Assembly: GCA_046314355.1 (NCBI GenBank)
Contig: JBKBWQ010000001.1
Span: 832,001 to 896,000, forward strand
Source of the DNA: Candidatus Altimarinota bacterium
GTDB taxonomy: Bacteria; Patescibacteriota; Gracilibacteria; 1-14-2-50-48-13
Direction: 5' to 3'
DNA: 64,000 nucleotides
Part shown: positions 1 to 64,000 of the stretch, one piece after another
Layout of the letters: each line of letters opens with the position of its first letter
Position numbering within the stretch: position 1 is the first letter of the stretch
Position numbers and translations under genes: made by a program
The notes under the pieces: model-generated
What the model saw: only the letters and a program-made list of their open reading frames with translations
Databases searched by the model: none
What the model was told of the DNA's origin: nothing

Positions 1-183
1 GAAAAGCTAAAGAATGGATCAATATAGCTCAAAAAAATTTTATTGGCAAGCTCTGAGACTCAATAATCACATATGGCTTCTACATATCATCTCTAGTAGC
101 CATGATAGAAAGCATGATTTATAGTAGAAAATCTTCTTTGTCTATCGTTTTTCTCTTCTTTCTCTTGTAAAAGATACGTCCCA

Positions 184-1527
184 TTATTCATATTTTCCTT
201 CATACCACTCTCTCGAATCAACGATCACATCTCCAATAAAATGCGTAAAATGAAGATGTGGTCCAGTGGCAATTCCAGTTGCACCGACAAGTCCGATTAC
301 ATCTCCCTTTTTAACCATGTCATCCTTTGCAGTCTTTCTCTCAGACATATGCATATACATCGTAAATACATTCTGCCCATGATCTATGATCACCGTATGC
401 CCATAAGAAGGAGTGTAGTCAGAGAGCACGATTTTACCATTATTTGAAGCATGTACAGGTGTCCCCGTTTTATTCGCGTAATCAATTCCAAAGTGAGAAC
501 CTGAAAGACTTCCGTTGATATAGACCGTATCTCCAAATCCCATGCTCACTTCCCCCTCAGCAGGTACTATGAAATTTCCCTCCCATAATTTTTCCGAATT
601 TGTAGTCTTTTTAGCTCCATCAATCATTGCCCAGGTCTTGCTATAAGCATCATTGCCAAATAACGTAGTCTTGCTTGGCGGCAGAGAAAAACTCTCTACA
701 TTATATTTTCTTTTTAAAACAGTAATTACTTTCTCAAAGCTTTCCTTCTCACCTCTGAGAGTCTCAGCATTGAGCACTAGTTTTTTGTCACCGATATCAT
801 TAATACGATGAAGACCTACAAATCCTCTGAAGAATTTTTGAGTAGTTCTTTCCTTGAGATCTGATAAACCTGAAGCTCTTTTAAGTAAGGTCTCAGCCTC
901 AGCGAAGTTGAGGAATCTGTCAGGCTTCACAGTACCATCTCCATATCCTTTGAATAATCCTGCCTGCATTGCCTGATACATATATGAGGCGAGTGAATGA
1001 GTCGGAGAAAGGTCAGAAAAAGATAAAGAAATCTCTACTGTTTGAGCAGGTGAAAAAGCAAGCATGAGTATTTTTGCAGCTTGAGCGCGTGTCAGAGGAT
1101 CATATGTATGAAATCTCCCATCCTCGTATCCCTTGATGATACCCAATGTCTGAGCTTTATAAATATCAGTTGCGTATTCCTGTGAGAGTGGGACATCAGG
1201 AAATAAAGTACCGCTTGAGGTATTTATTTCTCCAAAGGAATGATTTTTAAATATGATGGAAAGAAATTCACCTCTGGAGATTGGCTCAAAATCAGAGGGA
1301 GTTTGCGTCATTTCAAAAAGCTTGATCTCTTTACCAGCAAGAGTCCCCTGAACTTTAGCAAGATTATTGCCAGGAATAGCGATCTCCAAAGTCGTCCCCT
1401 GCTCTACAGAATCAGCTAACTGCATATCAAAGGCTGCCGCACTTGTAATACTTAGAAAAGATATACAGAATGCTCCAAATAATAGAATTCTTTTCATATA
1501 TAGTGAGCTACAAATAAAATTATCCAA
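184..1527 (-). CDS. SLH-domain M23 family metallopeptidase (peptidoglycan DD-endopeptidase)
   Basis: Signal peptide (MKRILLFGAF...AAA); SLH repeats (GIIKGYEDGRF..LTRAQAAKIL, GLFKGYGDGTVKPD); C-terminal M23 zinc motifs HFGID and TGPHLH. True start is probably the second Met. Confidence 0.9.
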   Translation of the reverse strand: MDNFICSSLYMKRILLFGAFCISFLSITSAAAFDMQLADSVEQGTTLEIAIPGNNLAKVQGTLAGKEIKLFEMTQTPSDFEPISRGEFLSIIFKNHSFGEINTSSGTLFPDVPLSQEYATDIYKAQTLGIIKGYEDGRFHTYDPLTRAQAAKILMLAFSPAQTVEISLSFSDLSPTHSLASYMYQAMQAGLFKGYGDGTVKPDRFLNFAEAETLLKRASGLSDLKERTTQKFFRGFVGLHRINDIGDKKLVLNAETLRGEKESFEKVITVLKRKYNVESFSLPPSKTTLFGNDAYSKTWAMIDGAKKTTNSEKLWEGNFIVPAEGEVSMGFGDTVYINGSLSGSHFGIDYANKTGTPVHASNNGKIVLSDYTPSYGHTVIIDHGQNVFTMYMHMSERKTAKDDMVKKGDVIGLVGATGIATGPHLHFTHFIGDVIVDSREWYEGKYE

Positions 1528-1602
1528 AGGAAGTATACTTAAAATTCTACTCTCATAGATTGCTTTTACAATTCATTTGTCTTTTAGATGTAAAAAAGAA
1601 AG

Positions 1603-2676
1603 TTAGGTTCGCACCCATTTTGTCCCTTCTACCTTTCGAATCTTTCCGGAAAGCTCCATCATTGTAAGCTCCATTTGAAACTCCTGAACCGTCCCTTCGT
1701 ATCTACTGAAAATATTCTCATGCTCCTCAGGTAAAAAAGAAAAGAGTTCAAGAAATGGTTCTATCATCGTACTTTCTTTGGGACTTTGAGGTACAGAAAA
1801 TCCTAAAATCTCAAGTATGCTTTTTGCATCTGTGACAGGATGTGCAGTCCCCTTCTTTAAAAGATCATTCGTGCCTACCGCATATGGTGCAAAAATATTT
1901 CCAGGCACCGCAAATACTTCTTTCCCTAGATCTACAGCAATCTCAGCAGTAATACACGCTCCAGATTTTTCTCCAGCTTCTACGACTAAAACTCCCTTTG
2001 AGAGAGCAGCTATAATTCTATTTCTCATAGGAAAATGAAAAGGTTCGGGCATCTTTCCAAGGGGAAATTCAGAGAGAAGTAAGCCGTCTTTTTTAAGCAG
2101 TTCCTCCACAAGTTTCTTATTACTTGAAGGATAGACAATATCTATTCCCGATCCGATGACAGCAATAGTTTTCCCACCATACTCCAGTACTTTTTTGTGA
2201 ACGTATGAATCTACTCCAAAAGCTAGACCGCTAACAATACTAAGATCAACATTCAAAAGATCAGGAAGAAAAGCATCAATAATCTGAGTTCCATATACAG
2301 TCATTTTACGGGTACCTACAATGGCAAAGTTGTTTGAACTTTCCAGAAGCTTCTTATTTCCTCTTAGATATAATAAGAATGGAGCAGGATTTGTTTCCAA
2401 AAAAATTCCAGGATATAAGGGATCTTTCTGAGTAATTAAAAAGATTTCTTTTTCTTTTAGATATTTTTCCATCACCGCTGGAGATATAGTCTCTTTTTTA
2501 TGAAGAGCTTTTTCTATCTGGTCATCTTTTATACCTAGCTCTTTTAATATCTTGGCGTCACAAATATCCCATACCTCTTTCCAATCACCATAGTATTTTT
2601 CAAAAAGTCTCTGAAGACGCTTATGGGTCATTCCGGGAAGCAGGTGGAGCAGTGCTAGATAAGGGTTTTGATTCAT
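1603..2676 (-). CDS. dprA: DNA-processing protein DprA
   Basis: AIVGTR, IVSGLAFGVD, FPMRNRIIAALS, VVEAGEKSGA, VFAVPG motifs; C-terminal winged-helix-like tail. Confidence 0.96.
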   Translation of the reverse strand: MNQNPYLALLHLLPGMTHKRLQRLFEKYYGDWKEVWDICDAKILKELGIKDDQIEKALHKKETISPAVMEKYLKEKEIFLITQKDPLYPGIFLETNPAPFLLYLRGNKKLLESSNNFAIVGTRKMTVYGTQIIDAFLPDLLNVDLSIVSGLAFGVDSYVHKKVLEYGGKTIAVIGSGIDIVYPSSNKKLVEELLKKDGLLLSEFPLGKMPEPFHFPMRNRIIAALSKGVLVVEAGEKSGACITAEIAVDLGKEVFAVPGNIFAPYAVGTNDLLKKGTAHPVTDAKSILEILGFSVPQSPKESTMIEPFLELFSFLPEEHENIFSRYEGTVQEFQMELTMMELSGKIRKVEGTKWVRT

Positions 2677-2846
2677 AGATATTAGAAGTTATATAAATAC
2701 TATGAAGGAAAAGGAGATTTTTTTCTAAAGAGAAAATCCTATTCTGTTGTTAGCAAATTACAACATATGAATAATAAATTTGTGGTCTTTATCTTGACCT
2801 GTATTGTTAATTTTTCTAGAGTACTTGAAATACTTTTTCTTCTCTC

Positions 2847-3461
2847 ATGCAGCTCCACGAAAACATCAATAAAATAGCAGTCATAGGAACCTTTGGATGC
2901 GGGAAGTCCACAGTGGTTGATGATATCAAAGAAGAATTAAAAGACTCGAAAGCATCAGTACAAATTATAGAGGAATATCCTAAAAAACTTTTTCTTTCCG
3001 CTCCATACAATTCCCTCCCTACAGAGCAATGGCCCAAGGAGTGGTATCAGGAGATCCAAGAGAAAACAATACGGGGCGTAATTGAAGAAGAAAAAGATCT
3101 TCATCCTCAAAAAAAACTCTCTATTGTGGAGAGTTATTGGGCGAATATTCTTCCCTATACTATTTTGAATTTTGGAGAAGGTCACTGCCTCACTTCTCTT
3201 GTAAGAAAAAAGCTAGAAGAGACTTTGGATCAAACATTTTATATATACCTTTCTCATCAATCAATTCCACTAGATACTCTCAACCGACATGCAGATATTA
3301 GCTTACGAAATATCATTGCGCACCAGATTAAAGATATTCTTACACAGAACAAAGCAAACTACACTTCTCTCGATGAAGATAAGAATGTGAGAAAAAATTA
3401 TATAAAAGAACTTTCAGAGACTATTCTTCATTCAGCTCACTATGAGCTTTTGAAGTCTTAG
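2847..3461 (+). CDS. P-loop nucleotide kinase-like ATPase (AAA_28/NadR-Ttd14-like)
   Basis: N-terminal KIAVIGTFGCGKST Walker A with kinase-fold spacing; 3' end overlaps the rsmI 3' end by 41 bp. Confidence 0.65.
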   Translation: MQLHENINKIAVIGTFGCGKSTVVDDIKEELKDSKASVQIIEEYPKKLFLSAPYNSLPTEQWPKEWYQEIQEKTIRGVIEEEKDLHPQKKLSIVESYWANILPYTILNFGEGHCLTSLVRKKLEETLDQTFYIYLSHQSIPLDTLNRHADISLRNIIAHQIKDILTQNKANYTSLDEDKNVRKNYIKELSETILHSAHYELLKS

Positions 3462-4206
3462 GCAGGTATTTCTGTTTCTTTACACGAGGTATTTTTACTG
3501 CAGGTTTTTCATCACCACTTTCCGACTCATCCCAGTTCTCTGGAGCTATGATCATTACAAATTCTCCTTGGATCTTTGATCGCTGTCTAAAAATAGCATA
3601 AAGCTCACTGACAGTTCCTTTCAGAAACTCCTCGTGGATCTTAGTAAGTTCCCGTGCTAGGACTATCTGACGATCCGGCATAATCAGAGTCATCTTTTCA
3701 AGAGTCCGGAGGATTCTATATGGCGACTCATAAGTGACGATTGTTTCATTTGTAAGTGTGGCAAATTTTTTGAATAGTGCCTCTCTTCCTTTTTTCGCAG
3801 GAAGAAATCCATAGTACCAAAATCTATTTGTAGGAAGTCCACTTGCCATGAGTGCAGTGAGAAAAGCACTTGCTCCCGGGATAGGAATAACACTTATATT
3901 TTCTTTTCGGCAAGCCTGTATGAGCATATATCCAGGATCTGAGATCCCTGGTGTACCAGCATCTGAGATAATAGCAGCAGACTTCCCTTCTCCCAGCATT
4001 CCCATTATTTTTGCAAGATCCCGTTCTGAGGAATGTGCATGAAAACTAATGAGTGGTTTTGAAATCTCAAAGTGAAAGAGAAGTTTTGAGGAATGACGAG
4101 TATCTTCGCAGATAATAAAATCCACTGTCTTAAGTGTTTCTAAAGCACGCAGCGTAATATCCTGCAGATTCCCTATCGGAGTTGCTACAATATATAGTGA
4201 AGCCAT
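3421..4206 (-). CDS. rsmI: 16S rRNA (cytidine1402-2'-O)-methyltransferase
   Basis: LYIVATPIGNLQDIT, CEDTR, SDAGTPGISDPG, YESPYR, ARELTKIHEE. Confidence 0.97.
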   Translation of the reverse strand: MASLYIVATPIGNLQDITLRALETLKTVDFIICEDTRHSSKLLFHFEISKPLISFHAHSSERDLAKIMGMLGEGKSAAIISDAGTPGISDPGYMLIQACRKENISVIPIPGASAFLTALMASGLPTNRFWYYGFLPAKKGREALFKKFATLTNETIVTYESPYRILRTLEKMTLIMPDRQIVLARELTKIHEEFLKGTVSELYAIFRQRSKIQGEFVMIIAPENWDESESGDEKPAVKIPRVKKQKYLPKTSKAHSELNEE

Positions 4207-4207
4207 A

Positions 4208-6538
4208 CTAGAACTTCAAGAAAATAAATCCGCTCATTGTACTCATAAACCCTCCAAGCAGTGCAAGCACAATATTCTTCTCATTCTCCACTGGATGAGT
4301 ATTTGTAAATACTTCAGATGAAACAACATCACCTTGAACAGCGACATTTGCAGAATATCCTGCGGTAATTTGTGAGACATTCTCTATTGCAATGTCCTTA
4401 AGATTCGGAAGAGTAGTATTACCCGGTGCTTTTACAATAGAAGCAGTAGTTTTCGGCAAAACCTTAACCGTAGATTTAACTGCCGTCTTTACTTGAGTTT
4501 TTGCAGAGCTCACTGTAACCTTTTCATCATTTTTTATATCAACAGTTATAGTCTCCCCTGCTCCAGGATCTGTATATTCTAAAGTATCTATTACAACGCC
4601 GTCTTGAGATTTAAGCGCAATAGTTCCTGAATTTGGAATAGTCTTTGCAATATCTTCACCGGATAGCTTTTTCTTTTCTCCGGAAGCTATAGCGAGAGTA
4701 GATTTGAGAGCAGTATCCTTATCATTGATACTGATTATAAGTCCATTTAGTTCAACATTATCCTTCCCTGTATTCTGGATTTCAATCCATTCTGATGCCT
4801 TTGTATCTGTACCATCTGGATTTGGAAACAGAGCAGTTATTTTTAAATCCGAAAAGCCTCCTGCAATTCCCTGGCTAGCTCCTGCTTCTGTCATAATGAA
4901 AGGCGCAGATGCAAAGGACTGTACTTTATTGATATCTGTAATTTTTACTATAAGAGCCATATCAACAACACCGTCGGAATCCCATGAAAAATTTCCTAAT
5001 GCGTCACTTCTTACTTCTGCCACGAATTCTTCACTGGCAGTATATATCCCTACAGTCGCCGCGGGGAGAGTTCTTCCCGTCAGCATACCGTTTGCAGCAT
5101 GCAGTATGATCATATCCGCAAGGAGCTTCTTGTAGAAATACTTCTGAAATCCTCCAGTGAGTTCCTGCCCTTTATCATAGAAATCCGGCAGACCATTTTT
5201 GTTGGAATCAAAACGGGATGTAAGTGTTCCAAAATACTCTTCGTCATGCTTATTGAGCATATCTCCATCTTTGTCCTCAAGATATGTATAGGCGATAATA
5301 TTTTCTTTTCCTTGTGTCGGGAAATCTGTAGCTCCATAGAGCGCCGGGACTTCCTGAGTTGTAAATATTCTTCGAGTATTATTATATCTCGCAAAACTCT
5401 GCCCGCCCTTAAGAGGATAGATATGAATCTCATCTGCAATATTCCGCTCGCTATCCAGCAGATAAAACACATTTGCAGACTGCATCTGTGTTGAGAGGCT
5501 TAGTACTTTATAATTTTTAGAGTAGAGAAAAGTATTTGCATCAAACTTTATGCATGAGCTCTTTACAGTACATTTTCCTTCCTTCTCAGTAGTGATCATC
5601 CATCCACTGATATCAATTTTTTTCTGTGCAGATGATGTCAGTTCCATCCATGAACTATTATCTATAGTACTGCCTGAGCCTAGATATACTTCGTTGATTT
5701 TAGCGCCGTAATTTTTCACCTTTTGTAGTCCTCGCTCTACTCTAAAATGAGCTTCTTCTATCTTTGAAGATCTCCCTTCCACCACAGCATAGAATAAAAT
5801 ATCCATATCTGCTTCCAGCACGAGTGGTCCTTTATAGACTTCTTGAGACGCGGGATCAGGATTATTCCCATCGAGCGAATAATAAATATCTGCATCAGGA
5901 TTAGAACTAGATAATATGATCTTTGTTCCAAATGGATATGATCCGTCAATATGATCAGACATAACTTCAAGACTATCCTTCATATTTATATTTCCCGGAG
6001 TGGCAGGAGTGGATTCAAGGGAACAGAAAAGCAGTTCATAGACATCACAGAATCTACTGAGAGACTTCCCTTTTACAAGATCAGTTTTTGTATACTCAAC
6101 CATGTCCCGCTCTGTACCGTCAGTGCTTTTGAGTGTAATAGTATCTCCGCTATTATTCATGCTTACTGACTTCTCAAGCAGTACATATCCCTTTCCACCA
6201 ATAGTTACTTCATCGTTTATTGTAAAAATCGTGCCATTCTTGTTTGTTAGAGACCATTTATTCAAAGAGACAGCTTCGGATCCATAATTATAAAGTTCCA
6301 TGAATTCTTTTTCTCCCTTGGTAGTATCGGGATTTGCATATACTTCGTTGATAACTACAGTATACACATCTGATGCACCTGCATTATCTGACATACTGTT
6401 TATAGTGCCTTTTGTCGGGATAGTCCATTCCCAGACTCCCTCTTCTGCATAGCTTATCTGCAGGGCACCAGCTAATACAGCTGAAAAAATACACACCTGC
6501 AGCACTCTTATTCCAAATATACTTTTGACGCGGTTCAT
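4208..6538 (-). CDS. Lamin-tail-domain surface protein with Fn3-associated domain and C-terminal membrane anchor
   Basis: Signal peptide; three LTD-like starts (VVINEVYANP..EFMELYN, KINEVY..WMEL, ITALFPNPDG..EWIEIQN); IYYSLDGNNP Fn3-associated motif; hydrophobic C-terminus. Confidence 0.8.
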   Translation of the reverse strand: MNRVKSIFGIRVLQVCIFSAVLAGALQISYAEEGVWEWTIPTKGTINSMSDNAGASDVYTVVINEVYANPDTTKGEKEFMELYNYGSEAVSLNKWSLTNKNGTIFTINDEVTIGGKGYVLLEKSVSMNNSGDTITLKSTDGTERDMVEYTKTDLVKGKSLSRFCDVYELLFCSLESTPATPGNINMKDSLEVMSDHIDGSYPFGTKIILSSSNPDADIYYSLDGNNPDPASQEVYKGPLVLEADMDILFYAVVEGRSSKIEEAHFRVERGLQKVKNYGAKINEVYLGSGSTIDNSSWMELTSSAQKKIDISGWMITTEKEGKCTVKSSCIKFDANTFLYSKNYKVLSLSTQMQSANVFYLLDSERNIADEIHIYPLKGGQSFARYNNTRRIFTTQEVPALYGATDFPTQGKENIIAYTYLEDKDGDMLNKHDEEYFGTLTSRFDSNKNGLPDFYDKGQELTGGFQKYFYKKLLADMIILHAANGMLTGRTLPAATVGIYTASEEFVAEVRSDALGNFSWDSDGVVDMALIVKITDINKVQSFASAPFIMTEAGASQGIAGGFSDLKITALFPNPDGTDTKASEWIEIQNTGKDNVELNGLIISINDKDTALKSTLAIASGEKKKLSGEDIAKTIPNSGTIALKSQDGVVIDTLEYTDPGAGETITVDIKNDEKVTVSSAKTQVKTAVKSTVKVLPKTTASIVKAPGNTTLPNLKDIAIENVSQITAGYSANVAVQGDVVSSEVFTNTHPVENEKNIVLALLGGFMSTMSGFIFLKF

Positions 6539-6668
6539 ATGAGTATGGACAACTTAAAAAAACGTGCCCCTAGTCTATCATGACTGCACTCATATACAAC
6601 TCTTCTCTTCTATTTAGTGTAGTAATAGTTTAGAAACAATGCTCTTATACCATCACTAGAGCAAATTA

Positions 6669-7790
6669 TTACATTGCAAGTCTCGCAATTGTTGAGATGA
6701 CCGCATAGGAAGAAATCACAATGATTATTCCCATAACTACTCTACGTACTATCCCATATCCCTTTTTCTTATTATCAGGAGTCACTCCCGATGAGACTAT
6801 AAGTACGCCTGCATAGATCAGCATAACTACAGCGATAAAGGACATGAATCCAAGCATATAGTTTGCGATATTCATCAGAAGCGAGATACCATACGCAACA
6901 TCCGGACCAAGTCTTGGATTAGACGAAGTAGGAAGACCATATACCGCTTTTACAAAGTACTGTCCCATCATCATCACTACAAGTCCCAGAGCTGTATTGA
7001 TAAGCCCTTCTCTTGCAGACTTTATCTTTTCAGGGTCACCTTGAGCAGTAATGATACGGAAAGTAGAAATAATAATAAAGAGAATAGCAAAGGCTGCGAC
7101 AAAACCGAAGAAATAATTGAGAAGCGGATATACTACCTTCTCAGATACAAGTATAGGACTTGTAGCATCCCGGAAGTTGACTACAAATGTTGGATCTGAC
7201 ACCGGAGTCATATGGACATAAAGATTTGGTGAGGCTGTATAGCATAATTTACCCTGTATCTCTGCAGCAGTACAAGGAATGTTCGTAGCAGCAGTAATAG
7301 CATCATTATTCGAAGTTGGATCAGAATAAATATTTGCCACAAAGAATCTTGCGGAATGCATTACGACCATACCAATTGCAATATCTCTGATCACAGTAAA
7401 CTGCTTCTTTACAGCTTCTTCTCCATTCTGGTCAATCACCATCTTCACACCCGCAAGTATTATAAATAATACCGCAATCGCAGTAATAACCCATACTAGG
7501 ATATCTAGAACAAACAGTATGGAGTTTCGGATGACTAGTTCTGGAGCAAGGTCTTGTCCTTGAGTATTCTGTGTAAGCTGTTTATAAATAGTCGGATATT
7601 TATTGAGGTTTGTCGTAGTATCAAGCGCTCCATTAGTTTCACCATACTTGTCAAAAAAATCCTGATAAGTCGTGCTTGCATGAGCACTTTCCATAGAAAT
7701 AATACCGGAAGAATATACTGCTGCCCCCAATAGAAGTGTACACAGTATAATACTTACAAACCGCAGATGATTTTTAAACAAAGATAGCAT
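6669..7790 (-). CDS. Tandem (3x) VirB2/TrbC-like pilin-domain membrane protein
   Basis: Three units of hydrophobic helix, G-x-x-E/K-rich loop, hydrophobic helix (e.g. IITAQGDPEKIKSAREGLINTALGL). Confidence 0.75.
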   Translation of the reverse strand: MLSLFKNHLRFVSIILCTLLLGAAVYSSGIISMESAHASTTYQDFFDKYGETNGALDTTTNLNKYPTIYKQLTQNTQGQDLAPELVIRNSILFVLDILVWVITAIAVLFIILAGVKMVIDQNGEEAVKKQFTVIRDIAIGMVVMHSARFFVANIYSDPTSNNDAITAATNIPCTAAEIQGKLCYTASPNLYVHMTPVSDPTFVVNFRDATSPILVSEKVVYPLLNYFFGFVAAFAILFIIISTFRIITAQGDPEKIKSAREGLINTALGLVVMMMGQYFVKAVYGLPTSSNPRLGPDVAYGISLLMNIANYMLGFMSFIAVVMLIYAGVLIVSSGVTPDNKKKGYGIVRRVVMGIIIVISSYAVISTIARLAM

Positions 7791-8697
7791 TTCGTATAAC
7801 TTCAGAAACTAAAGCGTAGGCACTATATGCAATAATAACCGCAAAGATAGTACCTATAAAAATATTTTTAGCCTTTTTGATCCTATCCTCCTGACCATTG
7901 GCGGTCACATAGTAAAAGCCGGCAAGAATCATGAAGAAAAGAGCAATAGGACCCATCACGGTAAGAAGCGCTCCGCCAATATTTAAGATCAGCTCAGTAC
8001 CCCTCTGAGCACTTGTGGCACTACTATCTGTAACTCCTGGCGTCAGTTCGTAGCCATTTGGTATAAATACCTTCTGGACTAGATCCGCAATAGTCATCAC
8101 AAAAAGACCCGTTGCAATGGCAGTAAGATGCTTCTTTTCTGAATCAATCTTTGTAGACCTTGGTGAGAGAATCTTAAAGCCTGTAAGCACAATAAGCACC
8201 ACTGATACTGTGGCCATAGAGAACTTAATGAGATTCAATATGAGATTCAAAAATCCAAGGAAGGCTGATTTACTAAAGAGATCTCCTCCCGATGTAGCTG
8301 GATTAAAGATAGAAAGCCCCAGGTCTCCTATATTGATAATAATAAATCCATAAAGCGCATAGAGGAAAGAATTCTGCTTTTTCTTCAGCATATCTTCATT
8401 AGACATATTCATGATCATATCCATACCAATGAAAATGATATATCCCACTGCAATTGCCTGAAGAATGATTTTGATGAAATTAATCACCCTAGTCACAAGA
8501 TAAGTAACCATAGACTCGCTGCTTGCACCTGGGGTACCTTCAATCTTAGGCAGATCGATAGAGCTCTCTCCGAAGATTGGGAGACCTGTGGCAGTGGCGT
8601 GTGGAATATGCAGGAGAATAGTAGCAAGCACTGCTGCAGCTGCTCCCATGAGTACATGAATCCAGAGGTTTCTATTGCGTAGTTGAAAAAAAGTCAT
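7774..8697 (-). CDS. Tandem (3x) VirB2/TrbC-like pilin-domain membrane protein
   Basis: Signal peptide plus three pilin-like units (e.g. AGFYYVTANGQEDRIKKAKNIFIGTIFAV); overlaps the downstream gene by 17 bp. Confidence 0.75.
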   Translation of the reverse strand: MTFFQLRNRNLWIHVLMGAAAAVLATILLHIPHATATGLPIFGESSIDLPKIEGTPGASSESMVTYLVTRVINFIKIILQAIAVGYIIFIGMDMIMNMSNEDMLKKKQNSFLYALYGFIIINIGDLGLSIFNPATSGGDLFSKSAFLGFLNLILNLIKFSMATVSVVLIVLTGFKILSPRSTKIDSEKKHLTAIATGLFVMTIADLVQKVFIPNGYELTPGVTDSSATSAQRGTELILNIGGALLTVMGPIALFFMILAGFYYVTANGQEDRIKKAKNIFIGTIFAVIIAYSAYALVSEVIRNAIFV

Positions 8698-8763
8698 TAG
8701 TCTTGAGGAAAGTACGAAGAAGAATTCTTCTTATTATACCATTACCACTCTCACTTTCACAAG

Positions 8764-9795
8764 ATGCAACTTAATGATTTTGATTACGAGCTGCCTGAAA
8801 AATATATTGCCCATTCCCCTCTTGACCCCAGAGATCATTCAAAACTCATGGTCATCGATAGAAAAACAAGAACCATCACTCATCATCACTTCTATAATCT
8901 GCCCGATTTACTACCTGCAGACACAGTTTTAGTACGAAATAGTTCTCGGGTTATCAAAGCACGTCTCAAAGGAACTTTACCTACAGGCGGTCATGTGGAG
9001 CTCTTCTTTTCTGAACCAAAAGGAAAAAAAGGAGGAGTATTTCTCGTGAAACCTGGAAGAAAGTTTAAAGATGGTTCTATGGTAAATGTCACTATTAATG
9101 GTGAAAGTCTGCAGATCCAAGTACGTGGTGAACTCCCTACTGGTGAACGTGAACTTGTATTTCTCAATCTCCAGTCTACTCTTGAAGATTTTCTGAAAAA
9201 GCACGGAGAAATCCCTCTGCCTCCGTACATCAAACAAGAGGATCCTAATACATTTGAAAAAAGATATCAGACTATGTACGCAAAAGAAGAAGGATCAGTA
9301 GCAGCACCTACCGCAGGTCTGCATTTTACACCTGAAGTAATGAAGAATCTTGAGAACAAAGGAATTAAAGCTTTAGATGTAACACTTCATGTAGGTCTTG
9401 GTACATTTCTCCCTGTTAAAACTGAGAACGTCCTGGAACATCATATGCATGAGGAGCGGTATCATATTGAGGAGAATATCTGGAAAGAAATATTGAAAGC
9501 AAAGGAAGAACATCATCCTATTCTTTCCATAGGAACAACGACTACACGAGTATTAGAGCATGTAGCAGTTCATCCAGATAACCTCACAGGAGCAACTTCT
9601 ATTTTCATCTATCCTCCGTATGAGTTTAAAATAATAGATATGCTGCTTACCAATTTTCACCTTCCGAAAAGTACACTCCTCATACTTATCTCAGCCTTTA
9701 TCGGAGATCGTGAATTTGCACTTCACGCGTATGAAGAGGCGAAGAAGAATGATTACCGGTTCTTTAGTTTTGGTGATGCTATGCTGATTATATAG
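8764..9795 (+). CDS. queA: S-adenosylmethionine:tRNA ribosyltransferase-isomerase
   Basis: DFDYELP, PLPPYI, GSVAAPTAGLHFT, TLHVGLGTF, TNFHLPKSTL, YRFFSFGDAMLI. Confidence 0.98.
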   Translation: MQLNDFDYELPEKYIAHSPLDPRDHSKLMVIDRKTRTITHHHFYNLPDLLPADTVLVRNSSRVIKARLKGTLPTGGHVELFFSEPKGKKGGVFLVKPGRKFKDGSMVNVTINGESLQIQVRGELPTGERELVFLNLQSTLEDFLKKHGEIPLPPYIKQEDPNTFEKRYQTMYAKEEGSVAAPTAGLHFTPEVMKNLENKGIKALDVTLHVGLGTFLPVKTENVLEHHMHEERYHIEENIWKEILKAKEEHHPILSIGTTTTRVLEHVAVHPDNLTGATSIFIYPPYEFKIIDMLLTNFHLPKSTLLILISAFIGDREFALHAYEEAKKNDYRFFSFGDAMLII

Positions 9796-9907
9796 TCTTC
9801 ATCCCGTTCGAAACTGATACTAGAAGCTACCAAGACTTTCACAACAAAATCCAACTCACAATTTGATTAGTACACAAATTAAGAAATATTTATATAAAGG
9901 TAATCTC

Positions 9908-9938
9908 AAAAAGAGCCGTCATATCTGACAGCTCTTTT
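9908..9938. terminator. Bidirectional intrinsic terminator
   Basis: aaaaagagccgtca-tatc-tgacagctctttt between convergent queA and GT2 genes. Confidence 0.8.
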
Positions 9939-9955
9939 ATTTAATATGGAAATTA

Positions 9956-11218
9956 TTATTTATACTTCCCTCCCCAAATATTCAATTTAATACTCACCAA
10001 ATCAGTAAGAGTCCTAATAGCATCCTTAATCGGACGTACTCTTGAATCCTCAGAGTTATACCAAGCTACAGGTACTTCCTTGATAGAGTACTGCAGTATC
10101 TCGGCAAGCGCCAAAGCTTCCATATCAAAGCCAAATCCATCGATCTTCATGCGTGAGAATATATCCTGTGAGGCTTTATAGCTATAGAGTTTAAATCCGC
10201 ACTGGGTATCTTTGATATCATCTATGAGAGTTACCTGGATGAGCAGATTTGCCATTCTTCCAAGCATGATACGGTACCACGGCTGACGTATCTCAAGCTT
10301 GCTGCCTTTCATATACCGTGACCCAATCAGTATGTCTGCATCCGTAACCTGACTATCAAAGCTTGCGAGCTCTTCAATAGGAGTAGAATTATCTGCATCT
10401 GTAAACAATACATATTTACCTTTTGCATCGAGCATTCCCATACGTACCGCATATCCCTTTCCATGATTCTCTTTATTATCAATACATCTCAGATGAAGCT
10501 TAGGATATTTTTCAATAAACTTTGCTACTTCTTTTACTGTAGTATCTTTGCTACCATCATTTACCACCACTATTTCTACTTTCTTTGGAAAATCTGCGAG
10601 AAACTTTTCTATTTTTTCAAGAGTCGCAGGAAGACGTTTTGCCTCATTATATGCAGGAATTACTATAGAATATTCAAATTCAAAATTTTCCGGTATGTCT
10701 ATGTTTCTCTGGTCAATAAACCGTACTCTAAAGGTCCAATATTTATTTACCAGAAAGTTCCAGATCAGTACCACTCCTGAGGTTACTACCTTTGCTAGCA
10801 CCACCAGCATCACTGTAGATATAACGATACCTACAGAGCCCAAAAATAAATCAAATGCCCGTATAAGTACAAACATAAGAAGGTTGCTCAAAAGCAATCC
10901 GCCCAGCGCCACAAGAAGAAATTTTACAAATCTTCTCTTCTGTCCCTTTCTGCTGGATTTGAATGTCCACCATTGATTTAAGAGGAAATTATTTATAACA
11001 GCAAGAGTAAAAGAGATCGATACATATAAGTAAAAAATATGATCAATCTGCGGATCTATACCAGTTGCATCCACGAGAAAAGCAAGCACCCCTACATCAA
11101 TAAGAGTACCCAATACACCCACCAAAGCGTATTTGATAAATACCTTTGTGAAGAAAGAAGAGAAAATCCCGGTTTTAGATGAGGATCGAGACACGTGTGT
11201 GGGAGAATAAAACAACAA
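9956..11218 (-). CDS. GtrA-family flippase fused to GT2 polyprenol-phosphate glycosyltransferase
   Basis: N-terminal 4-TM GtrA (KYALVGVLGT, NFLLNQWWTF, WNFLVNKYWTF); C-terminal SIVIPAYNE, VNDGSKD, NHGKG, FTDAD, DTQCGFK, FGFDME. Confidence 0.9.
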   Translation of the reverse strand: MLFYSPTHVSRSSSKTGIFSSFFTKVFIKYALVGVLGTLIDVGVLAFLVDATGIDPQIDHIFYLYVSISFTLAVINNFLLNQWWTFKSSRKGQKRRFVKFLLVALGGLLLSNLLMFVLIRAFDLFLGSVGIVISTVMLVVLAKVVTSGVVLIWNFLVNKYWTFRVRFIDQRNIDIPENFEFEYSIVIPAYNEAKRLPATLEKIEKFLADFPKKVEIVVVNDGSKDTTVKEVAKFIEKYPKLHLRCIDNKENHGKGYAVRMGMLDAKGKYVLFTDADNSTPIEELASFDSQVTDADILIGSRYMKGSKLEIRQPWYRIMLGRMANLLIQVTLIDDIKDTQCGFKLYSYKASQDIFSRMKIDGFGFDMEALALAEILQYSIKEVPVAWYNSEDSRVRPIKDAIRTLTDLVSIKLNIWGGKYK

Positions 11219-11256
11219 AAGTAAGTATAAAGGCTTACCCGATGTAAGTCAAAATA

Positions 11257-12354
11257 CTATCTGATTCCGCTTCCGATAATGGCAATGATTACGCCGACCA
11301 CAGCGAGCATCATACCTATAATCCATAGACGCATGACAATATTTGACTCCGGCCATCCGCAGGCCTGCAGCGCATGATGAAAGGGAGCAGCCTTATAAAT
11401 CTTTCTCTTAAGAAACTTTTTGGAAAGGATCTGAGTAAAGCTTGTAAATACTTCCCAGTAGAAGATTAGACCAATAATAACAAGTACAATAAATGTATTC
11501 GTCATCATGGCGATCACACCCAAGGTCGCGCCTAAAGCCAGAGATCCCGTGTCCCCCATAAAGAGCTTTGCCGGAGATACATTATACCAAAGAAATCCCG
11601 CGAGTGCTCCTACGATGACCGCACAAAAGGTCGCGAGAAAGATCATGTGATCAGATCCAAGACTTGGATTATTGCGGATATATGCGATAACAGCAAAAGC
11701 AGTAAAAGCAATAGCAAGGAGTCCTCCTGCAAGTCCATCTAGACCATCCGTCACATTCACAGCATTTGCAGTAGAGATGATAACAAACACAAAGAGAGGC
11801 ACATACCAAATACCAATATTAAAATCTCCGATACGGGGAATATGGATCGAATTCCATTCAAGCTTATAGTGAAACCAGAGAGCGCCAGCGAGAGCAAAGA
11901 TAGTAAGCCAGAGCATTTTTTTCCATGCGCTTATTCCCTTCTGCTTCCCTATGCCGTTTGCATTGAGATAGTCATCAAAGGCACCGAGAAGTCCTATAAA
12001 AATCAAAGTGAAAAACGGAAGCCAAACTTCAGATCTATTCAAAATAGAGTGATACACTTCATCAAAAGGAAGATAATATCCAATACCCGCATAGGCAAGG
12101 ATACGTGAGATAAGCAATACCGCAGCAACTGTACCCCAGATAATGATTCCACCTCCATTTGGAGTACCAGCCTTATGCTTGTGATGTTCAATAAAAATAC
12201 TTGCATCCTGACCATCTACAGCAGCTTCACGTATTTGTTTTACAAAGCCGAATCTGCGGAGAAGACGTATAGCAGGAGGAGTAGCGAGAATAGCTATGAG
12301 AAAAGCAAGGGAGCCATATCCGAAGATAAACACAAGGTCTGGTACGTAGTTCAT
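11257..12354 (-). CDS. mraY: Phospho-N-acetylmuramoyl-pentapeptide transferase
   Basis: KAGTPNGGG, GAFDD, NAVNVTDGLDGL, FMGDTGSLALG, APFHH. Confidence 0.97.
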   Translation of the reverse strand: MNYVPDLVFIFGYGSLAFLIAILATPPAIRLLRRFGFVKQIREAAVDGQDASIFIEHHKHKAGTPNGGGIIIWGTVAAVLLISRILAYAGIGYYLPFDEVYHSILNRSEVWLPFFTLIFIGLLGAFDDYLNANGIGKQKGISAWKKMLWLTIFALAGALWFHYKLEWNSIHIPRIGDFNIGIWYVPLFVFVIISTANAVNVTDGLDGLAGGLLAIAFTAFAVIAYIRNNPSLGSDHMIFLATFCAVIVGALAGFLWYNVSPAKLFMGDTGSLALGATLGVIAMMTNTFIVLVIIGLIFYWEVFTSFTQILSKKFLKRKIYKAAPFHHALQACGWPESNIVMRLWIIGMMLAVVGVIIAIIGSGIR

Positions 12355-12464
12355 AGATACTAGAAAAAGAGTGAACAGATATGTGCATTCTAATCGAATA
12401 ACTCAAGAGAGCAAATATAAGAGAAAAGAATTATTTACTTAGCTCTATGCAGTCGGTTATAGTG

Positions 12465-13673
12465 TTATGCTTCTTTTATATTTAGTTGCATTATTTTATT
12501 AGCATAAAGTATGTTTGTTGCTAAAACTACCAAAGCAATACAAACAAAAGCCGTCGAAAGCGGTAAAAAAGAGAGAACCTGCTTGCCTACAGTTGTATAC
12601 AATGCAAATATAGAAAATATGAGAGAACGCGTAGTAGCAATTGCTTTCCCTCCTACGACGTTCACAAGCACCTGATTCCAGGCTGGCTGCCAGAGTCCAT
12701 CAAATGCCACAAATATAATGTATATACCTGCAAGTATAACCCAATCATGTAGGAAGAAAGCTGCAGCACAAAGAATAAGACTTTGAATAATTGTTGCGAT
12801 GATCCAACTCAATCCATAGGAGTATTTTTCAGAAAAATTATTCCCAAACTTTAACATATACATCATCGCAGCAGTAGCTAGAGCAGAAATAATACCTGAA
12901 GCAAAAGAAGGCATATGAGCATCTGTCAGCACTGGAAAGATTACAAGCGGAAGATATGAGATATGATTTCCAAATGTACGGAAAATAAGAAGAGTCCTGA
13001 TATCTTTATTAGTCAGAACATTCATGAAAGCCATCTTTGCGGTTCGGAAATACTTTCTCACTCTACTTTCTTCCTCAACTAAATTTAGCTCTTTCTCCGT
13101 AACTTCCTTTAATCTAAATGTAAGAGCCACTAAAACAGTTGCTCCAATTATATCCATACCTGCAAGAATGCGGTACCCCTCTTCATGAAAGAAAAAAAGA
13201 ACTCCTGAGGCAATCAATGGACAGATTAATCCAGCAAATTGTTCAATTATCATAAATCCACTGATGACGCGTCCGAAACTTTTCTCTTTACCCAGAACCC
13301 TCAAATTAGTTTCCAAAAAAGCCTGCCCCGTTCCACTCCAGAAGCTCCAATATAAAGCAGCAAATACGGCCGCTGCAATAAATCCCCAAAAACCTGGGAA
13401 TAGAAACAGCAATAATGCACCAATAAAGTTACAAATAACTGAATATAGAAGAGACTTTTTTAATCCTGAAACATCAGCAAAAATAGAAGTAGGGAGCTCA
13501 AAAAGCCAGTTACAAAGTGTTGCTGCATTTGCAATAAGCGTTATCTCCACCAAACCCAATCCCGTATATTTATAGAGCAATGTCACTACTGGAGTCAGAA
13601 ACAAAAAACCTGCAAAAAGATTAATAAGACGCTGGAGCTTTATATTTCTTTCTGCAGTTTGTATAGTTATCAT
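12465..13673 (-). CDS. MFS transporter
   Basis: About 12 TM helices; FELPTSIFADVSGLKKS motif A; SFWSGTGQA. Confidence 0.88.
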   Translation of the reverse strand: MITIQTAERNIKLQRLINLFAGFLFLTPVVTLLYKYTGLGLVEITLIANAATLCNWLFELPTSIFADVSGLKKSLLYSVICNFIGALLLFLFPGFWGFIAAAVFAALYWSFWSGTGQAFLETNLRVLGKEKSFGRVISGFMIIEQFAGLICPLIASGVLFFFHEEGYRILAGMDIIGATVLVALTFRLKEVTEKELNLVEEESRVRKYFRTAKMAFMNVLTNKDIRTLLIFRTFGNHISYLPLVIFPVLTDAHMPSFASGIISALATAAMMYMLKFGNNFSEKYSYGLSWIIATIIQSLILCAAAFFLHDWVILAGIYIIFVAFDGLWQPAWNQVLVNVVGGKAIATTRSLIFSIFALYTTVGKQVLSFLPLSTAFVCIALVVLATNILYANKIMQLNIKEA

Positions 13674-13685
13674 AGTACTTTTCTA

Positions 13686-14285
13686 TCAAACTATTAATTC
13701 ATACTGTGAAGTTTCAGTAGAAATCACTATCTTACCTTCTCGTTTCTGCACTGTTTGAACTGCTGTTGTATTACCGCCTTCCCGTAACTCTATATTTCTT
13801 CCAGGTATGATTTCATTTTTTAAAGTACCATATAGCTCTTTCCCAATAGCTACCCCTGAATTACTATTCAACACAATTTTTTTTAAACGAATCTTTTCAC
13901 CCGCTTTAGGTATTCTGATCTGATCTAAAAGGAGATCTTTTCTCGCATTAAAAACTGTATTTACTTTGTTTATTAAATTTAGAGAAGTGTTATTTTCAAG
14001 ATCCTTAGCTGAAAGCTGGTACCCTAAAGTTAGTCCCTTCTCATTCCAATACATACCAATTTCACGACCATTTCCAAGCTTAATATAATCTTTTTTATAT
14101 CCTCCTTCTAGATTCTTTCCCACATTAAACTGTTTGATCTTTCTCACAAATTCTTCCTTTGAAAGACCATATACCATTAATGATGGAAGTACTTGTTTTA
14201 GTCCAGGCATTCTTTCCATATAGAGATTCGCCTTTTCTTTATCTTCCGATTCTCTTGAAGAGAAATAGTTCGGTGAGTTATTCAT
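13686..14285 (-). CDS. Hypothetical protein
   Basis: 199-aa ORF, co-oriented between T4CP and MFS genes; beta-rich C-terminus; no family recognised. Confidence 0.65.
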   Translation of the reverse strand: MNNSPNYFSSRESEDKEKANLYMERMPGLKQVLPSLMVYGLSKEEFVRKIKQFNVGKNLEGGYKKDYIKLGNGREIGMYWNEKGLTLGYQLSAKDLENNTSLNLINKVNTVFNARKDLLLDQIRIPKAGEKIRLKKIVLNSNSGVAIGKELYGTLKNEIIPGRNIELREGGNTTAVQTVQKREGKIVISTETSQYELIV

Positions 14286-14347
14286 AAAATATTAGTGAAA
14301 GGTTCTTTTTATTATAACATAAGCCCTCATTACATACCCTATTTTAT

Positions 14348-16747
14348 TTATAAAGCTCCCATTCGAAACCTGATCTCCTGATCAACAAATTCTCTTTGTC
14401 GCCCGTACTTCAGACGTGAGAGCTGTCGATAGGCATCTGCTGCCTCCTTATCAAAGTCGTATCCCTGCATTGTGAAATGTCTCTGCACATCAAAGTTGAA
14501 CGGACGGGATGGAGTCAAATTAATACTAAGTTTCATGATTGCCTTAAATTCATCCTGATTTGAAATATCCTGTTCTGAAAATACCGGAGCAAAGATCTTT
14601 GCCATAAATTCCGCATCCACTTCACCAGTTTTATACGCAAGGATATTACCCACGTTACCGAATATGGCACCTTTCAATGAAGTACTACCTGATATATCTT
14701 TCTTCTCAAGCTGATCCATATACTGATGTGCAAGACAGAGACTTACACGATATTTTCGTGCTTCAGAAAGAATAGATTCGATAGAGTCCGTCACAAAGTT
14801 CTGGAACTCATCCACATACACAAAGAATTCTCTTCGGTCTTTCTTTTCAATCTTCTGTCTTCTCATAGCAGATACTTGTAGCTTTGAAATAAGAATCATA
14901 CCAAGTAGTTGTGCATTCAAGTCACCTATAAGACCTTTTGATAAACGGCAAAGTATGATTTTTCCATCCTGCATAGCCTGGAACATATCAAAGGATGATT
15001 TTGCCTGACCAAGGATATTCCGGATAGTGGAGTTGGTAGTAAACTGACCAAATTTCGCTGCAAAATACGGGATCATTTCCTGTTTTTCTCTATCACCCAT
15101 ACCATCAAAAGTATTATCCCACCATGATTTTACAATTGGATTTACCACATAAGAACGCATCTTTTTCTGAAAATCCTGATTTACGAAAAGACCAAGCACG
15201 TCAATAATAGTACCTCCTTCAGGAGCAGCCATAAGGGTCAGTACTCCATTTCGGAAGTAGTCCTGGATACGCGGACCAAACACTTCGTTACCGAAGAGCT
15301 TGATCATCATATTCATCGCATCTAATGCCACTAGTTCTTTCTCATCATCCCCTTCTGCCTCAAGCATATTCAGTCCAAGCGGCCGCTCAGTATCAGATGG
15401 ATCAAAGATGATAACATCGTCCGCACGTTCTCGAGGGATAAATCCGATAAAATCATCCGCCAGTTCTCCATGAGGATCCATCATCATCATCCCCTCACCT
15501 TTTCGTACACTTTGTTTCATCATGGTTTGAAGAATCGTACTTTTACCAGTACCAGTTTGTCCAATAATATAGAAATGTCTAAATCTATCTTCCTGTTTAA
15601 TACGGACCTCTTTTCGAGATCCCCGGTAATTCACATGACCAAGCAGAATACCATCTTCCGGAAGATTATCTGGTGGAGCCGACATCTTGGATTTTTGCCA
15701 CTTGATCGCAGGAGATCTATTGAACTTGATATGAGGAAAATGAAAGAGACTCGCGATTTCGTCCGTAGAGAGGATGACTTTTGGCTCCTTCCAGTAATCC
15801 TTTTCAAAAAGACGGTAAATAGCATGAGTAAGTATTCTTCGGGACTTTGCCTTCTTTATCTTTGTAATAGAGTTCATCCGCGGATGACTAAACTGTACAA
15901 AAGAACTCACTATGCTCTGCAGCTGATTTTTAGCCTGAAAAGCTGTAGGAGCTGAAGTTAGCACACGGATATGCGCCTCAAATCCTACTTTAAATGATTT
16001 TTGTTCTACAGATTTTGCCGTCTCTTCCGTCAGAGGAGAAAGACGTTTGTTCTCATCCTTCTTCGGCTGCGGGTTCATGATCTTCCAGAATTCATCCCAG
16101 ATACTCTTGATAGTCAATTTATCTTTCTTCTTATCATTCAAAATATTCTCCGCAAGCTTTTTGGATTCATCCTGCCATTTATCAGCCACAGGTTTTAAAA
16201 GTATCTGAATCATTGCCCCCTCATCCGGACCAATTTTGGAGAGTGAGTTAGTAATATTATTTAAAGGATCAGACTCAAGCTGTGCATATGTTTTAAGCGG
16301 ATATGTATATTCTTTTTTTAAAGTAAGGCTGCACGCCTCCTGCACTCCGTTCTCCTGAAAAATATTATAATCCTCCTCTATCTCAACAATAGCATCAGGA
16401 TAAAAACTCGTAATCTGCTTTTCAATAAGCTGCTGCAGCTCCCCAGGAACCACCACATAAAAATACACCTGCGTCTTCAATACCGCATATTCAAAGGAAA
16501 CATAGTTTTCGCTTCCTATCTCATGAAGCGAAGCAAGCAGCTGCTCCATCACGGACACCACATCCTTAAAAGGAAGATTCGACTGAGAGTCTTTCTTTTC
16601 ATCAAGATCAGACTCTTTTATCGGCAGTATTACTCGCATAAAACTCAAAGAAAGCGCCTTCTCAAGCACCTTTTTCCTACGGTTATCCCTCTTGTACCAG
16701 AGATACGCACCTACGACTATAATAAGAACAAGAAGAAGTTCTACCAT
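14348..16747 (-). CDS. Type IV secretion coupling-protein-like ATPase (TraD/VirD4/HerA superfamily, CPR type)
   Basis: N-terminal TM; RFRHFYIIGQTGTGKST Walker A; DPHGE; YVDEFQNF Walker B; ILSEARKY; LAHQY; IFGNVG. Confidence 0.9.
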   Translation of the reverse strand: MVELLLVLIIVVGAYLWYKRDNRRKKVLEKALSLSFMRVILPIKESDLDEKKDSQSNLPFKDVVSVMEQLLASLHEIGSENYVSFEYAVLKTQVYFYVVVPGELQQLIEKQITSFYPDAIVEIEEDYNIFQENGVQEACSLTLKKEYTYPLKTYAQLESDPLNNITNSLSKIGPDEGAMIQILLKPVADKWQDESKKLAENILNDKKKDKLTIKSIWDEFWKIMNPQPKKDENKRLSPLTEETAKSVEQKSFKVGFEAHIRVLTSAPTAFQAKNQLQSIVSSFVQFSHPRMNSITKIKKAKSRRILTHAIYRLFEKDYWKEPKVILSTDEIASLFHFPHIKFNRSPAIKWQKSKMSAPPDNLPEDGILLGHVNYRGSRKEVRIKQEDRFRHFYIIGQTGTGKSTILQTMMKQSVRKGEGMMMMDPHGELADDFIGFIPRERADDVIIFDPSDTERPLGLNMLEAEGDDEKELVALDAMNMMIKLFGNEVFGPRIQDYFRNGVLTLMAAPEGGTIIDVLGLFVNQDFQKKMRSYVVNPIVKSWWDNTFDGMGDREKQEMIPYFAAKFGQFTTNSTIRNILGQAKSSFDMFQAMQDGKIILCRLSKGLIGDLNAQLLGMILISKLQVSAMRRQKIEKKDRREFFVYVDEFQNFVTDSIESILSEARKYRVSLCLAHQYMDQLEKKDISGSTSLKGAIFGNVGNILAYKTGEVDAEFMAKIFAPVFSEQDISNQDEFKAIMKLSINLTPSRPFNFDVQRHFTMQGYDFDKEAADAYRQLSRLKYGRQREFVDQEIRFRMGAL

Positions 16748-16785
16748 GAAATCTTAAGAAATAGCATACATATACATTGTAACGT

Positions 16786-16859
16786 GAGTACAGACGCAAT
16801 GCAAGTAGTCTAATGAGGAGTGTAACTCAAGTGGTAGCATCTCCGAAACGTTTGTATTT
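16786..16859 (+). ncRNA. Hammerhead-ribozyme-like fold with variant core (possibly inactive)
   Basis: CTAATGA (16810-16816), GGAG...CTCC stem II, GAAAC (16845-16849); TACAGACG pairs with CGTTTGTA as stem III; stem I weak. Confidence 0.35.
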
Positions 16860-16988
16860 GGAGACCCCTCCCGCAGCTCATATCTCCGCAGCTTAAGATA
16901 AAGAATAACTCTGCAGGATGACGCGCTCCCTATCCTTATTATGTACCACAGAGATATTGCCATCTCTAGAAGCGAGAGAATCGCACCG

Positions 16989-17423
16989 AATGATGAGAGT
17001 CTCCGGGCTCCAACCCCCTGTGTCCCCCTTCTCAGGGGGATAGCTCATAGGCTCCCTAACCCGAGTCCTGACATGTACGGCAGGTACATCGCCTGGCTGC
17101 GTAGTGGACTAGTAACTAGTGACGGTCACTAGTTACTAGTCACTCGAGCCCTCATCTAGACCACGCCGTCCCTGGGGGTTTGGGGGAGGAGAAGCGTCTG
17201 ATTACTTTTAGAAAGCAACCTCTCTGCCAGACGCTTTTCTCCTCCCCCAAGACTTTTGGTTACTTTTGGTCACAAAAGTGACGCCCCACCGGCAGGTGAA
17301 GAAGAAACCACTTACTTCATCAAGCACCCTTCACCTCACTCAAACCTTTATCTCTTATAAGAGGATTTGTGAAAACTATAAGAACACTAGTTGAATAAAC
17401 CAATATCCGACAATGGATTCCCG
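16989..17423. repeat. 435-bp structured intergenic element, copy 1
   Basis: About 95% identical by eye to 28517-28951; GC-rich hairpins; perfect 17-bp-arm palindrome at 17107-17141. Confidence 0.95.
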
Positions 17424-17463
17424 CCGGAGTTTATGCTGGTGCAGATCAGTACGGGAATGACAG
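17414..17463. repeat. GGATTCCCG...CGGGAATGAC palindromic unit (CGTC/dRS3-like)
   Basis: tggattcccg, internal loop, cgggaatgaca. Confidence 0.7.
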
Positions 17464-17547
17464 ACATTTGATCACAAAAGTAACAAAGCTTTTGATTCTT
17501 TACCGAAAAGAATATATCCTCTCACTGTATATTTTTTCCAGTTTTCC

Positions 17548-18663
17548 ATGAGAATCGGTATAGATGCCCGCATGTACAGCCCTAAGTTTACAGGTATCGG
17601 ACGTTATAATTATGAGCTTATCAACCACCTTTTTGAGATAGATAAAGAAAACACCTATGTCATCTTCATGAACGAACCTGAATACTCAGAGTTCACCTTT
17701 TCAGCGAAAAATGTCGAAAAAATCTGTGCGGGAGCAAAGTATTATTCACTCGGCGAACAGCTAAGCTTTATGAAGAAGCTCTATCAGGCACGTCTTGATG
17801 TCATGCACTTCACACACTTCAATAATGCCCTGCTCTACTTTAAAAAGCAGACAGTAACCATCCATGATCTTACACTTTCTTTCTTTCCCGGAAAAAAGAT
17901 GACAAAGTGGTATCATAGAGTTGCTTACTTCTTAAGCGTATGGGGAGTTACAAAGAAAGCATACCGGATCATAGCAATCTCAGAGAATACAAAAAACGAT
18001 CTTATAAAAGTACTCAGGGTTCCAGAGAAAAAAATTACAGTGGTTACAGAAGGAGCTTCGCAGGATTTTTCAAAAATCACTGACAAGATGAGATTAAGTG
18101 AAACAAAGAAAAGACTTGGGCTTTCACGTCCTTTCTTTTTATATACAGGAGTATGGAGAGATCATAAGAATCTCGTTGGTCTTATAAAGGCATTTCATAA
18201 GCTCACTCTTTCAAAGGACTTTGATGCAGATCTCGTCATCACTGGACGCCATGATCCTGTCTATACAGAAGTAAAAGACACCGTTCAAGAACTGCACCTT
18301 GAAGACAGAGTCAAACTCGTAGGAATGGTCTCAGAGGGAGATCTCACTGCTCTCTATTCCCTTGCTACTCTTTATACTTTTCCATCATTCTATGAAGGAT
18401 TTGGTCTTACTATCTTAGAAGCCTTCGCGGCAGAACTTCCCGTAGCCTGCTCAAATACATCCAGTCTTCCAGAAGTTGGGGGAGATGCTGTTATCTATTT
18501 CGATCCTTATTCCATAGATGATATGGCTGAAAAAATAGGCATGTTATATGATGACAAAGAACTTCAGAAGGAGCTCATTCTCAAAGGAAAAAAACAACTC
18601 TCTGTATTTTCATGGGAAGATATGACAAAAAAGATACATGATATTTATCTAATGAAAAACTAA
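17548..18663 (+). CDS. GT4 family glycosyltransferase
   Basis: MRIGIDAR, TGIGRY, VTIHDL, HKNL, FPSFYEGFGLTILEAF, SLPEVGGDA. Confidence 0.95.
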   Translation: MRIGIDARMYSPKFTGIGRYNYELINHLFEIDKENTYVIFMNEPEYSEFTFSAKNVEKICAGAKYYSLGEQLSFMKKLYQARLDVMHFTHFNNALLYFKKQTVTIHDLTLSFFPGKKMTKWYHRVAYFLSVWGVTKKAYRIIAISENTKNDLIKVLRVPEKKITVVTEGASQDFSKITDKMRLSETKKRLGLSRPFFLYTGVWRDHKNLVGLIKAFHKLTLSKDFDADLVITGRHDPVYTEVKDTVQELHLEDRVKLVGMVSEGDLTALYSLATLYTFPSFYEGFGLTILEAFAAELPVACSNTSSLPEVGGDAVIYFDPYSIDDMAEKIGMLYDDKELQKELILKGKKQLSVFSWEDMTKKIHDIYLMKN

Positions 18664-18671
18664 TACCCACT

Positions 18672-18980
18672 ATGGCTTTTACTCCTCTTTCCTCTTTAAT
18701 ACTCAGGTCCGCAAAAAAATATAAGGTAGAGGATTCAGCAAAGGCTTCTCTTGTTATTAAAACAGCAAAAACTCTCGTGGGTGAAATTTTTTCAAAAGTA
18801 ACCTCTTCACCAGAGAACCTTATTACCAGAATATTCTTTGACCGCGATATGCTCACTATCTGCGTAGCCAATGCAAGCGTATGCCAGGAGCTACATATGA
18901 GACAGGACGACCTTATGGCTGACATTAATAAAACGCTCCCTTTTCCTTGGGTAAAAAAGATAAAGATCAAAATCTTTTAA
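18672..18980 (+). CDS. dciA: DciA/DUF721 family helicase-loader-like protein
   Basis: Size and pattern MAFTPLSSLI...LTICVANASVCQELHMRQDDLMADIN...VKKIKI. Confidence 0.7.
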   Translation: MAFTPLSSLILRSAKKYKVEDSAKASLVIKTAKTLVGEIFSKVTSSPENLITRIFFDRDMLTICVANASVCQELHMRQDDLMADINKTLPFPWVKKIKIKIF

Positions 18981-19057
18981 AAAGTCCTTTGTAACTCTTG
19001 CGGGTTTTGAAAGCATCTGATAGAATTAGTTGATACATAACTTTTATTCGTTACCTT

Positions 19058-19486
19058 TTGTTTATGTACAATTCCATTTCTTCATTTTTTAAGAAGCTAG
19101 CAGTAGGCGCAGGTGCACTTTACGCAGCTGCAACTCTTTCCCTGGTTCCTGTACTTGCAATAGGTTCAACAAATTTTGGTGTTGATAATGCCAAGGGACT
19201 GAACGTACAGGATGGTTCACTCCTTGATAACGTGACTAACATTATTAATACTGTCTTCCTTCTTCTTGGAATAGTGGCAGTAGGATTTATTGTATGGTCT
19301 GGTATCAGCATCATTACTTCTAAGGATAATGAGGAGAAGCTTAAAAAAGCTCAGAAGTACCTTATCAATGCAGTTATCGGTTTCGTTCTCATTGCACTTT
19401 CATGGACAATTGTGAGCTTTATCATCGCTGCAATCAATAGTGGTGAAAGTGGTTCTGAGGAATTCCAGACAGAACAGCTTTCATAA
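19058..19486 (+). CDS. VirB2/TrbC-like pilin (single unit)
   Basis: Signal peptide; LGIVAVGFIVWSGISIITSKDNEEKLKKAQKYLINAVIGFVLIALSWTIV. Confidence 0.85.
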   Translation: MFMYNSISSFFKKLAVGAGALYAAATLSLVPVLAIGSTNFGVDNAKGLNVQDGSLLDNVTNIINTVFLLLGIVAVGFIVWSGISIITSKDNEEKLKKAQKYLINAVIGFVLIALSWTIVSFIIAAINSGESGSEEFQTEQLS

Positions 19487-19498
19487 GTTCTCTAAGTT

Positions 19499-19535
19499 AA
19501 AAAAACACCTTTGCATAAAGCAAAGGTGTTTTTTT
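19499..19535. terminator. Bidirectional intrinsic terminator
   Basis: aaaaaaacacctttgc-ataaa-gcaaaggtgtttttt between convergent genes. Confidence 0.85.
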
Positions 19536-19536
19536 A

Positions 19537-21066
19537 TTATCTTTTTAGCTTACGGAGCATCTCTTTATCTACGACACGAAGCGCTATCAGTAGTAATAGA
19601 TACGTAGTTCCTCCAATCATTAATGCTATAAGCATAGCTGGGTATTTTCCCATAGTGCTGAACAGAGGTCCTTCCAGGTATTTCAGCAAGACCGCCATAC
19701 TCACAGCTGCAAGAGCTATCTTTAGGAATTTTCCGGCACGGAGATGAAACTCTAAGCCCTTTCTTGCATAATAGTAAGTCATCACTAGTACAATAATTTC
19801 AGAAATTACAGTAATAATAGCCGCAGCCTTTACTCCCCAAATTGGTATACAGATAATGTTTGCCACCACATTAAGTACAAGCGTAGTGCAGTTTACAATT
19901 ATAAGTTTTTTCTGATTATCCTGAGCAATCAGCAGAAAGTTAAATAAGAGATTGAGAAAGGAGAAAACTATCGTAAAAATCAAAATCTGCAGATAAATGT
20001 CTGATCCTACAAATCCTGTCTGTAAGTTGGAAATGTAAGCATCAGAATTTGTTACCCGTATAACCTCACGGGACAGAGCCCATCCTCCGGCTACAATCGG
20101 TGCCGACATCAAAAAGAGAAAATCAAAGGAGTATTGAATCATGGCGGAGACATCCTTACTCTTTGTTTTGATACTCTCACTCAGAGCTGGTAGCAGTGCA
20201 TTGAGAAAGAATAAAGGAAGAATCGTAAAAATCTCTATTACTTTAATTGGTGCAGAATAAAGAGCCAGCTCCTCTGCTACGATTTCCTTTGGAAGAAAGA
20301 AATAGAGTAGAAGTGCATCTATCTTAAAATAGAGAGTCGCAAGTACAAGTGCAAACCCATAAGGCAAAGATTCCTTTATGATCCGTTTCCAAAACTCCCA
20401 GTTGAAAAGAAAACGTATCCTGACATATGCACTAGCCACATGTCTTGTATAAAAAAACATCACTATATTCCCTATGACTCCTGCCAAAAATAAAGCCTGA
20501 AAACCTAAAAATGTCGTATCTGCTGCATATCCCGGAGAGGGTTTTGCATATAATAGAAAGATGGAAATACAAAATATACTTACGATCACAATTTTGCCCA
20601 CCACTTGAGCAATAGTTGCATGGAGCATGTCATATTCTACTTGCAGCACACTCGTAAGAGCACCTGTAAGCAGAGCAAAAATAGTAGAAATACCAGCTAG
20701 TCCCAAGGCAATCAGGAACATCACTCCCCATCCTTTTTGAAAAGCAGGTACAAAAGAAATCACAAGAAGTGAAGCAACTACTACTAATATGCTCAGCACT
20801 AATCGTATACTTAAAATATTACCAATAGTCTCCTCCATTTTTTCCTTATTCTTCGCAAGCTCCCTGATTGCGATCGTATAGAGACCAAGGTCAGCAGCAA
20901 TACCAGCAAATCCAAGAAACATATATGCAAACTCATACATACCTCTCTCTGCCTTGGTAAGATAGCTTGCAAGAAGCACAGAAGTAATGAGGCTAAAAAA
21001 GCCGACGCCTACTTTTCCGACGACTTGTATAAATGTATTTGAAAGAATCTTGCGGGCTGTGGACAT
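19537..21066 (-). CDS. Wzx-like polysaccharide flippase (MOP superfamily)
   Basis: About 14 TM helices; RKILSNT, ADLGLYTIAIRE, LYFKID, NIICIPIWGVKAAA. Confidence 0.9.
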   Translation of the reverse strand: MSTARKILSNTFIQVVGKVGVGFFSLITSVLLASYLTKAERGMYEFAYMFLGFAGIAADLGLYTIAIRELAKNKEKMEETIGNILSIRLVLSILVVVASLLVISFVPAFQKGWGVMFLIALGLAGISTIFALLTGALTSVLQVEYDMLHATIAQVVGKIVIVSIFCISIFLLYAKPSPGYAADTTFLGFQALFLAGVIGNIVMFFYTRHVASAYVRIRFLFNWEFWKRIIKESLPYGFALVLATLYFKIDALLLYFFLPKEIVAEELALYSAPIKVIEIFTILPLFFLNALLPALSESIKTKSKDVSAMIQYSFDFLFLMSAPIVAGGWALSREVIRVTNSDAYISNLQTGFVGSDIYLQILIFTIVFSFLNLLFNFLLIAQDNQKKLIIVNCTTLVLNVVANIICIPIWGVKAAAIITVISEIIVLVMTYYYARKGLEFHLRAGKFLKIALAAVSMAVLLKYLEGPLFSTMGKYPAMLIALMIGGTTYLLLLIALRVVDKEMLRKLKR

Positions 21067-21163
21067 GAGAAATTTGGGAACAAGAAATACTCTGTCATTC
21101 TAGGAAAATTATCCGAAGACAGCAAGCATAGTTACAAATGAGAATGGATCCAACCAAACAAAA

Positions 21164-21490
21164 TTACGCGACTAACTGAATTCTAATACCATCCGGACCG
21201 TCAACCATGTCTCCTTTATAAATCTTATAACCCATATTCTCTAATCGTAGTTTTATACCTTCTATATCATCTACATTCAGTGCAATATGATTGATAGTCT
21301 GCGTAGTATTGTCACCTGAAAAAAGTGCAAATACCTGAGTCCCTGCACTCATGAAGTATTCATCTCCATAATCTCCCTTCTCTTCCAATCCCAATCCCTC
21401 AATAAAAAACTTTTTTCCTTCCGCCATGTGAGATACATATACAGCGATGTGATCTATTCCAGTTACTTTAGACATCTTATAACACGACAA
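21164..21490 (-). CDS. VOC/glyoxalase family protein
   Basis: GIDHIAVYV..FF...LGL, INHIALNVDD, GPDGIRIQL; true start probably MSKVT. Confidence 0.85.
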   Translation of the reverse strand: MSCYKMSKVTGIDHIAVYVSHMAEGKKFFIEGLGLEEKGDYGDEYFMSAGTQVFALFSGDNTTQTINHIALNVDDIEGIKLRLENMGYKIYKGDMVDGPDGIRIQLVA

Positions 21491-21520
21491 TAAATAGTTT
21501 TTCTTATTTTTCTACAAAAG

Positions 21521-21600
21521 AATTAATAATGAGAATTGAGAATAAAGCATCATGAGCCTACCCTTAATTACTAATTACTCCCTTACTCAATTACCTGAGC
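21521..21600. repeat. Short tandem (AGTAATT/AATTACT-type) repeat patch
   Basis: ttaattactaattactcccttactcaattacc directly after the lexA stop. Confidence 0.55.
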
Positions 21601-22215
21601 TTAAAACTTCCTTATCAAATACCTCACTACTCCCTGAATCTCCAGTTCATGTATTGCATGGATATCAGGATACTGAGCATTCTCAGCCTTTAAATACATA
21701 ACTCCTGAAGGTTCCTTCATAAGTCGCTTTAGAGTATTTTCCCCATCCACAAGCCCTACTACAATATCTCCCGGAAAGCCTTGAGTTCTTTCAACGATGA
21801 CAGTATCTCCTTCAAATATTCCCGCATCTATCATACTTTCTCCCCGCACAGTAAGTGCATAGATATCATTTTTAGTACCTAAAAATGATACATCAAACGG
21901 TATATACCCCTCTATATAATCCGAAAGATCCTGAGGATTTCCTGCAGGAATATTTCCAAAAAGCGGAACCTGCAGCATCGTGCTGTCTAGCTTTTGTCTT
22001 ACTTTATCAAAGAGAGCAATACCTCTTGCTGTATTATCTCTTTTTATAAATCCTTTCTTCTCAAGAGCACGTAAGTGTTTGATAACTCCATTTACACTTT
22101 TAATCTCAAAAGCCTCCTGGATCTCCGCAATCTTTGGAGAATAGCCGTTCTTTAATTGGTACGTTTCAATAAAATCAAGGATCGTTGCCTGCCTGGAAGT
22201 AAGTCCTGTAGACAT
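21601..22215 (-). CDS. lexA: SOS repressor LexA
   Basis: LTSRQ..IL.FI...GYSP..AEI wHTH; Ala-Gly cleavage site IPAG; VRGESM catalytic Ser; TLKR catalytic Lys; start placed at MSTGL. Confidence 0.96.
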   Translation of the reverse strand: MSTGLTSRQATILDFIETYQLKNGYSPKIAEIQEAFEIKSVNGVIKHLRALEKKGFIKRDNTARGIALFDKVRQKLDSTMLQVPLFGNIPAGNPQDLSDYIEGYIPFDVSFLGTKNDIYALTVRGESMIDAGIFEGDTVIVERTQGFPGDIVVGLVDGENTLKRLMKEPSGVMYLKAENAQYPDIHAIHELEIQGVVRYLIRKF

Positions 22216-22247
22216 AAGAATTGTTGGAAACAATATAGGTTACTTAA

Positions 22248-22276
22248 ATAGTAGTGATAATATGTTCACTAGTCAA
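22248..22276 (-). promoter_or_regulatory. lexA sigma70 promoter with a palindromic operator candidate in the spacer
   Basis: TTGACT (22276-22271), 17-nt spacer, TACTAT (22253-22248); palindrome TAGTGAtaatatgtTCACTA at 22252-22271. Confidence 0.75.
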
Positions 22277-22288
22277 GGGAAGAAGGAA

Positions 22289-22424
22289 AAAGTAATTAAG
22301 TAATTGAGGAAGAAAGTAATTAAGTAATTGGGCTCAATAACTGGGCTCGGTAATTGGCTGCAATTATTGAGCTCAATTATTCGAGCCTAATAATGTGCGC
22401 CTAATGATAGAAGCCCAATTACTC
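22289..22424. repeat. Foldback minisatellite of ~13-bp units (TAATTGGGCTCAA-like)
   Basis: taattgggctcaa/taactgggctcgg/taattggctgcaa followed by reverse-complement units ttgagctcaatta...agcccaattac. Confidence 0.75.
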
Positions 22425-22538
22425 TTCCCCCTCCCTCTGCTCAAAAAAATTTAAAAATTTTACTAAACTCCATGGACCCTATATACTATTTTAAATTACA
22501 AAAGAGTCTCCATATCTGCCTTTTACCCTACCTTATCC

Positions 22539-22787
22539 ATGTTTCTGATCCAGGTGTGTATCATAGTTATCCAGATATTTCTTTTTGTACTCTTCATGAG
22601 AGTGATGCTTTCATGGCTTCCTATACCGTCCATTGAAAAGGTTGTACGTATTTTAGGTGATATCGTTGATCCTGTACTGCAGCCTTTTCAAAAGATTATC
22701 CCGCCTATTGGTGGAATCGATCTGACGCCGATGATCATTTTTTTCCTGCTTTCTCTTCTTGAGCAATATCTCTTTTCACTCCTGTAG
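22539..22787 (+). CDS. yggT: YggT family membrane protein
   Basis: RVMLSWLP...IVDPVLQPFQKIIPPIGGIDLTPMI. Confidence 0.92.
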   Translation: MFLIQVCIIVIQIFLFVLFMRVMLSWLPIPSIEKVVRILGDIVDPVLQPFQKIIPPIGGIDLTPMIIFFLLSLLEQYLFSLL

Positions 22788-22790
22788 AAT

Positions 22791-24878
22791 ATGCACAAAG
22801 ACCACATTGCTTTCCTCTCCCCGGAAGATAGTATTGAACATCTCGCAAGCGATAGTACCTTTGGTCTAGCAGAACGTGAAGCACTCCTTCGCAAAAAAGA
22901 ATACGGCACCAACGAACTGCCTAAGATTACTCTGCAGGAGCTTTTAAGTGAATTCACTTCTCCGTTTTTTCCTTTTTTGATATTCCTCGCTGGTATTACT
23001 TTTTATTTTACACGAAGCATATTCACTTTCTGCTTTCTCCTGCTTTTTGCATTTATACATCAGGGTGCTCTTCTTATTCTTTATAGAAAAATAATTACGA
23101 GATATTTTGAAAAATATCAGTTTTTTGAAAATACTTTTCCAGAATATGTACATACGGTACGAGGTAATCATATAAAAGATATCCCGACAGCATATAGCGT
23201 TCCGGGAGACATTATTTATGTAGAGGCTGGAGATTCAATTGGCGCTGATATTAGAATCCTCTCAACTTCTCACCTTACAGTAGATGAGAGTATTTTGTTT
23301 GGTCCTATGCATGCATGCAGCAAAAAAACTGCAAAAGAACTCAAAGACCGTTTTAGAAATCCTCTCTCTGAAAATATTCTTCTTGCCGGCTCTTATATTC
23401 TTGAGGGAAGCGCAAAAGGTATAGTCTGGCATACAGGAAAAGATAGATACCTTCAGCAGCTTTACTTTCCTAAAAAGCAGGATATCTGGAAGAATAGACT
23501 TTACTCCTCTGTTGCACTGGTCTATTGGACTCTCTTGATGCTCCTGACAGGACTTACACTAGGCAAACTCCTTGAGCCGTATCTTTGGACATATATTGGC
23601 ATAACTTTAGGACTACTTGTGCCAGTGGCATACCCGCTTGCACTATTACCTGCTCAGGATTCTCTTAAAAAGTCTATTCCAAATGGTATGCTTGCTCAGG
23701 TTGAAACATATATTGAACCTGCTATCTCTGATACAAAGGTCTTCCTACAGGGACAGGAGATTGATCTCAGCAGCCACAGTGATGTAAAGAAACATAAGAG
23801 CCTTGTTGAGAACTTCTTCGAACTCTTCTTTCTAGCTGTCCCTGAAGAGGTGAAGAAAGAACAGCTCACAGAACTTAGATCTCTTGAAAGCTTTGTACAG
23901 AGGACTTGTAAGATGAGCCTTGATTCCCTTCCAAATCTTGAGAAGAACTCTACTCTTTCAAGATTCTCTTTTGATATTCATAAAAATGAGTGCTTTGGAA
24001 AAACAGTATACATTAATACACGACCTGAAGATGGTCTCGGAGAAAAGGATTTTCTCTTTGATACAGATCCTATTATTACATTAATATTCTCTGATCCCGC
24101 TGCTCTTTTAAAGGATGCTACATATATTTCTGATGAGAATATGCAGCTTATGAAAAGAAGGTTTTTTAAAGGAGAAAAAGAAAAGCTTGAAAAACACATC
24201 AAGGACCTTGAGCAAAAAGGATATCTACTCTATGCAGTGGGCGTAGAGGAAACATTGATGAAGACGAAACAAAGACATGAGACCACAGCAACTTTCGTAG
24301 GCTACGTGATGATCCCGTGGAGGTTTAAGCCTCATGGAGAAATGGCACTCAATAATCTCCAAAATCATAATAGCCATCTTTGGCTGTTTAGTTTCAGATC
24401 CTTTTCACCATCTTTTCTAGCAGAGACATTCTCTGTGCCTATGAAAGATATTATGGAAAGTGAAGATCTCATGCATAAAAGCGAACAGTTCAAAAAGCAG
24501 CTTTCTCAAATGCCTTTTAGGGTATTCCATAAGATGGAGCTCGAAGATATCATTACTCTTTCAAAGATCCTGAAAAAACACCGTGAAGCTCCTGTCATCA
24601 CACCTCTCTGGGAAAAGGAACTAGGGGAGTTTCTCCTCCCTGATACAGCTTTTACCTCTGCACCAAAGCTCTCGCGCGCACGGGATCATATACTTGCCTC
24701 TGAACAAAAAAAGAAGCAGGTACAGCAGCTCTCTCTTTGGTACTCATGGATATTGGCTCTTTCAGGAGCAGAACTACTTCCCTATATACTTCAGACTGAG
24801 TATCTCTATCTTCTTTTCATCCTGCCCTTTATTCCCGTCTTATTGATTATACTCTTTTGGACAAAGCGGTCAGCTTGA
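22791..24878 (+). CDS. Degenerate P-type ATPase-derived membrane protein
   Basis: Cation_ATPase_N (GLAEREALLRKKEYGTNEL) and actuator domain (VPGDIIYVEAGDSIGADIR, VDESILFG) present; TGES, DKTGT and GDGxND absent. Confidence 0.8.
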   Translation: MHKDHIAFLSPEDSIEHLASDSTFGLAEREALLRKKEYGTNELPKITLQELLSEFTSPFFPFLIFLAGITFYFTRSIFTFCFLLLFAFIHQGALLILYRKIITRYFEKYQFFENTFPEYVHTVRGNHIKDIPTAYSVPGDIIYVEAGDSIGADIRILSTSHLTVDESILFGPMHACSKKTAKELKDRFRNPLSENILLAGSYILEGSAKGIVWHTGKDRYLQQLYFPKKQDIWKNRLYSSVALVYWTLLMLLTGLTLGKLLEPYLWTYIGITLGLLVPVAYPLALLPAQDSLKKSIPNGMLAQVETYIEPAISDTKVFLQGQEIDLSSHSDVKKHKSLVENFFELFFLAVPEEVKKEQLTELRSLESFVQRTCKMSLDSLPNLEKNSTLSRFSFDIHKNECFGKTVYINTRPEDGLGEKDFLFDTDPIITLIFSDPAALLKDATYISDENMQLMKRRFFKGEKEKLEKHIKDLEQKGYLLYAVGVEETLMKTKQRHETTATFVGYVMIPWRFKPHGEMALNNLQNHNSHLWLFSFRSFSPSFLAETFSVPMKDIMESEDLMHKSEQFKKQLSQMPFRVFHKMELEDIITLSKILKKHREAPVITPLWEKELGEFLLPDTAFTSAPKLSRARDHILASEQKKKQVQQLSLWYSWILALSGAELLPYILQTEYLYLLFILPFIPVLLIILFWTKRSA

Positions 24879-24879
24879 G

Positions 24880-25941
24880 TTAAGCATCATTTCCTACAGT
24901 ATATACAAGCAGCGGTGACACACCCATAATTTTCTCTGGCGTATCCAGAATCTTCTCAGGCTTTCTCTCTGCCACATAGTATGCAGCAGCACCTATCATC
25001 GCAGCATTATCTGTGGAATAGAGCTTTTTCATAGGAAAGAATATCTGCTCTTCCTGAAAGCCATGCTTGTGAGCATGCGTAAGCATATACTCCTTTAAAG
25101 CATTATTTGCTGATACTCCTCCTGAAACACAGACAGACTGTGCATTCATGTATTTTGCTGCATCAAAAAGCTTTTCTGCGAGCACTTCCACTACACTTTC
25201 CTGGAATGCTGCAGCAATATCTATCCGTTCTTCCACAGTAAAGGTACCTTCATCCTTGAGAAGCTGGACATGACGCTTTACATCACTCTTGAGTCCGCTA
25301 AAACTAAAATGGTGATTTCCCTTCTGTTTTAGTGCGCGAGGCAGGTGACGCCGAATAGAGAGCCCCTCTGATTCTTTCAAAAACTTTTCTATAGCTGGTC
25401 CTCCAGGATATCCCAGTTCTAATATGCGCGCTACCTTATCAAAAGCTTCACCAGCAGCATCATCTAGAGAATGACCTATAAGCTCATATGAAAAGAAATC
25501 TTTCATATAATAGAGATCATTATGACCTCCTGAGACAGTAAGCACCACCAATGGAAACTTAATCTCATCCTTATCTCTTTCAAGCCAGTTTGCGTAAATA
25601 TGCCCTTCAATATGATGGACAGGTATAAGGGGCTTTCCTAAGAAGAGAGCAAGGGTCTGAGCTGTAGAAATCCCCACTATGAGTGAGCCTAAAAGTCCAG
25701 GTCCCTGTGTCATGGCAATAGCATCTATATTTTGAAATCCTCCAATAGCCTCTCCCATAGCACGGAGAGATGGAATCGCTTGTCTTACATGTTCCCGCGC
25801 GGCAACCTCAGGTACTACTCCTCCTGTGACAGCATGGAGATCAGCCTGAGAAAATACATGACAGGATTCTACATCAGTACCATCTTTTACTACTGCCCAT
25901 GACATATCGTCGCAGGAGGACTCTACAGCAAGTATTCTCAT
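24880..25941 (-). CDS. tsaD: tRNA N6-threonylcarbamoyladenosine transferase
   Basis: ILAVESSCDD, GGVVPEVAAREH, HHIEGH, VSGGH, DDAAGEAFDK, GGVSAN, TDNAAMI. Confidence 0.97.
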   Translation of the reverse strand: MRILAVESSCDDMSWAVVKDGTDVESCHVFSQADLHAVTGGVVPEVAAREHVRQAIPSLRAMGEAIGGFQNIDAIAMTQGPGLLGSLIVGISTAQTLALFLGKPLIPVHHIEGHIYANWLERDKDEIKFPLVVLTVSGGHNDLYYMKDFFSYELIGHSLDDAAGEAFDKVARILELGYPGGPAIEKFLKESEGLSIRRHLPRALKQKGNHHFSFSGLKSDVKRHVQLLKDEGTFTVEERIDIAAAFQESVVEVLAEKLFDAAKYMNAQSVCVSGGVSANNALKEYMLTHAHKHGFQEEQIFFPMKKLYSTDNAAMIGAAAYYVAERKPEKILDTPEKIMGVSPLLVYTVGNDA

Positions 25942-25996
25942 AAGTGTATATTTACAATGTATTCAGGTTATACCCTTTTTAAGATATGACAGCAAC

Positions 25997-26039
25997 AAAA
26001 AAAATACCCCCCGCGTCGAACGCGGTTAGGGTATTTTTT
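25997..26039 (-). terminator. Intrinsic terminator after the LysM-M23 gene
   Basis: aaaaaaaataccc..ccgcg-tcgaa-cgcgg..gggtatttttt. Confidence 0.8.
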
Positions 26040-26049
26040 ATTTATTTTC

Positions 26050-27183
26050 TTATAGGTATGAAAGTGGATTCATACGTACATTGTTCTTGATAACCTCGAA
26101 GTGAAGATGAAGTCCTGTTCTACCATATGATCGTCCAGTGTTACCCATCCAACCAATAGTTTCTCCAGCACTTACCTGCTGACCTGGAGTTACGTAGAGT
26201 TCTTTCATATGCGCATAGAGCGTTCGGAGACCGTCACCGTGATCAATAATGATCATATTTCCGTATCCTCCGTTATAACCTCCTTGTGCTTTAATTACTT
26301 TACCTCCCTTAGCGGCCACGATACCTGTAGTATGATTTCCCTTTGTATAACAGATGTCGATGGCAGGATGTCCTGAATGAAATTTCTGTGTAATCACAGG
26401 GCTTGCAGTAGGCCATCTAAGAGATAGTCCCTGCTCTGTTGGCTCACTAGTTTTAGGTGTTGTCTTCTTTGCAGCAGCCGTAGTAGTCTTCTTCGCTGTT
26501 ACAGCTACAGTTGCTGTAGTTTTCTTCGGAGTCGTCTGAGCTACATTTGCAGCAACTGTTGGAGCTGGAGTAGTATCTGCAACAATAGTCGGTTTTACAT
26601 CACTAAGCTTAAGTCCTGGAAGGATAAGCTGTGATCCCTTAAGTACAGCTGCATCATCAGAAAGTTCATTCTGATTGGCAATAATAACTGGATCTAGACT
26701 ATATTTCTTTGCTATTTCAGCAACATTCGTATCATTATCTATAGTATAGAGTACTCCATCTACAGGAAGCACCTTCAGTGTCTGACCTTCCTTAATCATA
26801 GATGTAGCTTTCAATCCGTTTGCTCCTATAAGAGTCTCCGTAGAGATACCATAACGTGCAGCAATTCCTCCTAGAGTATCGCCACCCTTTACCGTATATT
26901 CCACAAGATTATTGGATGTAATTCGTCCGGCATCATCTGTTCCTAAGATAGGATTAGAAAGAATACCGTCTTCACCAACATATACAGAGTCAAAGTTCTT
27001 AGCAAGTTCATCAATGTCATCTGCCTGCATGGAAATATACATTCCATCTCCATCAAATACAGGAGTAGCAGCAGTACCTACCGCAGCGAAGCTTGGTAAA
27101 ATACTTGCAGAGCCAAAAAATACAACCATTACAAGGGACAGTATTCTCTTTCGGAGATTTCCATGGGAGAACACGACATGCAT
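26050..27183 (-). CDS. LysM-LysM-M23 peptidoglycan endopeptidase (start may be ATA at 27318)
   Basis: TM/signal helix; two LysM (YTVKGGDTLGGIAARYGIS, YTIDNDTNVAEIAKKYSL); Thr/Ala/Lys linker; M23 HPAID, YAH, TGLHLHFE. Confidence 0.93.
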   Translation of the reverse strand: MHVVFSHGNLRKRILSLVMVVFFGSASILPSFAAVGTAATPVFDGDGMYISMQADDIDELAKNFDSVYVGEDGILSNPILGTDDAGRITSNNLVEYTVKGGDTLGGIAARYGISTETLIGANGLKATSMIKEGQTLKVLPVDGVLYTIDNDTNVAEIAKKYSLDPVIIANQNELSDDAAVLKGSQLILPGLKLSDVKPTIVADTTPAPTVAANVAQTTPKKTTATVAVTAKKTTTAAAKKTTPKTSEPTEQGLSLRWPTASPVITQKFHSGHPAIDICYTKGNHTTGIVAAKGGKVIKAQGGYNGGYGNMIIIDHGDGLRTLYAHMKELYVTPGQQVSAGETIGWMGNTGRSYGRTGLHLHFEVIKNNVRMNPLSYL

Positions 27184-27342
27184 AGATGAGTATGCATATT
27201 CAAAAAATGAAAAAAGTGAGGTGTGGGAACGGGATTTAAGTTCTGTTAAATGTTCTTCTCTTAAGCTTAGTTTCTGATGTCTTCGTTTTTGTGCTAGTTT
27301 GTTCGATCTGGTTCCTATGGTCGACTCCTTTATTAGATATAA

Positions 27343-27462
27343 CTATCATACGGTATACGTCTGTGAAGCTCGTAACTTCCACCTGTATGAGAGTTATTTT
27401 ACTCATACAAATGCAGATTTAGGGGGAATCCCCTGCGTATAGTGATAGCGGCAGACAGCGCC
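27343..27462 (-). ncRNA. Candidate cis-regulatory structured leader RNA (four-way junction)
   Basis: P1 CUAUCA/UGAUAG plus UAUACG/CGUAUA encloses hairpins GCAG..CUGC, UGUAUGAG..CUCAUACA and GUGGAAGUU..AGCUUCAC; SD AAGGAG 12 nt downstream of P1. Confidence 0.6.
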
Positions 27463-27504
27463 AAATGAATAAATTGTGTTCAAAAAATGAACAGTTCGAA
27501 AGGG

Positions 27505-27533
27505 ATTATAATGAAAATGATCAGACTACACAA
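27505..27533 (-). promoter_or_regulatory. Sigma70-type promoter for the LysM-M23 leader
   Basis: TTGTGT, 17-nt spacer, TATAAT on the minus strand. Confidence 0.55.
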
Positions 27534-27561
27534 TAGACAATATTAAAAAATTATTGTCTAA

Positions 27562-28125
27562 TTATTCATTATCGCGCGAAAGGTACTCTCCTGTTCGCGT
27601 GTCAACTTTCACTTTCTCTCCTTCCTTAATGAAAAGCGGAACCTGTACAACTAGACCTGTACTAAGCGTAGCAGGTTTTGATCCTCCTGTTGCATTGTCT
27701 CCTTTCACTCCTGGAACTGTTTCCATTACTTCAAAAGACATGCTTGGAGAAAGAAGAATTGCAATAGGCCGTTCTCCAAAAAACTGCACATCCACATCAG
27801 ATCCTTCAATAAGATAGTCCTTTGCATCTCCAATCTCATCTTCACCCATCTGAAACTGCTCATACGTATTGCCGTTCATGAATTCAAACGCATCTCCAGT
27901 CTTATAGAGAAACTGTGCCTTTGAATATCCTACATCTGCAGGCTTTACCTTATCTCCAGACTTATATGTCTTTTCAATAATTGATCCTGTTACAAGATTT
28001 TTAAGCTTTGTGTTCATCATACCTGCCTGTCGCGCTACCTTGATATGCTGATACTCAACTACCTGATATGGTACACCATCAATATCTACACATACGCCTT
28101 TTTTCAGATCGCTAATTTGATACAT
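27562..28125 (-). CDS. efp: Elongation factor P
   Basis: DLKKG..IDGVPY.VVEYQH, AQFLY, PGVKGD.ATGGSKPATLSTGLVVQVPLFI.EGE..KVDTRTGEY.SR; start at MYQIS. Confidence 0.97.
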   Translation of the reverse strand: MYQISDLKKGVCVDIDGVPYQVVEYQHIKVARQAGMMNTKLKNLVTGSIIEKTYKSGDKVKPADVGYSKAQFLYKTGDAFEFMNGNTYEQFQMGEDEIGDAKDYLIEGSDVDVQFFGERPIAILLSPSMSFEVMETVPGVKGDNATGGSKPATLSTGLVVQVPLFIKEGEKVKVDTRTGEYLSRDNE

Positions 28126-28516
28126 AAACCTTTCATGAATTATAAAACATTGAAATTGTAGCCAATAGAAAGTACTTGGCAAGGGAAAGGAGGAAGTAGT
28201 TGAGTAAAAGAGTAAGAGAGTAATTAAGTAAGAGGGGGAGACTCAGGGTGACTGGTGAGAGTGTGGGTAACTTGTTACTAGTTTGGCTCTAAGGATAGGA
28301 ATGAGGATGAGGGGTAAGAATTAGGGTAGATTCAAGTCATAGCACTGCCGAAACTTATGTATCTGGATGCTGCAGTTGTAATCTTGCGAAGAAAATAAAG
28401 GATTACCATCAACATGAAGTAAGTTCCTTTGATTACGACTGTGCACTGGAGCCCGTTGGGCAATCCTTTATGGCTAAAGAAATATCCTTTGAACGGGATG
28501 ACGCTCACGCGAGCGA

Positions 28517-28951
28517 AATGATGAGAGTCTCAGGGCTCAACCCCCTGGGTCCCCCTTCTCAGGGGGATAGCTCATAGGCTCCCCCTCCCCGAGCCCTGAC
28601 ATGTACCGCAGGTACATCGCCTGGCTACGTAGTGGACTAGTAACTAGTGACGGTCACTAGTTACTAGTCACTCGAGCCCTCATCTAGACCGCACCGTCCC
28701 TGGGGGTTTGGGGGAGGAGAAGCATCTAATTACTCTTAGAAAGCACCCCCTCTGCCAGACGCTTTTCTCCTCCCCCAAGACTTTTGGTTACTTTTGGTCA
28801 CAAAAGTAACGCCCCACAGGCAGGTGAAGAAGAAACCACTTACTTCATCAAGCACCCTTCACCTCACTCAAACCTTTATCTCTTATAAGAGGATTTGTGA
28901 AAACTATAAGAACACTAGTTGAATAAACCAATACCCGACAATGGATTCCCG
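28517..28951. repeat. 435-bp structured intergenic element, copy 2
   Basis: Direct repeat of 16989-17423; palindrome at 28635-28669; runs into GGATTCCCGTCTGCACGGTAATGACG. Confidence 0.95.
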
Positions 28952-28984
28952 TCTGCACGGTAATGACGGGATTTTTGTCACAAA

Positions 28985-29019
28985 AAAAGCCCTTCCACCG
29001 GCAAGGTGGAAAGACTTTT
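28985..29019 (-). terminator. Intrinsic terminator after the lipoprotein gene
   Basis: aaaagcccttccacc-ggcaa-ggtggaaagactttt. Confidence 0.75.
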
Positions 29020-29037
29020 AAGATCTCAATACTCATA

Positions 29038-29754
29038 TTATCTTCTCCTTATAGTCTTTCTCGGAGTTGTAGTAGTTTTCTTTGGAGTAGTAGTCTTCTT
29101 AATAGTAGGGCTTGCAGCCTTCGCTTTACTCTGAGTCACAGCCTGAGATAACCCTGAGCTCTTCTGTGCAGCATCAGTCTTCACCTGAGAGAGTGAATTC
29201 TTATCAATAGGTCTAGAGTACTCACTAGCAGTTCGCGCAGGAGGCATAGCGTATGATCTTCCAAAGATAGCATTCGCGATCATTCCGCCAACGATAGCTC
29301 CACCTACTGATGTGAGAAAAGTTTGGAGAAAAGGAGAAGTACCCCCCTGCTCTACCTTTTGTACCTCCTCATCAACTTTTGCCTTCAATTCATCAGGCGT
29401 CATAGTCTGGAATTCAGGCACAAGCTTTTGACTATAGTTGTATACAGCGAGTGTAGAACCACTTGCTGTTCCACATACCTGATATGCAGACATGATCTCA
29501 TCATGATTCTTGGTAGCAGAACAATCTGTGTTTAGTTTAGCAACACTCTCAGCACATTTATACGTACCAGCTGTATCAGTACATTGCATAACACTACATG
29601 GTCCTTTCCCAGATTCACACATCTGAGCATAGAGATTTGTAAGATCAGGGGTCTCAGCAGTAGATGTGCTACTTCCGCATGACGTTAAAAGAAAAAGAGC
29701 TGTAAGACTTAAAAATATTTTTTTCATATATGAGTTTTTCATTAGCAAATACAT
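29038..29754 (-). CDS. Cys-rich lipoprotein, function unknown
   Basis: MKKIFLSLTALFLLTS-C lipobox (likely true start); six further Cys; Gly-rich hydrophobic segment; Lys/Thr-rich basic tail. Confidence 0.8.
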   Translation of the reverse strand: MYLLMKNSYMKKIFLSLTALFLLTSCGSSTSTAETPDLTNLYAQMCESGKGPCSVMQCTDTAGTYKCAESVAKLNTDCSATKNHDEIMSAYQVCGTASGSTLAVYNYSQKLVPEFQTMTPDELKAKVDEEVQKVEQGGTSPFLQTFLTSVGGAIVGGMIANAIFGRSYAMPPARTASEYSRPIDKNSLSQVKTDAAQKSSGLSQAVTQSKAKAASPTIKKTTTPKKTTTTPRKTIRRR

Positions 29755-29853
29755 TTCATACTAGTGAACGTAAAAATAAACACTTTGTTACTTAATCGTA
29801 GTTTTTTAGGTTGCACAATAAGACAGTCCTTTTAATACCCTACTTACAGTTTT

Positions 29854-30300
29854 TTAATAACATCCTTTATTACGAAAGTACTCTACCGCTGGACGAATAT
29901 TCATCGCGCAGTCTGCAGGAAGATCATCTATATCATGCCACGCATACTCACGTACATCTCGACCTGGGGTAATAGTCTCTGTTTGCCTACTAGCATAGTA
30001 ATGAAAGAGAATAATAGTGAGAGGTTTCCCGTCTTTTTCTTTCTGAATATCCATTACAAATGGTTCGCCTTCCTCAAGTATCACTTCAAGCCCCAGTTCT
30101 TCCATTACTTCCCTTTCTGCATTTGCTCTAAAGCTATCATCCTGCGCCATAGTTCCACCTGGAAACTTCCAGTAATTATCATCCCCATGCTTATCGAGAA
30201 GAACTTTGTTATCTTCAACAATTACGGGACCTGACGCCATGGTCAGAAGTCTTTCATTTCCTGAGTCATCTGAAGTTGGATAGTTTTTAATGCCAAGCAT
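29854..30300 (-). CDS. NUDIX hydrolase
   Basis: WKFPGGTMAQDDSFRANAEREVMEELGL Nudix box. Confidence 0.92.
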   Translation of the reverse strand: MLGIKNYPTSDDSGNERLLTMASGPVIVEDNKVLLDKHGDDNYWKFPGGTMAQDDSFRANAEREVMEELGLEVILEEGEPFVMDIQKEKDGKPLTIILFHYYASRQTETITPGRDVREYAWHDIDDLPADCAMNIRPAVEYFRNKGCY

Positions 30301-30411
30301 AAAATGTGGTTAAGAATATAGAAATGATAAAACATTCAAAAATAGAATACAAGAAAAAGACACCTATACTATAAGTGCCTGACAAATTTTTGTTTTTTTA
30401 TTTCGCGGTAT

Positions 30412-30537
30412 TTACTTTTTAGTTTCGGCAATACCTCTTGTCTGCAATACATTTGGAGGCCTTGCTTCTGATTTCATCAACTGAGCACCGCAGCCTGCTA
30501 AATTCATAAAAACCAGCACTATTACTATTTTTTTCAT
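30412..30537 (-). CDS. 41-aa small lipoprotein (not in ORF track)
   Basis: MKKIVIVLVFMNLAGCGAQLMKSEARPPNVLQTRGIAETKK; LAGC lipobox; SD AAAGGGG upstream. Confidence 0.7.
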   Translation of the reverse strand: MKKIVIVLVFMNLAGCGAQLMKSEARPPNVLQTRGIAETKK

Positions 30538-30651
30538 TTTGTCCCCTTTCTTAGAACAATATTTTTATTTGTGTGCGCACTATACTTTTCTCAAAATAAT
30601 AGTCAAACACTACTTCATTTTTTATACCATTGCATTTAAAATAGACAAAAT

Positions 30652-30675
30652 AAAACCCGCTTTCGCGGGATTCTT
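30652..30675 (-). terminator. Intrinsic terminator
   Basis: aaaacccgc-tttc-gcgggatt after the 131-aa ORF. Confidence 0.7.
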
Positions 30676-30685
30676 ATTCATATGC

Positions 30686-31081
30686 TTAAGCTGCCGACTG
30701 TTGCCGCACGCTTAGCATTTCTTCTTTTAGTTGGGCTGCTATTTCTTTGAGCAGCTTTCTTTTATACCTATAAACATTTCTTCGCATATTCTCGTATGCA
30801 ATTCCCAGTGATGTGGATACAATATACTCACCCTGAGGAGTGTTATTTATGAATCCTTTGGATAATACTTTATCCCAGGCATTCTCAGTATCCTGCAAAT
30901 AGATGGCAGGATCCAATATATATTTGTATCTTTCAATCTTTTGAATCTGATCAATAAAATTAATCAGATTTTGTTTATAGTCATGAATCACCTGAATTCC
31001 TTCAAGTGTAAAAAAATACAGAATCCCTACTATAGCGTCTTCACCAGATAGTAGACGTTTCTTTAATTTTTTCTGCTGCAC
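30686..31081 (-). CDS. Hypothetical protein
   Basis: 131-aa ORF with AAGGAGG SD and its own terminator; no family recognised. Confidence 0.65.
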   Translation of the reverse strand: MQQKKLKKRLLSGEDAIVGILYFFTLEGIQVIHDYKQNLINFIDQIQKIERYKYILDPAIYLQDTENAWDKVLSKGFINNTPQGEYIVSTSLGIAYENMRRNVYRYKRKLLKEIAAQLKEEMLSVRQQSAA

Positions 31082-31179
31082 TTCACATACCTCCTTTTAA
31101 AATATACACTTACGAATGCATATTTAACACCTAAACACAGATAAGTCAACTATCATTATAAAATTCTCCCTATAATTTC

Positions 31180-32514
31180 CTATTCCTTGTCATTTGCAGG
31201 ACGCAGAGATATCAGCACTACATACAGCATCACAAATATCAAAATCATATCCATCTTCCAAAAAGGTGTATCCACCACTCCGTGAAGAAGAATATAGAGC
31301 AGCGGTGTAAAGAAAAGCCAGTCCCTGGAATAGAAAAAAGAAGCAATGCTGTCCCAGAGCATAATAAGAAACAGCAGTAATCCAAAGATACCTACGGAAA
31401 GCCAGATGGAAAGATAGAGATTATGCGGATGAAGCATGACCCATTCATAAGGTGTTTTACCAAGGACACGTACTGCGTTTACTTTGTACTGTGCTTCATA
31501 CTGCCCTACTCCTATGCCCGTCAGCCAGTTATCTTTTAATAGATCAGTGGAAATGTCATACACCTCAAGTCTAGTGGAAGTCGATGACTGATCTTGAGTC
31601 TCAAAGAAAGTAGTGAATTTTTTAGAACCCGCCTCGGTGCTTAGAAGACCTGCCGCCAGCAATACAAAAATAGCAGCAGAGATGATCTTTTGTTTTACTG
31701 TAAAATTCCAAAGACCATAAAGCAGCAAGCAGATACCTACTGCTATCCAGCTACCGTAGGATTTTCCTAATAGAAAAGCTCCTGTGAGTACAGGAAGTAT
31801 CACAAGAAAGAGCTGTACTTGTTTTTCATGGAACGCATATGAACCTAATGCCTTATATGCTTCAAGGATATAGAGAGCTGTATAGATCATCGCCGGAGCC
31901 ACAAAGAATATCAGATAATTTGCGGAAACAAACACCCCTCCCAAGCGGTCATCAATAGTATCAGGATAGTGGAGAATATATCTCCAGATCAGACTAAGAG
32001 CCGCAACAAAAAATGCTCCCAGAACGTAGGAAAGCAGGAGTCTTCGTCCATCAAGCAAAGTGGTGCAATAGAATCTTGCAAGAATAATAAAAAGCCATGC
32101 AGGTATCAGCCATGTTTTTAGAATGCCTAGAGCAGTTTTTAGGCTATCAAAGGTCTCAATGGGAGATGCTGGAATACCTGTCTGAAACAAGACTTGTTTA
32201 GGGATAGTAAGGATACCTAGAGCAGCTACAAAGACAAATAACCCCCAAAGTACGGTGGGAGATTTAGGTGAGAACTCTTTTTTAATAAACGCCCAGAGTA
32301 CTTCTCTTTCGGTGAGAAGCATAGAGACAAGCCAATAAAAGAAAAGAGCATCAATAAAGATCTCAAGTACATTCCATGGTATACCGAAAAATGTAAGTTT
32401 GATTTTGTATGCAATGAAGAACATCGGCAGAGAAAAGAACGCCAGATTCTTTCTCAGAACAATAAGTATTCCGAATCCAAGAAGCAGGAGAAGTGTGAGG
32501 AAAAGTACATTCAT
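31180..32514 (-). CDS. O-antigen ligase (WaaL/Wzy_C) family protein
   Basis: RLGGVFVSANY, KSYGSW, STSTRLEVY, TGIGVGQY, HPHNLYL, HGVVD. Confidence 0.9.
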   Translation of the reverse strand: MNVLFLTLLLLLGFGILIVLRKNLAFFSLPMFFIAYKIKLTFFGIPWNVLEIFIDALFFYWLVSMLLTEREVLWAFIKKEFSPKSPTVLWGLFVFVAALGILTIPKQVLFQTGIPASPIETFDSLKTALGILKTWLIPAWLFIILARFYCTTLLDGRRLLLSYVLGAFFVAALSLIWRYILHYPDTIDDRLGGVFVSANYLIFFVAPAMIYTALYILEAYKALGSYAFHEKQVQLFLVILPVLTGAFLLGKSYGSWIAVGICLLLYGLWNFTVKQKIISAAIFVLLAAGLLSTEAGSKKFTTFFETQDQSSTSTRLEVYDISTDLLKDNWLTGIGVGQYEAQYKVNAVRVLGKTPYEWVMLHPHNLYLSIWLSVGIFGLLLFLIMLWDSIASFFYSRDWLFFTPLLYILLHGVVDTPFWKMDMILIFVMLYVVLISLRPANDKE

Positions 32515-32519
32515 AGATA

Positions 32520-33929
32520 TTATTCTTGAGTATAGTCTTTCTTTTTCTTATTACGGTAAGTAATAATCATCGGAGTACCAAGGAAATCATACTTTTCACG
32601 AATCTTGTTTTCCAGGTAGCGTTTGTATGAAAAATGAAAGAATTCCTTATCATTTACAAATATAACAAATTCAGGAGGATTGGATCCAACCTGTGTTGCA
32701 TAGTTCACCTTTGGTATATAGCTCTTCGTACCTGTGGGCTGATGTTTCTCAACTATTGCAGCAATATATCTATTCAGGACACCCGTCTCTACACGCTTCG
32801 CTCTTGATGCTAGAGACTGCTCTATCATCTCATACACCGCATGTACATTTTTCTTTTCTTTTGCAGAGACAAATATTACAGATGCCCATGGGAGGAACGG
32901 AAATTTATATCTCAAGTATGCAATATAGAGATCCATAAGATCCGTACCTCTAAATCCTACCGCTCTCAATTCCTCAGGAAGATCCACTTTTTCTTTAATA
33001 AGATCCCATTTATTGATGACGATCACAAGTCCCTTTTTTGCTTCAAGGATATATTCAGCCATATGCATATCCTGCTTCCGGATACCCTTCTCAGCATCCA
33101 TTACAAGAAGACATACATCTGACCGCTCAATGGCACGCTCAGTACGAAGTACACTGAATTTTTCAATTCCCTTTTCAATCTTTCCTCTTCTTCGAATACC
33201 CGCAGTATCCACAAGGACGTATTCCTTGCCGTCATAGGTAAGCAGCGTGTCATTTGAATCACGGGTCGTACCTGCGATATCAGAAACAATTGCTTTTTTG
33301 GAGTCAGAGATTGCATTAAAAAGTGCAGATTTTCCTACATTTGGAGTACCTATAAGCGCAATATGAGGTCTTTTATCCTCTACTATTTCTTCATCCTCTT
33401 TCTCAAATCCAATAGCCTTCAACTCTCTCTGAACTGCTGCCTCTAGCTTATCAAGATTTTTCTTATGGGAGACTGATACAGGTAAAGCCTCTCCAAGACC
33501 AAGTCCGTAGAATCCGGCAATGTATGTCTCAAGTTTTTCATTATCACATTTATTTGCTACAAATATGTAGGGCTTTCCACTTTTTCTAAGTAATGCCGCA
33601 GCTTCCTCATCGGTAGCAAGAATCTCAGCTGCCACATCTACTACGAATATAAGCAGATCTGCTTCCTCAATGGCGAAACGTACCTGTTTCTGTACTTCCT
33701 CTTCAAGGTGCTTATGTCCGTCATCCTCTGTCTCAAGTTCGATGATACCCGCAGTGTCTATGAGGTGAAAAGGCACCTGCTTCTTCTTTGAAATTACTGC
33801 ATCTACCGCATCCCGGGTAGTACCTGGCACATCAGAAATAATCGCTTTGGATTTACCCAAAAAACGATTAAAAAGTGAGGATTTTCCTACATTTGGACGG
33901 CCGATGATGGCGACGATGGGAAGATGCAT
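32520..33929 (-). CDS. der: Ribosome biogenesis GTPase Der (EngA)
   Basis: Two G-domains (GRPNVGKS/GTPNVGKS, GTTRD, DTAG, NKCD/NKWD); KH-like C-terminus with YKRYLEN. Confidence 0.98.
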   Translation of the reverse strand: MHLPIVAIIGRPNVGKSSLFNRFLGKSKAIISDVPGTTRDAVDAVISKKKQVPFHLIDTAGIIELETEDDGHKHLEEEVQKQVRFAIEEADLLIFVVDVAAEILATDEEAAALLRKSGKPYIFVANKCDNEKLETYIAGFYGLGLGEALPVSVSHKKNLDKLEAAVQRELKAIGFEKEDEEIVEDKRPHIALIGTPNVGKSALFNAISDSKKAIVSDIAGTTRDSNDTLLTYDGKEYVLVDTAGIRRRGKIEKGIEKFSVLRTERAIERSDVCLLVMDAEKGIRKQDMHMAEYILEAKKGLVIVINKWDLIKEKVDLPEELRAVGFRGTDLMDLYIAYLRYKFPFLPWASVIFVSAKEKKNVHAVYEMIEQSLASRAKRVETGVLNRYIAAIVEKHQPTGTKSYIPKVNYATQVGSNPPEFVIFVNDKEFFHFSYKRYLENKIREKYDFLGTPMIITYRNKKKKDYTQE

Positions 33930-34013
33930 ACAATATACTGTTCAAAAACTCAAAAGTTGCCACTACCTTAGCCTAGATACGTGGGTCTTGTAAAGGGTAA
34001 AGAACAATATCTG

Positions 34014-34367
34014 CTATTTTTTTCTGAAAAGTGCTTTTATTTTTTTTGTGCAATATTCTGTAAAGGTTTCTGTGAGATCAACATCTTCTCTTAATTCTTC
34101 AACTTTATGCTGCATATACTGGCAGGAAAGACAGTCTGAGAGATTCTTATGAAAATATAGGTCAAAGGGTGTCTGTGTAGGATATTTTTCTGATTTTTTA
34201 AGCTTTTTGTAATAGCTGGAAAACTCAGAAAGCACATCTTTCATTCCAGGTTCTTTAAGTATAAGCCATGAGATCATCTCATCAAAGGTAAGCATATTTC
34301 TATTCTTCATATATTCCTGAAGAAGTTCGCTTCCGTCATGGTCATAAATAGTATGTATTTTTTTCAT
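34014..34367 (-). CDS. Small hypothetical protein, candidate immunity/partner of the upstream 1029-aa protein
   Basis: 117 aa; starts 3 nt after the upstream stop; CLSC (CxxC) plus His/Cys. Confidence 0.6.
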   Translation of the reverse strand: MKKIHTIYDHDGSELLQEYMKNRNMLTFDEMISWLILKEPGMKDVLSEFSSYYKKLKKSEKYPTQTPFDLYFHKNLSDCLSCQYMQHKVEELREDVDLTETFTEYCTKKIKALFRKK

Positions 34368-34370
34368 ATT

Positions 34371-37300
34371 TTATTTGTGAAGTATCTTCTGTTCTAGAGG
34401 TGTAGTAATCTTCTTGGACGTATCAATAATATAGGAAAGAGTCTTGTTTTTAAACTGAGGAGAATTCATTAGTATATCTCTCTTGCCTACTGACTGCAAT
34501 TCAATAAAAGTGTTTTTTCCAGCACCTGAGGTTACCGAGACAGGTATGGTCTTTGCTTGAATTCTCGACAAATAGTCTACTAGTGATTTTCCAGAAATAT
34601 AGTTACTGAGTAGTTCCTGATGATGTACAGCAATTTTGCTTAGGATTTCATCCTGAATTTTTGTCACAGATCCAGTGAAGTTAGTTCGTGGTTGCAATAA
34701 TAAAGAAAATGATCCTCCATTCTGAACAAGTTTTGCATCCAGACCCGGATGCAACTTAAGTATTTCATTTACTTTTACCTTATGTGTGAGCAGTACCATA
34801 TCTCCTAGTTCTGTTCCGCTCATTCCTAGAACTTTTCCTGTCATGTTATTTATCGCACCGAGATTAAATTCCCAAGATGTCAGGGCTACAGGCACTCCTT
34901 TTTCAAAACCTAGTTCATCTAAGGTTCTCATCAATGATACATTAGGAAGTTCATCAAAATTCCTCTCCACAGCAAGAGTTTGTTTTAAAGTAGCAATTCG
35001 GGCCGTTTCTTGTTTTACTCCAGAAGTTTCCTTATAAGCTAATTTTTGTGGTTTTATAGTTCCAATCTGCTTTCCTTTCCCCTTTGTGTCACTCACCCCC
35101 TGGTCTAGAGCAGATTTCATTTCTACCACATCTGTATTTTTTCCAATTCTCGAAGATACCATATACAAATCTCCATCAGACGTCGCACTTTTTGAGAGTC
35201 TGCCGGATTCATGCATGGAGGAGAGATATTTTCCCTGGAGATATTTATATACCTCATCAGGACTTAATCTGCCCTGCACTTCTTTTGACATTTTCTGAGC
35301 ATCATTCATGTAATCATCTCTTAAAAATGAGAAATGTTTTTCCCGGTATTCCAACAGGGCTAATGATTTCTTCTCTTTATCGGAAAGTTTTGGTTTGGCC
35401 TTTAATTTTTTAATTTGAACAAGGGATTGTTCAATGATATCCGAAAAATTTGGTTTTGAAGAAGGCAGCTTTTCCATATATGTATTTATTTCCTTTACCA
35501 AAAGAGTTATTTGATCGGGTACTTTTAGTGTATCAAGTACCTTAAAGTCTTTGCCGAGTTTTTGCTCTAAATGTTTTGAAATACCTTCTTCTACACTTTT
35601 AATAGACTTTTTCATTTTTTCCGCATCCTTGATAAGTGTTCTTTTCAGAAGAGTCTCTTTCATATATACATCTTTTTCCACAATCTTTTTATACTCTTTT
35701 CTTGCCTTATTCATTGTCTTCTTATTGAAACTGAAGAATAACACTTCATCTCCATCTGATGCTTTAATCACTAGAAGGCCTTTATCCTTGTATTTATTTT
35801 GAAGCGTTTTTAAAGCAGCAATAGTCTCATCTCCAGCATCCTTACCAAATATTTTATTGATACTTCCAAGACCTCCGATATCTCCCATAGCCATATAATT
35901 GAACCCCGCATCCTTGAGCATAAGCTGCCCCTCCTTTGAATCAAAAAACTCTCTATTAAGAAGCTTATTTTTATCAAAAAAGTCATTATATTTTTCCGGA
36001 TGATTCTGTTTTAACTTAGAAAAGACTTTATTCTGCAGTGTTTCTGGGCCTATGACCTGCGGCCACTTTATTTTGCCGCTCAGTACAGGACCTATATCTA
36101 TCTTATATTTCCCGGCTACCTTCATCAATGCACCTATACCCTTGATACCATCTGCAGTTTTGACATTCAAAGCAGGGATGGCGCTTGCTATGACTATACC
36201 CATGATCTTTCCTTTTTCTTCATTTGGAAGAGTCTCCCACCAGCTTCCCTTTTCCCGGTATGCAAACTCTATCGCATGTCCAAGCTGTTTGCTCATTCCT
36301 ACCGGATCCTCTGAAAATGATCTTCCGAGAGTACCTGCCACATTTGCGAGACCTGCCACAGTATTATTCTCAGCAAGAACTTTCTGTGCCAGTCCTTTTT
36401 GATCCTTAGGAAGAGTCTTGATGTACATTGCAAGTACTGGGAGCTGTGCCAGGTCGAGTACAAATTTTGCACTTCCCGCTACCGCTTCACCCATTCCTTT
36501 TCCTACTCCTAATGACACTTCCAAGAGCCGCGGCATTGCATCGTTACCAAGACTTTTAGGAAGATCCTTATACCCCATTTTTTCAGCCCAGTCCTTTTGA
36601 TAGGCGATTCTTTTTGAAGGTGTGGAAGAGATCTCTCTATAAAAAGATAACGCCTGGTTTAACTGATTTACAGAGAGAGAAATCTTTTCTTTATTCGCTG
36701 GTGATTGCTTTAATAATGTTCTGAGGTTATCTCTGATCTGTCCAATCTTGCCTTTGATATATGCATTTGAATGCGTCTTAAGAAAAGCATCATAACGCTT
36801 ATAATAGTCACTTGTTTTTCTGATCTCCTGGTATGCCCCCTGCAGGACTGTCTTCTGCTGGAGTACGTCATTGCCGCTTTCATCTGCGGTGATTCCATTC
36901 TTTAAAAAAGTAGGCAGCTGTCTTTTGTACCAGACATTGGCAGCATTCGTATAGTTTTTTATTTCATTTCTAAAATGAGAAGCAGTAGAGACTTCAGAAG
37001 CTTTTAACTGCTGTATATCTTTTTGACTCAATGCCGGCAAATCACTTTTATAGGCAAGCTCAACTGCTTTTTGAATCTCTGGATCAGCTGCCGCCTCTTT
37101 TTTTTCAGAAATCTTAGGAGTGTGCTTATCATAAAGAACCAGGAGCTGATTTGTAATGCTCTCTCCCATCTTTCTTAAACTCTCCTTATCTGACTGCAGT
37201 GTCTTCATACGGTTGAGAGCCGTCATGACTTTCTGCATTTCCGGACTTCTCAGTATTTCTTCCTGTTTCGCCTTTGAAAGACTTGCATTTTTCAGTACAG

Positions 37301-37460
37301 AAGAGAGTGTTTTCTGCTTTGCCTGTACTTTATTTATAAATGCCGCCTCATCAAAAATCTGCTCAGCTTGAGCTCCGAGGAGCTTTTCCTGAGATTTTTC
37401 AACCTCCTGCATTTTACCCTGAATCTCTCCAAAGCTTAAGGATTGCTGTTCAGCAGACAT
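34371..37460 (-). CDS. Large toxin-like protein with two divergent GGDEF-like domains
   Basis: Helical N-terminus; Gly/Ala amphipathic region aa ~315-450; domain 1 (LLNREFF, GDIGGLGSINKIFGKDAGDETI, SDGDEV, ALDQGVSDTKGKGK); domain 2 (LPNVSL, AINNMTG..GDMVL, NGGSFSLLL, IPVSVTSG). Confidence 0.7.
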   Translation of the reverse strand: MSAEQQSLSFGEIQGKMQEVEKSQEKLLGAQAEQIFDEAAFINKVQAKQKTLSSVLKNASLSKAKQEEILRSPEMQKVMTALNRMKTLQSDKESLRKMGESITNQLLVLYDKHTPKISEKKEAAADPEIQKAVELAYKSDLPALSQKDIQQLKASEVSTASHFRNEIKNYTNAANVWYKRQLPTFLKNGITADESGNDVLQQKTVLQGAYQEIRKTSDYYKRYDAFLKTHSNAYIKGKIGQIRDNLRTLLKQSPANKEKISLSVNQLNQALSFYREISSTPSKRIAYQKDWAEKMGYKDLPKSLGNDAMPRLLEVSLGVGKGMGEAVAGSAKFVLDLAQLPVLAMYIKTLPKDQKGLAQKVLAENNTVAGLANVAGTLGRSFSEDPVGMSKQLGHAIEFAYREKGSWWETLPNEEKGKIMGIVIASAIPALNVKTADGIKGIGALMKVAGKYKIDIGPVLSGKIKWPQVIGPETLQNKVFSKLKQNHPEKYNDFFDKNKLLNREFFDSKEGQLMLKDAGFNYMAMGDIGGLGSINKIFGKDAGDETIAALKTLQNKYKDKGLLVIKASDGDEVLFFSFNKKTMNKARKEYKKIVEKDVYMKETLLKRTLIKDAEKMKKSIKSVEEGISKHLEQKLGKDFKVLDTLKVPDQITLLVKEINTYMEKLPSSKPNFSDIIEQSLVQIKKLKAKPKLSDKEKKSLALLEYREKHFSFLRDDYMNDAQKMSKEVQGRLSPDEVYKYLQGKYLSSMHESGRLSKSATSDGDLYMVSSRIGKNTDVVEMKSALDQGVSDTKGKGKQIGTIKPQKLAYKETSGVKQETARIATLKQTLAVERNFDELPNVSLMRTLDELGFEKGVPVALTSWEFNLGAINNMTGKVLGMSGTELGDMVLLTHKVKVNEILKLHPGLDAKLVQNGGSFSLLLQPRTNFTGSVTKIQDEILSKIAVHHQELLSNYISGKSLVDYLSRIQAKTIPVSVTSGAGKNTFIELQSVGKRDILMNSPQFKNKTLSYIIDTSKKITTPLEQKILHK

Positions 37461-37624
37461 GTATAAATAGAAAAAGAGTTATCTATTCATTATACAGAAT
37501 GCAGTACAGAAGTAGCAATATGGTGATATTGACTAATAAGATAAGTGTCAATAAATATCTAAAACCTAGATAGTTGCATATTTCCGTGAGTGTATGAGAT
37601 AATGATACGAAGTTTACATTTTAA

Positions 37625-37816
37625 ATGGTGTATATGGATACCCAGGATCTTGAAGCAAGACTTAAAGTAGAAGAAGCAAAGCACAGCATACTTCAGCAAA
37701 GTATCATGGAAACAAATGCAGCACAGGTTGCTATCAATAAACTTACTGAGGAGGCTGAAAATATTGATCAAGAAAATGAACAAGACCAGCTACTGCAAAC
37801 TATTGATTCTATCTAA
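37625..37816 (+). CDS. Small acidic coiled-coil hypothetical protein
   Basis: 63 aa, helical, Glu/Gln-rich; 14 nt upstream of the next ORF. Confidence 0.5.
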   Translation: MVYMDTQDLEARLKVEEAKHSILQQSIMETNAAQVAINKLTEEAENIDQENEQDQLLQTIDSI

Positions 37817-37830
37817 ATATTATTATCATT

Positions 37831-38280
37831 ATGGAACAGAACGAATTTAAACCGCAAAGTATAGATAAGATTCAGACTCCTGAGGAATTTGAAAATCGTA
37901 TCAATAAATTGATAAGTGAAAACAAGACAAATCAAGATGCACTCAATCAGAAGGCATATTCTCTTCTAGGAACATCAGAGGCGCTATTTAATAAAATTCT
38001 TGATTTAAAAAGTAAAAATCCAAATAATCCAAAAATTGATGAGTTGAAAGATAAAACATATCAGATTTTAAAAAACAGCAAAACATTTCAAAAAGCTATG
38101 GAACAGCAAGGAGTACTTGCTAATTTTAAGAAACTCTCTCTCTTAAAACAGGCTATATATACTGAAAAAGCAGGAGGAAACACTACTCAGGAAGCAGTAA
38201 AACCAGTATCCAACACCACTGAGAAAGTAGGTTGGAAAAGTAGAACCAACGATGCAATAGGCTCGGATGAGATTCGCTAA
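37831..38280 (+). CDS. Hypothetical helical protein
   Basis: 149-aa ORF, Lys/Asn/Glu-rich, low GC. Confidence 0.6.
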   Translation: MEQNEFKPQSIDKIQTPEEFENRINKLISENKTNQDALNQKAYSLLGTSEALFNKILDLKSKNPNNPKIDELKDKTYQILKNSKTFQKAMEQQGVLANFKKLSLLKQAIYTEKAGGNTTQEAVKPVSNTTEKVGWKSRTNDAIGSDEIR

Positions 38281-38903
38281 TCTTTATACACGAATTCTAC
38301 CATTGCCTGTCCTTCTCTATCAAAATCGATATAGAGATCTTTTTGTTGAGCCAATGCTCTAAAAGTATTCTTTGTTTGAATAATATTTTGATCATTGTCA
38401 CTATAGTTCGAAGTACCGTTGACGGTAAGATCCTTCAATTTTTCTGGATAAGGAACTATAATATGGTATTTTCCGGGTACCTTAATCTGAGCACTTAGGC
38501 GCACCATTGTCTCTTTACCTATATGAAAAATTCCCTCCATGGGGTTTGGTTCATATATAAATGTCTTCTCGGGAAATAACATTGTATGGTTTAAACCCTT
38601 CACTGCGAGAGCTGGAAGATCTTTCGTAAATTTTGCATCGACTGCTCCGATCTCTGCCTCCTGCTCCTGAGTGAGATCAGCTCCTGAGAAACGGTCTATG
38701 TAGTCTGAAGTATCAACATGCACAGTAGGAACATGATATACTGCCTGCTTCCCTACGGTCACTAGTATACTTGTAGCTACTACAACATTTACAAGTCCTT
38801 TAAGCTTATTGAGATATGTCTTTTTTACAGCATGAAGAAGAGGAAGTCTTTTTGGAAGAATCTCTTTTTTGAGCTGCATTCTAGGTTCTTCTGTAAGGGA
38901 CAT
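38277..38903 (-). CDS. Hypothetical single-TM protein
   Basis: Hydrophobic segment GLVNVVVATSILVTV followed by a beta-rich domain. Confidence 0.6.
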   Translation of the reverse strand: MSLTEEPRMQLKKEILPKRLPLLHAVKKTYLNKLKGLVNVVVATSILVTVGKQAVYHVPTVHVDTSDYIDRFSGADLTQEQEAEIGAVDAKFTKDLPALAVKGLNHTMLFPEKTFIYEPNPMEGIFHIGKETMVRLSAQIKVPGKYHIIVPYPEKLKDLTVNGTSNYSDNDQNIIQTKNTFRALAQQKDLYIDFDREGQAMVEFVYKD

Positions 38904-38961
38904 AAAAAGACAAAATATACATAGATATTTTTATTGTATCAAACATCGGTTAAATGCGCCA

Positions 38962-40251
<1,290 letters not shown>

Positions 40252-40383
40252 TTATGTACCAATATGTGAAAACTTCGCATCGATGAGATCTAACAATACA
40301 TCACCATACTTATTTTCTAGCTTTGAAGGAATTGCGTACTTGAGACTCGACCTGATACTGATGTCCTGTTCTTCAAAATACAT
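40252..40383 (-). CDS. 43-aa small protein (not in ORF track)
   Basis: MYFEEQDISIRSSLKYAIPSKLENKYGDVLLDLIDAKFSHIGT; AGGGGG SD; downstream terminator. Confidence 0.45.
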   Translation of the reverse strand: MYFEEQDISIRSSLKYAIPSKLENKYGDVLLDLIDAKFSHIGT

Positions 40384-40458
40384 ATGTCAAGCCCCCTACT
40401 AAAGCACTCTCATATAAAACATTGACGCTCCATACTCCCCAACGTAATATAGAGGCAA

Positions 40459-41658
40459 TTGTTCACTCTTTCTCTATCACTCATGAAATACACTCTTTCA
40501 GTAGTCGCAGCCATGGTTCTTCTCGCATCATGCGGAGGAAGCAGTACATCAACAAACGATAATTCTCTTTCAGGAAGCGGTGCAGCTTATCCTGATTCAT
40601 ACTTAGATATGAATGCGAATACAAATGGGTCTCTTGAGGGTTCTGCTCTTGAAGAGCGAAAACAGCTCGAGAATGATCTCGCTACAGCAAAGCAGCTTCT
40701 CGCAGAAGCTCAGGAAATGGATATCACAAAGAGTCAGGATGATATCAAGGCACGGATTACAGCCGTAAAAGAAAAAGCAACATCTCTCCGTGAAGTAGAT
40801 GATTTCTTTGTAGAAGCAGATAGCCTACTCCAGGATGCTCAAACTCTAGAGGATCGGGTAGCAAACTATGTACAGGTCGCAGCTCTTCCTCTACATGAAG
40901 ACCTTAGCGGAAAGTTTCAGGATATATCCATCAAATCTCTCATGAAACAGGGAGGAAATATCTTTGCTGTGGCTGAAAAAGGAGTATATGGACCTATCAA
41001 TTCAGGAAAAGTTGAAGATGTAAAAGCAATTACGTTACCAGAAGGAAGCATCGGTACATCTGGTACTTATTCAATAAAATATAGAGAAAGTTATATTACT
41101 TCTCTCCCAGGACAGATGTGGAAGATCGCAGGTGATGCACTTACACCACAGAAAGTAGAAGAAGGCGGAGCTTGGTACCCAGGCAGCGAGATTTGGACAT
41201 ACAGCAAATTTATCTACATCCTCGATCCACTCAGCAAACAGCTTTGGAAGTATGAGTATATTTCTGAGAATCTCTTTAAAAAGCCTATTATCGCTATCGA
41301 TACACCTGAGATGAAAGCTCTTGATATCAAATCCGTATCCATCGATGGAAATATCTACGTTCTTGGAAACGGAACAATCACGAAGTTTACTCAGGGTAAG
41401 AAAATAGATCTTGAAATTGGAGCAGACCTTAAGAATCTCTCTTCAAGCAGTACAATATATACAGATCAGAATAGTACTTACCTCTATGCCTTTGATCCTA
41501 CTGCCGGAAGACTTATCAGATTTAAGAAAAGAGCCACAGGACTTGATGTAGCAAATGAGTATACAATCCAGGGAAGCTATAAAGGTATGATCGTCTCACC
41601 AGACGAGAAATCAGTATTCTTCTTTGATACAAACAAAATTTACAAACTTGCACTTTAA
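40459..41658 (+). CDS. Lipoprotein with coiled coil and beta-propeller-like C-terminal domain
   Basis: LLAS-C lipobox; helical linker; IYILDP..QLWKY, SIDGNIYVL, LYAFDP blade-like repeats. Confidence 0.75.
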   Translation: MFTLSLSLMKYTLSVVAAMVLLASCGGSSTSTNDNSLSGSGAAYPDSYLDMNANTNGSLEGSALEERKQLENDLATAKQLLAEAQEMDITKSQDDIKARITAVKEKATSLREVDDFFVEADSLLQDAQTLEDRVANYVQVAALPLHEDLSGKFQDISIKSLMKQGGNIFAVAEKGVYGPINSGKVEDVKAITLPEGSIGTSGTYSIKYRESYITSLPGQMWKIAGDALTPQKVEEGGAWYPGSEIWTYSKFIYILDPLSKQLWKYEYISENLFKKPIIAIDTPEMKALDIKSVSIDGNIYVLGNGTITKFTQGKKIDLEIGADLKNLSSSSTIYTDQNSTYLYAFDPTAGRLIRFKKRATGLDVANEYTIQGSYKGMIVSPDEKSVFFFDTNKIYKLAL

Positions 41659-41670
41659 ACTAAGAAACAT

Positions 41671-41710
41671 AAAAAAATACCTGTTCTATAATAAGAGCAG
41701 GTATTTTTTT
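41671..41710 (+). terminator. Intrinsic terminator
   Basis: aaaaaaatacctgttct-ataata-agagcaggtattttttt. Confidence 0.85.
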
Positions 41711-41799
41711 ATTGTCCAGTGGTCTCTTGTTCTATAGCAGAGCTTCATGATATAATTACTTGAATAGCTATAATTAAAAACAAATAACTAAAACCCCTA

Positions 41800-44700
41800 A
41801 TGGCTACACAAAAACAAAAACTCAAGTTATTACTTTTTGGATTTGTCATGCTGGCAACAGCATTTCTACTTCTTTCATATCAAAATGGATCTCTTTTTAA
41901 AAGCGACCTGCTTGGTTCTGATATGCTGAACAATAGTCTAAATAAGGTCTATCATAGACTCTATAGTTATGATGTTTCAAAAAATGTTGGATCATATGAG
42001 AATCTGCCAAATCCAGGGGATCAGAAGTGGATACAGGTTACCAATACCAGTGGAACTGGAAATGTAGGTAGTCTTGTAATGAAAAAAGATTCAGCAAATA
42101 AGTCACTCGGATTGATGAATCTAAAAACTGCAGGTATAGGAAGTGTGCTAGCGGCCAATAACTGGGCAGCTACGGAGAATGATAAAATTGAAATTGAGAC
42201 TCGTGTACAGGTGGTGGGGGCTGCCGGATGCGAGACATCTACAAGTAGTTTTATTCTCTTTAATAACGGAAAAAATACTGGGTATGTAAATTTTTGTAAA
42301 AATCAGATCATCGTGAGTTCCAATACTCAGAGATGGCAGAGAAACTCTCAGTTTGCACCAGGAGCAAAAAATACTATTTCAAATATAGACCTCTCAACAG
42401 CACCAAAGGATATTAAGATAGTTGCAGAAGGAACTAAGATATCAGTGTATGAACAGAAATCCACAGATATCCTACTCGGAGCATTTGAAAGTGCTATGTA
42501 TCTAGGACTTCCTGATTACACAGGTATTACGAATGCCTCTAGAATAAGTGACAGCGCTCTCTTATTTGGTTCATTTGCAACTACCGTAGGCAGCACCAAC
42601 TACGGTACTGAAACTAACTGGGGATATGTAAGAGGAAAAGTCACTCCTCTTAATCAGTTAAGCGGTCCTACAAAAGGTAGCATGAGTTTCTCATATGATG
42701 CCGAAAGTCAAAAACTTCCTGATTACTTAGGTTGGACGAATGTTGGAGGTAGTGATGGATATATGTCCGCAGATAACCGTTTTGTAATAACTCCACAATC
42801 TACCTATAAAACCCTATTGAATCTTCAAGAGTACGATGGATTTGATATAGAAGCTGAATTCCAAAATCAAGTTGTAATCTCATTTGGAACCAATAAAGCA
42901 CAGGGATATGTGACTATTCACGACAGCGGTATGTCCTATACCAAGGGTAGTTCTTCCGTATCAGACTCTTTAATAAATAGCGCAAACTCACTGCATAAAT
43001 TCAAAATTAGTGTAAAAGGAAAAGAGTTCTCTATCACCGAAGTAGGAACTGGTAAAACTATTGTTTCTCCATCAGGAATGCAGGCTCTTTCAACACCTTC
43101 TGAATATGGTTTTGTAAGTTTTGGCGGTTATTATGGTCAGCTAAAAAACATAAAAGTAACAGCAAAACCTTATCTTATAGATAATACTCAAGATGGTTCC
43201 CGTAAGTTTACAAAAGAATACGGATATACCAACGCCTCTTATCCTGCAGATCAAAACTGGACTCCTATTAATGAGAGCAATAATTATAGCCCCAACTTAG
43301 TATACAATCAGTACCTTTCCTTAAGAACTGCTCAGACAGGAAACCTGCTTAATACATTTAAGTGGAATGCAAGCAAGAATGACGATATCTCAATTGAAGC
43401 AAGACTTCGTGTACCGCAGACTCAGTGTGCATTCTCCGCAAGTAACTATCTTATGTTCTCCAACGGAGATAAGATGGGCTACATCACATTCTGTCAGAAT
43501 GAGATACGGGTGAGTGGAGCAGGATTGCCTTTTACAAAAACACTTAGATACAACCAGATCTTCCAGACTCTTCCGCAGAACCAAAGAAACGTATTCCCAT
43601 TCTCTGCAAATATGGCTTCAGAATTTGCAACATTTAAGATTACCTTAAAGGATGGAAAAGATATCATCATAACTACTCCTGATAACCAGACACTTACGAT
43701 CGCAAACGGTCTATACTTCCCTGCTAATGATGCATCACAATCTCCTTATCCTAATGCTCTAGTCTTTGGTAGCGGCAGTAATGAAACAACTACTACACCG
43801 GAAACAAAGTCAGACTGGGAGTACGTAAAATATAAGCTCACTTCCCGTATACAGGATGGTAAGAGCTTTACATATTCATATGATGCAAATCTTACGACTC
43901 CTCCATCTGCACAGGGATGGGTTAGTAATGTTGCCCTTCAATCTTATCCAGAGAGTGCGGTTACTGGCCAGAAAACATATGTAAATGGAAGCTACAGACA
44001 CTATAATACCTATTGGAATGCTAACACAAAAGATACACTTGTCATTGATACAACTGTAAAAAGCAACGCGGGATGTTATGGAGTAGATGATAGTAATACA
44101 AATATTACCTTCTCAAATGGTGTCACAAAAGGAATAGTAGCTTTCTGTAGAAATGCTGTCTATATCTCTGATCCTTCTTCAGGAAATGGATCTAGATATA
44201 TCAGAGCCTATGTTGGTGAACCCAGCAATGCAAATACCATAGATAACTCTACGATGAAAAACTTCAAAATCGTAGTAAAGAATCTTGATATTAGTGTCTT
44301 TGATGTCACTACAGGAAAAGAAGTAGCTACCGTCTGGGGAGGATTTAACACTCCAGTCACAGGATCAGACAAAGATAAAAATATGATTACTTTTGGAGGA
44401 TCTCAGTCTGAATGGAAATATTTTAAGGCAACTTTATCCCAAGAACTTGCTTCTACCGCAGCTTCTGGAGATATACTCCGACTTCACTTTGCAAATGTAA
44501 AATGGAGCATCCTCGATAAAACAGCAAATACTCTCAAATCTACCTTTGATATTACAGAGATCGTACCTGCCGGCACGCTCATAGAAATGTGTACTCGTAA
44601 TACCGCAAGTACAGGAGAGCCAGTTTGTACAAAATCTACTCAGACAGGACCTCATACTTATAGTGTCTTCCCGTCAAAAACTGATGTCCCTCTCAATAAT

Positions 44701-47700
44701 AATGTCCCAGTAGGAGGCGCACCGTCTACAACAACATATGACTGGTTTATAAAAGTAAATGGTATTCCTTATGGAGTAGAAGGTCCACTTACTATATATC
44801 ATTCACCAGAGATCCTCTCTGCATCTACGAATCCTACAAATCCAAAGATCAAAGTACTCTTTGATACTATTCAGGACTCAACAGCAGTACTTCAGGTAGG
44901 AGTAGCTCCTTCACAGTCACAGTATACTCTTGAGACAGTTTGTATTCAGAAAGATACGGGAGGCACAGAAACTTGTAAGAATAATGTCGCTCCGAACAGG
45001 ACAATGACAAATGCGCCCATTATCCAGGATACAGATTATAACTGGTCTATGTACTACGCAGGTTTTAGCGGGTTAACTCCAGGTATAAAATATAAAATTA
45101 ACGTTACTGTCAAACAGTCTGGAGGAACAGTGCCAGTAATCTCCGGAGGTACATTTACTACGCATAAAGCACCTGAATATACGGTCACAAATGGAGTAGT
45201 ATATGGTCTTCCCCAAGATACGGTGCTTATCCCGCGAACTAATTCTGTAAACAATATTCTTTGGACACATGAGGGAAATCCTGCAAAAGCAAATATTAAA
45301 TTTGATCTCAAAGATGCAACAGCAAAGACTGTACAGATTTGTTATAAACTTAATGGAGCCACAGCAAATACATGTAATGCAGTTACAACAAATACGCCAG
45401 GTACCACTAAAACATATAGTGGTGCCGCATCCGGCATTGACCTTACAACAGCCGGTACCAGAACATACCTCTGGAATATACAGATAGATGGCAAACACTT
45501 TGGTGTAGAAGGTACACTTACTGTTACACCTAGTATTACTACTGATGAAGATCCCGCAGTATCAGGTACAAGCGACCCTTCATTTATTCAGTCAGTAGTT
45601 GCACCTCTCGGAGAAACAAGCGCTCATATTACTGTTTCTACTACAGCAAACAGCACTGCAAGCAGCCCATCTATTAAATCATTCTGTATCGTTGATACTT
45701 TAGGTAATAGTCCTATCTGTCAGAATGATCTCTCATATACTTCATACACTGGAACAGCAGCCGGCAACAACTTTATATACGATTACAATTTTGATAATCT
45801 CATACCCGGTACAGTCTATAAAATTCAGTATCAGCAGGTTTACACAAATGCAGGATATCAAACATTCGTTGGAAAGAGCTTCAAGACAAGCAGTACAAAA
45901 GAAATTTCTCTTATCCCGGGAGATGTCATATTCTCAAGCACTGATAATCCTGTAAGAAACCTTTCATGGGTAACTAATAAAGTGAATCAAGAGTATTTAG
46001 AAGTCATCTTTGATGTACTCAATCTCCCTACTCCTACCACTCCTGTAAGCTTCTGTTATAAGGAAGAAAATAATGCTCAGGCTACAGAGACATGTAAGAC
46101 TGCAACAAAGGTATCAGGAACACTGTTCTCAGTGGTAACAGATATACCTCTCAATTCTACAAAAACCTACAGCTGGTATATCAAGATTGGAAGTGAAAAA
46201 TCTGGTACTGCCGGATCAGGTCTAAGCATTACAGTCACTCCTGCAACCCCTGGAACAACAACTCCAGCTGAAGATACTCCTCTCACAGATGAAGGAATCC
46301 CTCTTACTATTACAAATATTACTCAAGATAGTGCACTGCTCACAGCTACAGCGAATGTCACTACGCACGTGGTGAAAAGTATCTGTATTGCGAGAGCTGA
46401 GGATGAGAGTAATGAAATCTGTAATGAGCAGTCTCTGCCAACCGTACAGTCAGGGAATGCAACATATGCAGCTACATTTACAAACCTTCTTCCTGGAAAG
46501 CAGTACACTACACGTGTGCTCTTCACAAGAGGTCTCGCAGCAACTGATCTTTTCAGCCGAAGCGGTCAGAAATTTACTACTGCAACTCCAAGTACCGGCA
46601 CTGTCGATGGTGAAGTTATAGTCACACCTCCTACTGATACGCAGGCTCCAGCAGTGGTGATCACAACTCCAGCAAATGCTGCTGTATTCTCAAAAACATC
46701 TGATATTACTTTCACAGGAACATCAAGTGATCTCGGAGTCGTCACATCAGGCGTTGATAAGATCATGATCGGTCTCAAAGCGACAGGCGCAGATCCAAAA
46801 TGGTTAACATTAGGGACTAGTGCTACATGGGAGACTGCAGAAGTATACTACCCTGCGACTGGTACTGAGACATGGACTTATAATGCACAAGGAAAAACAA
46901 TTACCTGGGAAAATGGAAAAACATATCAGGTATTTGTATATGGAGTGGATAAGGCCTTGAATTCAGGAAAGCCAGTACCAGTGAACTCAACATTTACTTA
47001 TACTCCTCCTGTAGATACCGTAGCACCAACAAGCACTATTACTCTTCCGCTTCCGGGAGCCACATCTATCAATGGTACAGCAAGAGACGAAGGTACACCT
47101 TCAAGCGGACTCAAAAATATGAAAGTCAGCATCAAAAATAACAGTACAAATAAATATTGGAATGGAACAGCTTTCACAGTTGATACTGAAACTTATCTTG
47201 ATGCATCACTAGGAGGTACCACCGGTCTAGACACAGCCTGGAGTTATCCTGCTAGTGGAACTATTGTCTTCGAAGATAACAAAAGCTACACAGTACATGC
47301 ATTTGCAGAAGATAATGTAGGAAATAAAAATAACGCTTCCCCTTCTGTAAGAACATTTACCCATGATGACGGAATAGTGCCGGAGATAGATACTCAAGCT
47401 CCTACGGTAGTAATAGATGCCATAGTAGCAGCTGATACTACGCTCAAAGGAAGTGCAATTGATGCTGGTACTGTTACTTCAGGTATCAAAGAAGTACGTA
47501 TAAGCATCAAAGATAATAGTACTAATAAATGGTTTAACGGTACTGATTTTACAGGAACTGCATCAGCATACATACCTGCTAAGATTACACTTACTGGAGC
47601 TGCAAGTGCCACGTGGGTACTACCAGAGACTGGAGTACTTCCCTTCACTGCAAACGCATCTTATACAGCCTCAGCATATGCGCTAGATACGAAAGATAAT

Positions 47701-50454
47701 TCTAGTCTTTCTACAGCAGTAACTAGAACCTTTACTTATGTACCAGCAGTAGTACCAGATACGACAGCCCCATCTACAACACTTACAGCCCCTGCTACAG
47801 GCGCAACTTCCCTAGGAGGATTAGCTAAAGATGAAGGTACACCAACCAGCGGACTCAAGGAAGTAAAGGTAAGTATCAAAAACAATACTACTAATACGTG
47901 GTGGACAGGTACATCATTTACAGCTACCATTGAGCAATTTTCCACTGCTACCCTTGGTGCAGTAACAGCAGGAAATACAGCATGGAGTTATCCGAGTGCT
48001 GGCACAATCGCATTTGTACACAACAATAACTACTCAGTCAAAGTATATGCTGAAGATAATGCAGGCAATAAAAACAATACAACTCCTGCAACTCTCACAT
48101 TTACCTATAATTCCGGAGTAGTAAATCCTGTGGATACACAGATCCCAGCCGTGACTATTGATCAGATGACTGCACCTTCTACTCTTGTAAAAGGTACGGT
48201 AACTGATACTGGTACACCTGCTTCAGGTATAGCTTCAGTAAAAATCAGTATTGAAGATGTTGCAGCTCAAACATGGTGGAACGGGACAAATTTTAGTGCT
48301 ACTTCAGAGAGTTTCTACAATACAAAAGTACAGACTGTAGCTTCTAGTAATACAACATGGATGTATCCAGAAATCGGCGCACTTCCATTTGTAACCACAA
48401 AGACCTATAAGATTAAAGTATATGCGGTAGACGTCGCAGGCAACTCAAGTACAGCAAATCCAGCTACTATAAACTTTACTTATATAGCACCAGTTGTGAC
48501 CCCAGATGATACCACAGCACCGTCCACGACTATCACTACTCCAACAGTCGCCGCCACTTCTATAAGTGGAACAACAAAGGATGAAGGTACTGCAACGAGT
48601 GGTCTTAAAGAAGTGAAAGTAAGCTTAAAGGATACTACATCCAATCTCTGGTGGAACGGGACAAATTTCAGCTCAGCCGCTGAGACCTTTGTAACTGCAG
48701 CACTTGGAGGAGTATCCAATGGAAATACTCTATGGAGCTACCCTGCTACAGGAAATCTTCCTTTGGTAGATAAGAGAAGTTATACAGTAAAAGCTTATAC
48801 AGAAGATAATGCAGGTAATAAAAACAATACAAATCCTGCAACTCTCACATTTACGTATGATGCAGGCATTGTAGAACTTCCAGACACACAGCCGCCAACT
48901 ATCTCAATAGATGCGATGGTTTCAACAGACACTATAGTCAAAGGAAACGCTGTAGATACAGGTACTGGATCTGGTATCAAAGAAGTTCGTGTAAGCATCA
49001 AAGATAATAAAACAGGTAAATGGTTCTCAGGAAGCGGATTTATTCTTTCCACACAGAACTATCTTCCTGCAAAAGTAAGTCTTGTAGGTGCTGCAAATAC
49101 CACATGGGCACTTCCAGAAATAGGTGTAATACCTTTCGTTTCCAATGAAACATATACAATCACTGTCTATGGAATTGATACAAAAAATAATTCAGGTCTT
49201 ACTACCCCTGTAACAAAGACATTTACTTACGTCGCAGCAACACATCAGTCTGCAACACCTATTATTTCTACTGCCCCTCAATGGAACTTTGATACAAATA
49301 CAGCGGTACGTAGTATAACATTTAGTTTGTCACAGGATGTAGGGACACAGTCAGTATACTTTTGTATCGATGCGAGATGCTTTCTTACTACGAAACAGGC
49401 CGATGGGAAATACTATCTAGTTGTAGATAATACAATGCTGCCGGTTGATAAATTAGGAACTTATAAATGGAGTATCAAAGTAGGTACTGAGACTCTTACA
49501 AGTAATGGAGCTGTTACAGTCAATCCTAGCCTACCAAATCCAATAATAAACGTAGGAGGCAATAATCTGTATACTGTACCTCTACCAACTACCGGCAATA
49601 CTCAGGGAACCACAGTTGTGAATAATTATTATACTATCATTACTAGCACGGGAAGCACGATCCCAAATTCAAACGGAAACAGTATTTCATCCACAAATTC
49701 AAATTCAGATGTAAGACCAAGCCCTGTATACTGTCCTCCAGTCTGTGTAAGCTATACACTTCCAAAAGATATTTCTCCATCATACTTTGCAGCACAAAGT
49801 ATCAAAATACTTGGAGAGAGAAATATTATCACTGGGTATGCTGATGGAACGTTTAAACCAAATAATCCTATCAATAGAGCAGAGTTTGCGAAGATCGTGA
49901 AGAACGGATTCTTGCTTCAATCCAATACACGGGCAGCAGCAATGCCGTTTAAGGATATCAATGTACTAAGCTGGTTCTATACTCCGATCAGAGCTCTCTA
50001 TAACGCAAATCTTGTACAGGGATACGATTCAGGAAACTATCTTCCTGGAAGATTTATCCAGCGTGATGAAGCAGCAAAGATTCTCTCAGTTGCTCATGCT
50101 AATATCGCAAGTGCCAAGACTGCGGGCAGTAGCGCATTGGATAAAGATGTACTTGGAGAGACAACTATTACCGAACAGTGGAATCAGTGGAGAAATGAAC
50201 ATCCAACATTTACTTATGTGGTTTTCCCTGATGTAAGTGTCAATGACTGGTCTGCTAAGTATGTACTCTATGCATATAATCTTAACCTTCTCACTGGAAG
50301 AAGTACTGATGCGGGTCTACAGTTTGAAGCTAAAGAGCTTATCACTCGAGGAGAAGCAGCAACACTTCTTGCAAAGATGGTAGTATCTTTAGATATTGAT
50401 TATCCTACTCAAAAAGGTACAGATCAAAAAGTTCAAGTAGTATTCCCTCAGTAA
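41800..50454 (+). CDS. Giant (2884 aa) SLH-anchored surface protein with lectin-like and Ig-like repeats
   Basis: N-terminal TM; four beta-sandwich repeats (YSYD..P..Q.W); Cys-paired Ig-like repeats; seven DT.AP-type Ig repeats; C-terminal SLH (IITGYADGTFKPNNPINRAEFAKI, ITRGEAATLL). Confidence 0.88.
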   Translation: MATQKQKLKLLLFGFVMLATAFLLLSYQNGSLFKSDLLGSDMLNNSLNKVYHRLYSYDVSKNVGSYENLPNPGDQKWIQVTNTSGTGNVGSLVMKKDSANKSLGLMNLKTAGIGSVLAANNWAATENDKIEIETRVQVVGAAGCETSTSSFILFNNGKNTGYVNFCKNQIIVSSNTQRWQRNSQFAPGAKNTISNIDLSTAPKDIKIVAEGTKISVYEQKSTDILLGAFESAMYLGLPDYTGITNASRISDSALLFGSFATTVGSTNYGTETNWGYVRGKVTPLNQLSGPTKGSMSFSYDAESQKLPDYLGWTNVGGSDGYMSADNRFVITPQSTYKTLLNLQEYDGFDIEAEFQNQVVISFGTNKAQGYVTIHDSGMSYTKGSSSVSDSLINSANSLHKFKISVKGKEFSITEVGTGKTIVSPSGMQALSTPSEYGFVSFGGYYGQLKNIKVTAKPYLIDNTQDGSRKFTKEYGYTNASYPADQNWTPINESNNYSPNLVYNQYLSLRTAQTGNLLNTFKWNASKNDDISIEARLRVPQTQCAFSASNYLMFSNGDKMGYITFCQNEIRVSGAGLPFTKTLRYNQIFQTLPQNQRNVFPFSANMASEFATFKITLKDGKDIIITTPDNQTLTIANGLYFPANDASQSPYPNALVFGSGSNETTTTPETKSDWEYVKYKLTSRIQDGKSFTYSYDANLTTPPSAQGWVSNVALQSYPESAVTGQKTYVNGSYRHYNTYWNANTKDTLVIDTTVKSNAGCYGVDDSNTNITFSNGVTKGIVAFCRNAVYISDPSSGNGSRYIRAYVGEPSNANTIDNSTMKNFKIVVKNLDISVFDVTTGKEVATVWGGFNTPVTGSDKDKNMITFGGSQSEWKYFKATLSQELASTAASGDILRLHFANVKWSILDKTANTLKSTFDITEIVPAGTLIEMCTRNTASTGEPVCTKSTQTGPHTYSVFPSKTDVPLNNNVPVGGAPSTTTYDWFIKVNGIPYGVEGPLTIYHSPEILSASTNPTNPKIKVLFDTIQDSTAVLQVGVAPSQSQYTLETVCIQKDTGGTETCKNNVAPNRTMTNAPIIQDTDYNWSMYYAGFSGLTPGIKYKINVTVKQSGGTVPVISGGTFTTHKAPEYTVTNGVVYGLPQDTVLIPRTNSVNNILWTHEGNPAKANIKFDLKDATAKTVQICYKLNGATANTCNAVTTNTPGTTKTYSGAASGIDLTTAGTRTYLWNIQIDGKHFGVEGTLTVTPSITTDEDPAVSGTSDPSFIQSVVAPLGETSAHITVSTTANSTASSPSIKSFCIVDTLGNSPICQNDLSYTSYTGTAAGNNFIYDYNFDNLIPGTVYKIQYQQVYTNAGYQTFVGKSFKTSSTKEISLIPGDVIFSSTDNPVRNLSWVTNKVNQEYLEVIFDVLNLPTPTTPVSFCYKEENNAQATETCKTATKVSGTLFSVVTDIPLNSTKTYSWYIKIGSEKSGTAGSGLSITVTPATPGTTTPAEDTPLTDEGIPLTITNITQDSALLTATANVTTHVVKSICIARAEDESNEICNEQSLPTVQSGNATYAATFTNLLPGKQYTTRVLFTRGLAATDLFSRSGQKFTTATPSTGTVDGEVIVTPPTDTQAPAVVITTPANAAVFSKTSDITFTGTSSDLGVVTSGVDKIMIGLKATGADPKWLTLGTSATWETAEVYYPATGTETWTYNAQGKTITWENGKTYQVFVYGVDKALNSGKPVPVNSTFTYTPPVDTVAPTSTITLPLPGATSINGTARDEGTPSSGLKNMKVSIKNNSTNKYWNGTAFTVDTETYLDASLGGTTGLDTAWSYPASGTIVFEDNKSYTVHAFAEDNVGNKNNASPSVRTFTHDDGIVPEIDTQAPTVVIDAIVAADTTLKGSAIDAGTVTSGIKEVRISIKDNSTNKWFNGTDFTGTASAYIPAKITLTGAASATWVLPETGVLPFTANASYTASAYALDTKDNSSLSTAVTRTFTYVPAVVPDTTAPSTTLTAPATGATSLGGLAKDEGTPTSGLKEVKVSIKNNTTNTWWTGTSFTATIEQFSTATLGAVTAGNTAWSYPSAGTIAFVHNNNYSVKVYAEDNAGNKNNTTPATLTFTYNSGVVNPVDTQIPAVTIDQMTAPSTLVKGTVTDTGTPASGIASVKISIEDVAAQTWWNGTNFSATSESFYNTKVQTVASSNTTWMYPEIGALPFVTTKTYKIKVYAVDVAGNSSTANPATINFTYIAPVVTPDDTTAPSTTITTPTVAATSISGTTKDEGTATSGLKEVKVSLKDTTSNLWWNGTNFSSAAETFVTAALGGVSNGNTLWSYPATGNLPLVDKRSYTVKAYTEDNAGNKNNTNPATLTFTYDAGIVELPDTQPPTISIDAMVSTDTIVKGNAVDTGTGSGIKEVRVSIKDNKTGKWFSGSGFILSTQNYLPAKVSLVGAANTTWALPEIGVIPFVSNETYTITVYGIDTKNNSGLTTPVTKTFTYVAATHQSATPIISTAPQWNFDTNTAVRSITFSLSQDVGTQSVYFCIDARCFLTTKQADGKYYLVVDNTMLPVDKLGTYKWSIKVGTETLTSNGAVTVNPSLPNPIINVGGNNLYTVPLPTTGNTQGTTVVNNYYTIITSTGSTIPNSNGNSISSTNSNSDVRPSPVYCPPVCVSYTLPKDISPSYFAAQSIKILGERNIITGYADGTFKPNNPINRAEFAKIVKNGFLLQSNTRAAAMPFKDINVLSWFYTPIRALYNANLVQGYDSGNYLPGRFIQRDEAAKILSVAHANIASAKTAGSSALDKDVLGETTITEQWNQWRNEHPTFTYVVFPDVSVNDWSAKYVLYAYNLNLLTGRSTDAGLQFEAKELITRGEAATLLAKMVVSLDIDYPTQKGTDQKVQVVFPQ

Positions 50455-50468
50455 ACACAATTTTTACT

Positions 50469-50503
50469 AAAAAGAGCCTACCGAAAAGGGTTAGGCTCTT
50501 TTT
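50469..50503 (+). terminator. Intrinsic terminator
   Basis: aaaaagagccta-ccgaaaagggt-taggctcttttt. Confidence 0.85.
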
Positions 50504-50579
50504 ATTTATTATATCAACAAAATACTTAATAAGAGTATAATGAAGACGTCACCCTTTCTATCAGTAACTCAATGTCACT

Positions 50580-50939
50580 ATGATGGAACTACAAGTACGT
50601 TTTAAGAACATTTCTGATGAAGAACAACGAGAACACTTCAAAGAAACCGCAGTAGCTAAGCTCGAAGACCTCAACAAATTCTTCAGGGGAAGTTTGAGAG
50701 AAGGAGAATTAACGGGAGACTGTATGATTGAACACACGGGCAAACACCCTGCCTTTAAAGTCCATGTTACAATACTACATAGACAAGGTAAAATCCATAA
50801 ATTCGAAGCCGTTGAAGTAGCCGAACATGCAGAAGAGGCTATTAACAATGCAAGAAATAATCTGAGAAACCAGATAGCAAATGAGAAAGATTCAAAAAAC
50901 ACCTTGCATAAACAGGATTCCATGCTAAATTTCGTCTAG
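50580..50939 (+). CDS. hpf: Ribosome hibernation promoting factor (short HPF/RaiA)
   Basis: MELQVRFKNI...KLEDLNKFF...FKVHVTI...EEAINNARNNLRNQI pattern. Confidence 0.8.
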   Translation: MMELQVRFKNISDEEQREHFKETAVAKLEDLNKFFRGSLREGELTGDCMIEHTGKHPAFKVHVTILHRQGKIHKFEAVEVAEHAEEAINNARNNLRNQIANEKDSKNTLHKQDSMLNFV

Positions 50940-50971
50940 AGTTCCCTTCTGAAAAGAAGAGATTTCTCCCA

Positions 50972-51018
50972 AAAAGAGGAAGAAAGTTGCCCCTCCCGCA
51001 AAACTTTCTTCCTCTTTT
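50972..51018 (+). terminator. Long hairpin downstream of hpf
   Basis: Perfect 17-bp stem aaaagaggaagaaagtt/aactttcttcctctttt with a 13-nt loop. Confidence 0.65.
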
Positions 51019-51267
51019 CAGTTCTCCAAAATTTGAAGACACTAGATATTAGTAGAGGTTCACCTCTCTGTAAAGCTATTTTTAAAAAATGTGGTTTAGT
51101 AGTATTTTTAGCCTAGTAATTGAGTAAGAGAGTAGCTGAGTAAGAGAGGATAGGCGCATTACTAAGCCTTTATTACTTAATTACTTATTGTCTTTGCTTC
51201 TTTACTTACTTTCCCTATACTTTGCACAAAAGATATCATGTCAGCTTAAATTTTCATACTTCTCCCC

Positions 51268-52806
51268 GTGTTCTCTCGCCTTTTTAAACCAATGGGACTG
51301 AAGACAGCATCTATAGTGCTCTCTTTATCCACCTTCTGCAGCTATTTTCTGGGATTTTTCAGAGATAAAACACTCGCGTATTTTTTTGGTCAAAATGGTC
51401 TGACGGATGTCTATAATCTTGCCTTCACTATTCCGGATTTCATTTTTAACTTCTGTATCGCTGGAGCACTGACTGGAGTCTTTATACCTATCTTCATTGC
51501 TCATAAAGAAGATGGACAGGAAAAGGCAGACGAACTTGCAAGTATATTTTTAAGTGTAATGGGTGTCTTTATTACGGTTATCTGTCTTATAGCGTGGATA
51601 CTTACTCCATGGATTATGGATCAGCTGCTCGTGCATAAGGATCAGCTCGAGACATCAGTGAATCTCACGAGAATCATGCTGCTCTCTCCGATCATTCTCG
51701 GACTTTCAAATACTGTAGGATCAATTCATATTGCCTACAAACATTTCTTTGCATACAGCATCTCGGCAGTGATGTACAACCTGGGAATCATCCTTGGGAT
51801 TATCTTTTTCTACCGGTGGTTTGGGATATATTCCGCAGCTATAGGAGTGATCATTGGCGCATTATTACATGCATCCATCCGTCTTTTTGACCTAAAACAT
51901 GTACCGTTTACATTTAAATGGAACTTCACTTTACAGCATCCAGGATTTAGAAAAATACTCCTCTCCATGCTTCCCCGTTCACTAGGACTTGTAAGCATCA
52001 CAGCAGTTACTTTTTTCTGCGGAATAATGGGTCCTTCACTTATTAAAGGCGGATTTACTGCTTATACCTATGCACGTAACTTTCAGAGCTTTCCTGTGAA
52101 TTTTTTCGGTATCACACTTGCCACTGCTGTACTTCCGCTTATATCAGAATTCGTACATAAAAAAGATCATACCGGTCTCTCGGAACGTATGAATACTTCT
52201 CTTAGGCAATTAGTATTTCTTACCATACCTGCGGCCGTAGCACTAAGTGTACTGGCACCTGCAGTTATCAGTGTGCTCAGAGGAGGCGCCTTTTCAGCAG
52301 AAGATGCGGTACTTACCTCTACACTTCTGATGATTCTAGCGATCTCTATTCCATTTGAGAGTCTTACACATCTCTATACGAGAGGCTTCAACGCTTACCA
52401 AAACACATACTTTCCTGCCATTACAAATGTTATCTTTGCAGTAATTGCTATAACAATAATACTATTTACAAAGGATCTTTTTGGAGTCTATTCCTTTGCA
52501 CTTGGATGGATGAGCGGCGCAACTGTACAGTTTCTCATTCTTTTCTTTTCATTCCATTTTGTCTTTAAATTCGGCTCTCTTTATATAACTCCTCTACTTA
52601 TCAGTATTATTAAAGTTACCGTCACTTGTGCGGTGATGTGGACTGGACTCTTCTTCTTTTTCAAATATGTCCCTGCGAATGTACTCACTCTTGTAGGCGG
52701 AACCTCGATAGGAATTGCCCTCTTCTTTGCAGTGAGTTACCTGCTTAAAGCAGAAGAAATGGAAGCATTGAAGCCTATTGTTGCGAGATTTTTACCTAAG
52801 AAGTAA
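51268..52806 (+). CDS. murJ: Lipid II flippase MurJ
   Basis: LGFFRD, DVYNLAFTIPD, GALTGVFIP, YNLGII, FQSFPVNFFGITLATAVLP, RGFNAYQNTYFP. Confidence 0.93.
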   Translation: MFSRLFKPMGLKTASIVLSLSTFCSYFLGFFRDKTLAYFFGQNGLTDVYNLAFTIPDFIFNFCIAGALTGVFIPIFIAHKEDGQEKADELASIFLSVMGVFITVICLIAWILTPWIMDQLLVHKDQLETSVNLTRIMLLSPIILGLSNTVGSIHIAYKHFFAYSISAVMYNLGIILGIIFFYRWFGIYSAAIGVIIGALLHASIRLFDLKHVPFTFKWNFTLQHPGFRKILLSMLPRSLGLVSITAVTFFCGIMGPSLIKGGFTAYTYARNFQSFPVNFFGITLATAVLPLISEFVHKKDHTGLSERMNTSLRQLVFLTIPAAVALSVLAPAVISVLRGGAFSAEDAVLTSTLLMILAISIPFESLTHLYTRGFNAYQNTYFPAITNVIFAVIAITIILFTKDLFGVYSFALGWMSGATVQFLILFFSFHFVFKFGSLYITPLLISIIKVTVTCAVMWTGLFFFFKYVPANVLTLVGGTSIGIALFFAVSYLLKAEEMEALKPIVARFLPKK

Positions 52807-52809
52807 TAC

Positions 52810-52972
52810 AGTCATTCTAAGTGAAGCGCAGCGAAATCGAAGGATCTGTAGCATGTACTGTTGTTTAAAAATATACACAGAATTTTCTAGAGTATGCATT
52901 AAACATTATTGTATACTTTATACTTTTATATTTTAGTCTTCGACAGATCCTTCGGCTTCGCTCAGGATGACG
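52810..52972. repeat. CGTC-type palindromic repeat pair (GTCATTCT...AGGATGACG)
   Basis: gtcattctaagtgaagcgcagcgaaatcgaaggatctgt ... acagatccttcggcttcgctcaggatgacg as inverted ends around an AT-rich spacer. Confidence 0.8.
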
Positions 52973-53072
52973 CTTTAGATGTTGTTATTTCTTAACTACA
53001 CATTTTTCCAATTTTCCTTTTCTTCTAAGACCGCTCTGATCTACAATGTAGACAATAAATTTCTCTTTAAAT

Positions 53073-54299
53073 ATGAAATTTCTCCATATAGCAGATCTCC
53101 ATCTAGGACAACGGCACATGCAAATGAATGAACGGTTTGAGGATTTTTTCCAAACTCTTCATGATATTTTTCAACATGCCATTACAGATAAAGTGGACTT
53201 CTGTATCATATGCGGAGATATGTTTGATAAAAAACAGCTTGATGCTGAGACACTTTTCAGGACGACAAAGATGCTTACCATCATGAAAGAAGCACATATC
53301 CCTGTATTTGCCATTGAAGGCAATCACGATCAGCGTCTGATCTCAGATCAATATTCTTTTCTCGATTACCTTTCACAGGAAGGACTTCTCACATTGCTTC
53401 GTCCGGAATCAGAGGATGGGAAAGAAAAAATTACACTCTGGGATGAAGCAACGAGAAAAGGCTCCGCGTATAAATTTATGGCAGGAGAAGAATCAGTCCA
53501 AATTATTGGTATCGGATACATCACATCCAGCATCCAGGAGGAAAAGATCGCTTTGCTCAGTGAATACTTTGCAGAGAAACCTCATGAACAGACTATAGTG
53601 ATGATGCACGGTTCTATCGGAGGCGGCATACCAGGATCACTTGATAAGATCCTTCTTGAACCTTTAAAAAATCACATCGATTATATCGGCCTCGGTCACT
53701 GGCATCGTCATATGGAAATAGACGGCTGGATATATAATCCTGGATCTATGGAACACACTGATATCAACCGTGATGATATTTCAAAGGGATACTTTATAGT
53801 GGATATCACAGATGGAAAAAAAGAGGTAAAATTCTTTGAGTCAGGAAAACGCCCTGCTCTTCGCACTACAATTACATTAAAAAACATTGAGACTCTCGAA
53901 GCCGCAACAGAATTTATAGATGCGCATTTCAAAAGTTTTGAAGACACCTATCCAAAAGATATTCCGCTAATGTGCAAATGTACACTACGCGGGAACATTA
54001 CATTCAGCCCATTGGAACTTTCAAAAAAATTAATCGAGAATATAATAAGAGGTCATATGCCTTTACTATTTCTAGAATATGAAAACCTCCTAACCACTCC
54101 AGATATGGTGTTCTCGGGAGAGATCATGACAATAGCAGATCTCTCCTCTGCCTCTCTGGAGCATGAGGTACTGAAAAAACTCGTCTCGGAAAATAGCGAG
54201 TTCAAAAACGAAGAAGATTTGCCGGAGCGTATACAGGAAACAAAAAAAGCAATCCTAAAAAAAGAGACTCCAGAAAGTATTTTTTCACTACTAGAATAA
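53073..54299 (+). CDS. sbcD: SbcD/Mre11 nuclease
   Basis: HIADLHLG, GDMFD, EGNHD, MHG, LGHWH, YNPGS, KGY. Confidence 0.93.
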   Translation: MKFLHIADLHLGQRHMQMNERFEDFFQTLHDIFQHAITDKVDFCIICGDMFDKKQLDAETLFRTTKMLTIMKEAHIPVFAIEGNHDQRLISDQYSFLDYLSQEGLLTLLRPESEDGKEKITLWDEATRKGSAYKFMAGEESVQIIGIGYITSSIQEEKIALLSEYFAEKPHEQTIVMMHGSIGGGIPGSLDKILLEPLKNHIDYIGLGHWHRHMEIDGWIYNPGSMEHTDINRDDISKGYFIVDITDGKKEVKFFESGKRPALRTTITLKNIETLEAATEFIDAHFKSFEDTYPKDIPLMCKCTLRGNITFSPLELSKKLIENIIRGHMPLLFLEYENLLTTPDMVFSGEIMTIADLSSASLEHEVLKKLVSENSEFKNEEDLPERIQETKKAILKKETPESIFSLLE

Positions 54300-54300
54300 T

Positions 54301-55578
54301 ATGTACCATTCATCCCAACATACCCTTTCAAATGGAATTGTAACTATCCTCACAGATATCTCTCATTCACATCTTTGTGCTGTATATGCCTTTGTGAAGA
54401 CAGGTTCTCTGCAGGAAGAAGAAGGAGAGAGAGGATATGCTCATCTTCTTGAACACTTGCTTTTAAAAAGACTCACAACTCACAGAGAAGATGCGCTCAC
54501 AAAGTTCTGTACTTCCAGAGGCATGTATTTCAATGCTGAAACAAGCCGGGAATATACAGCATTCTACATTACTGATATTATGCCCGAGTATCTTGCTGAG
54601 GCTTTGAATCTTATGAATGTCATTCTTTTTCATCCTGTGTTTACCGCAAAGGATATGGAGGAAGAAAAAGATATCGTTATCAGTGAACTCTCCGACAGAA
54701 TATCATCTCCGCATTATAAGATGCAGAGAGCATTTTCAGAGTATTATTTCGGCACACATCCGCTTGGACGGGAGGTAGGTGGAAAAATAGATGAAGTACA
54801 GAATGCAGAGTTTGAAAGACTCATGAACTTTTACAAAAAACATTATGTTCCTGAAAATATCGTACTTTCTCTCGCTGGTCCAGGAGCAGAAAAACCTAAT
54901 ATCAGGCATATTATAGATACAACATTTGCACTTGAAGAAAAAAAGCCTCACCCAGCTTCCCTCTTCCCTGCTCATATTCCTCCGGAGAAAAAGGATTTTA
55001 TGTATACTTTGGATTTCGCTGAGAATGTATCGCTTGAATATTTCTTTGTAATCCCAGGAAGAAATTCATATACCGAGGAAGAGAGATTTGCATTCTATTT
55101 TTATGAGGATATTTTAGGCAATTCAAGATATTCCCGTCTCTTTATGAAGCTGCGTGAGGAAAAGCGTCTTGTCTACGGAGTTGGAGTTGGGACGTCTTAC
55201 ATTTTGAATACTGGATCTTTTTCTATAGACACTTCTTGTAAAAAAGAAAATGTAGAAGAAATATCAATACATATTTCTGAAGCTCTACGGACGATGAGAG
55301 ACAATTTTGTTACTTCTGAAGAATTAGAAGAAGCAAAAACCACTGCTCTCGTAGGATATTACCAGATCCTTGATGATGTAAACCGTATTGCATCACGGGC
55401 GGGTCATCTCTATATCACACGAGGTATTCTGATACAGCCTGAGGTAGCTCTAAATAGATTCAAGAGTGTAACAGTTGAGCAGATTCAGGAAGTGGGAAAA
55501 AAGTATATTCTCCCTGGAGAAGCATATAGCTACGTGACATACAAAGAAGAACTTCATATCCCGCATCTGACTCATTAA
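54301..55578 (+). CDS. M16 (pitrilysin/insulinase) family zinc peptidase
   Basis: TLSNG, GS..E...RGYAHLLEH (HxxEH), FNAETSREYT, EKDIVISE, SRLF.KLREE..LVY. Confidence 0.93.
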   Translation: MYHSSQHTLSNGIVTILTDISHSHLCAVYAFVKTGSLQEEEGERGYAHLLEHLLLKRLTTHREDALTKFCTSRGMYFNAETSREYTAFYITDIMPEYLAEALNLMNVILFHPVFTAKDMEEEKDIVISELSDRISSPHYKMQRAFSEYYFGTHPLGREVGGKIDEVQNAEFERLMNFYKKHYVPENIVLSLAGPGAEKPNIRHIIDTTFALEEKKPHPASLFPAHIPPEKKDFMYTLDFAENVSLEYFFVIPGRNSYTEEERFAFYFYEDILGNSRYSRLFMKLREEKRLVYGVGVGTSYILNTGSFSIDTSCKKENVEEISIHISEALRTMRDNFVTSEELEEAKTTALVGYYQILDDVNRIASRAGHLYITRGILIQPEVALNRFKSVTVEQIQEVGKKYILPGEAYSYVTYKEELHIPHLTH

Positions 55579-58439
55579 TGTTCATCGAATCACTTACACT
55601 TAGAGGAATAAAATCATACCGTGAAGAGGTCACAATTCCTTTTCGTGAAGGTATAAACTTTATTGCCGGTAGAAATGGTGCCGGAAAAACCACTATTATT
55701 GAGAGCATAGGATATCTCCTTTTCTGGATACGTCCGTATCAATACAAAGACCTCCTTTCAACTGGTATGAAGGAAGGATTCCTATCTGTTACCTTCAGAG
55801 GAAATGACGAGAGATCATATATTATCTCCCGTGAAATCAGGAAGGATAAGTGTAAATACGTACAGCTCACAGATCTCCAGACAGGAAAAATTATAGAAGG
55901 TGAAGATGTTGTCAGAGAACAGGTTTTTCAGATACATAATATTTTTTCCCTAGATCATCTCGAAGAGATGTTTCAGGAAATCGTAGCAGTTACACAAGGA
56001 AAATTTACCGCCCCTTTTCTCGAAAACGGTATGGAAAAAAAGAGAAAGTTCCAGCGAATGTTTGGACTGGAAACTTATGAGGAAGCTTATAAATTAAGCA
56101 GTCAGTTTCCTGGAATATTAAAAGAAGAAATTCATTCTATAGAAAACGGAATTAAAAATCTTGAGGGACAGCTCCTTCAGAAACCTGAAGAGGAGGAAAA
56201 AGAAAAGAGTCTAAAAGGTGCACTTGAGGTTCTCCAGCAAGATTTTACAAAACTTCAAACGAACTTAAATGAAAAAGAAAAAGTTTTTCTTGAGCAGAAA
56301 AAGATAAAAGAAACACTCGAAAAATACACTGAGGATCTGCGTAGTCTTCGTGAAAATTATAAATTAGAAAAAGGAAAAGAAACGAGTATTGAGGAACAAG
56401 TGAAGAAAAGTCTGGAGGCAAAAGCTGTTTGTGATAAACATTCAAATGATCATAAACAATATGAAGAAACTGAAACTTTATTAGGAAAGCTCTCGGCAGA
56501 TTTATTGAAAGCAGAAAGTATTGAAAGGTCTTTCCAACAGCTTGTTCAAGAAGAGACAAGAATGCTCACTGAAAAAGAAGGTATTGAAAAACGTATTTTG
56601 CAGATTGATGACGTTGTATTACATCCGGAGAAAAATATTGAAAAAGAAATTCAGGAAGCTTCTACGGCATCTACTCATCTGCAAGAAAAAAACACCCTAC
56701 TTATAGAGCAGAAAAAGAAACTCACTTCCCTTTCTGATGCTCGAAATCATCTTGAAAAACTTCTTATAGTTTTCGTACAGGAAGAAGAAACTTTAAAGAA
56801 AACTGAAGATGAAAAAGTTCGTCTTACAAAAGAAATCTCCAAGTTCAGCGACCTTGCAATAAAGAGAAAGAAACTTAAGGATGATGAAGAAGCATTGTTG
56901 GAAATTCAAAAGAAAATAGAGGAAACAATGAGACTTTATACAATTGCAGAGACAAAATTAAGACAGTTCCAGATAGAAGAAAAAACCTGTGCTGACGGTG
57001 AATGTCCGACTTGCGGAACAAAGGGAGATTTTTCCGTACATTTTTCTACAAAGACACAAATCGTAGAGAAAGAAATCCATGAGTTAAAAGAAATACAGCT
57101 TAATCTTCAAAAAGAACTAAAAAAATTTGAAGATATCGATGAAAGAAAGAACACACTTCTGAAAAATGAAGAGGAATTAAGAATTCTCACCACTCACTTA
57201 GATAAATTATCAGCAGAAATAAGTACTACAAATACTGACAAAATACATGAAATTTTCAATGAGATCGAAAAATTGAATATACAAGGTTTCCAACAGCCTA
57301 AAAAGATTTCAAGTGCTTCAGTAAAAGAAATAAATATTTCCCTCTTCAATTACATTTCAAAAAAGAAAACTGCAACTGAACAAAGTGAGCAAGAATTACA
57401 ATTAAGCAAGCAATCAAACGCAGCATTACTTGCAACTCTTCAGGCAAGAAAGTCTGAAGCAGAGAAACAGATATCTGAGAAAGAAGAACTACAGAAAAAG
57501 ATCGCTTCTTTCTCAGAACATCATTCACAACTGGATGCCAAAAAACAGGAGCTTCAGAAAGAACTTACAAAATTCAATGAGATTAAAGAACAGCATGCAA
57601 AACTCTCAGAATATTTAAAAACCCTGAGAAGCGCACACTCCGAATATATGTCCTACTGTAAAGAAGCTGATCGTCTTCCAGACCTTGAAACCAGTCTCAA
57701 AGCACAGCAAATGCTTGCAAATAGTTATCTAGAATCAGGGAAGAAGGCAAAAGAAGAATTTGATGCATTAGAAAAAACTTTTGATCCCCAAGCCTTTGAG
57801 AAATCCCAGGATGAAATAGGTGGATTGAGAGCATTTGTCATGAAAGCCGACACAGAAAAGAAACGTGCAGAGCAGGATCTTCAGGTAACGCAGAAAAGAC
57901 TTGAAGCGCTTTACCAGAAAGAAAAAGAACGAACTGAATGCATCCTGGAAAAAGAAAAAAAAGAAAAGAAACTTCGTAAACTTGAATTCGTAAGAAGTGT
58001 CTTAAATCAAGCAGCTGAGCCTATTGCAACACGTTTCCGTACTCTTTTGTCAGACAAGGCGGCTCTCTTCTTCAGACGACTTTCTCAGGAATCAAGTATG
58101 CTTTCCTGGGGTGAAGATTTTGAAGTATTTCTCATCAGGCAGGAGGATCATATACGAAAGTTTCAGCAGCTTTCTGGAGGTGAACAGATGATCTGTGCCC
58201 TTTCCATCAGACTTGCTCTTATGCAGTATGTATCACCTTTTAAAATCGGATTCTTTGATGAACCTACGCAGAATCTAGATGAAGCTCATAGAAGGAGTTT
58301 AGGAAATCTGCTTCCTCATGTGCTCGATGGATTTGAACAACTTTTTTTGATCTCACACGATGACACCTTTGATGCGATGACAGATAATGTGATTATGCTG
58401 GAAAAGACGGAGGATGGGACAAAAGTAGTCACATTTTGA
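55578..58439 (+). CDS. sbcC: SbcC/Rad50 SMC-family ATPase
   Basis: GRNGAGKTT, Q-loop VTQGKF, long coiled coil with CPTCG zinc hook, LSGGEQ, FFDEPTQNLD, LISHD. Confidence 0.93.
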   Translation: MFIESLTLRGIKSYREEVTIPFREGINFIAGRNGAGKTTIIESIGYLLFWIRPYQYKDLLSTGMKEGFLSVTFRGNDERSYIISREIRKDKCKYVQLTDLQTGKIIEGEDVVREQVFQIHNIFSLDHLEEMFQEIVAVTQGKFTAPFLENGMEKKRKFQRMFGLETYEEAYKLSSQFPGILKEEIHSIENGIKNLEGQLLQKPEEEEKEKSLKGALEVLQQDFTKLQTNLNEKEKVFLEQKKIKETLEKYTEDLRSLRENYKLEKGKETSIEEQVKKSLEAKAVCDKHSNDHKQYEETETLLGKLSADLLKAESIERSFQQLVQEETRMLTEKEGIEKRILQIDDVVLHPEKNIEKEIQEASTASTHLQEKNTLLIEQKKKLTSLSDARNHLEKLLIVFVQEEETLKKTEDEKVRLTKEISKFSDLAIKRKKLKDDEEALLEIQKKIEETMRLYTIAETKLRQFQIEEKTCADGECPTCGTKGDFSVHFSTKTQIVEKEIHELKEIQLNLQKELKKFEDIDERKNTLLKNEEELRILTTHLDKLSAEISTTNTDKIHEIFNEIEKLNIQGFQQPKKISSASVKEINISLFNYISKKKTATEQSEQELQLSKQSNAALLATLQARKSEAEKQISEKEELQKKIASFSEHHSQLDAKKQELQKELTKFNEIKEQHAKLSEYLKTLRSAHSEYMSYCKEADRLPDLETSLKAQQMLANSYLESGKKAKEEFDALEKTFDPQAFEKSQDEIGGLRAFVMKADTEKKRAEQDLQVTQKRLEALYQKEKERTECILEKEKKEKKLRKLEFVRSVLNQAAEPIATRFRTLLSDKAALFFRRLSQESSMLSWGEDFEVFLIRQEDHIRKFQQLSGGEQMICALSIRLALMQYVSPFKIGFFDEPTQNLDEAHRRSLGNLLPHVLDGFEQLFLISHDDTFDAMTDNVIMLEKTEDGTKVVTF

Positions 58440-58520
58440 TTCCTAAAAACGTCAACCCACTAGAATGTACAGGAGTCTAAAAAAAAGTTATAGTTTCTTC
58501 GTTATTATTTTAAAAAAACT

Positions 58521-59405
58521 ATGAATTATTTTTTCATATATATCAAAGGTCTGTGTATGGGAGCAGCTGATGTAGTACCTGGTGTTTCTGGTGGAACAAT
58601 TGCGTTTATCTCAGGTATCTATGAACGGCTTCTTCAGGCTATATCTCATGTAGATATGGTCTTTATAAAAAAGCTATCCCGGGGTGAAATCAAAGCAGCA
58701 TGGACATACCTCGATGGCTCCTTCCTGACTGTTCTTTTTCTAGGAATTCTCACTTCCTTTCTTCTTCTAGCAAGAGTTGTGCTCTACTTTATGGAATACC
58801 ATACAGAATTATTCTGGGGAGGAATGGCAGGACTCATTCTTGCATCTACGATCCTTGTATGGAGACAGCTGAAAAAATGGAATTGGATATATTTTCTTCC
58901 CCTCCTTCTTGGAGCTGGCAGCGCTTACTTTATTTCTATTGCCACCCCTTCAGCGACTCCAAATGATCTTTGGTTTATTTTTCTAAGTGGAATGATTGCT
59001 ATTTGTGCAATGATCCTGCCTGGAATATCAGGAAGTTTTATACTGGTACTCCTCCAAAAATATGAGTATATGATGACTGCCATAAAAGAAATACGTATTG
59101 CAGAGATTGTGATCTTTATAGCAGGGTGCGTAGTAGGACTTCTCTCCTTTGCCCGACTTCTCAAATACCTCTTTAGAGCTTATCACGACATTACCGTGAT
59201 GGTTATGGCAGGCTTTATGCTTGGTTCTCTCATCAAGCTCTGGCCATGGAAAACTCAAATAGAGAGTGGTACATTTTTCAAAGAAGTAAATGTACTACCA
59301 TCAGAGTATACGGGAGATCCAAAAGTTCTAGCAGTTGTAGTCACCTTTGTACTCTGCTGTGCCTTTGTTATGCTTCTAGAGTACATTGCTCTCAAGAAGA
59401 AGTAG
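58521..59405 (+). CDS. DUF368 family undecaprenyl-phosphate translocase
   Basis: KGLCMGAADVVPGVSGGTIAFISGIYERL and AICAMILPGISGSFIL. Confidence 0.93.
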   Translation: MNYFFIYIKGLCMGAADVVPGVSGGTIAFISGIYERLLQAISHVDMVFIKKLSRGEIKAAWTYLDGSFLTVLFLGILTSFLLLARVVLYFMEYHTELFWGGMAGLILASTILVWRQLKKWNWIYFLPLLLGAGSAYFISIATPSATPNDLWFIFLSGMIAICAMILPGISGSFILVLLQKYEYMMTAIKEIRIAEIVIFIAGCVVGLLSFARLLKYLFRAYHDITVMVMAGFMLGSLIKLWPWKTQIESGTFFKEVNVLPSEYTGDPKVLAVVVTFVLCCAFVMLLEYIALKKK

Positions 59406-59444
59406 GTATAGTGAAAAACTATGCCTCAAAAAAAATCACAATTG

Positions 59445-60350
59445 TTACTGAACAATAAAATATATAAATAATCCTGCTTGAGAAAGCACAAACAGAGCGT
59501 ATATACCAAGCAAACCAAAACCCTCTTTTCTTGATAAGCACTGAGCAGATTGAGCAAAAAGGAACAAAAGAGAAAAACTGAGAATTGTAAAAAGTGCAGT
59601 CGTTATAAACTCTGATGACTCCACAATAAATGTACCATTCAAGAGACTTAAGGCACCAAATAGAAGAGTATTAGCCACGGACGAACCCATATAATCTCCA
59701 AAAGCAATATCCGCCCGGTGTTTACGCATAGATCTAACAGCGATCACAATCTCCGGTATATTTGTCCCAATGGATAAGACAAGGAGAGCGATGATGGAGC
59801 TTGGAACACCAAAATACTCAGAAAAGTAGACAACTTCCTCCACAAGAATATGACCAGAAAGAAAGATAGCTAAAGCACCACCGATAATAATACCGATATC
59901 TTTAAAATGTGCGTGTTTTTTGTGCACAAGTTCATATTCGATATCCTGGAGAACTTCCGGCATTGCCTCCTGTTTCCCTTTACGAATAAAATAAAGCAGT
60001 ACCCCATATGCTACAAAACAAAAAAGCCCTTCTATTCGAGTAACAACACCGTCCGCAAGACAAAGTACAGGCAGAGCTACTACACCTAAAGCAAGAGCCA
60101 ATTGCTGTTTTTTTAAGACGGTCTGGAGCTGCATGCCGTTACCAAGTATTGCCAGTAGCGGCACTATAAACACCAAGAGTACAAGCGAAGCACCAGGCAA
60201 ATTTCCTGCCGATACCTGTGGAGTATTATTCAAGGTAGAATTTATCATAACCGAGAGCTCACTGATAGAGGTCATAAACCCAAGAACGAAGAATGCCACG
60301 GTAAACCCGCTTTTATTCAAACGTTTAGATACTCTGTCCACAGCATCCAC
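59445..60350 (-). CDS. Na+/Ca2+ (CaCA/YrbG-like) antiporter; 5' end uncertain
   Basis: Alpha repeats GFMTSISEL..GNL.G and SIGTNIPE..GDYMGS; frame open to 60440 with an extra TM helix but no ATG. Confidence 0.85.
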   Translation of the reverse strand: MDAVDRVSKRLNKSGFTVAFFVLGFMTSISELSVMINSTLNNTPQVSAGNLPGASLVLLVFIVPLLAILGNGMQLQTVLKKQQLALALGVVALPVLCLADGVVTRIEGLFCFVAYGVLLYFIRKGKQEAMPEVLQDIEYELVHKKHAHFKDIGIIIGGALAIFLSGHILVEEVVYFSEYFGVPSSIIALLVLSIGTNIPEIVIAVRSMRKHRADIAFGDYMGSSVANTLLFGALSLLNGTFIVESSEFITTALFTILSFSLLFLFAQSAQCLSRKEGFGLLGIYALFVLSQAGLFIYFIVQ

Positions 60351-60483
60351 AAGGAGACCTGAGAATACCCAGATAACTAGGATACTTAAAAGAAAGTAGA
60401 GAAAATGTATAATGTGTAGATGAAAAGAAATATATTCATCTCATTATATCAAAAGTTGGCGTGTGAGGATAGGGGGAAGTAAG

Positions 60484-60620
60484 GGAGTAATTAAGGCTCT
60501 ATAATTGGGCACACATTATTGGGCTCTTATCATAGGGCTACAATAATTGAACTCAATGATGTGCGCCCAGTACTGAGTTCAATTATTGAGTCCAATTACC
60601 GAGCCCCAATTACTTGAGCC
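60484..60620. repeat. Foldback minisatellite of ~13-14-bp units, related to 22289-22424 in inverted orientation
   Basis: Reverse complement shares aagtaattggg, gggctcggtaattgg, gagccYaataatgtgYgccYaat and aattactc with the 22.3-kb copy. Confidence 0.75.
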
Positions 60621-61985
60621 TTATTTCTTCTTACTATAATACTTCTTCTTCCCCATTCCTGTTCCATTTGGTTTCTGCGGGGCTCTTCCTGGTATAAATT
60701 TTGTGTTCTCAGGATACCTAGTAAACTTCTTTGGTTCTCCCTGCACTGCAGGTTTCTTTGAAAAGTCTTTTCTTTTAGGCCCATGATACGGCTGACCAGG
60801 CTTAGACTTTCCCTTTGCTTTAGGTACATAGAAAGCTTCATCAGGAAACTTCACAAAGAATGGATGGATATCTTCTACAGGAATATTTTTTGCGATAAGT
60901 TTTTCAATATCTACAAGATTCGGACATTCCTGCTCATCACAGAAAGAAAGTGCTGTACCTCCAAGCCCTGCTCTTCCGGTACGACCGATTCGGTGTACAT
61001 ATGTCTCAGGTTCTTCCGGCAGTTCAAAGTTTACTACGTGTGAAAGTTCATCAATATCGATACCTCTTGCTGCGATATCTGTTGCAACTAGTACACGGAT
61101 TTTCCCTGCTTTAAATTCACTCAAAGCTTTCTGACGGGCATTTTGAGATTTGTTGCCGTGAATTGCAAGGGCGTCGATACCTTTTGCTTTGAGATGATCC
61201 ACAAGCTGATTTGCTCCTCTCTTTGTCCTTGTAAATACAAGTAGAGATTCAATGGCGGGATCTTTTAAAATATGTACAAGCAGATCTTTCTTTTTACTTT
61301 TCTGAACAAAATATACAGACTGTTTAATCTTTTTTACAGTAGAAGCGGTAGGAGTCACTTCTATCTTGATAGGATTCTTGAGAATACTGTCCGCAAGCTT
61401 CATGATCTCTGGAGCCACAGTGGCAGAAAAGAACAATGACTGTCTAGACGTAGGAAGATACGTAATAATCCTCTTCACATCATGTATGAATCCCATATCC
61501 AGCATTCGGTCAGCCTCATCCAAGACAAAGATTTCAATCTCACGAAGATTGATAAAACCCTGTCCAATAAGGTCGAGAAGTCTTCCCGGAGTAGCGACAA
61601 GAACATCCACACCTTGGGAGAGTTTATTCACCTGATTTCCCTGCCCTACACCTCCAAAAATCACTGTATGTTTAATATCAGCATATCTTCCGTACGCGTC
61701 AAAGCTTTCTCCAATCTGAATAGCAAGTTCACGAGTAGGCGTACAAATAAGAGTTCTAAGTTTTCTTTTTTGCGTAGGGTCCTTTTTACTATTTTGAAGT
61801 ATATGGAGAATAGGCAGTGAAAATGCTGCAGTTTTACCAGTACCTGTCTGGGCGATACCAAATACATCACTACGTTTTAATATAGGTGGAATTGACCGTT
61901 CCTGAATAGGAGTAGGTATTGTGTACCCCTCTTCATCAAGAGCTTTCTGAATAATCGGTAGAAGACCTAGTTTTTCAAATAACAT
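60621..61985 (-). CDS. rhlE: DEAD-box RNA helicase RhlE-like
   Basis: PTPIQ, AQTGTGKTAAF, PTRELA, TPGRL, DEAD, SAT, IHGNKSQNAR, ARGID, HRIGRTGRAG; basic tail. Confidence 0.93.
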   Translation of the reverse strand: MLFEKLGLLPIIQKALDEEGYTIPTPIQERSIPPILKRSDVFGIAQTGTGKTAAFSLPILHILQNSKKDPTQKRKLRTLICTPTRELAIQIGESFDAYGRYADIKHTVIFGGVGQGNQVNKLSQGVDVLVATPGRLLDLIGQGFINLREIEIFVLDEADRMLDMGFIHDVKRIITYLPTSRQSLFFSATVAPEIMKLADSILKNPIKIEVTPTASTVKKIKQSVYFVQKSKKKDLLVHILKDPAIESLLVFTRTKRGANQLVDHLKAKGIDALAIHGNKSQNARQKALSEFKAGKIRVLVATDIAARGIDIDELSHVVNFELPEEPETYVHRIGRTGRAGLGGTALSFCDEQECPNLVDIEKLIAKNIPVEDIHPFFVKFPDEAFYVPKAKGKSKPGQPYHGPKRKDFSKKPAVQGEPKKFTRYPENTKFIPGRAPQKPNGTGMGKKKYYSKKK

Positions 61986-62150
61986 TTTTCTTATAAATAA
62001 CTGAATTGTAATTGTACTGCATATTGACAGACCTTTAGAGCAAATGCAACGCTATAAAGGACTCTTTCATATTAATTATACTCCAAATTACAGTTTTGAG
62101 CAGATTATTTATTACCAGTCTTCTATTTAAAGGAAATGAAGAGCTAAACA

Positions 62151-62188
62151 AAACCCCCTTCTCTCTCATCTAAGTGAGAAGGGGGTTT
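62151..62188 (-). terminator. Intrinsic terminator
   Basis: aaacccccttctc...gagaagggggttt. Confidence 0.75.
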
Positions 62189-62194
62189 CCCATA

Positions 62195-62575
62195 TTATTT
62201 CCAGATTTTCTTCCAAAGATAATAGGAACTAAACATCACGATAAGACATATAATCGGGATCAATAATCCTACAAATAACATATTTCCAATATTTGGTGCA
62301 AAAGATATCGCTACACATGCTCCGATGAGATCAAATGTAAATCCTGCATATGCCCATTCTTTAATAGTCTTAAACTTATTTTGGATAAGAGCAATTGCAC
62401 CAAAAGTCTTTGCAGTTCCAAGGATCAAAAGAAAGTGGTCAGGATACCCCATCTGCTTTAAAGCCTGATCTCCTACTGAGTATGCGTAAAATTCTGCAAT
62501 TCCTGAGAGAAACATAAATGCTGCAAAAATCCCCGTAAGAATCCAGTAGGTAATTTGAAGAGCTTTTGTGCTCAT
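62195..62575 (-). CDS. DoxX-like family membrane protein
   Basis: YWILTG, MGYPDHF, LGTAK, KEWAYAGF. Confidence 0.9.
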   Translation of the reverse strand: MSTKALQITYWILTGIFAAFMFLSGIAEFYAYSVGDQALKQMGYPDHFLLILGTAKTFGAIALIQNKFKTIKEWAYAGFTFDLIGACVAISFAPNIGNMLFVGLLIPIICLIVMFSSYYLWKKIWK

Positions 62576-62611
62576 TTGTTTGGAGTAATTGAGAGAGTAA
62601 ATTTAGAAGAA

Positions 62612-63013
62612 TTATTGTACCTGATTAGGATCCATATATACTACTTCCCAAATATGTCCGTCTAGATCCTGAAAACTCTTACTCACCATAAAGCCATAAT
62701 CCTGAGGAGCATTCCCTTCTGTCCCACCTGCAGCAAGTGCTTTCTGATACATTTCCTCTACTTCTTCCTTACTCTCAGCAGAAAAGGCATTCATTACTTC
62801 TACGTTATTAGTAGCATCCACAGGTGTTTTTTTTGTAAAACTCTGAAAGAATTCTGGAGTGAGAATCATGAGAAAAATATTATCTGCCATGACAATACAT
62901 GCAGCACTTTCGTTCGTAAACTGTTCATTAATAGTAAATCCAAGTTCAGTGTAGAATGTCTTTGATTTTTCAATATCTTTTACGCAGAGATTTACAAAGA
63001 TACTTCTTGCCAT
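62612..63013 (-). CDS. VOC/glyoxalase family protein
   Basis: IFVNLCVKDIEKSKTFY..LGF, ALAAGG, DYGFM..SFQDLDGHIWEV. Confidence 0.92.
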   Translation of the reverse strand: MARSIFVNLCVKDIEKSKTFYTELGFTINEQFTNESAACIVMADNIFLMILTPEFFQSFTKKTPVDATNNVEVMNAFSAESKEEVEEMYQKALAAGGTEGNAPQDYGFMVSKSFQDLDGHIWEVVYMDPNQVQ

Positions 63014-63046
63014 ATTTTTAAGATAAATATATAAATTACTTTTTTA

Positions 63047-63313
63047 TTACTTCTTTTCAGAAAGTTCCTTGATTTTCACAAGCGCCTTTTCCCAGGCAAT
63101 TGACATTGAATCATAGTTGTCCTCATCCATAGGAGCTTCTATGGAAAGATGAGAGACACCATCTTCATTACTAGAGAGACGGTATGTTTCTGTAGTGCCA
63201 GTAAATGACTTCACCATTTCACTTTCATAATCTTCTACTCCACCCTGAAGAAAACCGTTGTACTCTACTGTCACTATCTCTTCAGGAACATGCTCTACTA
63301 TCTTTCCGATCAT
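63047..63313 (-). pseudogene. 5'-truncated SRPBCC-domain gene
   Basis: Only the C-terminal half is present (GMIGKIVE..P.E..TVEY.G, ETYRL, WEKALVKIKELSE); in-frame stop about 21 codons upstream. Confidence 0.55.
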
Positions 63314-63380
63314 ACCAAAGTCGTCTAGTGTAAAAGCTAAGAAATTGAAAATACTGCTTACTACTGATTGGAACTTAAAA

Positions 63381-63827
63381 CTATTTCTTCTCCTCTAAAC
63401 AATCCTGTTTTGAAAAATTGAGCATCCAGTCAAAACCGTATTTATCAGTGACCATACCAAACATATCTCCCCAGAATTCAGTTTTTACCTCTGAACCGAC
63501 TTCTCCTCCCTTTGAAAGATTTGCAAAGAAAGTTCTGATCTCCTCTTCACTCTTGCAGTGAATACAGACAGTCATTGCATTTCCAATAGTATATTTTACT
63601 CCGTCGGCGTATTCCATCATCACATCTGATGCAAGCAGGATAGATTCGCCATCTTTCATCAAAGCAGAATGCATCACTCTCTTCTTGGAAGCTTCATCAA
63701 AATCACCCGCAGCAGGGCTATCTCCTACTTTCATAATCTGAGCTTCAGCACCAAGAGCATCTGCATAAAAATTCATAGCTTCTTCGCAGTTACCATCAAA
63801 CATGAGGTAAGGATTGATCATTGTCAT
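63381..63827 (-). CDS. PhnB-like VOC family protein
   Basis: INPYLMFDGNCEEAMNFY, VMHSAL, ASD, FWGDMFGMVTDKYGFDWM. Confidence 0.92.
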   Translation of the reverse strand: MTMINPYLMFDGNCEEAMNFYADALGAEAQIMKVGDSPAAGDFDEASKKRVMHSALMKDGESILLASDVMMEYADGVKYTIGNAMTVCIHCKSEEEIRTFFANLSKGGEVGSEVKTEFWGDMFGMVTDKYGFDWMLNFSKQDCLEEKK

Positions 63828-63898
63828 AATACGAGGAACAAAATATAAAGTAACTAAAGTGTATCGCTACTGTGTTTTTATCGCAACGATTTGGAATA

Positions 63899-64000
63899 TT
63901 ATTTCTTGAAAGAAATATTTTTCTCTTTCATAGCTTCTTTTAAGATTTGTATTCCTTTCGGTCCCATACCGTGAAGAGCCAAAAGATCTTTTTCAGAATA
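63899..64000 (-). CDS. Partial small helix-hairpin-helix (RNAP alpha-CTD-like) DNA-binding protein, 3' end
   Basis: YSEKDLLALHGMGPKGIQILKEAMKEKNISFKK*. Confidence 0.75.
   Translation of the reverse strand, partial: YSEKDLLALHGMGPKGIQILKEAMKEKNISFKK

Follow-up and report, generated by a model that had tools for sequence, protein, structure and literature searches.

In this work we describe a 1029-aa protein, P0001, from a candidate-phyla-radiation bacterium with a small genome, which we read, with a probability of roughly 40%, as a polymorphic-toxin-type protein carrying a GGDEF-family nucleotidyltransferase as its cargo, its delivery and its inhibition by the product of a coupled small gene, P0002, being presumed parts of that reading. 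Diguanylate cyclases are regulated, homodimerising signalling enzymes that act inside their producer cell. Polymorphic toxins combine an N-terminal trafficking part, a pre-toxin module, a variable C-terminal toxin and a downstream immunity gene. A toxin-like layout is supported for P0001, in which a helical N-terminal part, a Gly/Ala-rich module and a C-terminal enzyme domain are followed by a tightly coupled small gene. Speaking for the toxin-type reading are a match of the module to a pair of paralogues elsewhere in the class, the divergence of those paralogues, a drop in GC toward the C-terminal part and the location in a 5-kb insertion; against it stand the failure to find an export marker, a homologue with the same C-terminus, weak structure models and the shortness of the module match. 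The preliminary description of this DNA, which had interpreted P0001 as a toxin-like GGDEF effector, is partly supported by these results.

Within the window (the whole 64,000-nt stretch of DNA analysed), P0001 occupies 34371..37460 and P0002, of 117 aa and with a CxxC motif, 34014..34367, both on the minus strand (open reading frames and translations with table 11). The TAA stop of P0001, the trinucleotide AAT and the ATG of P0002 follow one another directly, which gives the 3-nt gap reported previously; the two reading frames and the CxxC are present in the sequence as well. The two genes lie in a lineage-specific insertion of 5 kb (33930..38961) between der (32520-33929) and tgt (38962-40152), together with three orphan ORFs lacking a Pfam match (37625-37816 and 37831-38280 on the plus strand, 38277-38903 on the minus strand). 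The insertion was defined by gene order in two relatives of the same family (G002 and G001), where der adjoins tgt and the block of tsaD, M23 peptidase, ORF, Wzy_C, der and tgt is conserved. GC content is 0.369 in the insertion compared with 0.389 in the window, and falls along P0001 from 0.421 (aa 1-480) to 0.355 (aa 481-1029), reaching 0.319 in P0002. A consensus scan found TTGCTA-18-TATAAT as a promoter-like site at 37489..37518 (minus strand), lying upstream of P0001 at a distance of 28 nt from its start, such sites being in no excess over the region as a whole (15 versus 13.5 +/- 3.5 in shuffles); no terminator-like site was found between P0002 and der.

Key to the assignment of the cargo is domain 1 (aa 497-579; 35724..35972, minus strand), for which comparative sequence evidence supports the N-terminal half of a divergent GGDEF-family domain, in which the acids that serve in metal binding and catalysis, D527, D571 and E572, are intact. 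Its landmarks, namely LLNREFF (500-506), D527, N535, D544 (within GD544) and DGDEV (569-573), as well as those of domain 2, stand at the positions first claimed for them, and the GGDEF family proposed for domain 1 was supported by an in-register hhalign match over 81 columns to a set of 25 canonical GGDEF domains (probability 92%, E 6.8e-7). In order, domain 1 shares with the GGDEF cyclases (PF00990; DgcR, PleD) the xLLNxxF turn, the strand-1 Asp, the Asn, the G-x-x-G-D helix and a [DG]GDE[VY] hairpin with both acids, and differs from them in having Asp in place of the first signature Gly and VIKAS at the position of the RxxD inhibitory site, which in GGDEF enzymes lies five residues upstream of the signature. 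A PDB search with the family profile returned three matches, all of them DgcR GGDEF chains (6zxb/6zxc; E 0.22-0.44) and all in the same register. NCBIfam matched AdrA (E 0.0039, 15.7 bits, cut-off 402), the best non-self match in 401 genomes of the class was a canonical GGDEF protein (E 5.2e-5), and GGDEF clusters supplied 27 of 30 matches in an ESM-feature search.

It could be argued that this resemblance is accidental, P0001 being a helical orphan of low complexity and high lysine content that is unrelated to nucleotide cyclases or toxins, since the single-database E-values are all weak (none in Pfam, 0.22 in the PDB, 0.0039 in NCBIfam), the models are of low confidence and the family has two members. 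Indeed, the Pfam GGDEF model detects neither domain 1 nor domain 2, and domain 1 falls below every curated family threshold in Pfam and NCBIfam. However, four independent routes reach GGDEF in the same register, and the hhalign score of 42.6 was attained by 0 of 100 column shuffles (12.6 +/- 2.8, maximum 24.4), which excludes composition as the cause of the match; control regions from the N-terminal and middle parts of P0001 gave a probability of 0.2% in the same comparison. We therefore consider a chance origin highly improbable.

The only full-length homologue of P0001 among 1.84 billion representative proteins is P0003 (29-33% identity, E 5.3e-69), and these two proteins make up the family. 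D527, N535, G570, D571 and E572 are identical in P0003 at 35% domain identity, the P0003 signature being GGDEY; D544, which by PleD numbering we take to be the guanine-contacting Asp, is replaced there by Asn. The remainder of domain 1 is more difficult to trace. Between strand 3 and a putative strand 4 lies a helical insert of ~175 aa (aa 580-755; 35196..35723, minus strand), which is colinear in P0003 at 27% identity. It is followed by a putative C-terminal half (aa 756-800; 35061..35195, minus strand), a motif-level reading in which LYMVSSRIG and then ALDQGVSDTKGKGK (aa 784-797, with K793 and K797) stand by eye in register with TvSiG and ADxALYxAKxxGRN, which we take to be the GGDEF C-half motifs. 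The GGDEF motif order proposed earlier for domain 1 stands above chance in its N-terminal half, while the part that ran through this stretch found no statistical support in hhalign (probability 0.15%). BLAST and MAFFT disagree on the P0003 alignment around aa 756-800, and P0001 and P0003 are least alike over aa 756-835 (16% identity). Together with the lack of a sensor domain, the insert and the unsupported C-terminal half set P0001 apart from GGDEF cyclases.

Domain 2 (aa 843-985; 34506..34934, minus strand) is probably a second, degenerate GGDEF-like palm domain in the same chain, and the two candidates stand in the right order. Its landmarks are W-E864-x-N-x-G-x-x-N871-N-M-T, D887 and GGSF (915-918); the WExNxGxxNNMT stretch is invariant relative to P0003, and the signature reads GGSF in P0001 and GGTF in P0003, so that the catalytic acidic pair is not retained. 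The landmarks and the palm-type topology of a low-confidence structure model (pLDDT 53) agree with the degenerate GGDEF-like domain suggested at the outset, while the hhalign match, although in register, exceeds chance only marginally (score 19.7 versus 12.1 +/- 2.4 in shuffles, reached by 2 of 100). The top 50 structural matches included 12 GGDEF and 10 class III cyclase entries, which had the longest aligned spans, and GGDEF clusters accounted for 17 of 30 matches in the ESM-feature search; no Foldseek match to the P0001 models reached E 0.001. Active/degenerate palm pairs within one chain are found in Cas10 of type III CRISPR and in the C1/C2 halves of class III adenylyl cyclases. P0001 departs from both in that its motifs are those of GGDEF proper (an xLTGLxNRR-type turn), it has no CRISPR context, and domains 1 and 2 have no detectable mutual similarity (probability 0.5%). 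The two putative palm domains may pair as an intramolecular pseudo-dimer, in which case regulated homodimerisation would not be needed.

A degenerate second domain also bears on whether P0001 is an enzyme at all. PelD and LapD are degenerate GGDEF receptors, and P0001 might likewise be GGDEF-derived and catalytically dead, its palm-like domains binding a nucleotide or a partner in a structural or regulatory protein. The acidic pair missing from domain 2, the DGDEV signature in place of GG[DE]EF, the failure of Pfam to recognise domain 1, and its division by the ~175-aa insert, which leaves a C-terminal half with the phosphate-binding Lys/Arg unsupported, would all fit such a protein. Yet the positions of D527, D571, E572 and N535 are invariant and P0003 has the canonical GGDEY; since these residues persist at 35% domain identity, a dead site is not expected, and we regard this explanation as improbable.

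The resemblance to toxins centres on the Gly/Ala-rich helical module preceding the cargo (aa ~315-450; 36111..36518, minus strand), recognised by its composition and by an hhalign match of its core (aa 406-448; 36117-36245, minus strand). The Gly/Ala character described previously is borne out by 12 Gly and 13 Ala in aa 301-400, the helices resting on a full-length model of pLDDT 38. The core matches a junction ('pre-toxin'-like) module in P0007 and P0008, tandem toxin-type paralogues from G054, another genome of the same class; they share 67% identity, decreasing to 18% past the module, and have C-terminal ends of 110-150 aa. Downstream of the pair lie repeated small genes as well as the P0008 C-terminus once more, as an orphan. 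The match had an hhalign probability of 78% (E 1.8e-5) in one run, 67% (E 5.3e-5) in another and 89.9% (E 1.7e-6) with cropped regions, and its score was reached by 0 of 150 column shuffles (z 16.8); the module was also compared in a four-way alignment. These comparisons support homology of aa 406-448 to the module that precedes the divergent C-termini in G054, a match that spans just 51-61 partly hydrophobic columns and was first selected from a scan of 401 genomes (per-genome E 3.1e-4, ~0.1 expected by chance). Among 400 other genomes of the class the module was found in G054 only, apart from one weak match, and 400 other genomes of the phylum gave four weak matches, three of which we read as spurious.

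Compared with polymorphic toxins, of which P0007 and P0008 are the nearest example, P0001 thus has the junction module with an enzyme-type C-terminus after it, and likewise a small gene 3 nt downstream and a GC break at the junction. In contrast to them, it has no LXG, RHS, PAAR or other known trafficking domain, and its cargo, at ~550 aa, greatly exceeds the 110-150-aa C-termini of the two paralogues. The Pfam PT-TG model matches neither P0001 nor its module, although it does match a different protein of the host genome, in which neither orphan cassettes nor a second copy of the module were found. PADLOC and PHROGs searches with P0001 gave no match. Furthermore, the C-terminal swapping anticipated among N-terminal homologues did not appear: P0003, the only one (n = 1, a weak test), is colinear along the entire length and has the same type of cargo. 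The toxin-like organisation first suggested is supported as an overall layout, to which the junction module adds a new element; no recognised trafficking domain (Pfam) or secretion marker (WXG100, VirB4) was found.

Identity between P0001 and P0003 is highest, at 63%, in the N-terminal helical region (aa 1-115; 37116..37460, minus strand), compared with 15-35% in all other regions, and this region may serve in trafficking or partner binding. It has no Pfam match; P0001 as a whole matches no Pfam family at E <= 1 and has neither a signal peptide nor a Pfam trafficking domain. Helices in aa 1-480 and in the insert (~aa 580-755) are seen only in the low-confidence full-length model (pLDDT 38, pTM 0.21), which is unusable for the mutual arrangement of domains. 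Weak hydrophobicity marks aa 326-351 and 418-437, whose Kyte-Doolittle values of 1.2-1.4 lie under those usual for transmembrane segments.

Such an N-terminus could alternatively be a sensor or scaffold instead of a delivery device, P0001 then being a non-exported, lineage-specific GGDEF-type nucleotide synthase, cytoplasmic or membrane-peripheral, that works in its own cell. In one variant, P0001 could supply the signal for a small mobile module, of a defence or a regulatory type, in which P0002 would act as regulator or effector. GGDEF domains are, in their great majority, intracellular signalling enzymes. Neither an export signal nor a trafficking domain was found in P0001, and a search of the host genome for the secretion markers WXG100 (best match E 0.28) and VirB4 (E 0.043) gave nothing over their cut-offs. 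The variable 5-kb insertion would suit a defence islet, and the entire architecture is retained in P0003. GGDEF-type generators are also known from conflict systems, the passages concerned describing such domains in polyvalent proteins of phages and plasmids as well as in vWA-MoxR systems (PMC5512222, PMC7159879). As described there, these resemble P0001 in placing GGDEF in a conflict-type, multi-part protein, not in a sensor-regulated signalling protein; unlike P0001, they are recognisable domains of injected polyvalent proteins or intracellular sensor systems, and those passages mention no junction module, degenerate twin domain or coupled small gene.

Several observations nevertheless argue against a purely intracellular enzyme. 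PADLOC matched none of the five islet proteins, apart from a weak methyltransferase match of the 149-aa ORF. In profile searches of the whole host genome GGDEF (PF00990, nothing at E <= 10), EAL and PilZ were all without a match, leaving no candidate of these families to read or remove c-di-GMP, in contrast to the 68 of 151 class genomes with GGDEF over the cut-off. Unlike GGDEF cyclases, the domain ends a toxin-like protein, whose module is common to proteins with C-termini that vary in the manner of toxins, and the GC break falls where module meets cargo. We consider the non-exported enzyme possible, if somewhat doubtful; it would still be an unusual split and twinned GGDEF, and the lack of a PilZ match would then suggest that it makes another product or acts through another receptor.

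Returning to the polymorphic-toxin-type reading, bacteria of this kind are presumed to live on the cells of a host, and P0001 may be deployed against another cell, where it would join NTPs, be it GTP or a different one, into a dinucleotide, whether c-di-GMP, linear pppGpG from a single active half-site or another product. Signalling in that cell would thereby be disrupted or its NTP pool depleted, while P0002 would keep the enzyme inactive within the producer. In its fullest form, in which an episymbiont devoid of its own c-di-GMP circuitry delivers a single-chain dinucleotide synthase, constitutively paired from one active and one degenerate domain, as the first GGDEF-family warhead of a polymorphic-toxin-type protein, with P0002 as inhibitor, and seizes the c-di-GMP signalling or drains the GTP of the recipient, this scenario is on balance unlikely. 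The original work on Tas1 reportedly described a toxin that makes a nucleotide and depletes the NTP pool. The sources on (p)ppApp synthetases such as Tas1 describe secreted enzymes that kill by nucleotide synthesis and NTP-pool depletion (PMC12691689, PMC11782079). The analogy with P0001, a candidate effector, is functional only, the RelA/SpoT fold being unrelated to the GGDEF palm. A full-text literature search found no GGDEF cargo in a polymorphic toxin of this type, and the term 'GGDEF' is absent from the main text of a PT-TG survey (PMC13483458).

If P0001 is a deployed effector, the GGDEF fold would join the short list of nucleotide-synthesising toxins, an in-chain degenerate partner domain would represent a route to a constitutively active GGDEF fold, and the protein would offer a concrete molecular handle on the manipulation of, or attack on, hosts by small-genome episymbionts. 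The junction module, which lies outside Pfam coverage, may additionally mark further toxins of these phyla. P0002, which has no family, PDB or paralogue match, is a candidate partner of P0001 as an immunity protein, inhibitor or chaperone. Its cysteines form C79-x-x-C82 together with C106, and all three are retained in its sole homologue, P0004 (79% identity), a conservation from which we conclude that P0002 is a real gene.

The 1029-aa protein P0001 (window 34371-37460, minus strand, by ORF translation) is best read as a polymorphic-toxin-type protein with a GGDEF-family nucleotidyltransferase as its cargo, an interpretation to which we assign a probability of about 0.4. Counted in its favour are the acidic residues of a GGDEF N-terminal half, the homology of a short internal module to toxin-type genes, a conserved and coupled downstream gene, the placement of the pair in a genomic insertion, and a host genome in which c-di-GMP circuitry was not found. 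The coupled gene encodes P0002, an ORF of 117 aa with the motif C79-x-x-C82 (window 34014-34367, minus strand), whose ATG lies 3 nt past the TAA of P0001. A check against the sequence recovered every residue landmark of P0001 at the position claimed in the preliminary description, namely LLNREFF (aa 500-506), D527, N535, D544, the DGDEV signature (aa 569-573) and ALDQGVSDTKGKGK (aa 784-797), together with N871, D887 and GGSF (aa 915-918) in a second domain. The Gly/Ala-rich stretch was likewise present (12 G and 13 A in aa 301-400), and holds two weakly hydrophobic segments that fall below usual transmembrane values.

Four sensitive routes converge on a single register for domain 1 (aa 497-579, with a putative C-terminal half at aa 756-800), which at the level of sequence is a GGDEF-family domain, as first claimed from its motifs. 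The NCBIfam model for the diguanylate cyclase AdrA matches aa 524-572 (E 0.0039); a profile of P0001 and its sole homologue P0003 retrieves only three sequences from the PDB, all of the GGDEF protein DgcR (E 0.22-0.44), aligning LLNxEF with GLYNRR, D527-x-G-G-x-G-x-x-N535 with DIDKFKNIN, and DGDE with GGEE; the top non-self match of the same profile in 401 genomes of the class is a textbook 279-aa GGDEF protein (E 5.2e-5 per genome); and hhalign of aa 490-600 against a canonical GGDEF alignment pairs 81 columns (aa 497-579) at a probability of 92% (E 6.8e-7), while the N-terminal and middle regions of P0001, used as controls, give 0.2%. The reference alignment (MAFFT) comprised 25 canonical domains cut from 30 class-genome loci (L011-L040), where segments were kept if they matched G[GAS][DE]EF and contained no stop codon; one locus could contribute more than one segment. 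GGDEF clusters also made up 27 of the 30 listed matches in a language-model feature search with aa 480-1029, at shared feature counts (144-153) that lie within the tool's own ambiguous range. Curated models do not reach the domain: Pfam yields no family for P0001 at E <= 1, PF00990 finds no match at E <= 10 over the whole genome, and P0001 is not in PF00990 by the curated threshold. A chance resemblance, with which the Pfam results would sit easily, appears very improbable beside the behaviour of column shuffles, whose scores (12.6 +/- 2.8, maximum 24.4) never attained the hhalign score of 42.6 in 100 trials.

Domain 1 also departs from the canonical pattern, and some of these departures would suit a catalytically dead binder of nucleotides or of a partner. 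The first residue of its signature is Asp, D544 is replaced by Asn in P0003, and no RxxD site of the kind known from GGDEF domains is found upstream of the signature. Some 175 residues, predicted to be helical, are inserted past strand 3. The putative C-terminal half (LYMVSSRIG ... ALDQGVSDTKGKGK), placed by comparison with GGDEF motifs, has a by-eye register only (hhalign 0.15%) and falls within the least conserved stretch, for which BLAST and MAFFT disagree on the alignment to P0003. Against a dead binder, which we regard as unlikely, D527, N535, G570, D571 and E572 are all invariant between P0001 and P0003, the latter with a canonical GGDEY signature, which favours a live active site in domain 1.

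A degenerate second palm domain in P0001 is probable, and we moderately favour a GGDEF-like character for it (domain 2, aa 843-985). Hhalign against the GGDEF alignment gives a probability of 2.4% (E 0.02), with a score attained by 2 of 100 shuffles, and falls in register: E864 takes the place of the strand-1 Asp, N871 that of the Asn, GD887 that of GD, and GGSF that of GGEEF. The stretch W863-E-x-N-x-G-x-x-N-N-M-T874 is invariant between P0001 and P0003 and is for that reason functionally constrained. Internal duplication of domain 1 and domain 2 was undetectable (probability 0.5%). When aa 836-1029 were modelled with AF2 from an alignment of two sequences (mean pLDDT 53.2, pTM 0.51), the topology was strand-helix-helix-strand-strand-helix-strand-helix, as in the palms of GGDEF and class III cyclases. 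Foldseek found nothing at E <= 0.001 with this model, the leading entries being generic ferredoxin-like folds, with HUH transposases from E 1.3e-3, PelD at 1.6e-2 and Thg1 at 2.3e-2. Among the best 50 entries listed are 10 class III cyclases, 12 GGDEF entries (nine so titled, plus ImcA, PA3702 and DosP, which we take to be GGDEF proteins) and one chain of a type III-B CRISPR effector complex, 9lq5_B, presumably its Cas10 subunit. In a feature search with aa 830-1029 alone, 17 of the 30 listed matches were GGDEF clusters and 12 were unnamed. With a family of only two members, this structural evidence is weak; the model of full-length P0001 (pLDDT 38.2, pTM 0.21) was unusable and gave no Foldseek match at E <= 0.001.

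An exhaustive phmmer search of 1.84 billion representative proteins returned two sequences at E <= 0.001, P0001 itself and the 1044-aa P0003 (E 5.3e-69), which is known from one 21.8 kb contig of the Logan assemblies and aligns colinearly with P0001 over its whole length (29% identity, BLASTP E 3e-77). Identity between the two is very uneven: aa 1-115 reach 63%, the N-terminal half of domain 1 reaches 35% and domain 2 reaches 30%, against 15-28% in the other regions. Word-based searches recovered P0001 alone among 8000 scored candidates of near length, and none of 7998 shorter candidates at E <= 0.001; scans of genome and metagenome contig collections with the family alignment, using two N-terminal peptide patterns, gave no match. 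A search of 40 relatives produced a single weak match, to a canonical GGDEF protein, and the family profile found two weak non-self matches and no further homologue in the 401 class genomes.

The second of these two matches provides what is new here, a module in the middle of P0001 that, as judged by profile comparison, ties it to toxin-type genes and strengthens the toxin-like side of the interpretation. It is P0007, a 1232-aa protein of class genome G054 (E 3.1e-4 per genome, with about 0.1 such matches expected by chance across the scan), and the alignment pairs P0001 aa 406-448 (SWWETLPNEEKGKIMGIVIASAIP...) with P0007 residues 1024-1084 (QKWQTLTPYDFGIFFGRIIGLIVPVG...). Hhalign of the P0001-family profile gives a probability of 78% (E 1.8e-5) against P0007 and 67% (E 5.3e-5) against a joint profile of P0007 and P0008, its tandem paralogue of 1018 aa, and the cropped module regions reach 89.9% (E 1.7e-6) with a score of 44.4 that none of 150 column shuffles attained (12.1 +/- 1.9, maximum 21.2; z 16.8). 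P0007 and P0008 are 67% identical where their overlap begins, about 30% through the body and 18% past the module. Downstream of them lie a third, orphan copy of the module end that runs into a 136-aa near-copy of the P0008 C-terminus, and several small genes and leucine-rich-repeat genes that have an N-terminal motif in common; the locus (L046 and L051, G054:C2:1-11887) also contains a DSP-type phosphatase gene. None of its toxin ends is recognised by Pfam. Spare toxin and immunity cassettes are the usual picture at polymorphic-toxin loci, and by that analogy this locus is polymorphic-toxin-type. In P0001 the module occupies the corresponding position, about 50 residues ahead of the enzymatic C-terminus.

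The core of the module is short and partly hydrophobic. It occurs across the 401 class genomes in the P0001 genome and three times in G054, with one further weak match, and across 401 genomes of the phylum in four weak matches besides the P0001 genome, three of which read as spurious (by eye, two are ribosomal protein S1 and one is signal-peptidase-like). The remaining weak match (E 0.008), in a genome of another class (L055, G581:C10), is a 257-aa ORF (L055:592-1365, minus strand) that starts with a module-like motif (QWDTLSSEKRGGLAGYAVG...) and continues into a C-terminus with no Pfam match; a 126-aa ORF follows (L055:199-579, minus strand), and on account of these three features the pair resembles an orphan cassette of toxin and immunity genes. 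Identity of the module with Pfam PT-TG was ruled out: that model matches P0009, another protein of the same genome, which is unrelated to P0001 by hhalign (probability 0.09%). P0009 has 1406 aa, with the PT-TG match above cut-off (28.1 bits) near its C-terminus, and is encoded outside the window on the minus strand (L059:6618-10838, about 1040617-1044837 of contig C1).

The host genome (1.69 Mb in 28 contigs, 98% completeness, 3.4% contamination) has relatives of 0.7-2.0 Mb, some with in-frame TGA codons. In G001 and G002, two relatives within its family, a block of tsaD, an M23 peptidase gene, an ORF, a Wzy_C-type gene, der and tgt is kept, with der adjoining tgt; by comparison, a 5-kb insertion (window 33930-38961) separates der and tgt here and contains the genes for P0002 and P0001 and three further ORFs. 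Two of these, of 63 aa (37625-37816) and 149 aa (37831-38280), lie on the plus strand, opposite to P0001; the third, of 208 aa (38277-38903, minus strand), carries a hydrophobic anchor at its N-terminus. No Pfam family matches any of these ORFs, and PADLOC gave one weak match, to a methyltransferase, in the 149-aa ORF. Only short, chance-like repeats flank the insertion and none stands out. P0001 is preceded at 28 nt by a promoter-like site, although the region shows no enrichment of such sites, and no terminator-like site was found between P0002 and der. Among the sequencing runs listed as containing the stretch none is of RNA, and the sole one, X1, may be the source sample. GC content steps down within P0001 at the junction of module and cargo, from 0.421 (aa 1-480) to 0.355 (aa 481-1029), and then to 0.319 in P0002 (window, 0.389), as would be expected of a cargo-plus-partner cassette acquired separately, although the 2-kb bin at 34001-36000 (GC 0.348) lies above that at 56001-58000 (0.345) and so is not the window minimum.

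P0002 has one homologue, P0004, also of 117 aa, from Logan contigs of at most 1061 bp, and because it is 79% identical with all three Cys kept, P0002 is a real and constrained gene. It belongs to no Pfam, NCBIfam or PADLOC family, matches only PHROGs families of unknown function (E 0.019-0.078), and has no PDB relative at E <= 10, no paralogue in its own genome, no relative in genomes G054, G023 or G581, and no match in scans of genome and metagenome contig collections with the P0002/P0004 alignment. A predicted complex of P0002 with P0001 aa 480-1029 (ipSAE 0.00 in two runs without controls) favours neither side.

The interpretation in the preliminary description, which had proposed an exported, self-sufficient nucleotide cyclase or polymerase effector, is supported in part. 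Two features of polymorphic toxins were not seen: a known trafficking domain was not found in P0001, and C-termini are not swapped among N-terminal homologues, P0003 keeping the same C-terminus (n=1). Both differences would suit an enzyme of signalling or defence that is not exported, as would the export markers searched, WXG100 and VirB4, neither of which exceeded its cut-off in the genome. We regard such an enzyme as possible; the module homology with P0007 and P0008 speaks for toxin-type cargo instead. Neither GGDEF (E <= 10) nor EAL or PilZ (both E <= 1) is matched anywhere in the genome, so that the producer would have no known means of reading or erasing a c-di-GMP-type product; of 151 class genomes, 68 score GGDEF above its cut-off.

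On the toxin reading, P0001 would in its working most resemble a GGDEF cyclase that takes the place of a toxin domain. The two palm domains may pair inside one chain, which would allow activity without regulated dimerisation. Because one site alone would be able to bind catalytic metals, the initial product may be a linear dinucleotide of the pppGpG type, with closure in a second step optional. In a target cell such an enzyme could distort dinucleotide signalling or consume GTP, and P0002 would block it inside the producer. Exported (p)ppApp synthetases offer the closest functional analogy. Titles and abstract openings of the literature on GGDEF with polymorphic toxins, secreted effectors or immunity proteins contain no description of GGDEF as toxin cargo. 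GGDEF domains are described in polyvalent proteins of phages (PMC5512222) and in conflict systems of the vWA-MoxR type (PMC7159879), and the main text of a 2026 survey of PT-TG architectures, whose supplements may list architectures, contains neither 'GGDEF' nor 'cyclase' (PMC13483458).

Two further features of the window were observed. A 2884-aa protein (41800-50454, plus strand), encoded 4.3 kb from the P0001/P0002 pair, ends in S-layer-homology domains, shows weak matches to fibronectin-III and Big_3_4, and is presumably a giant surface protein. At 28183-31179, about 3.0 kb separate homologues of G002 genes that lie 1.4 kb apart in G002, and within this interval lie a NUDIX gene (29854-30300) and two ORFs that belong to no family.
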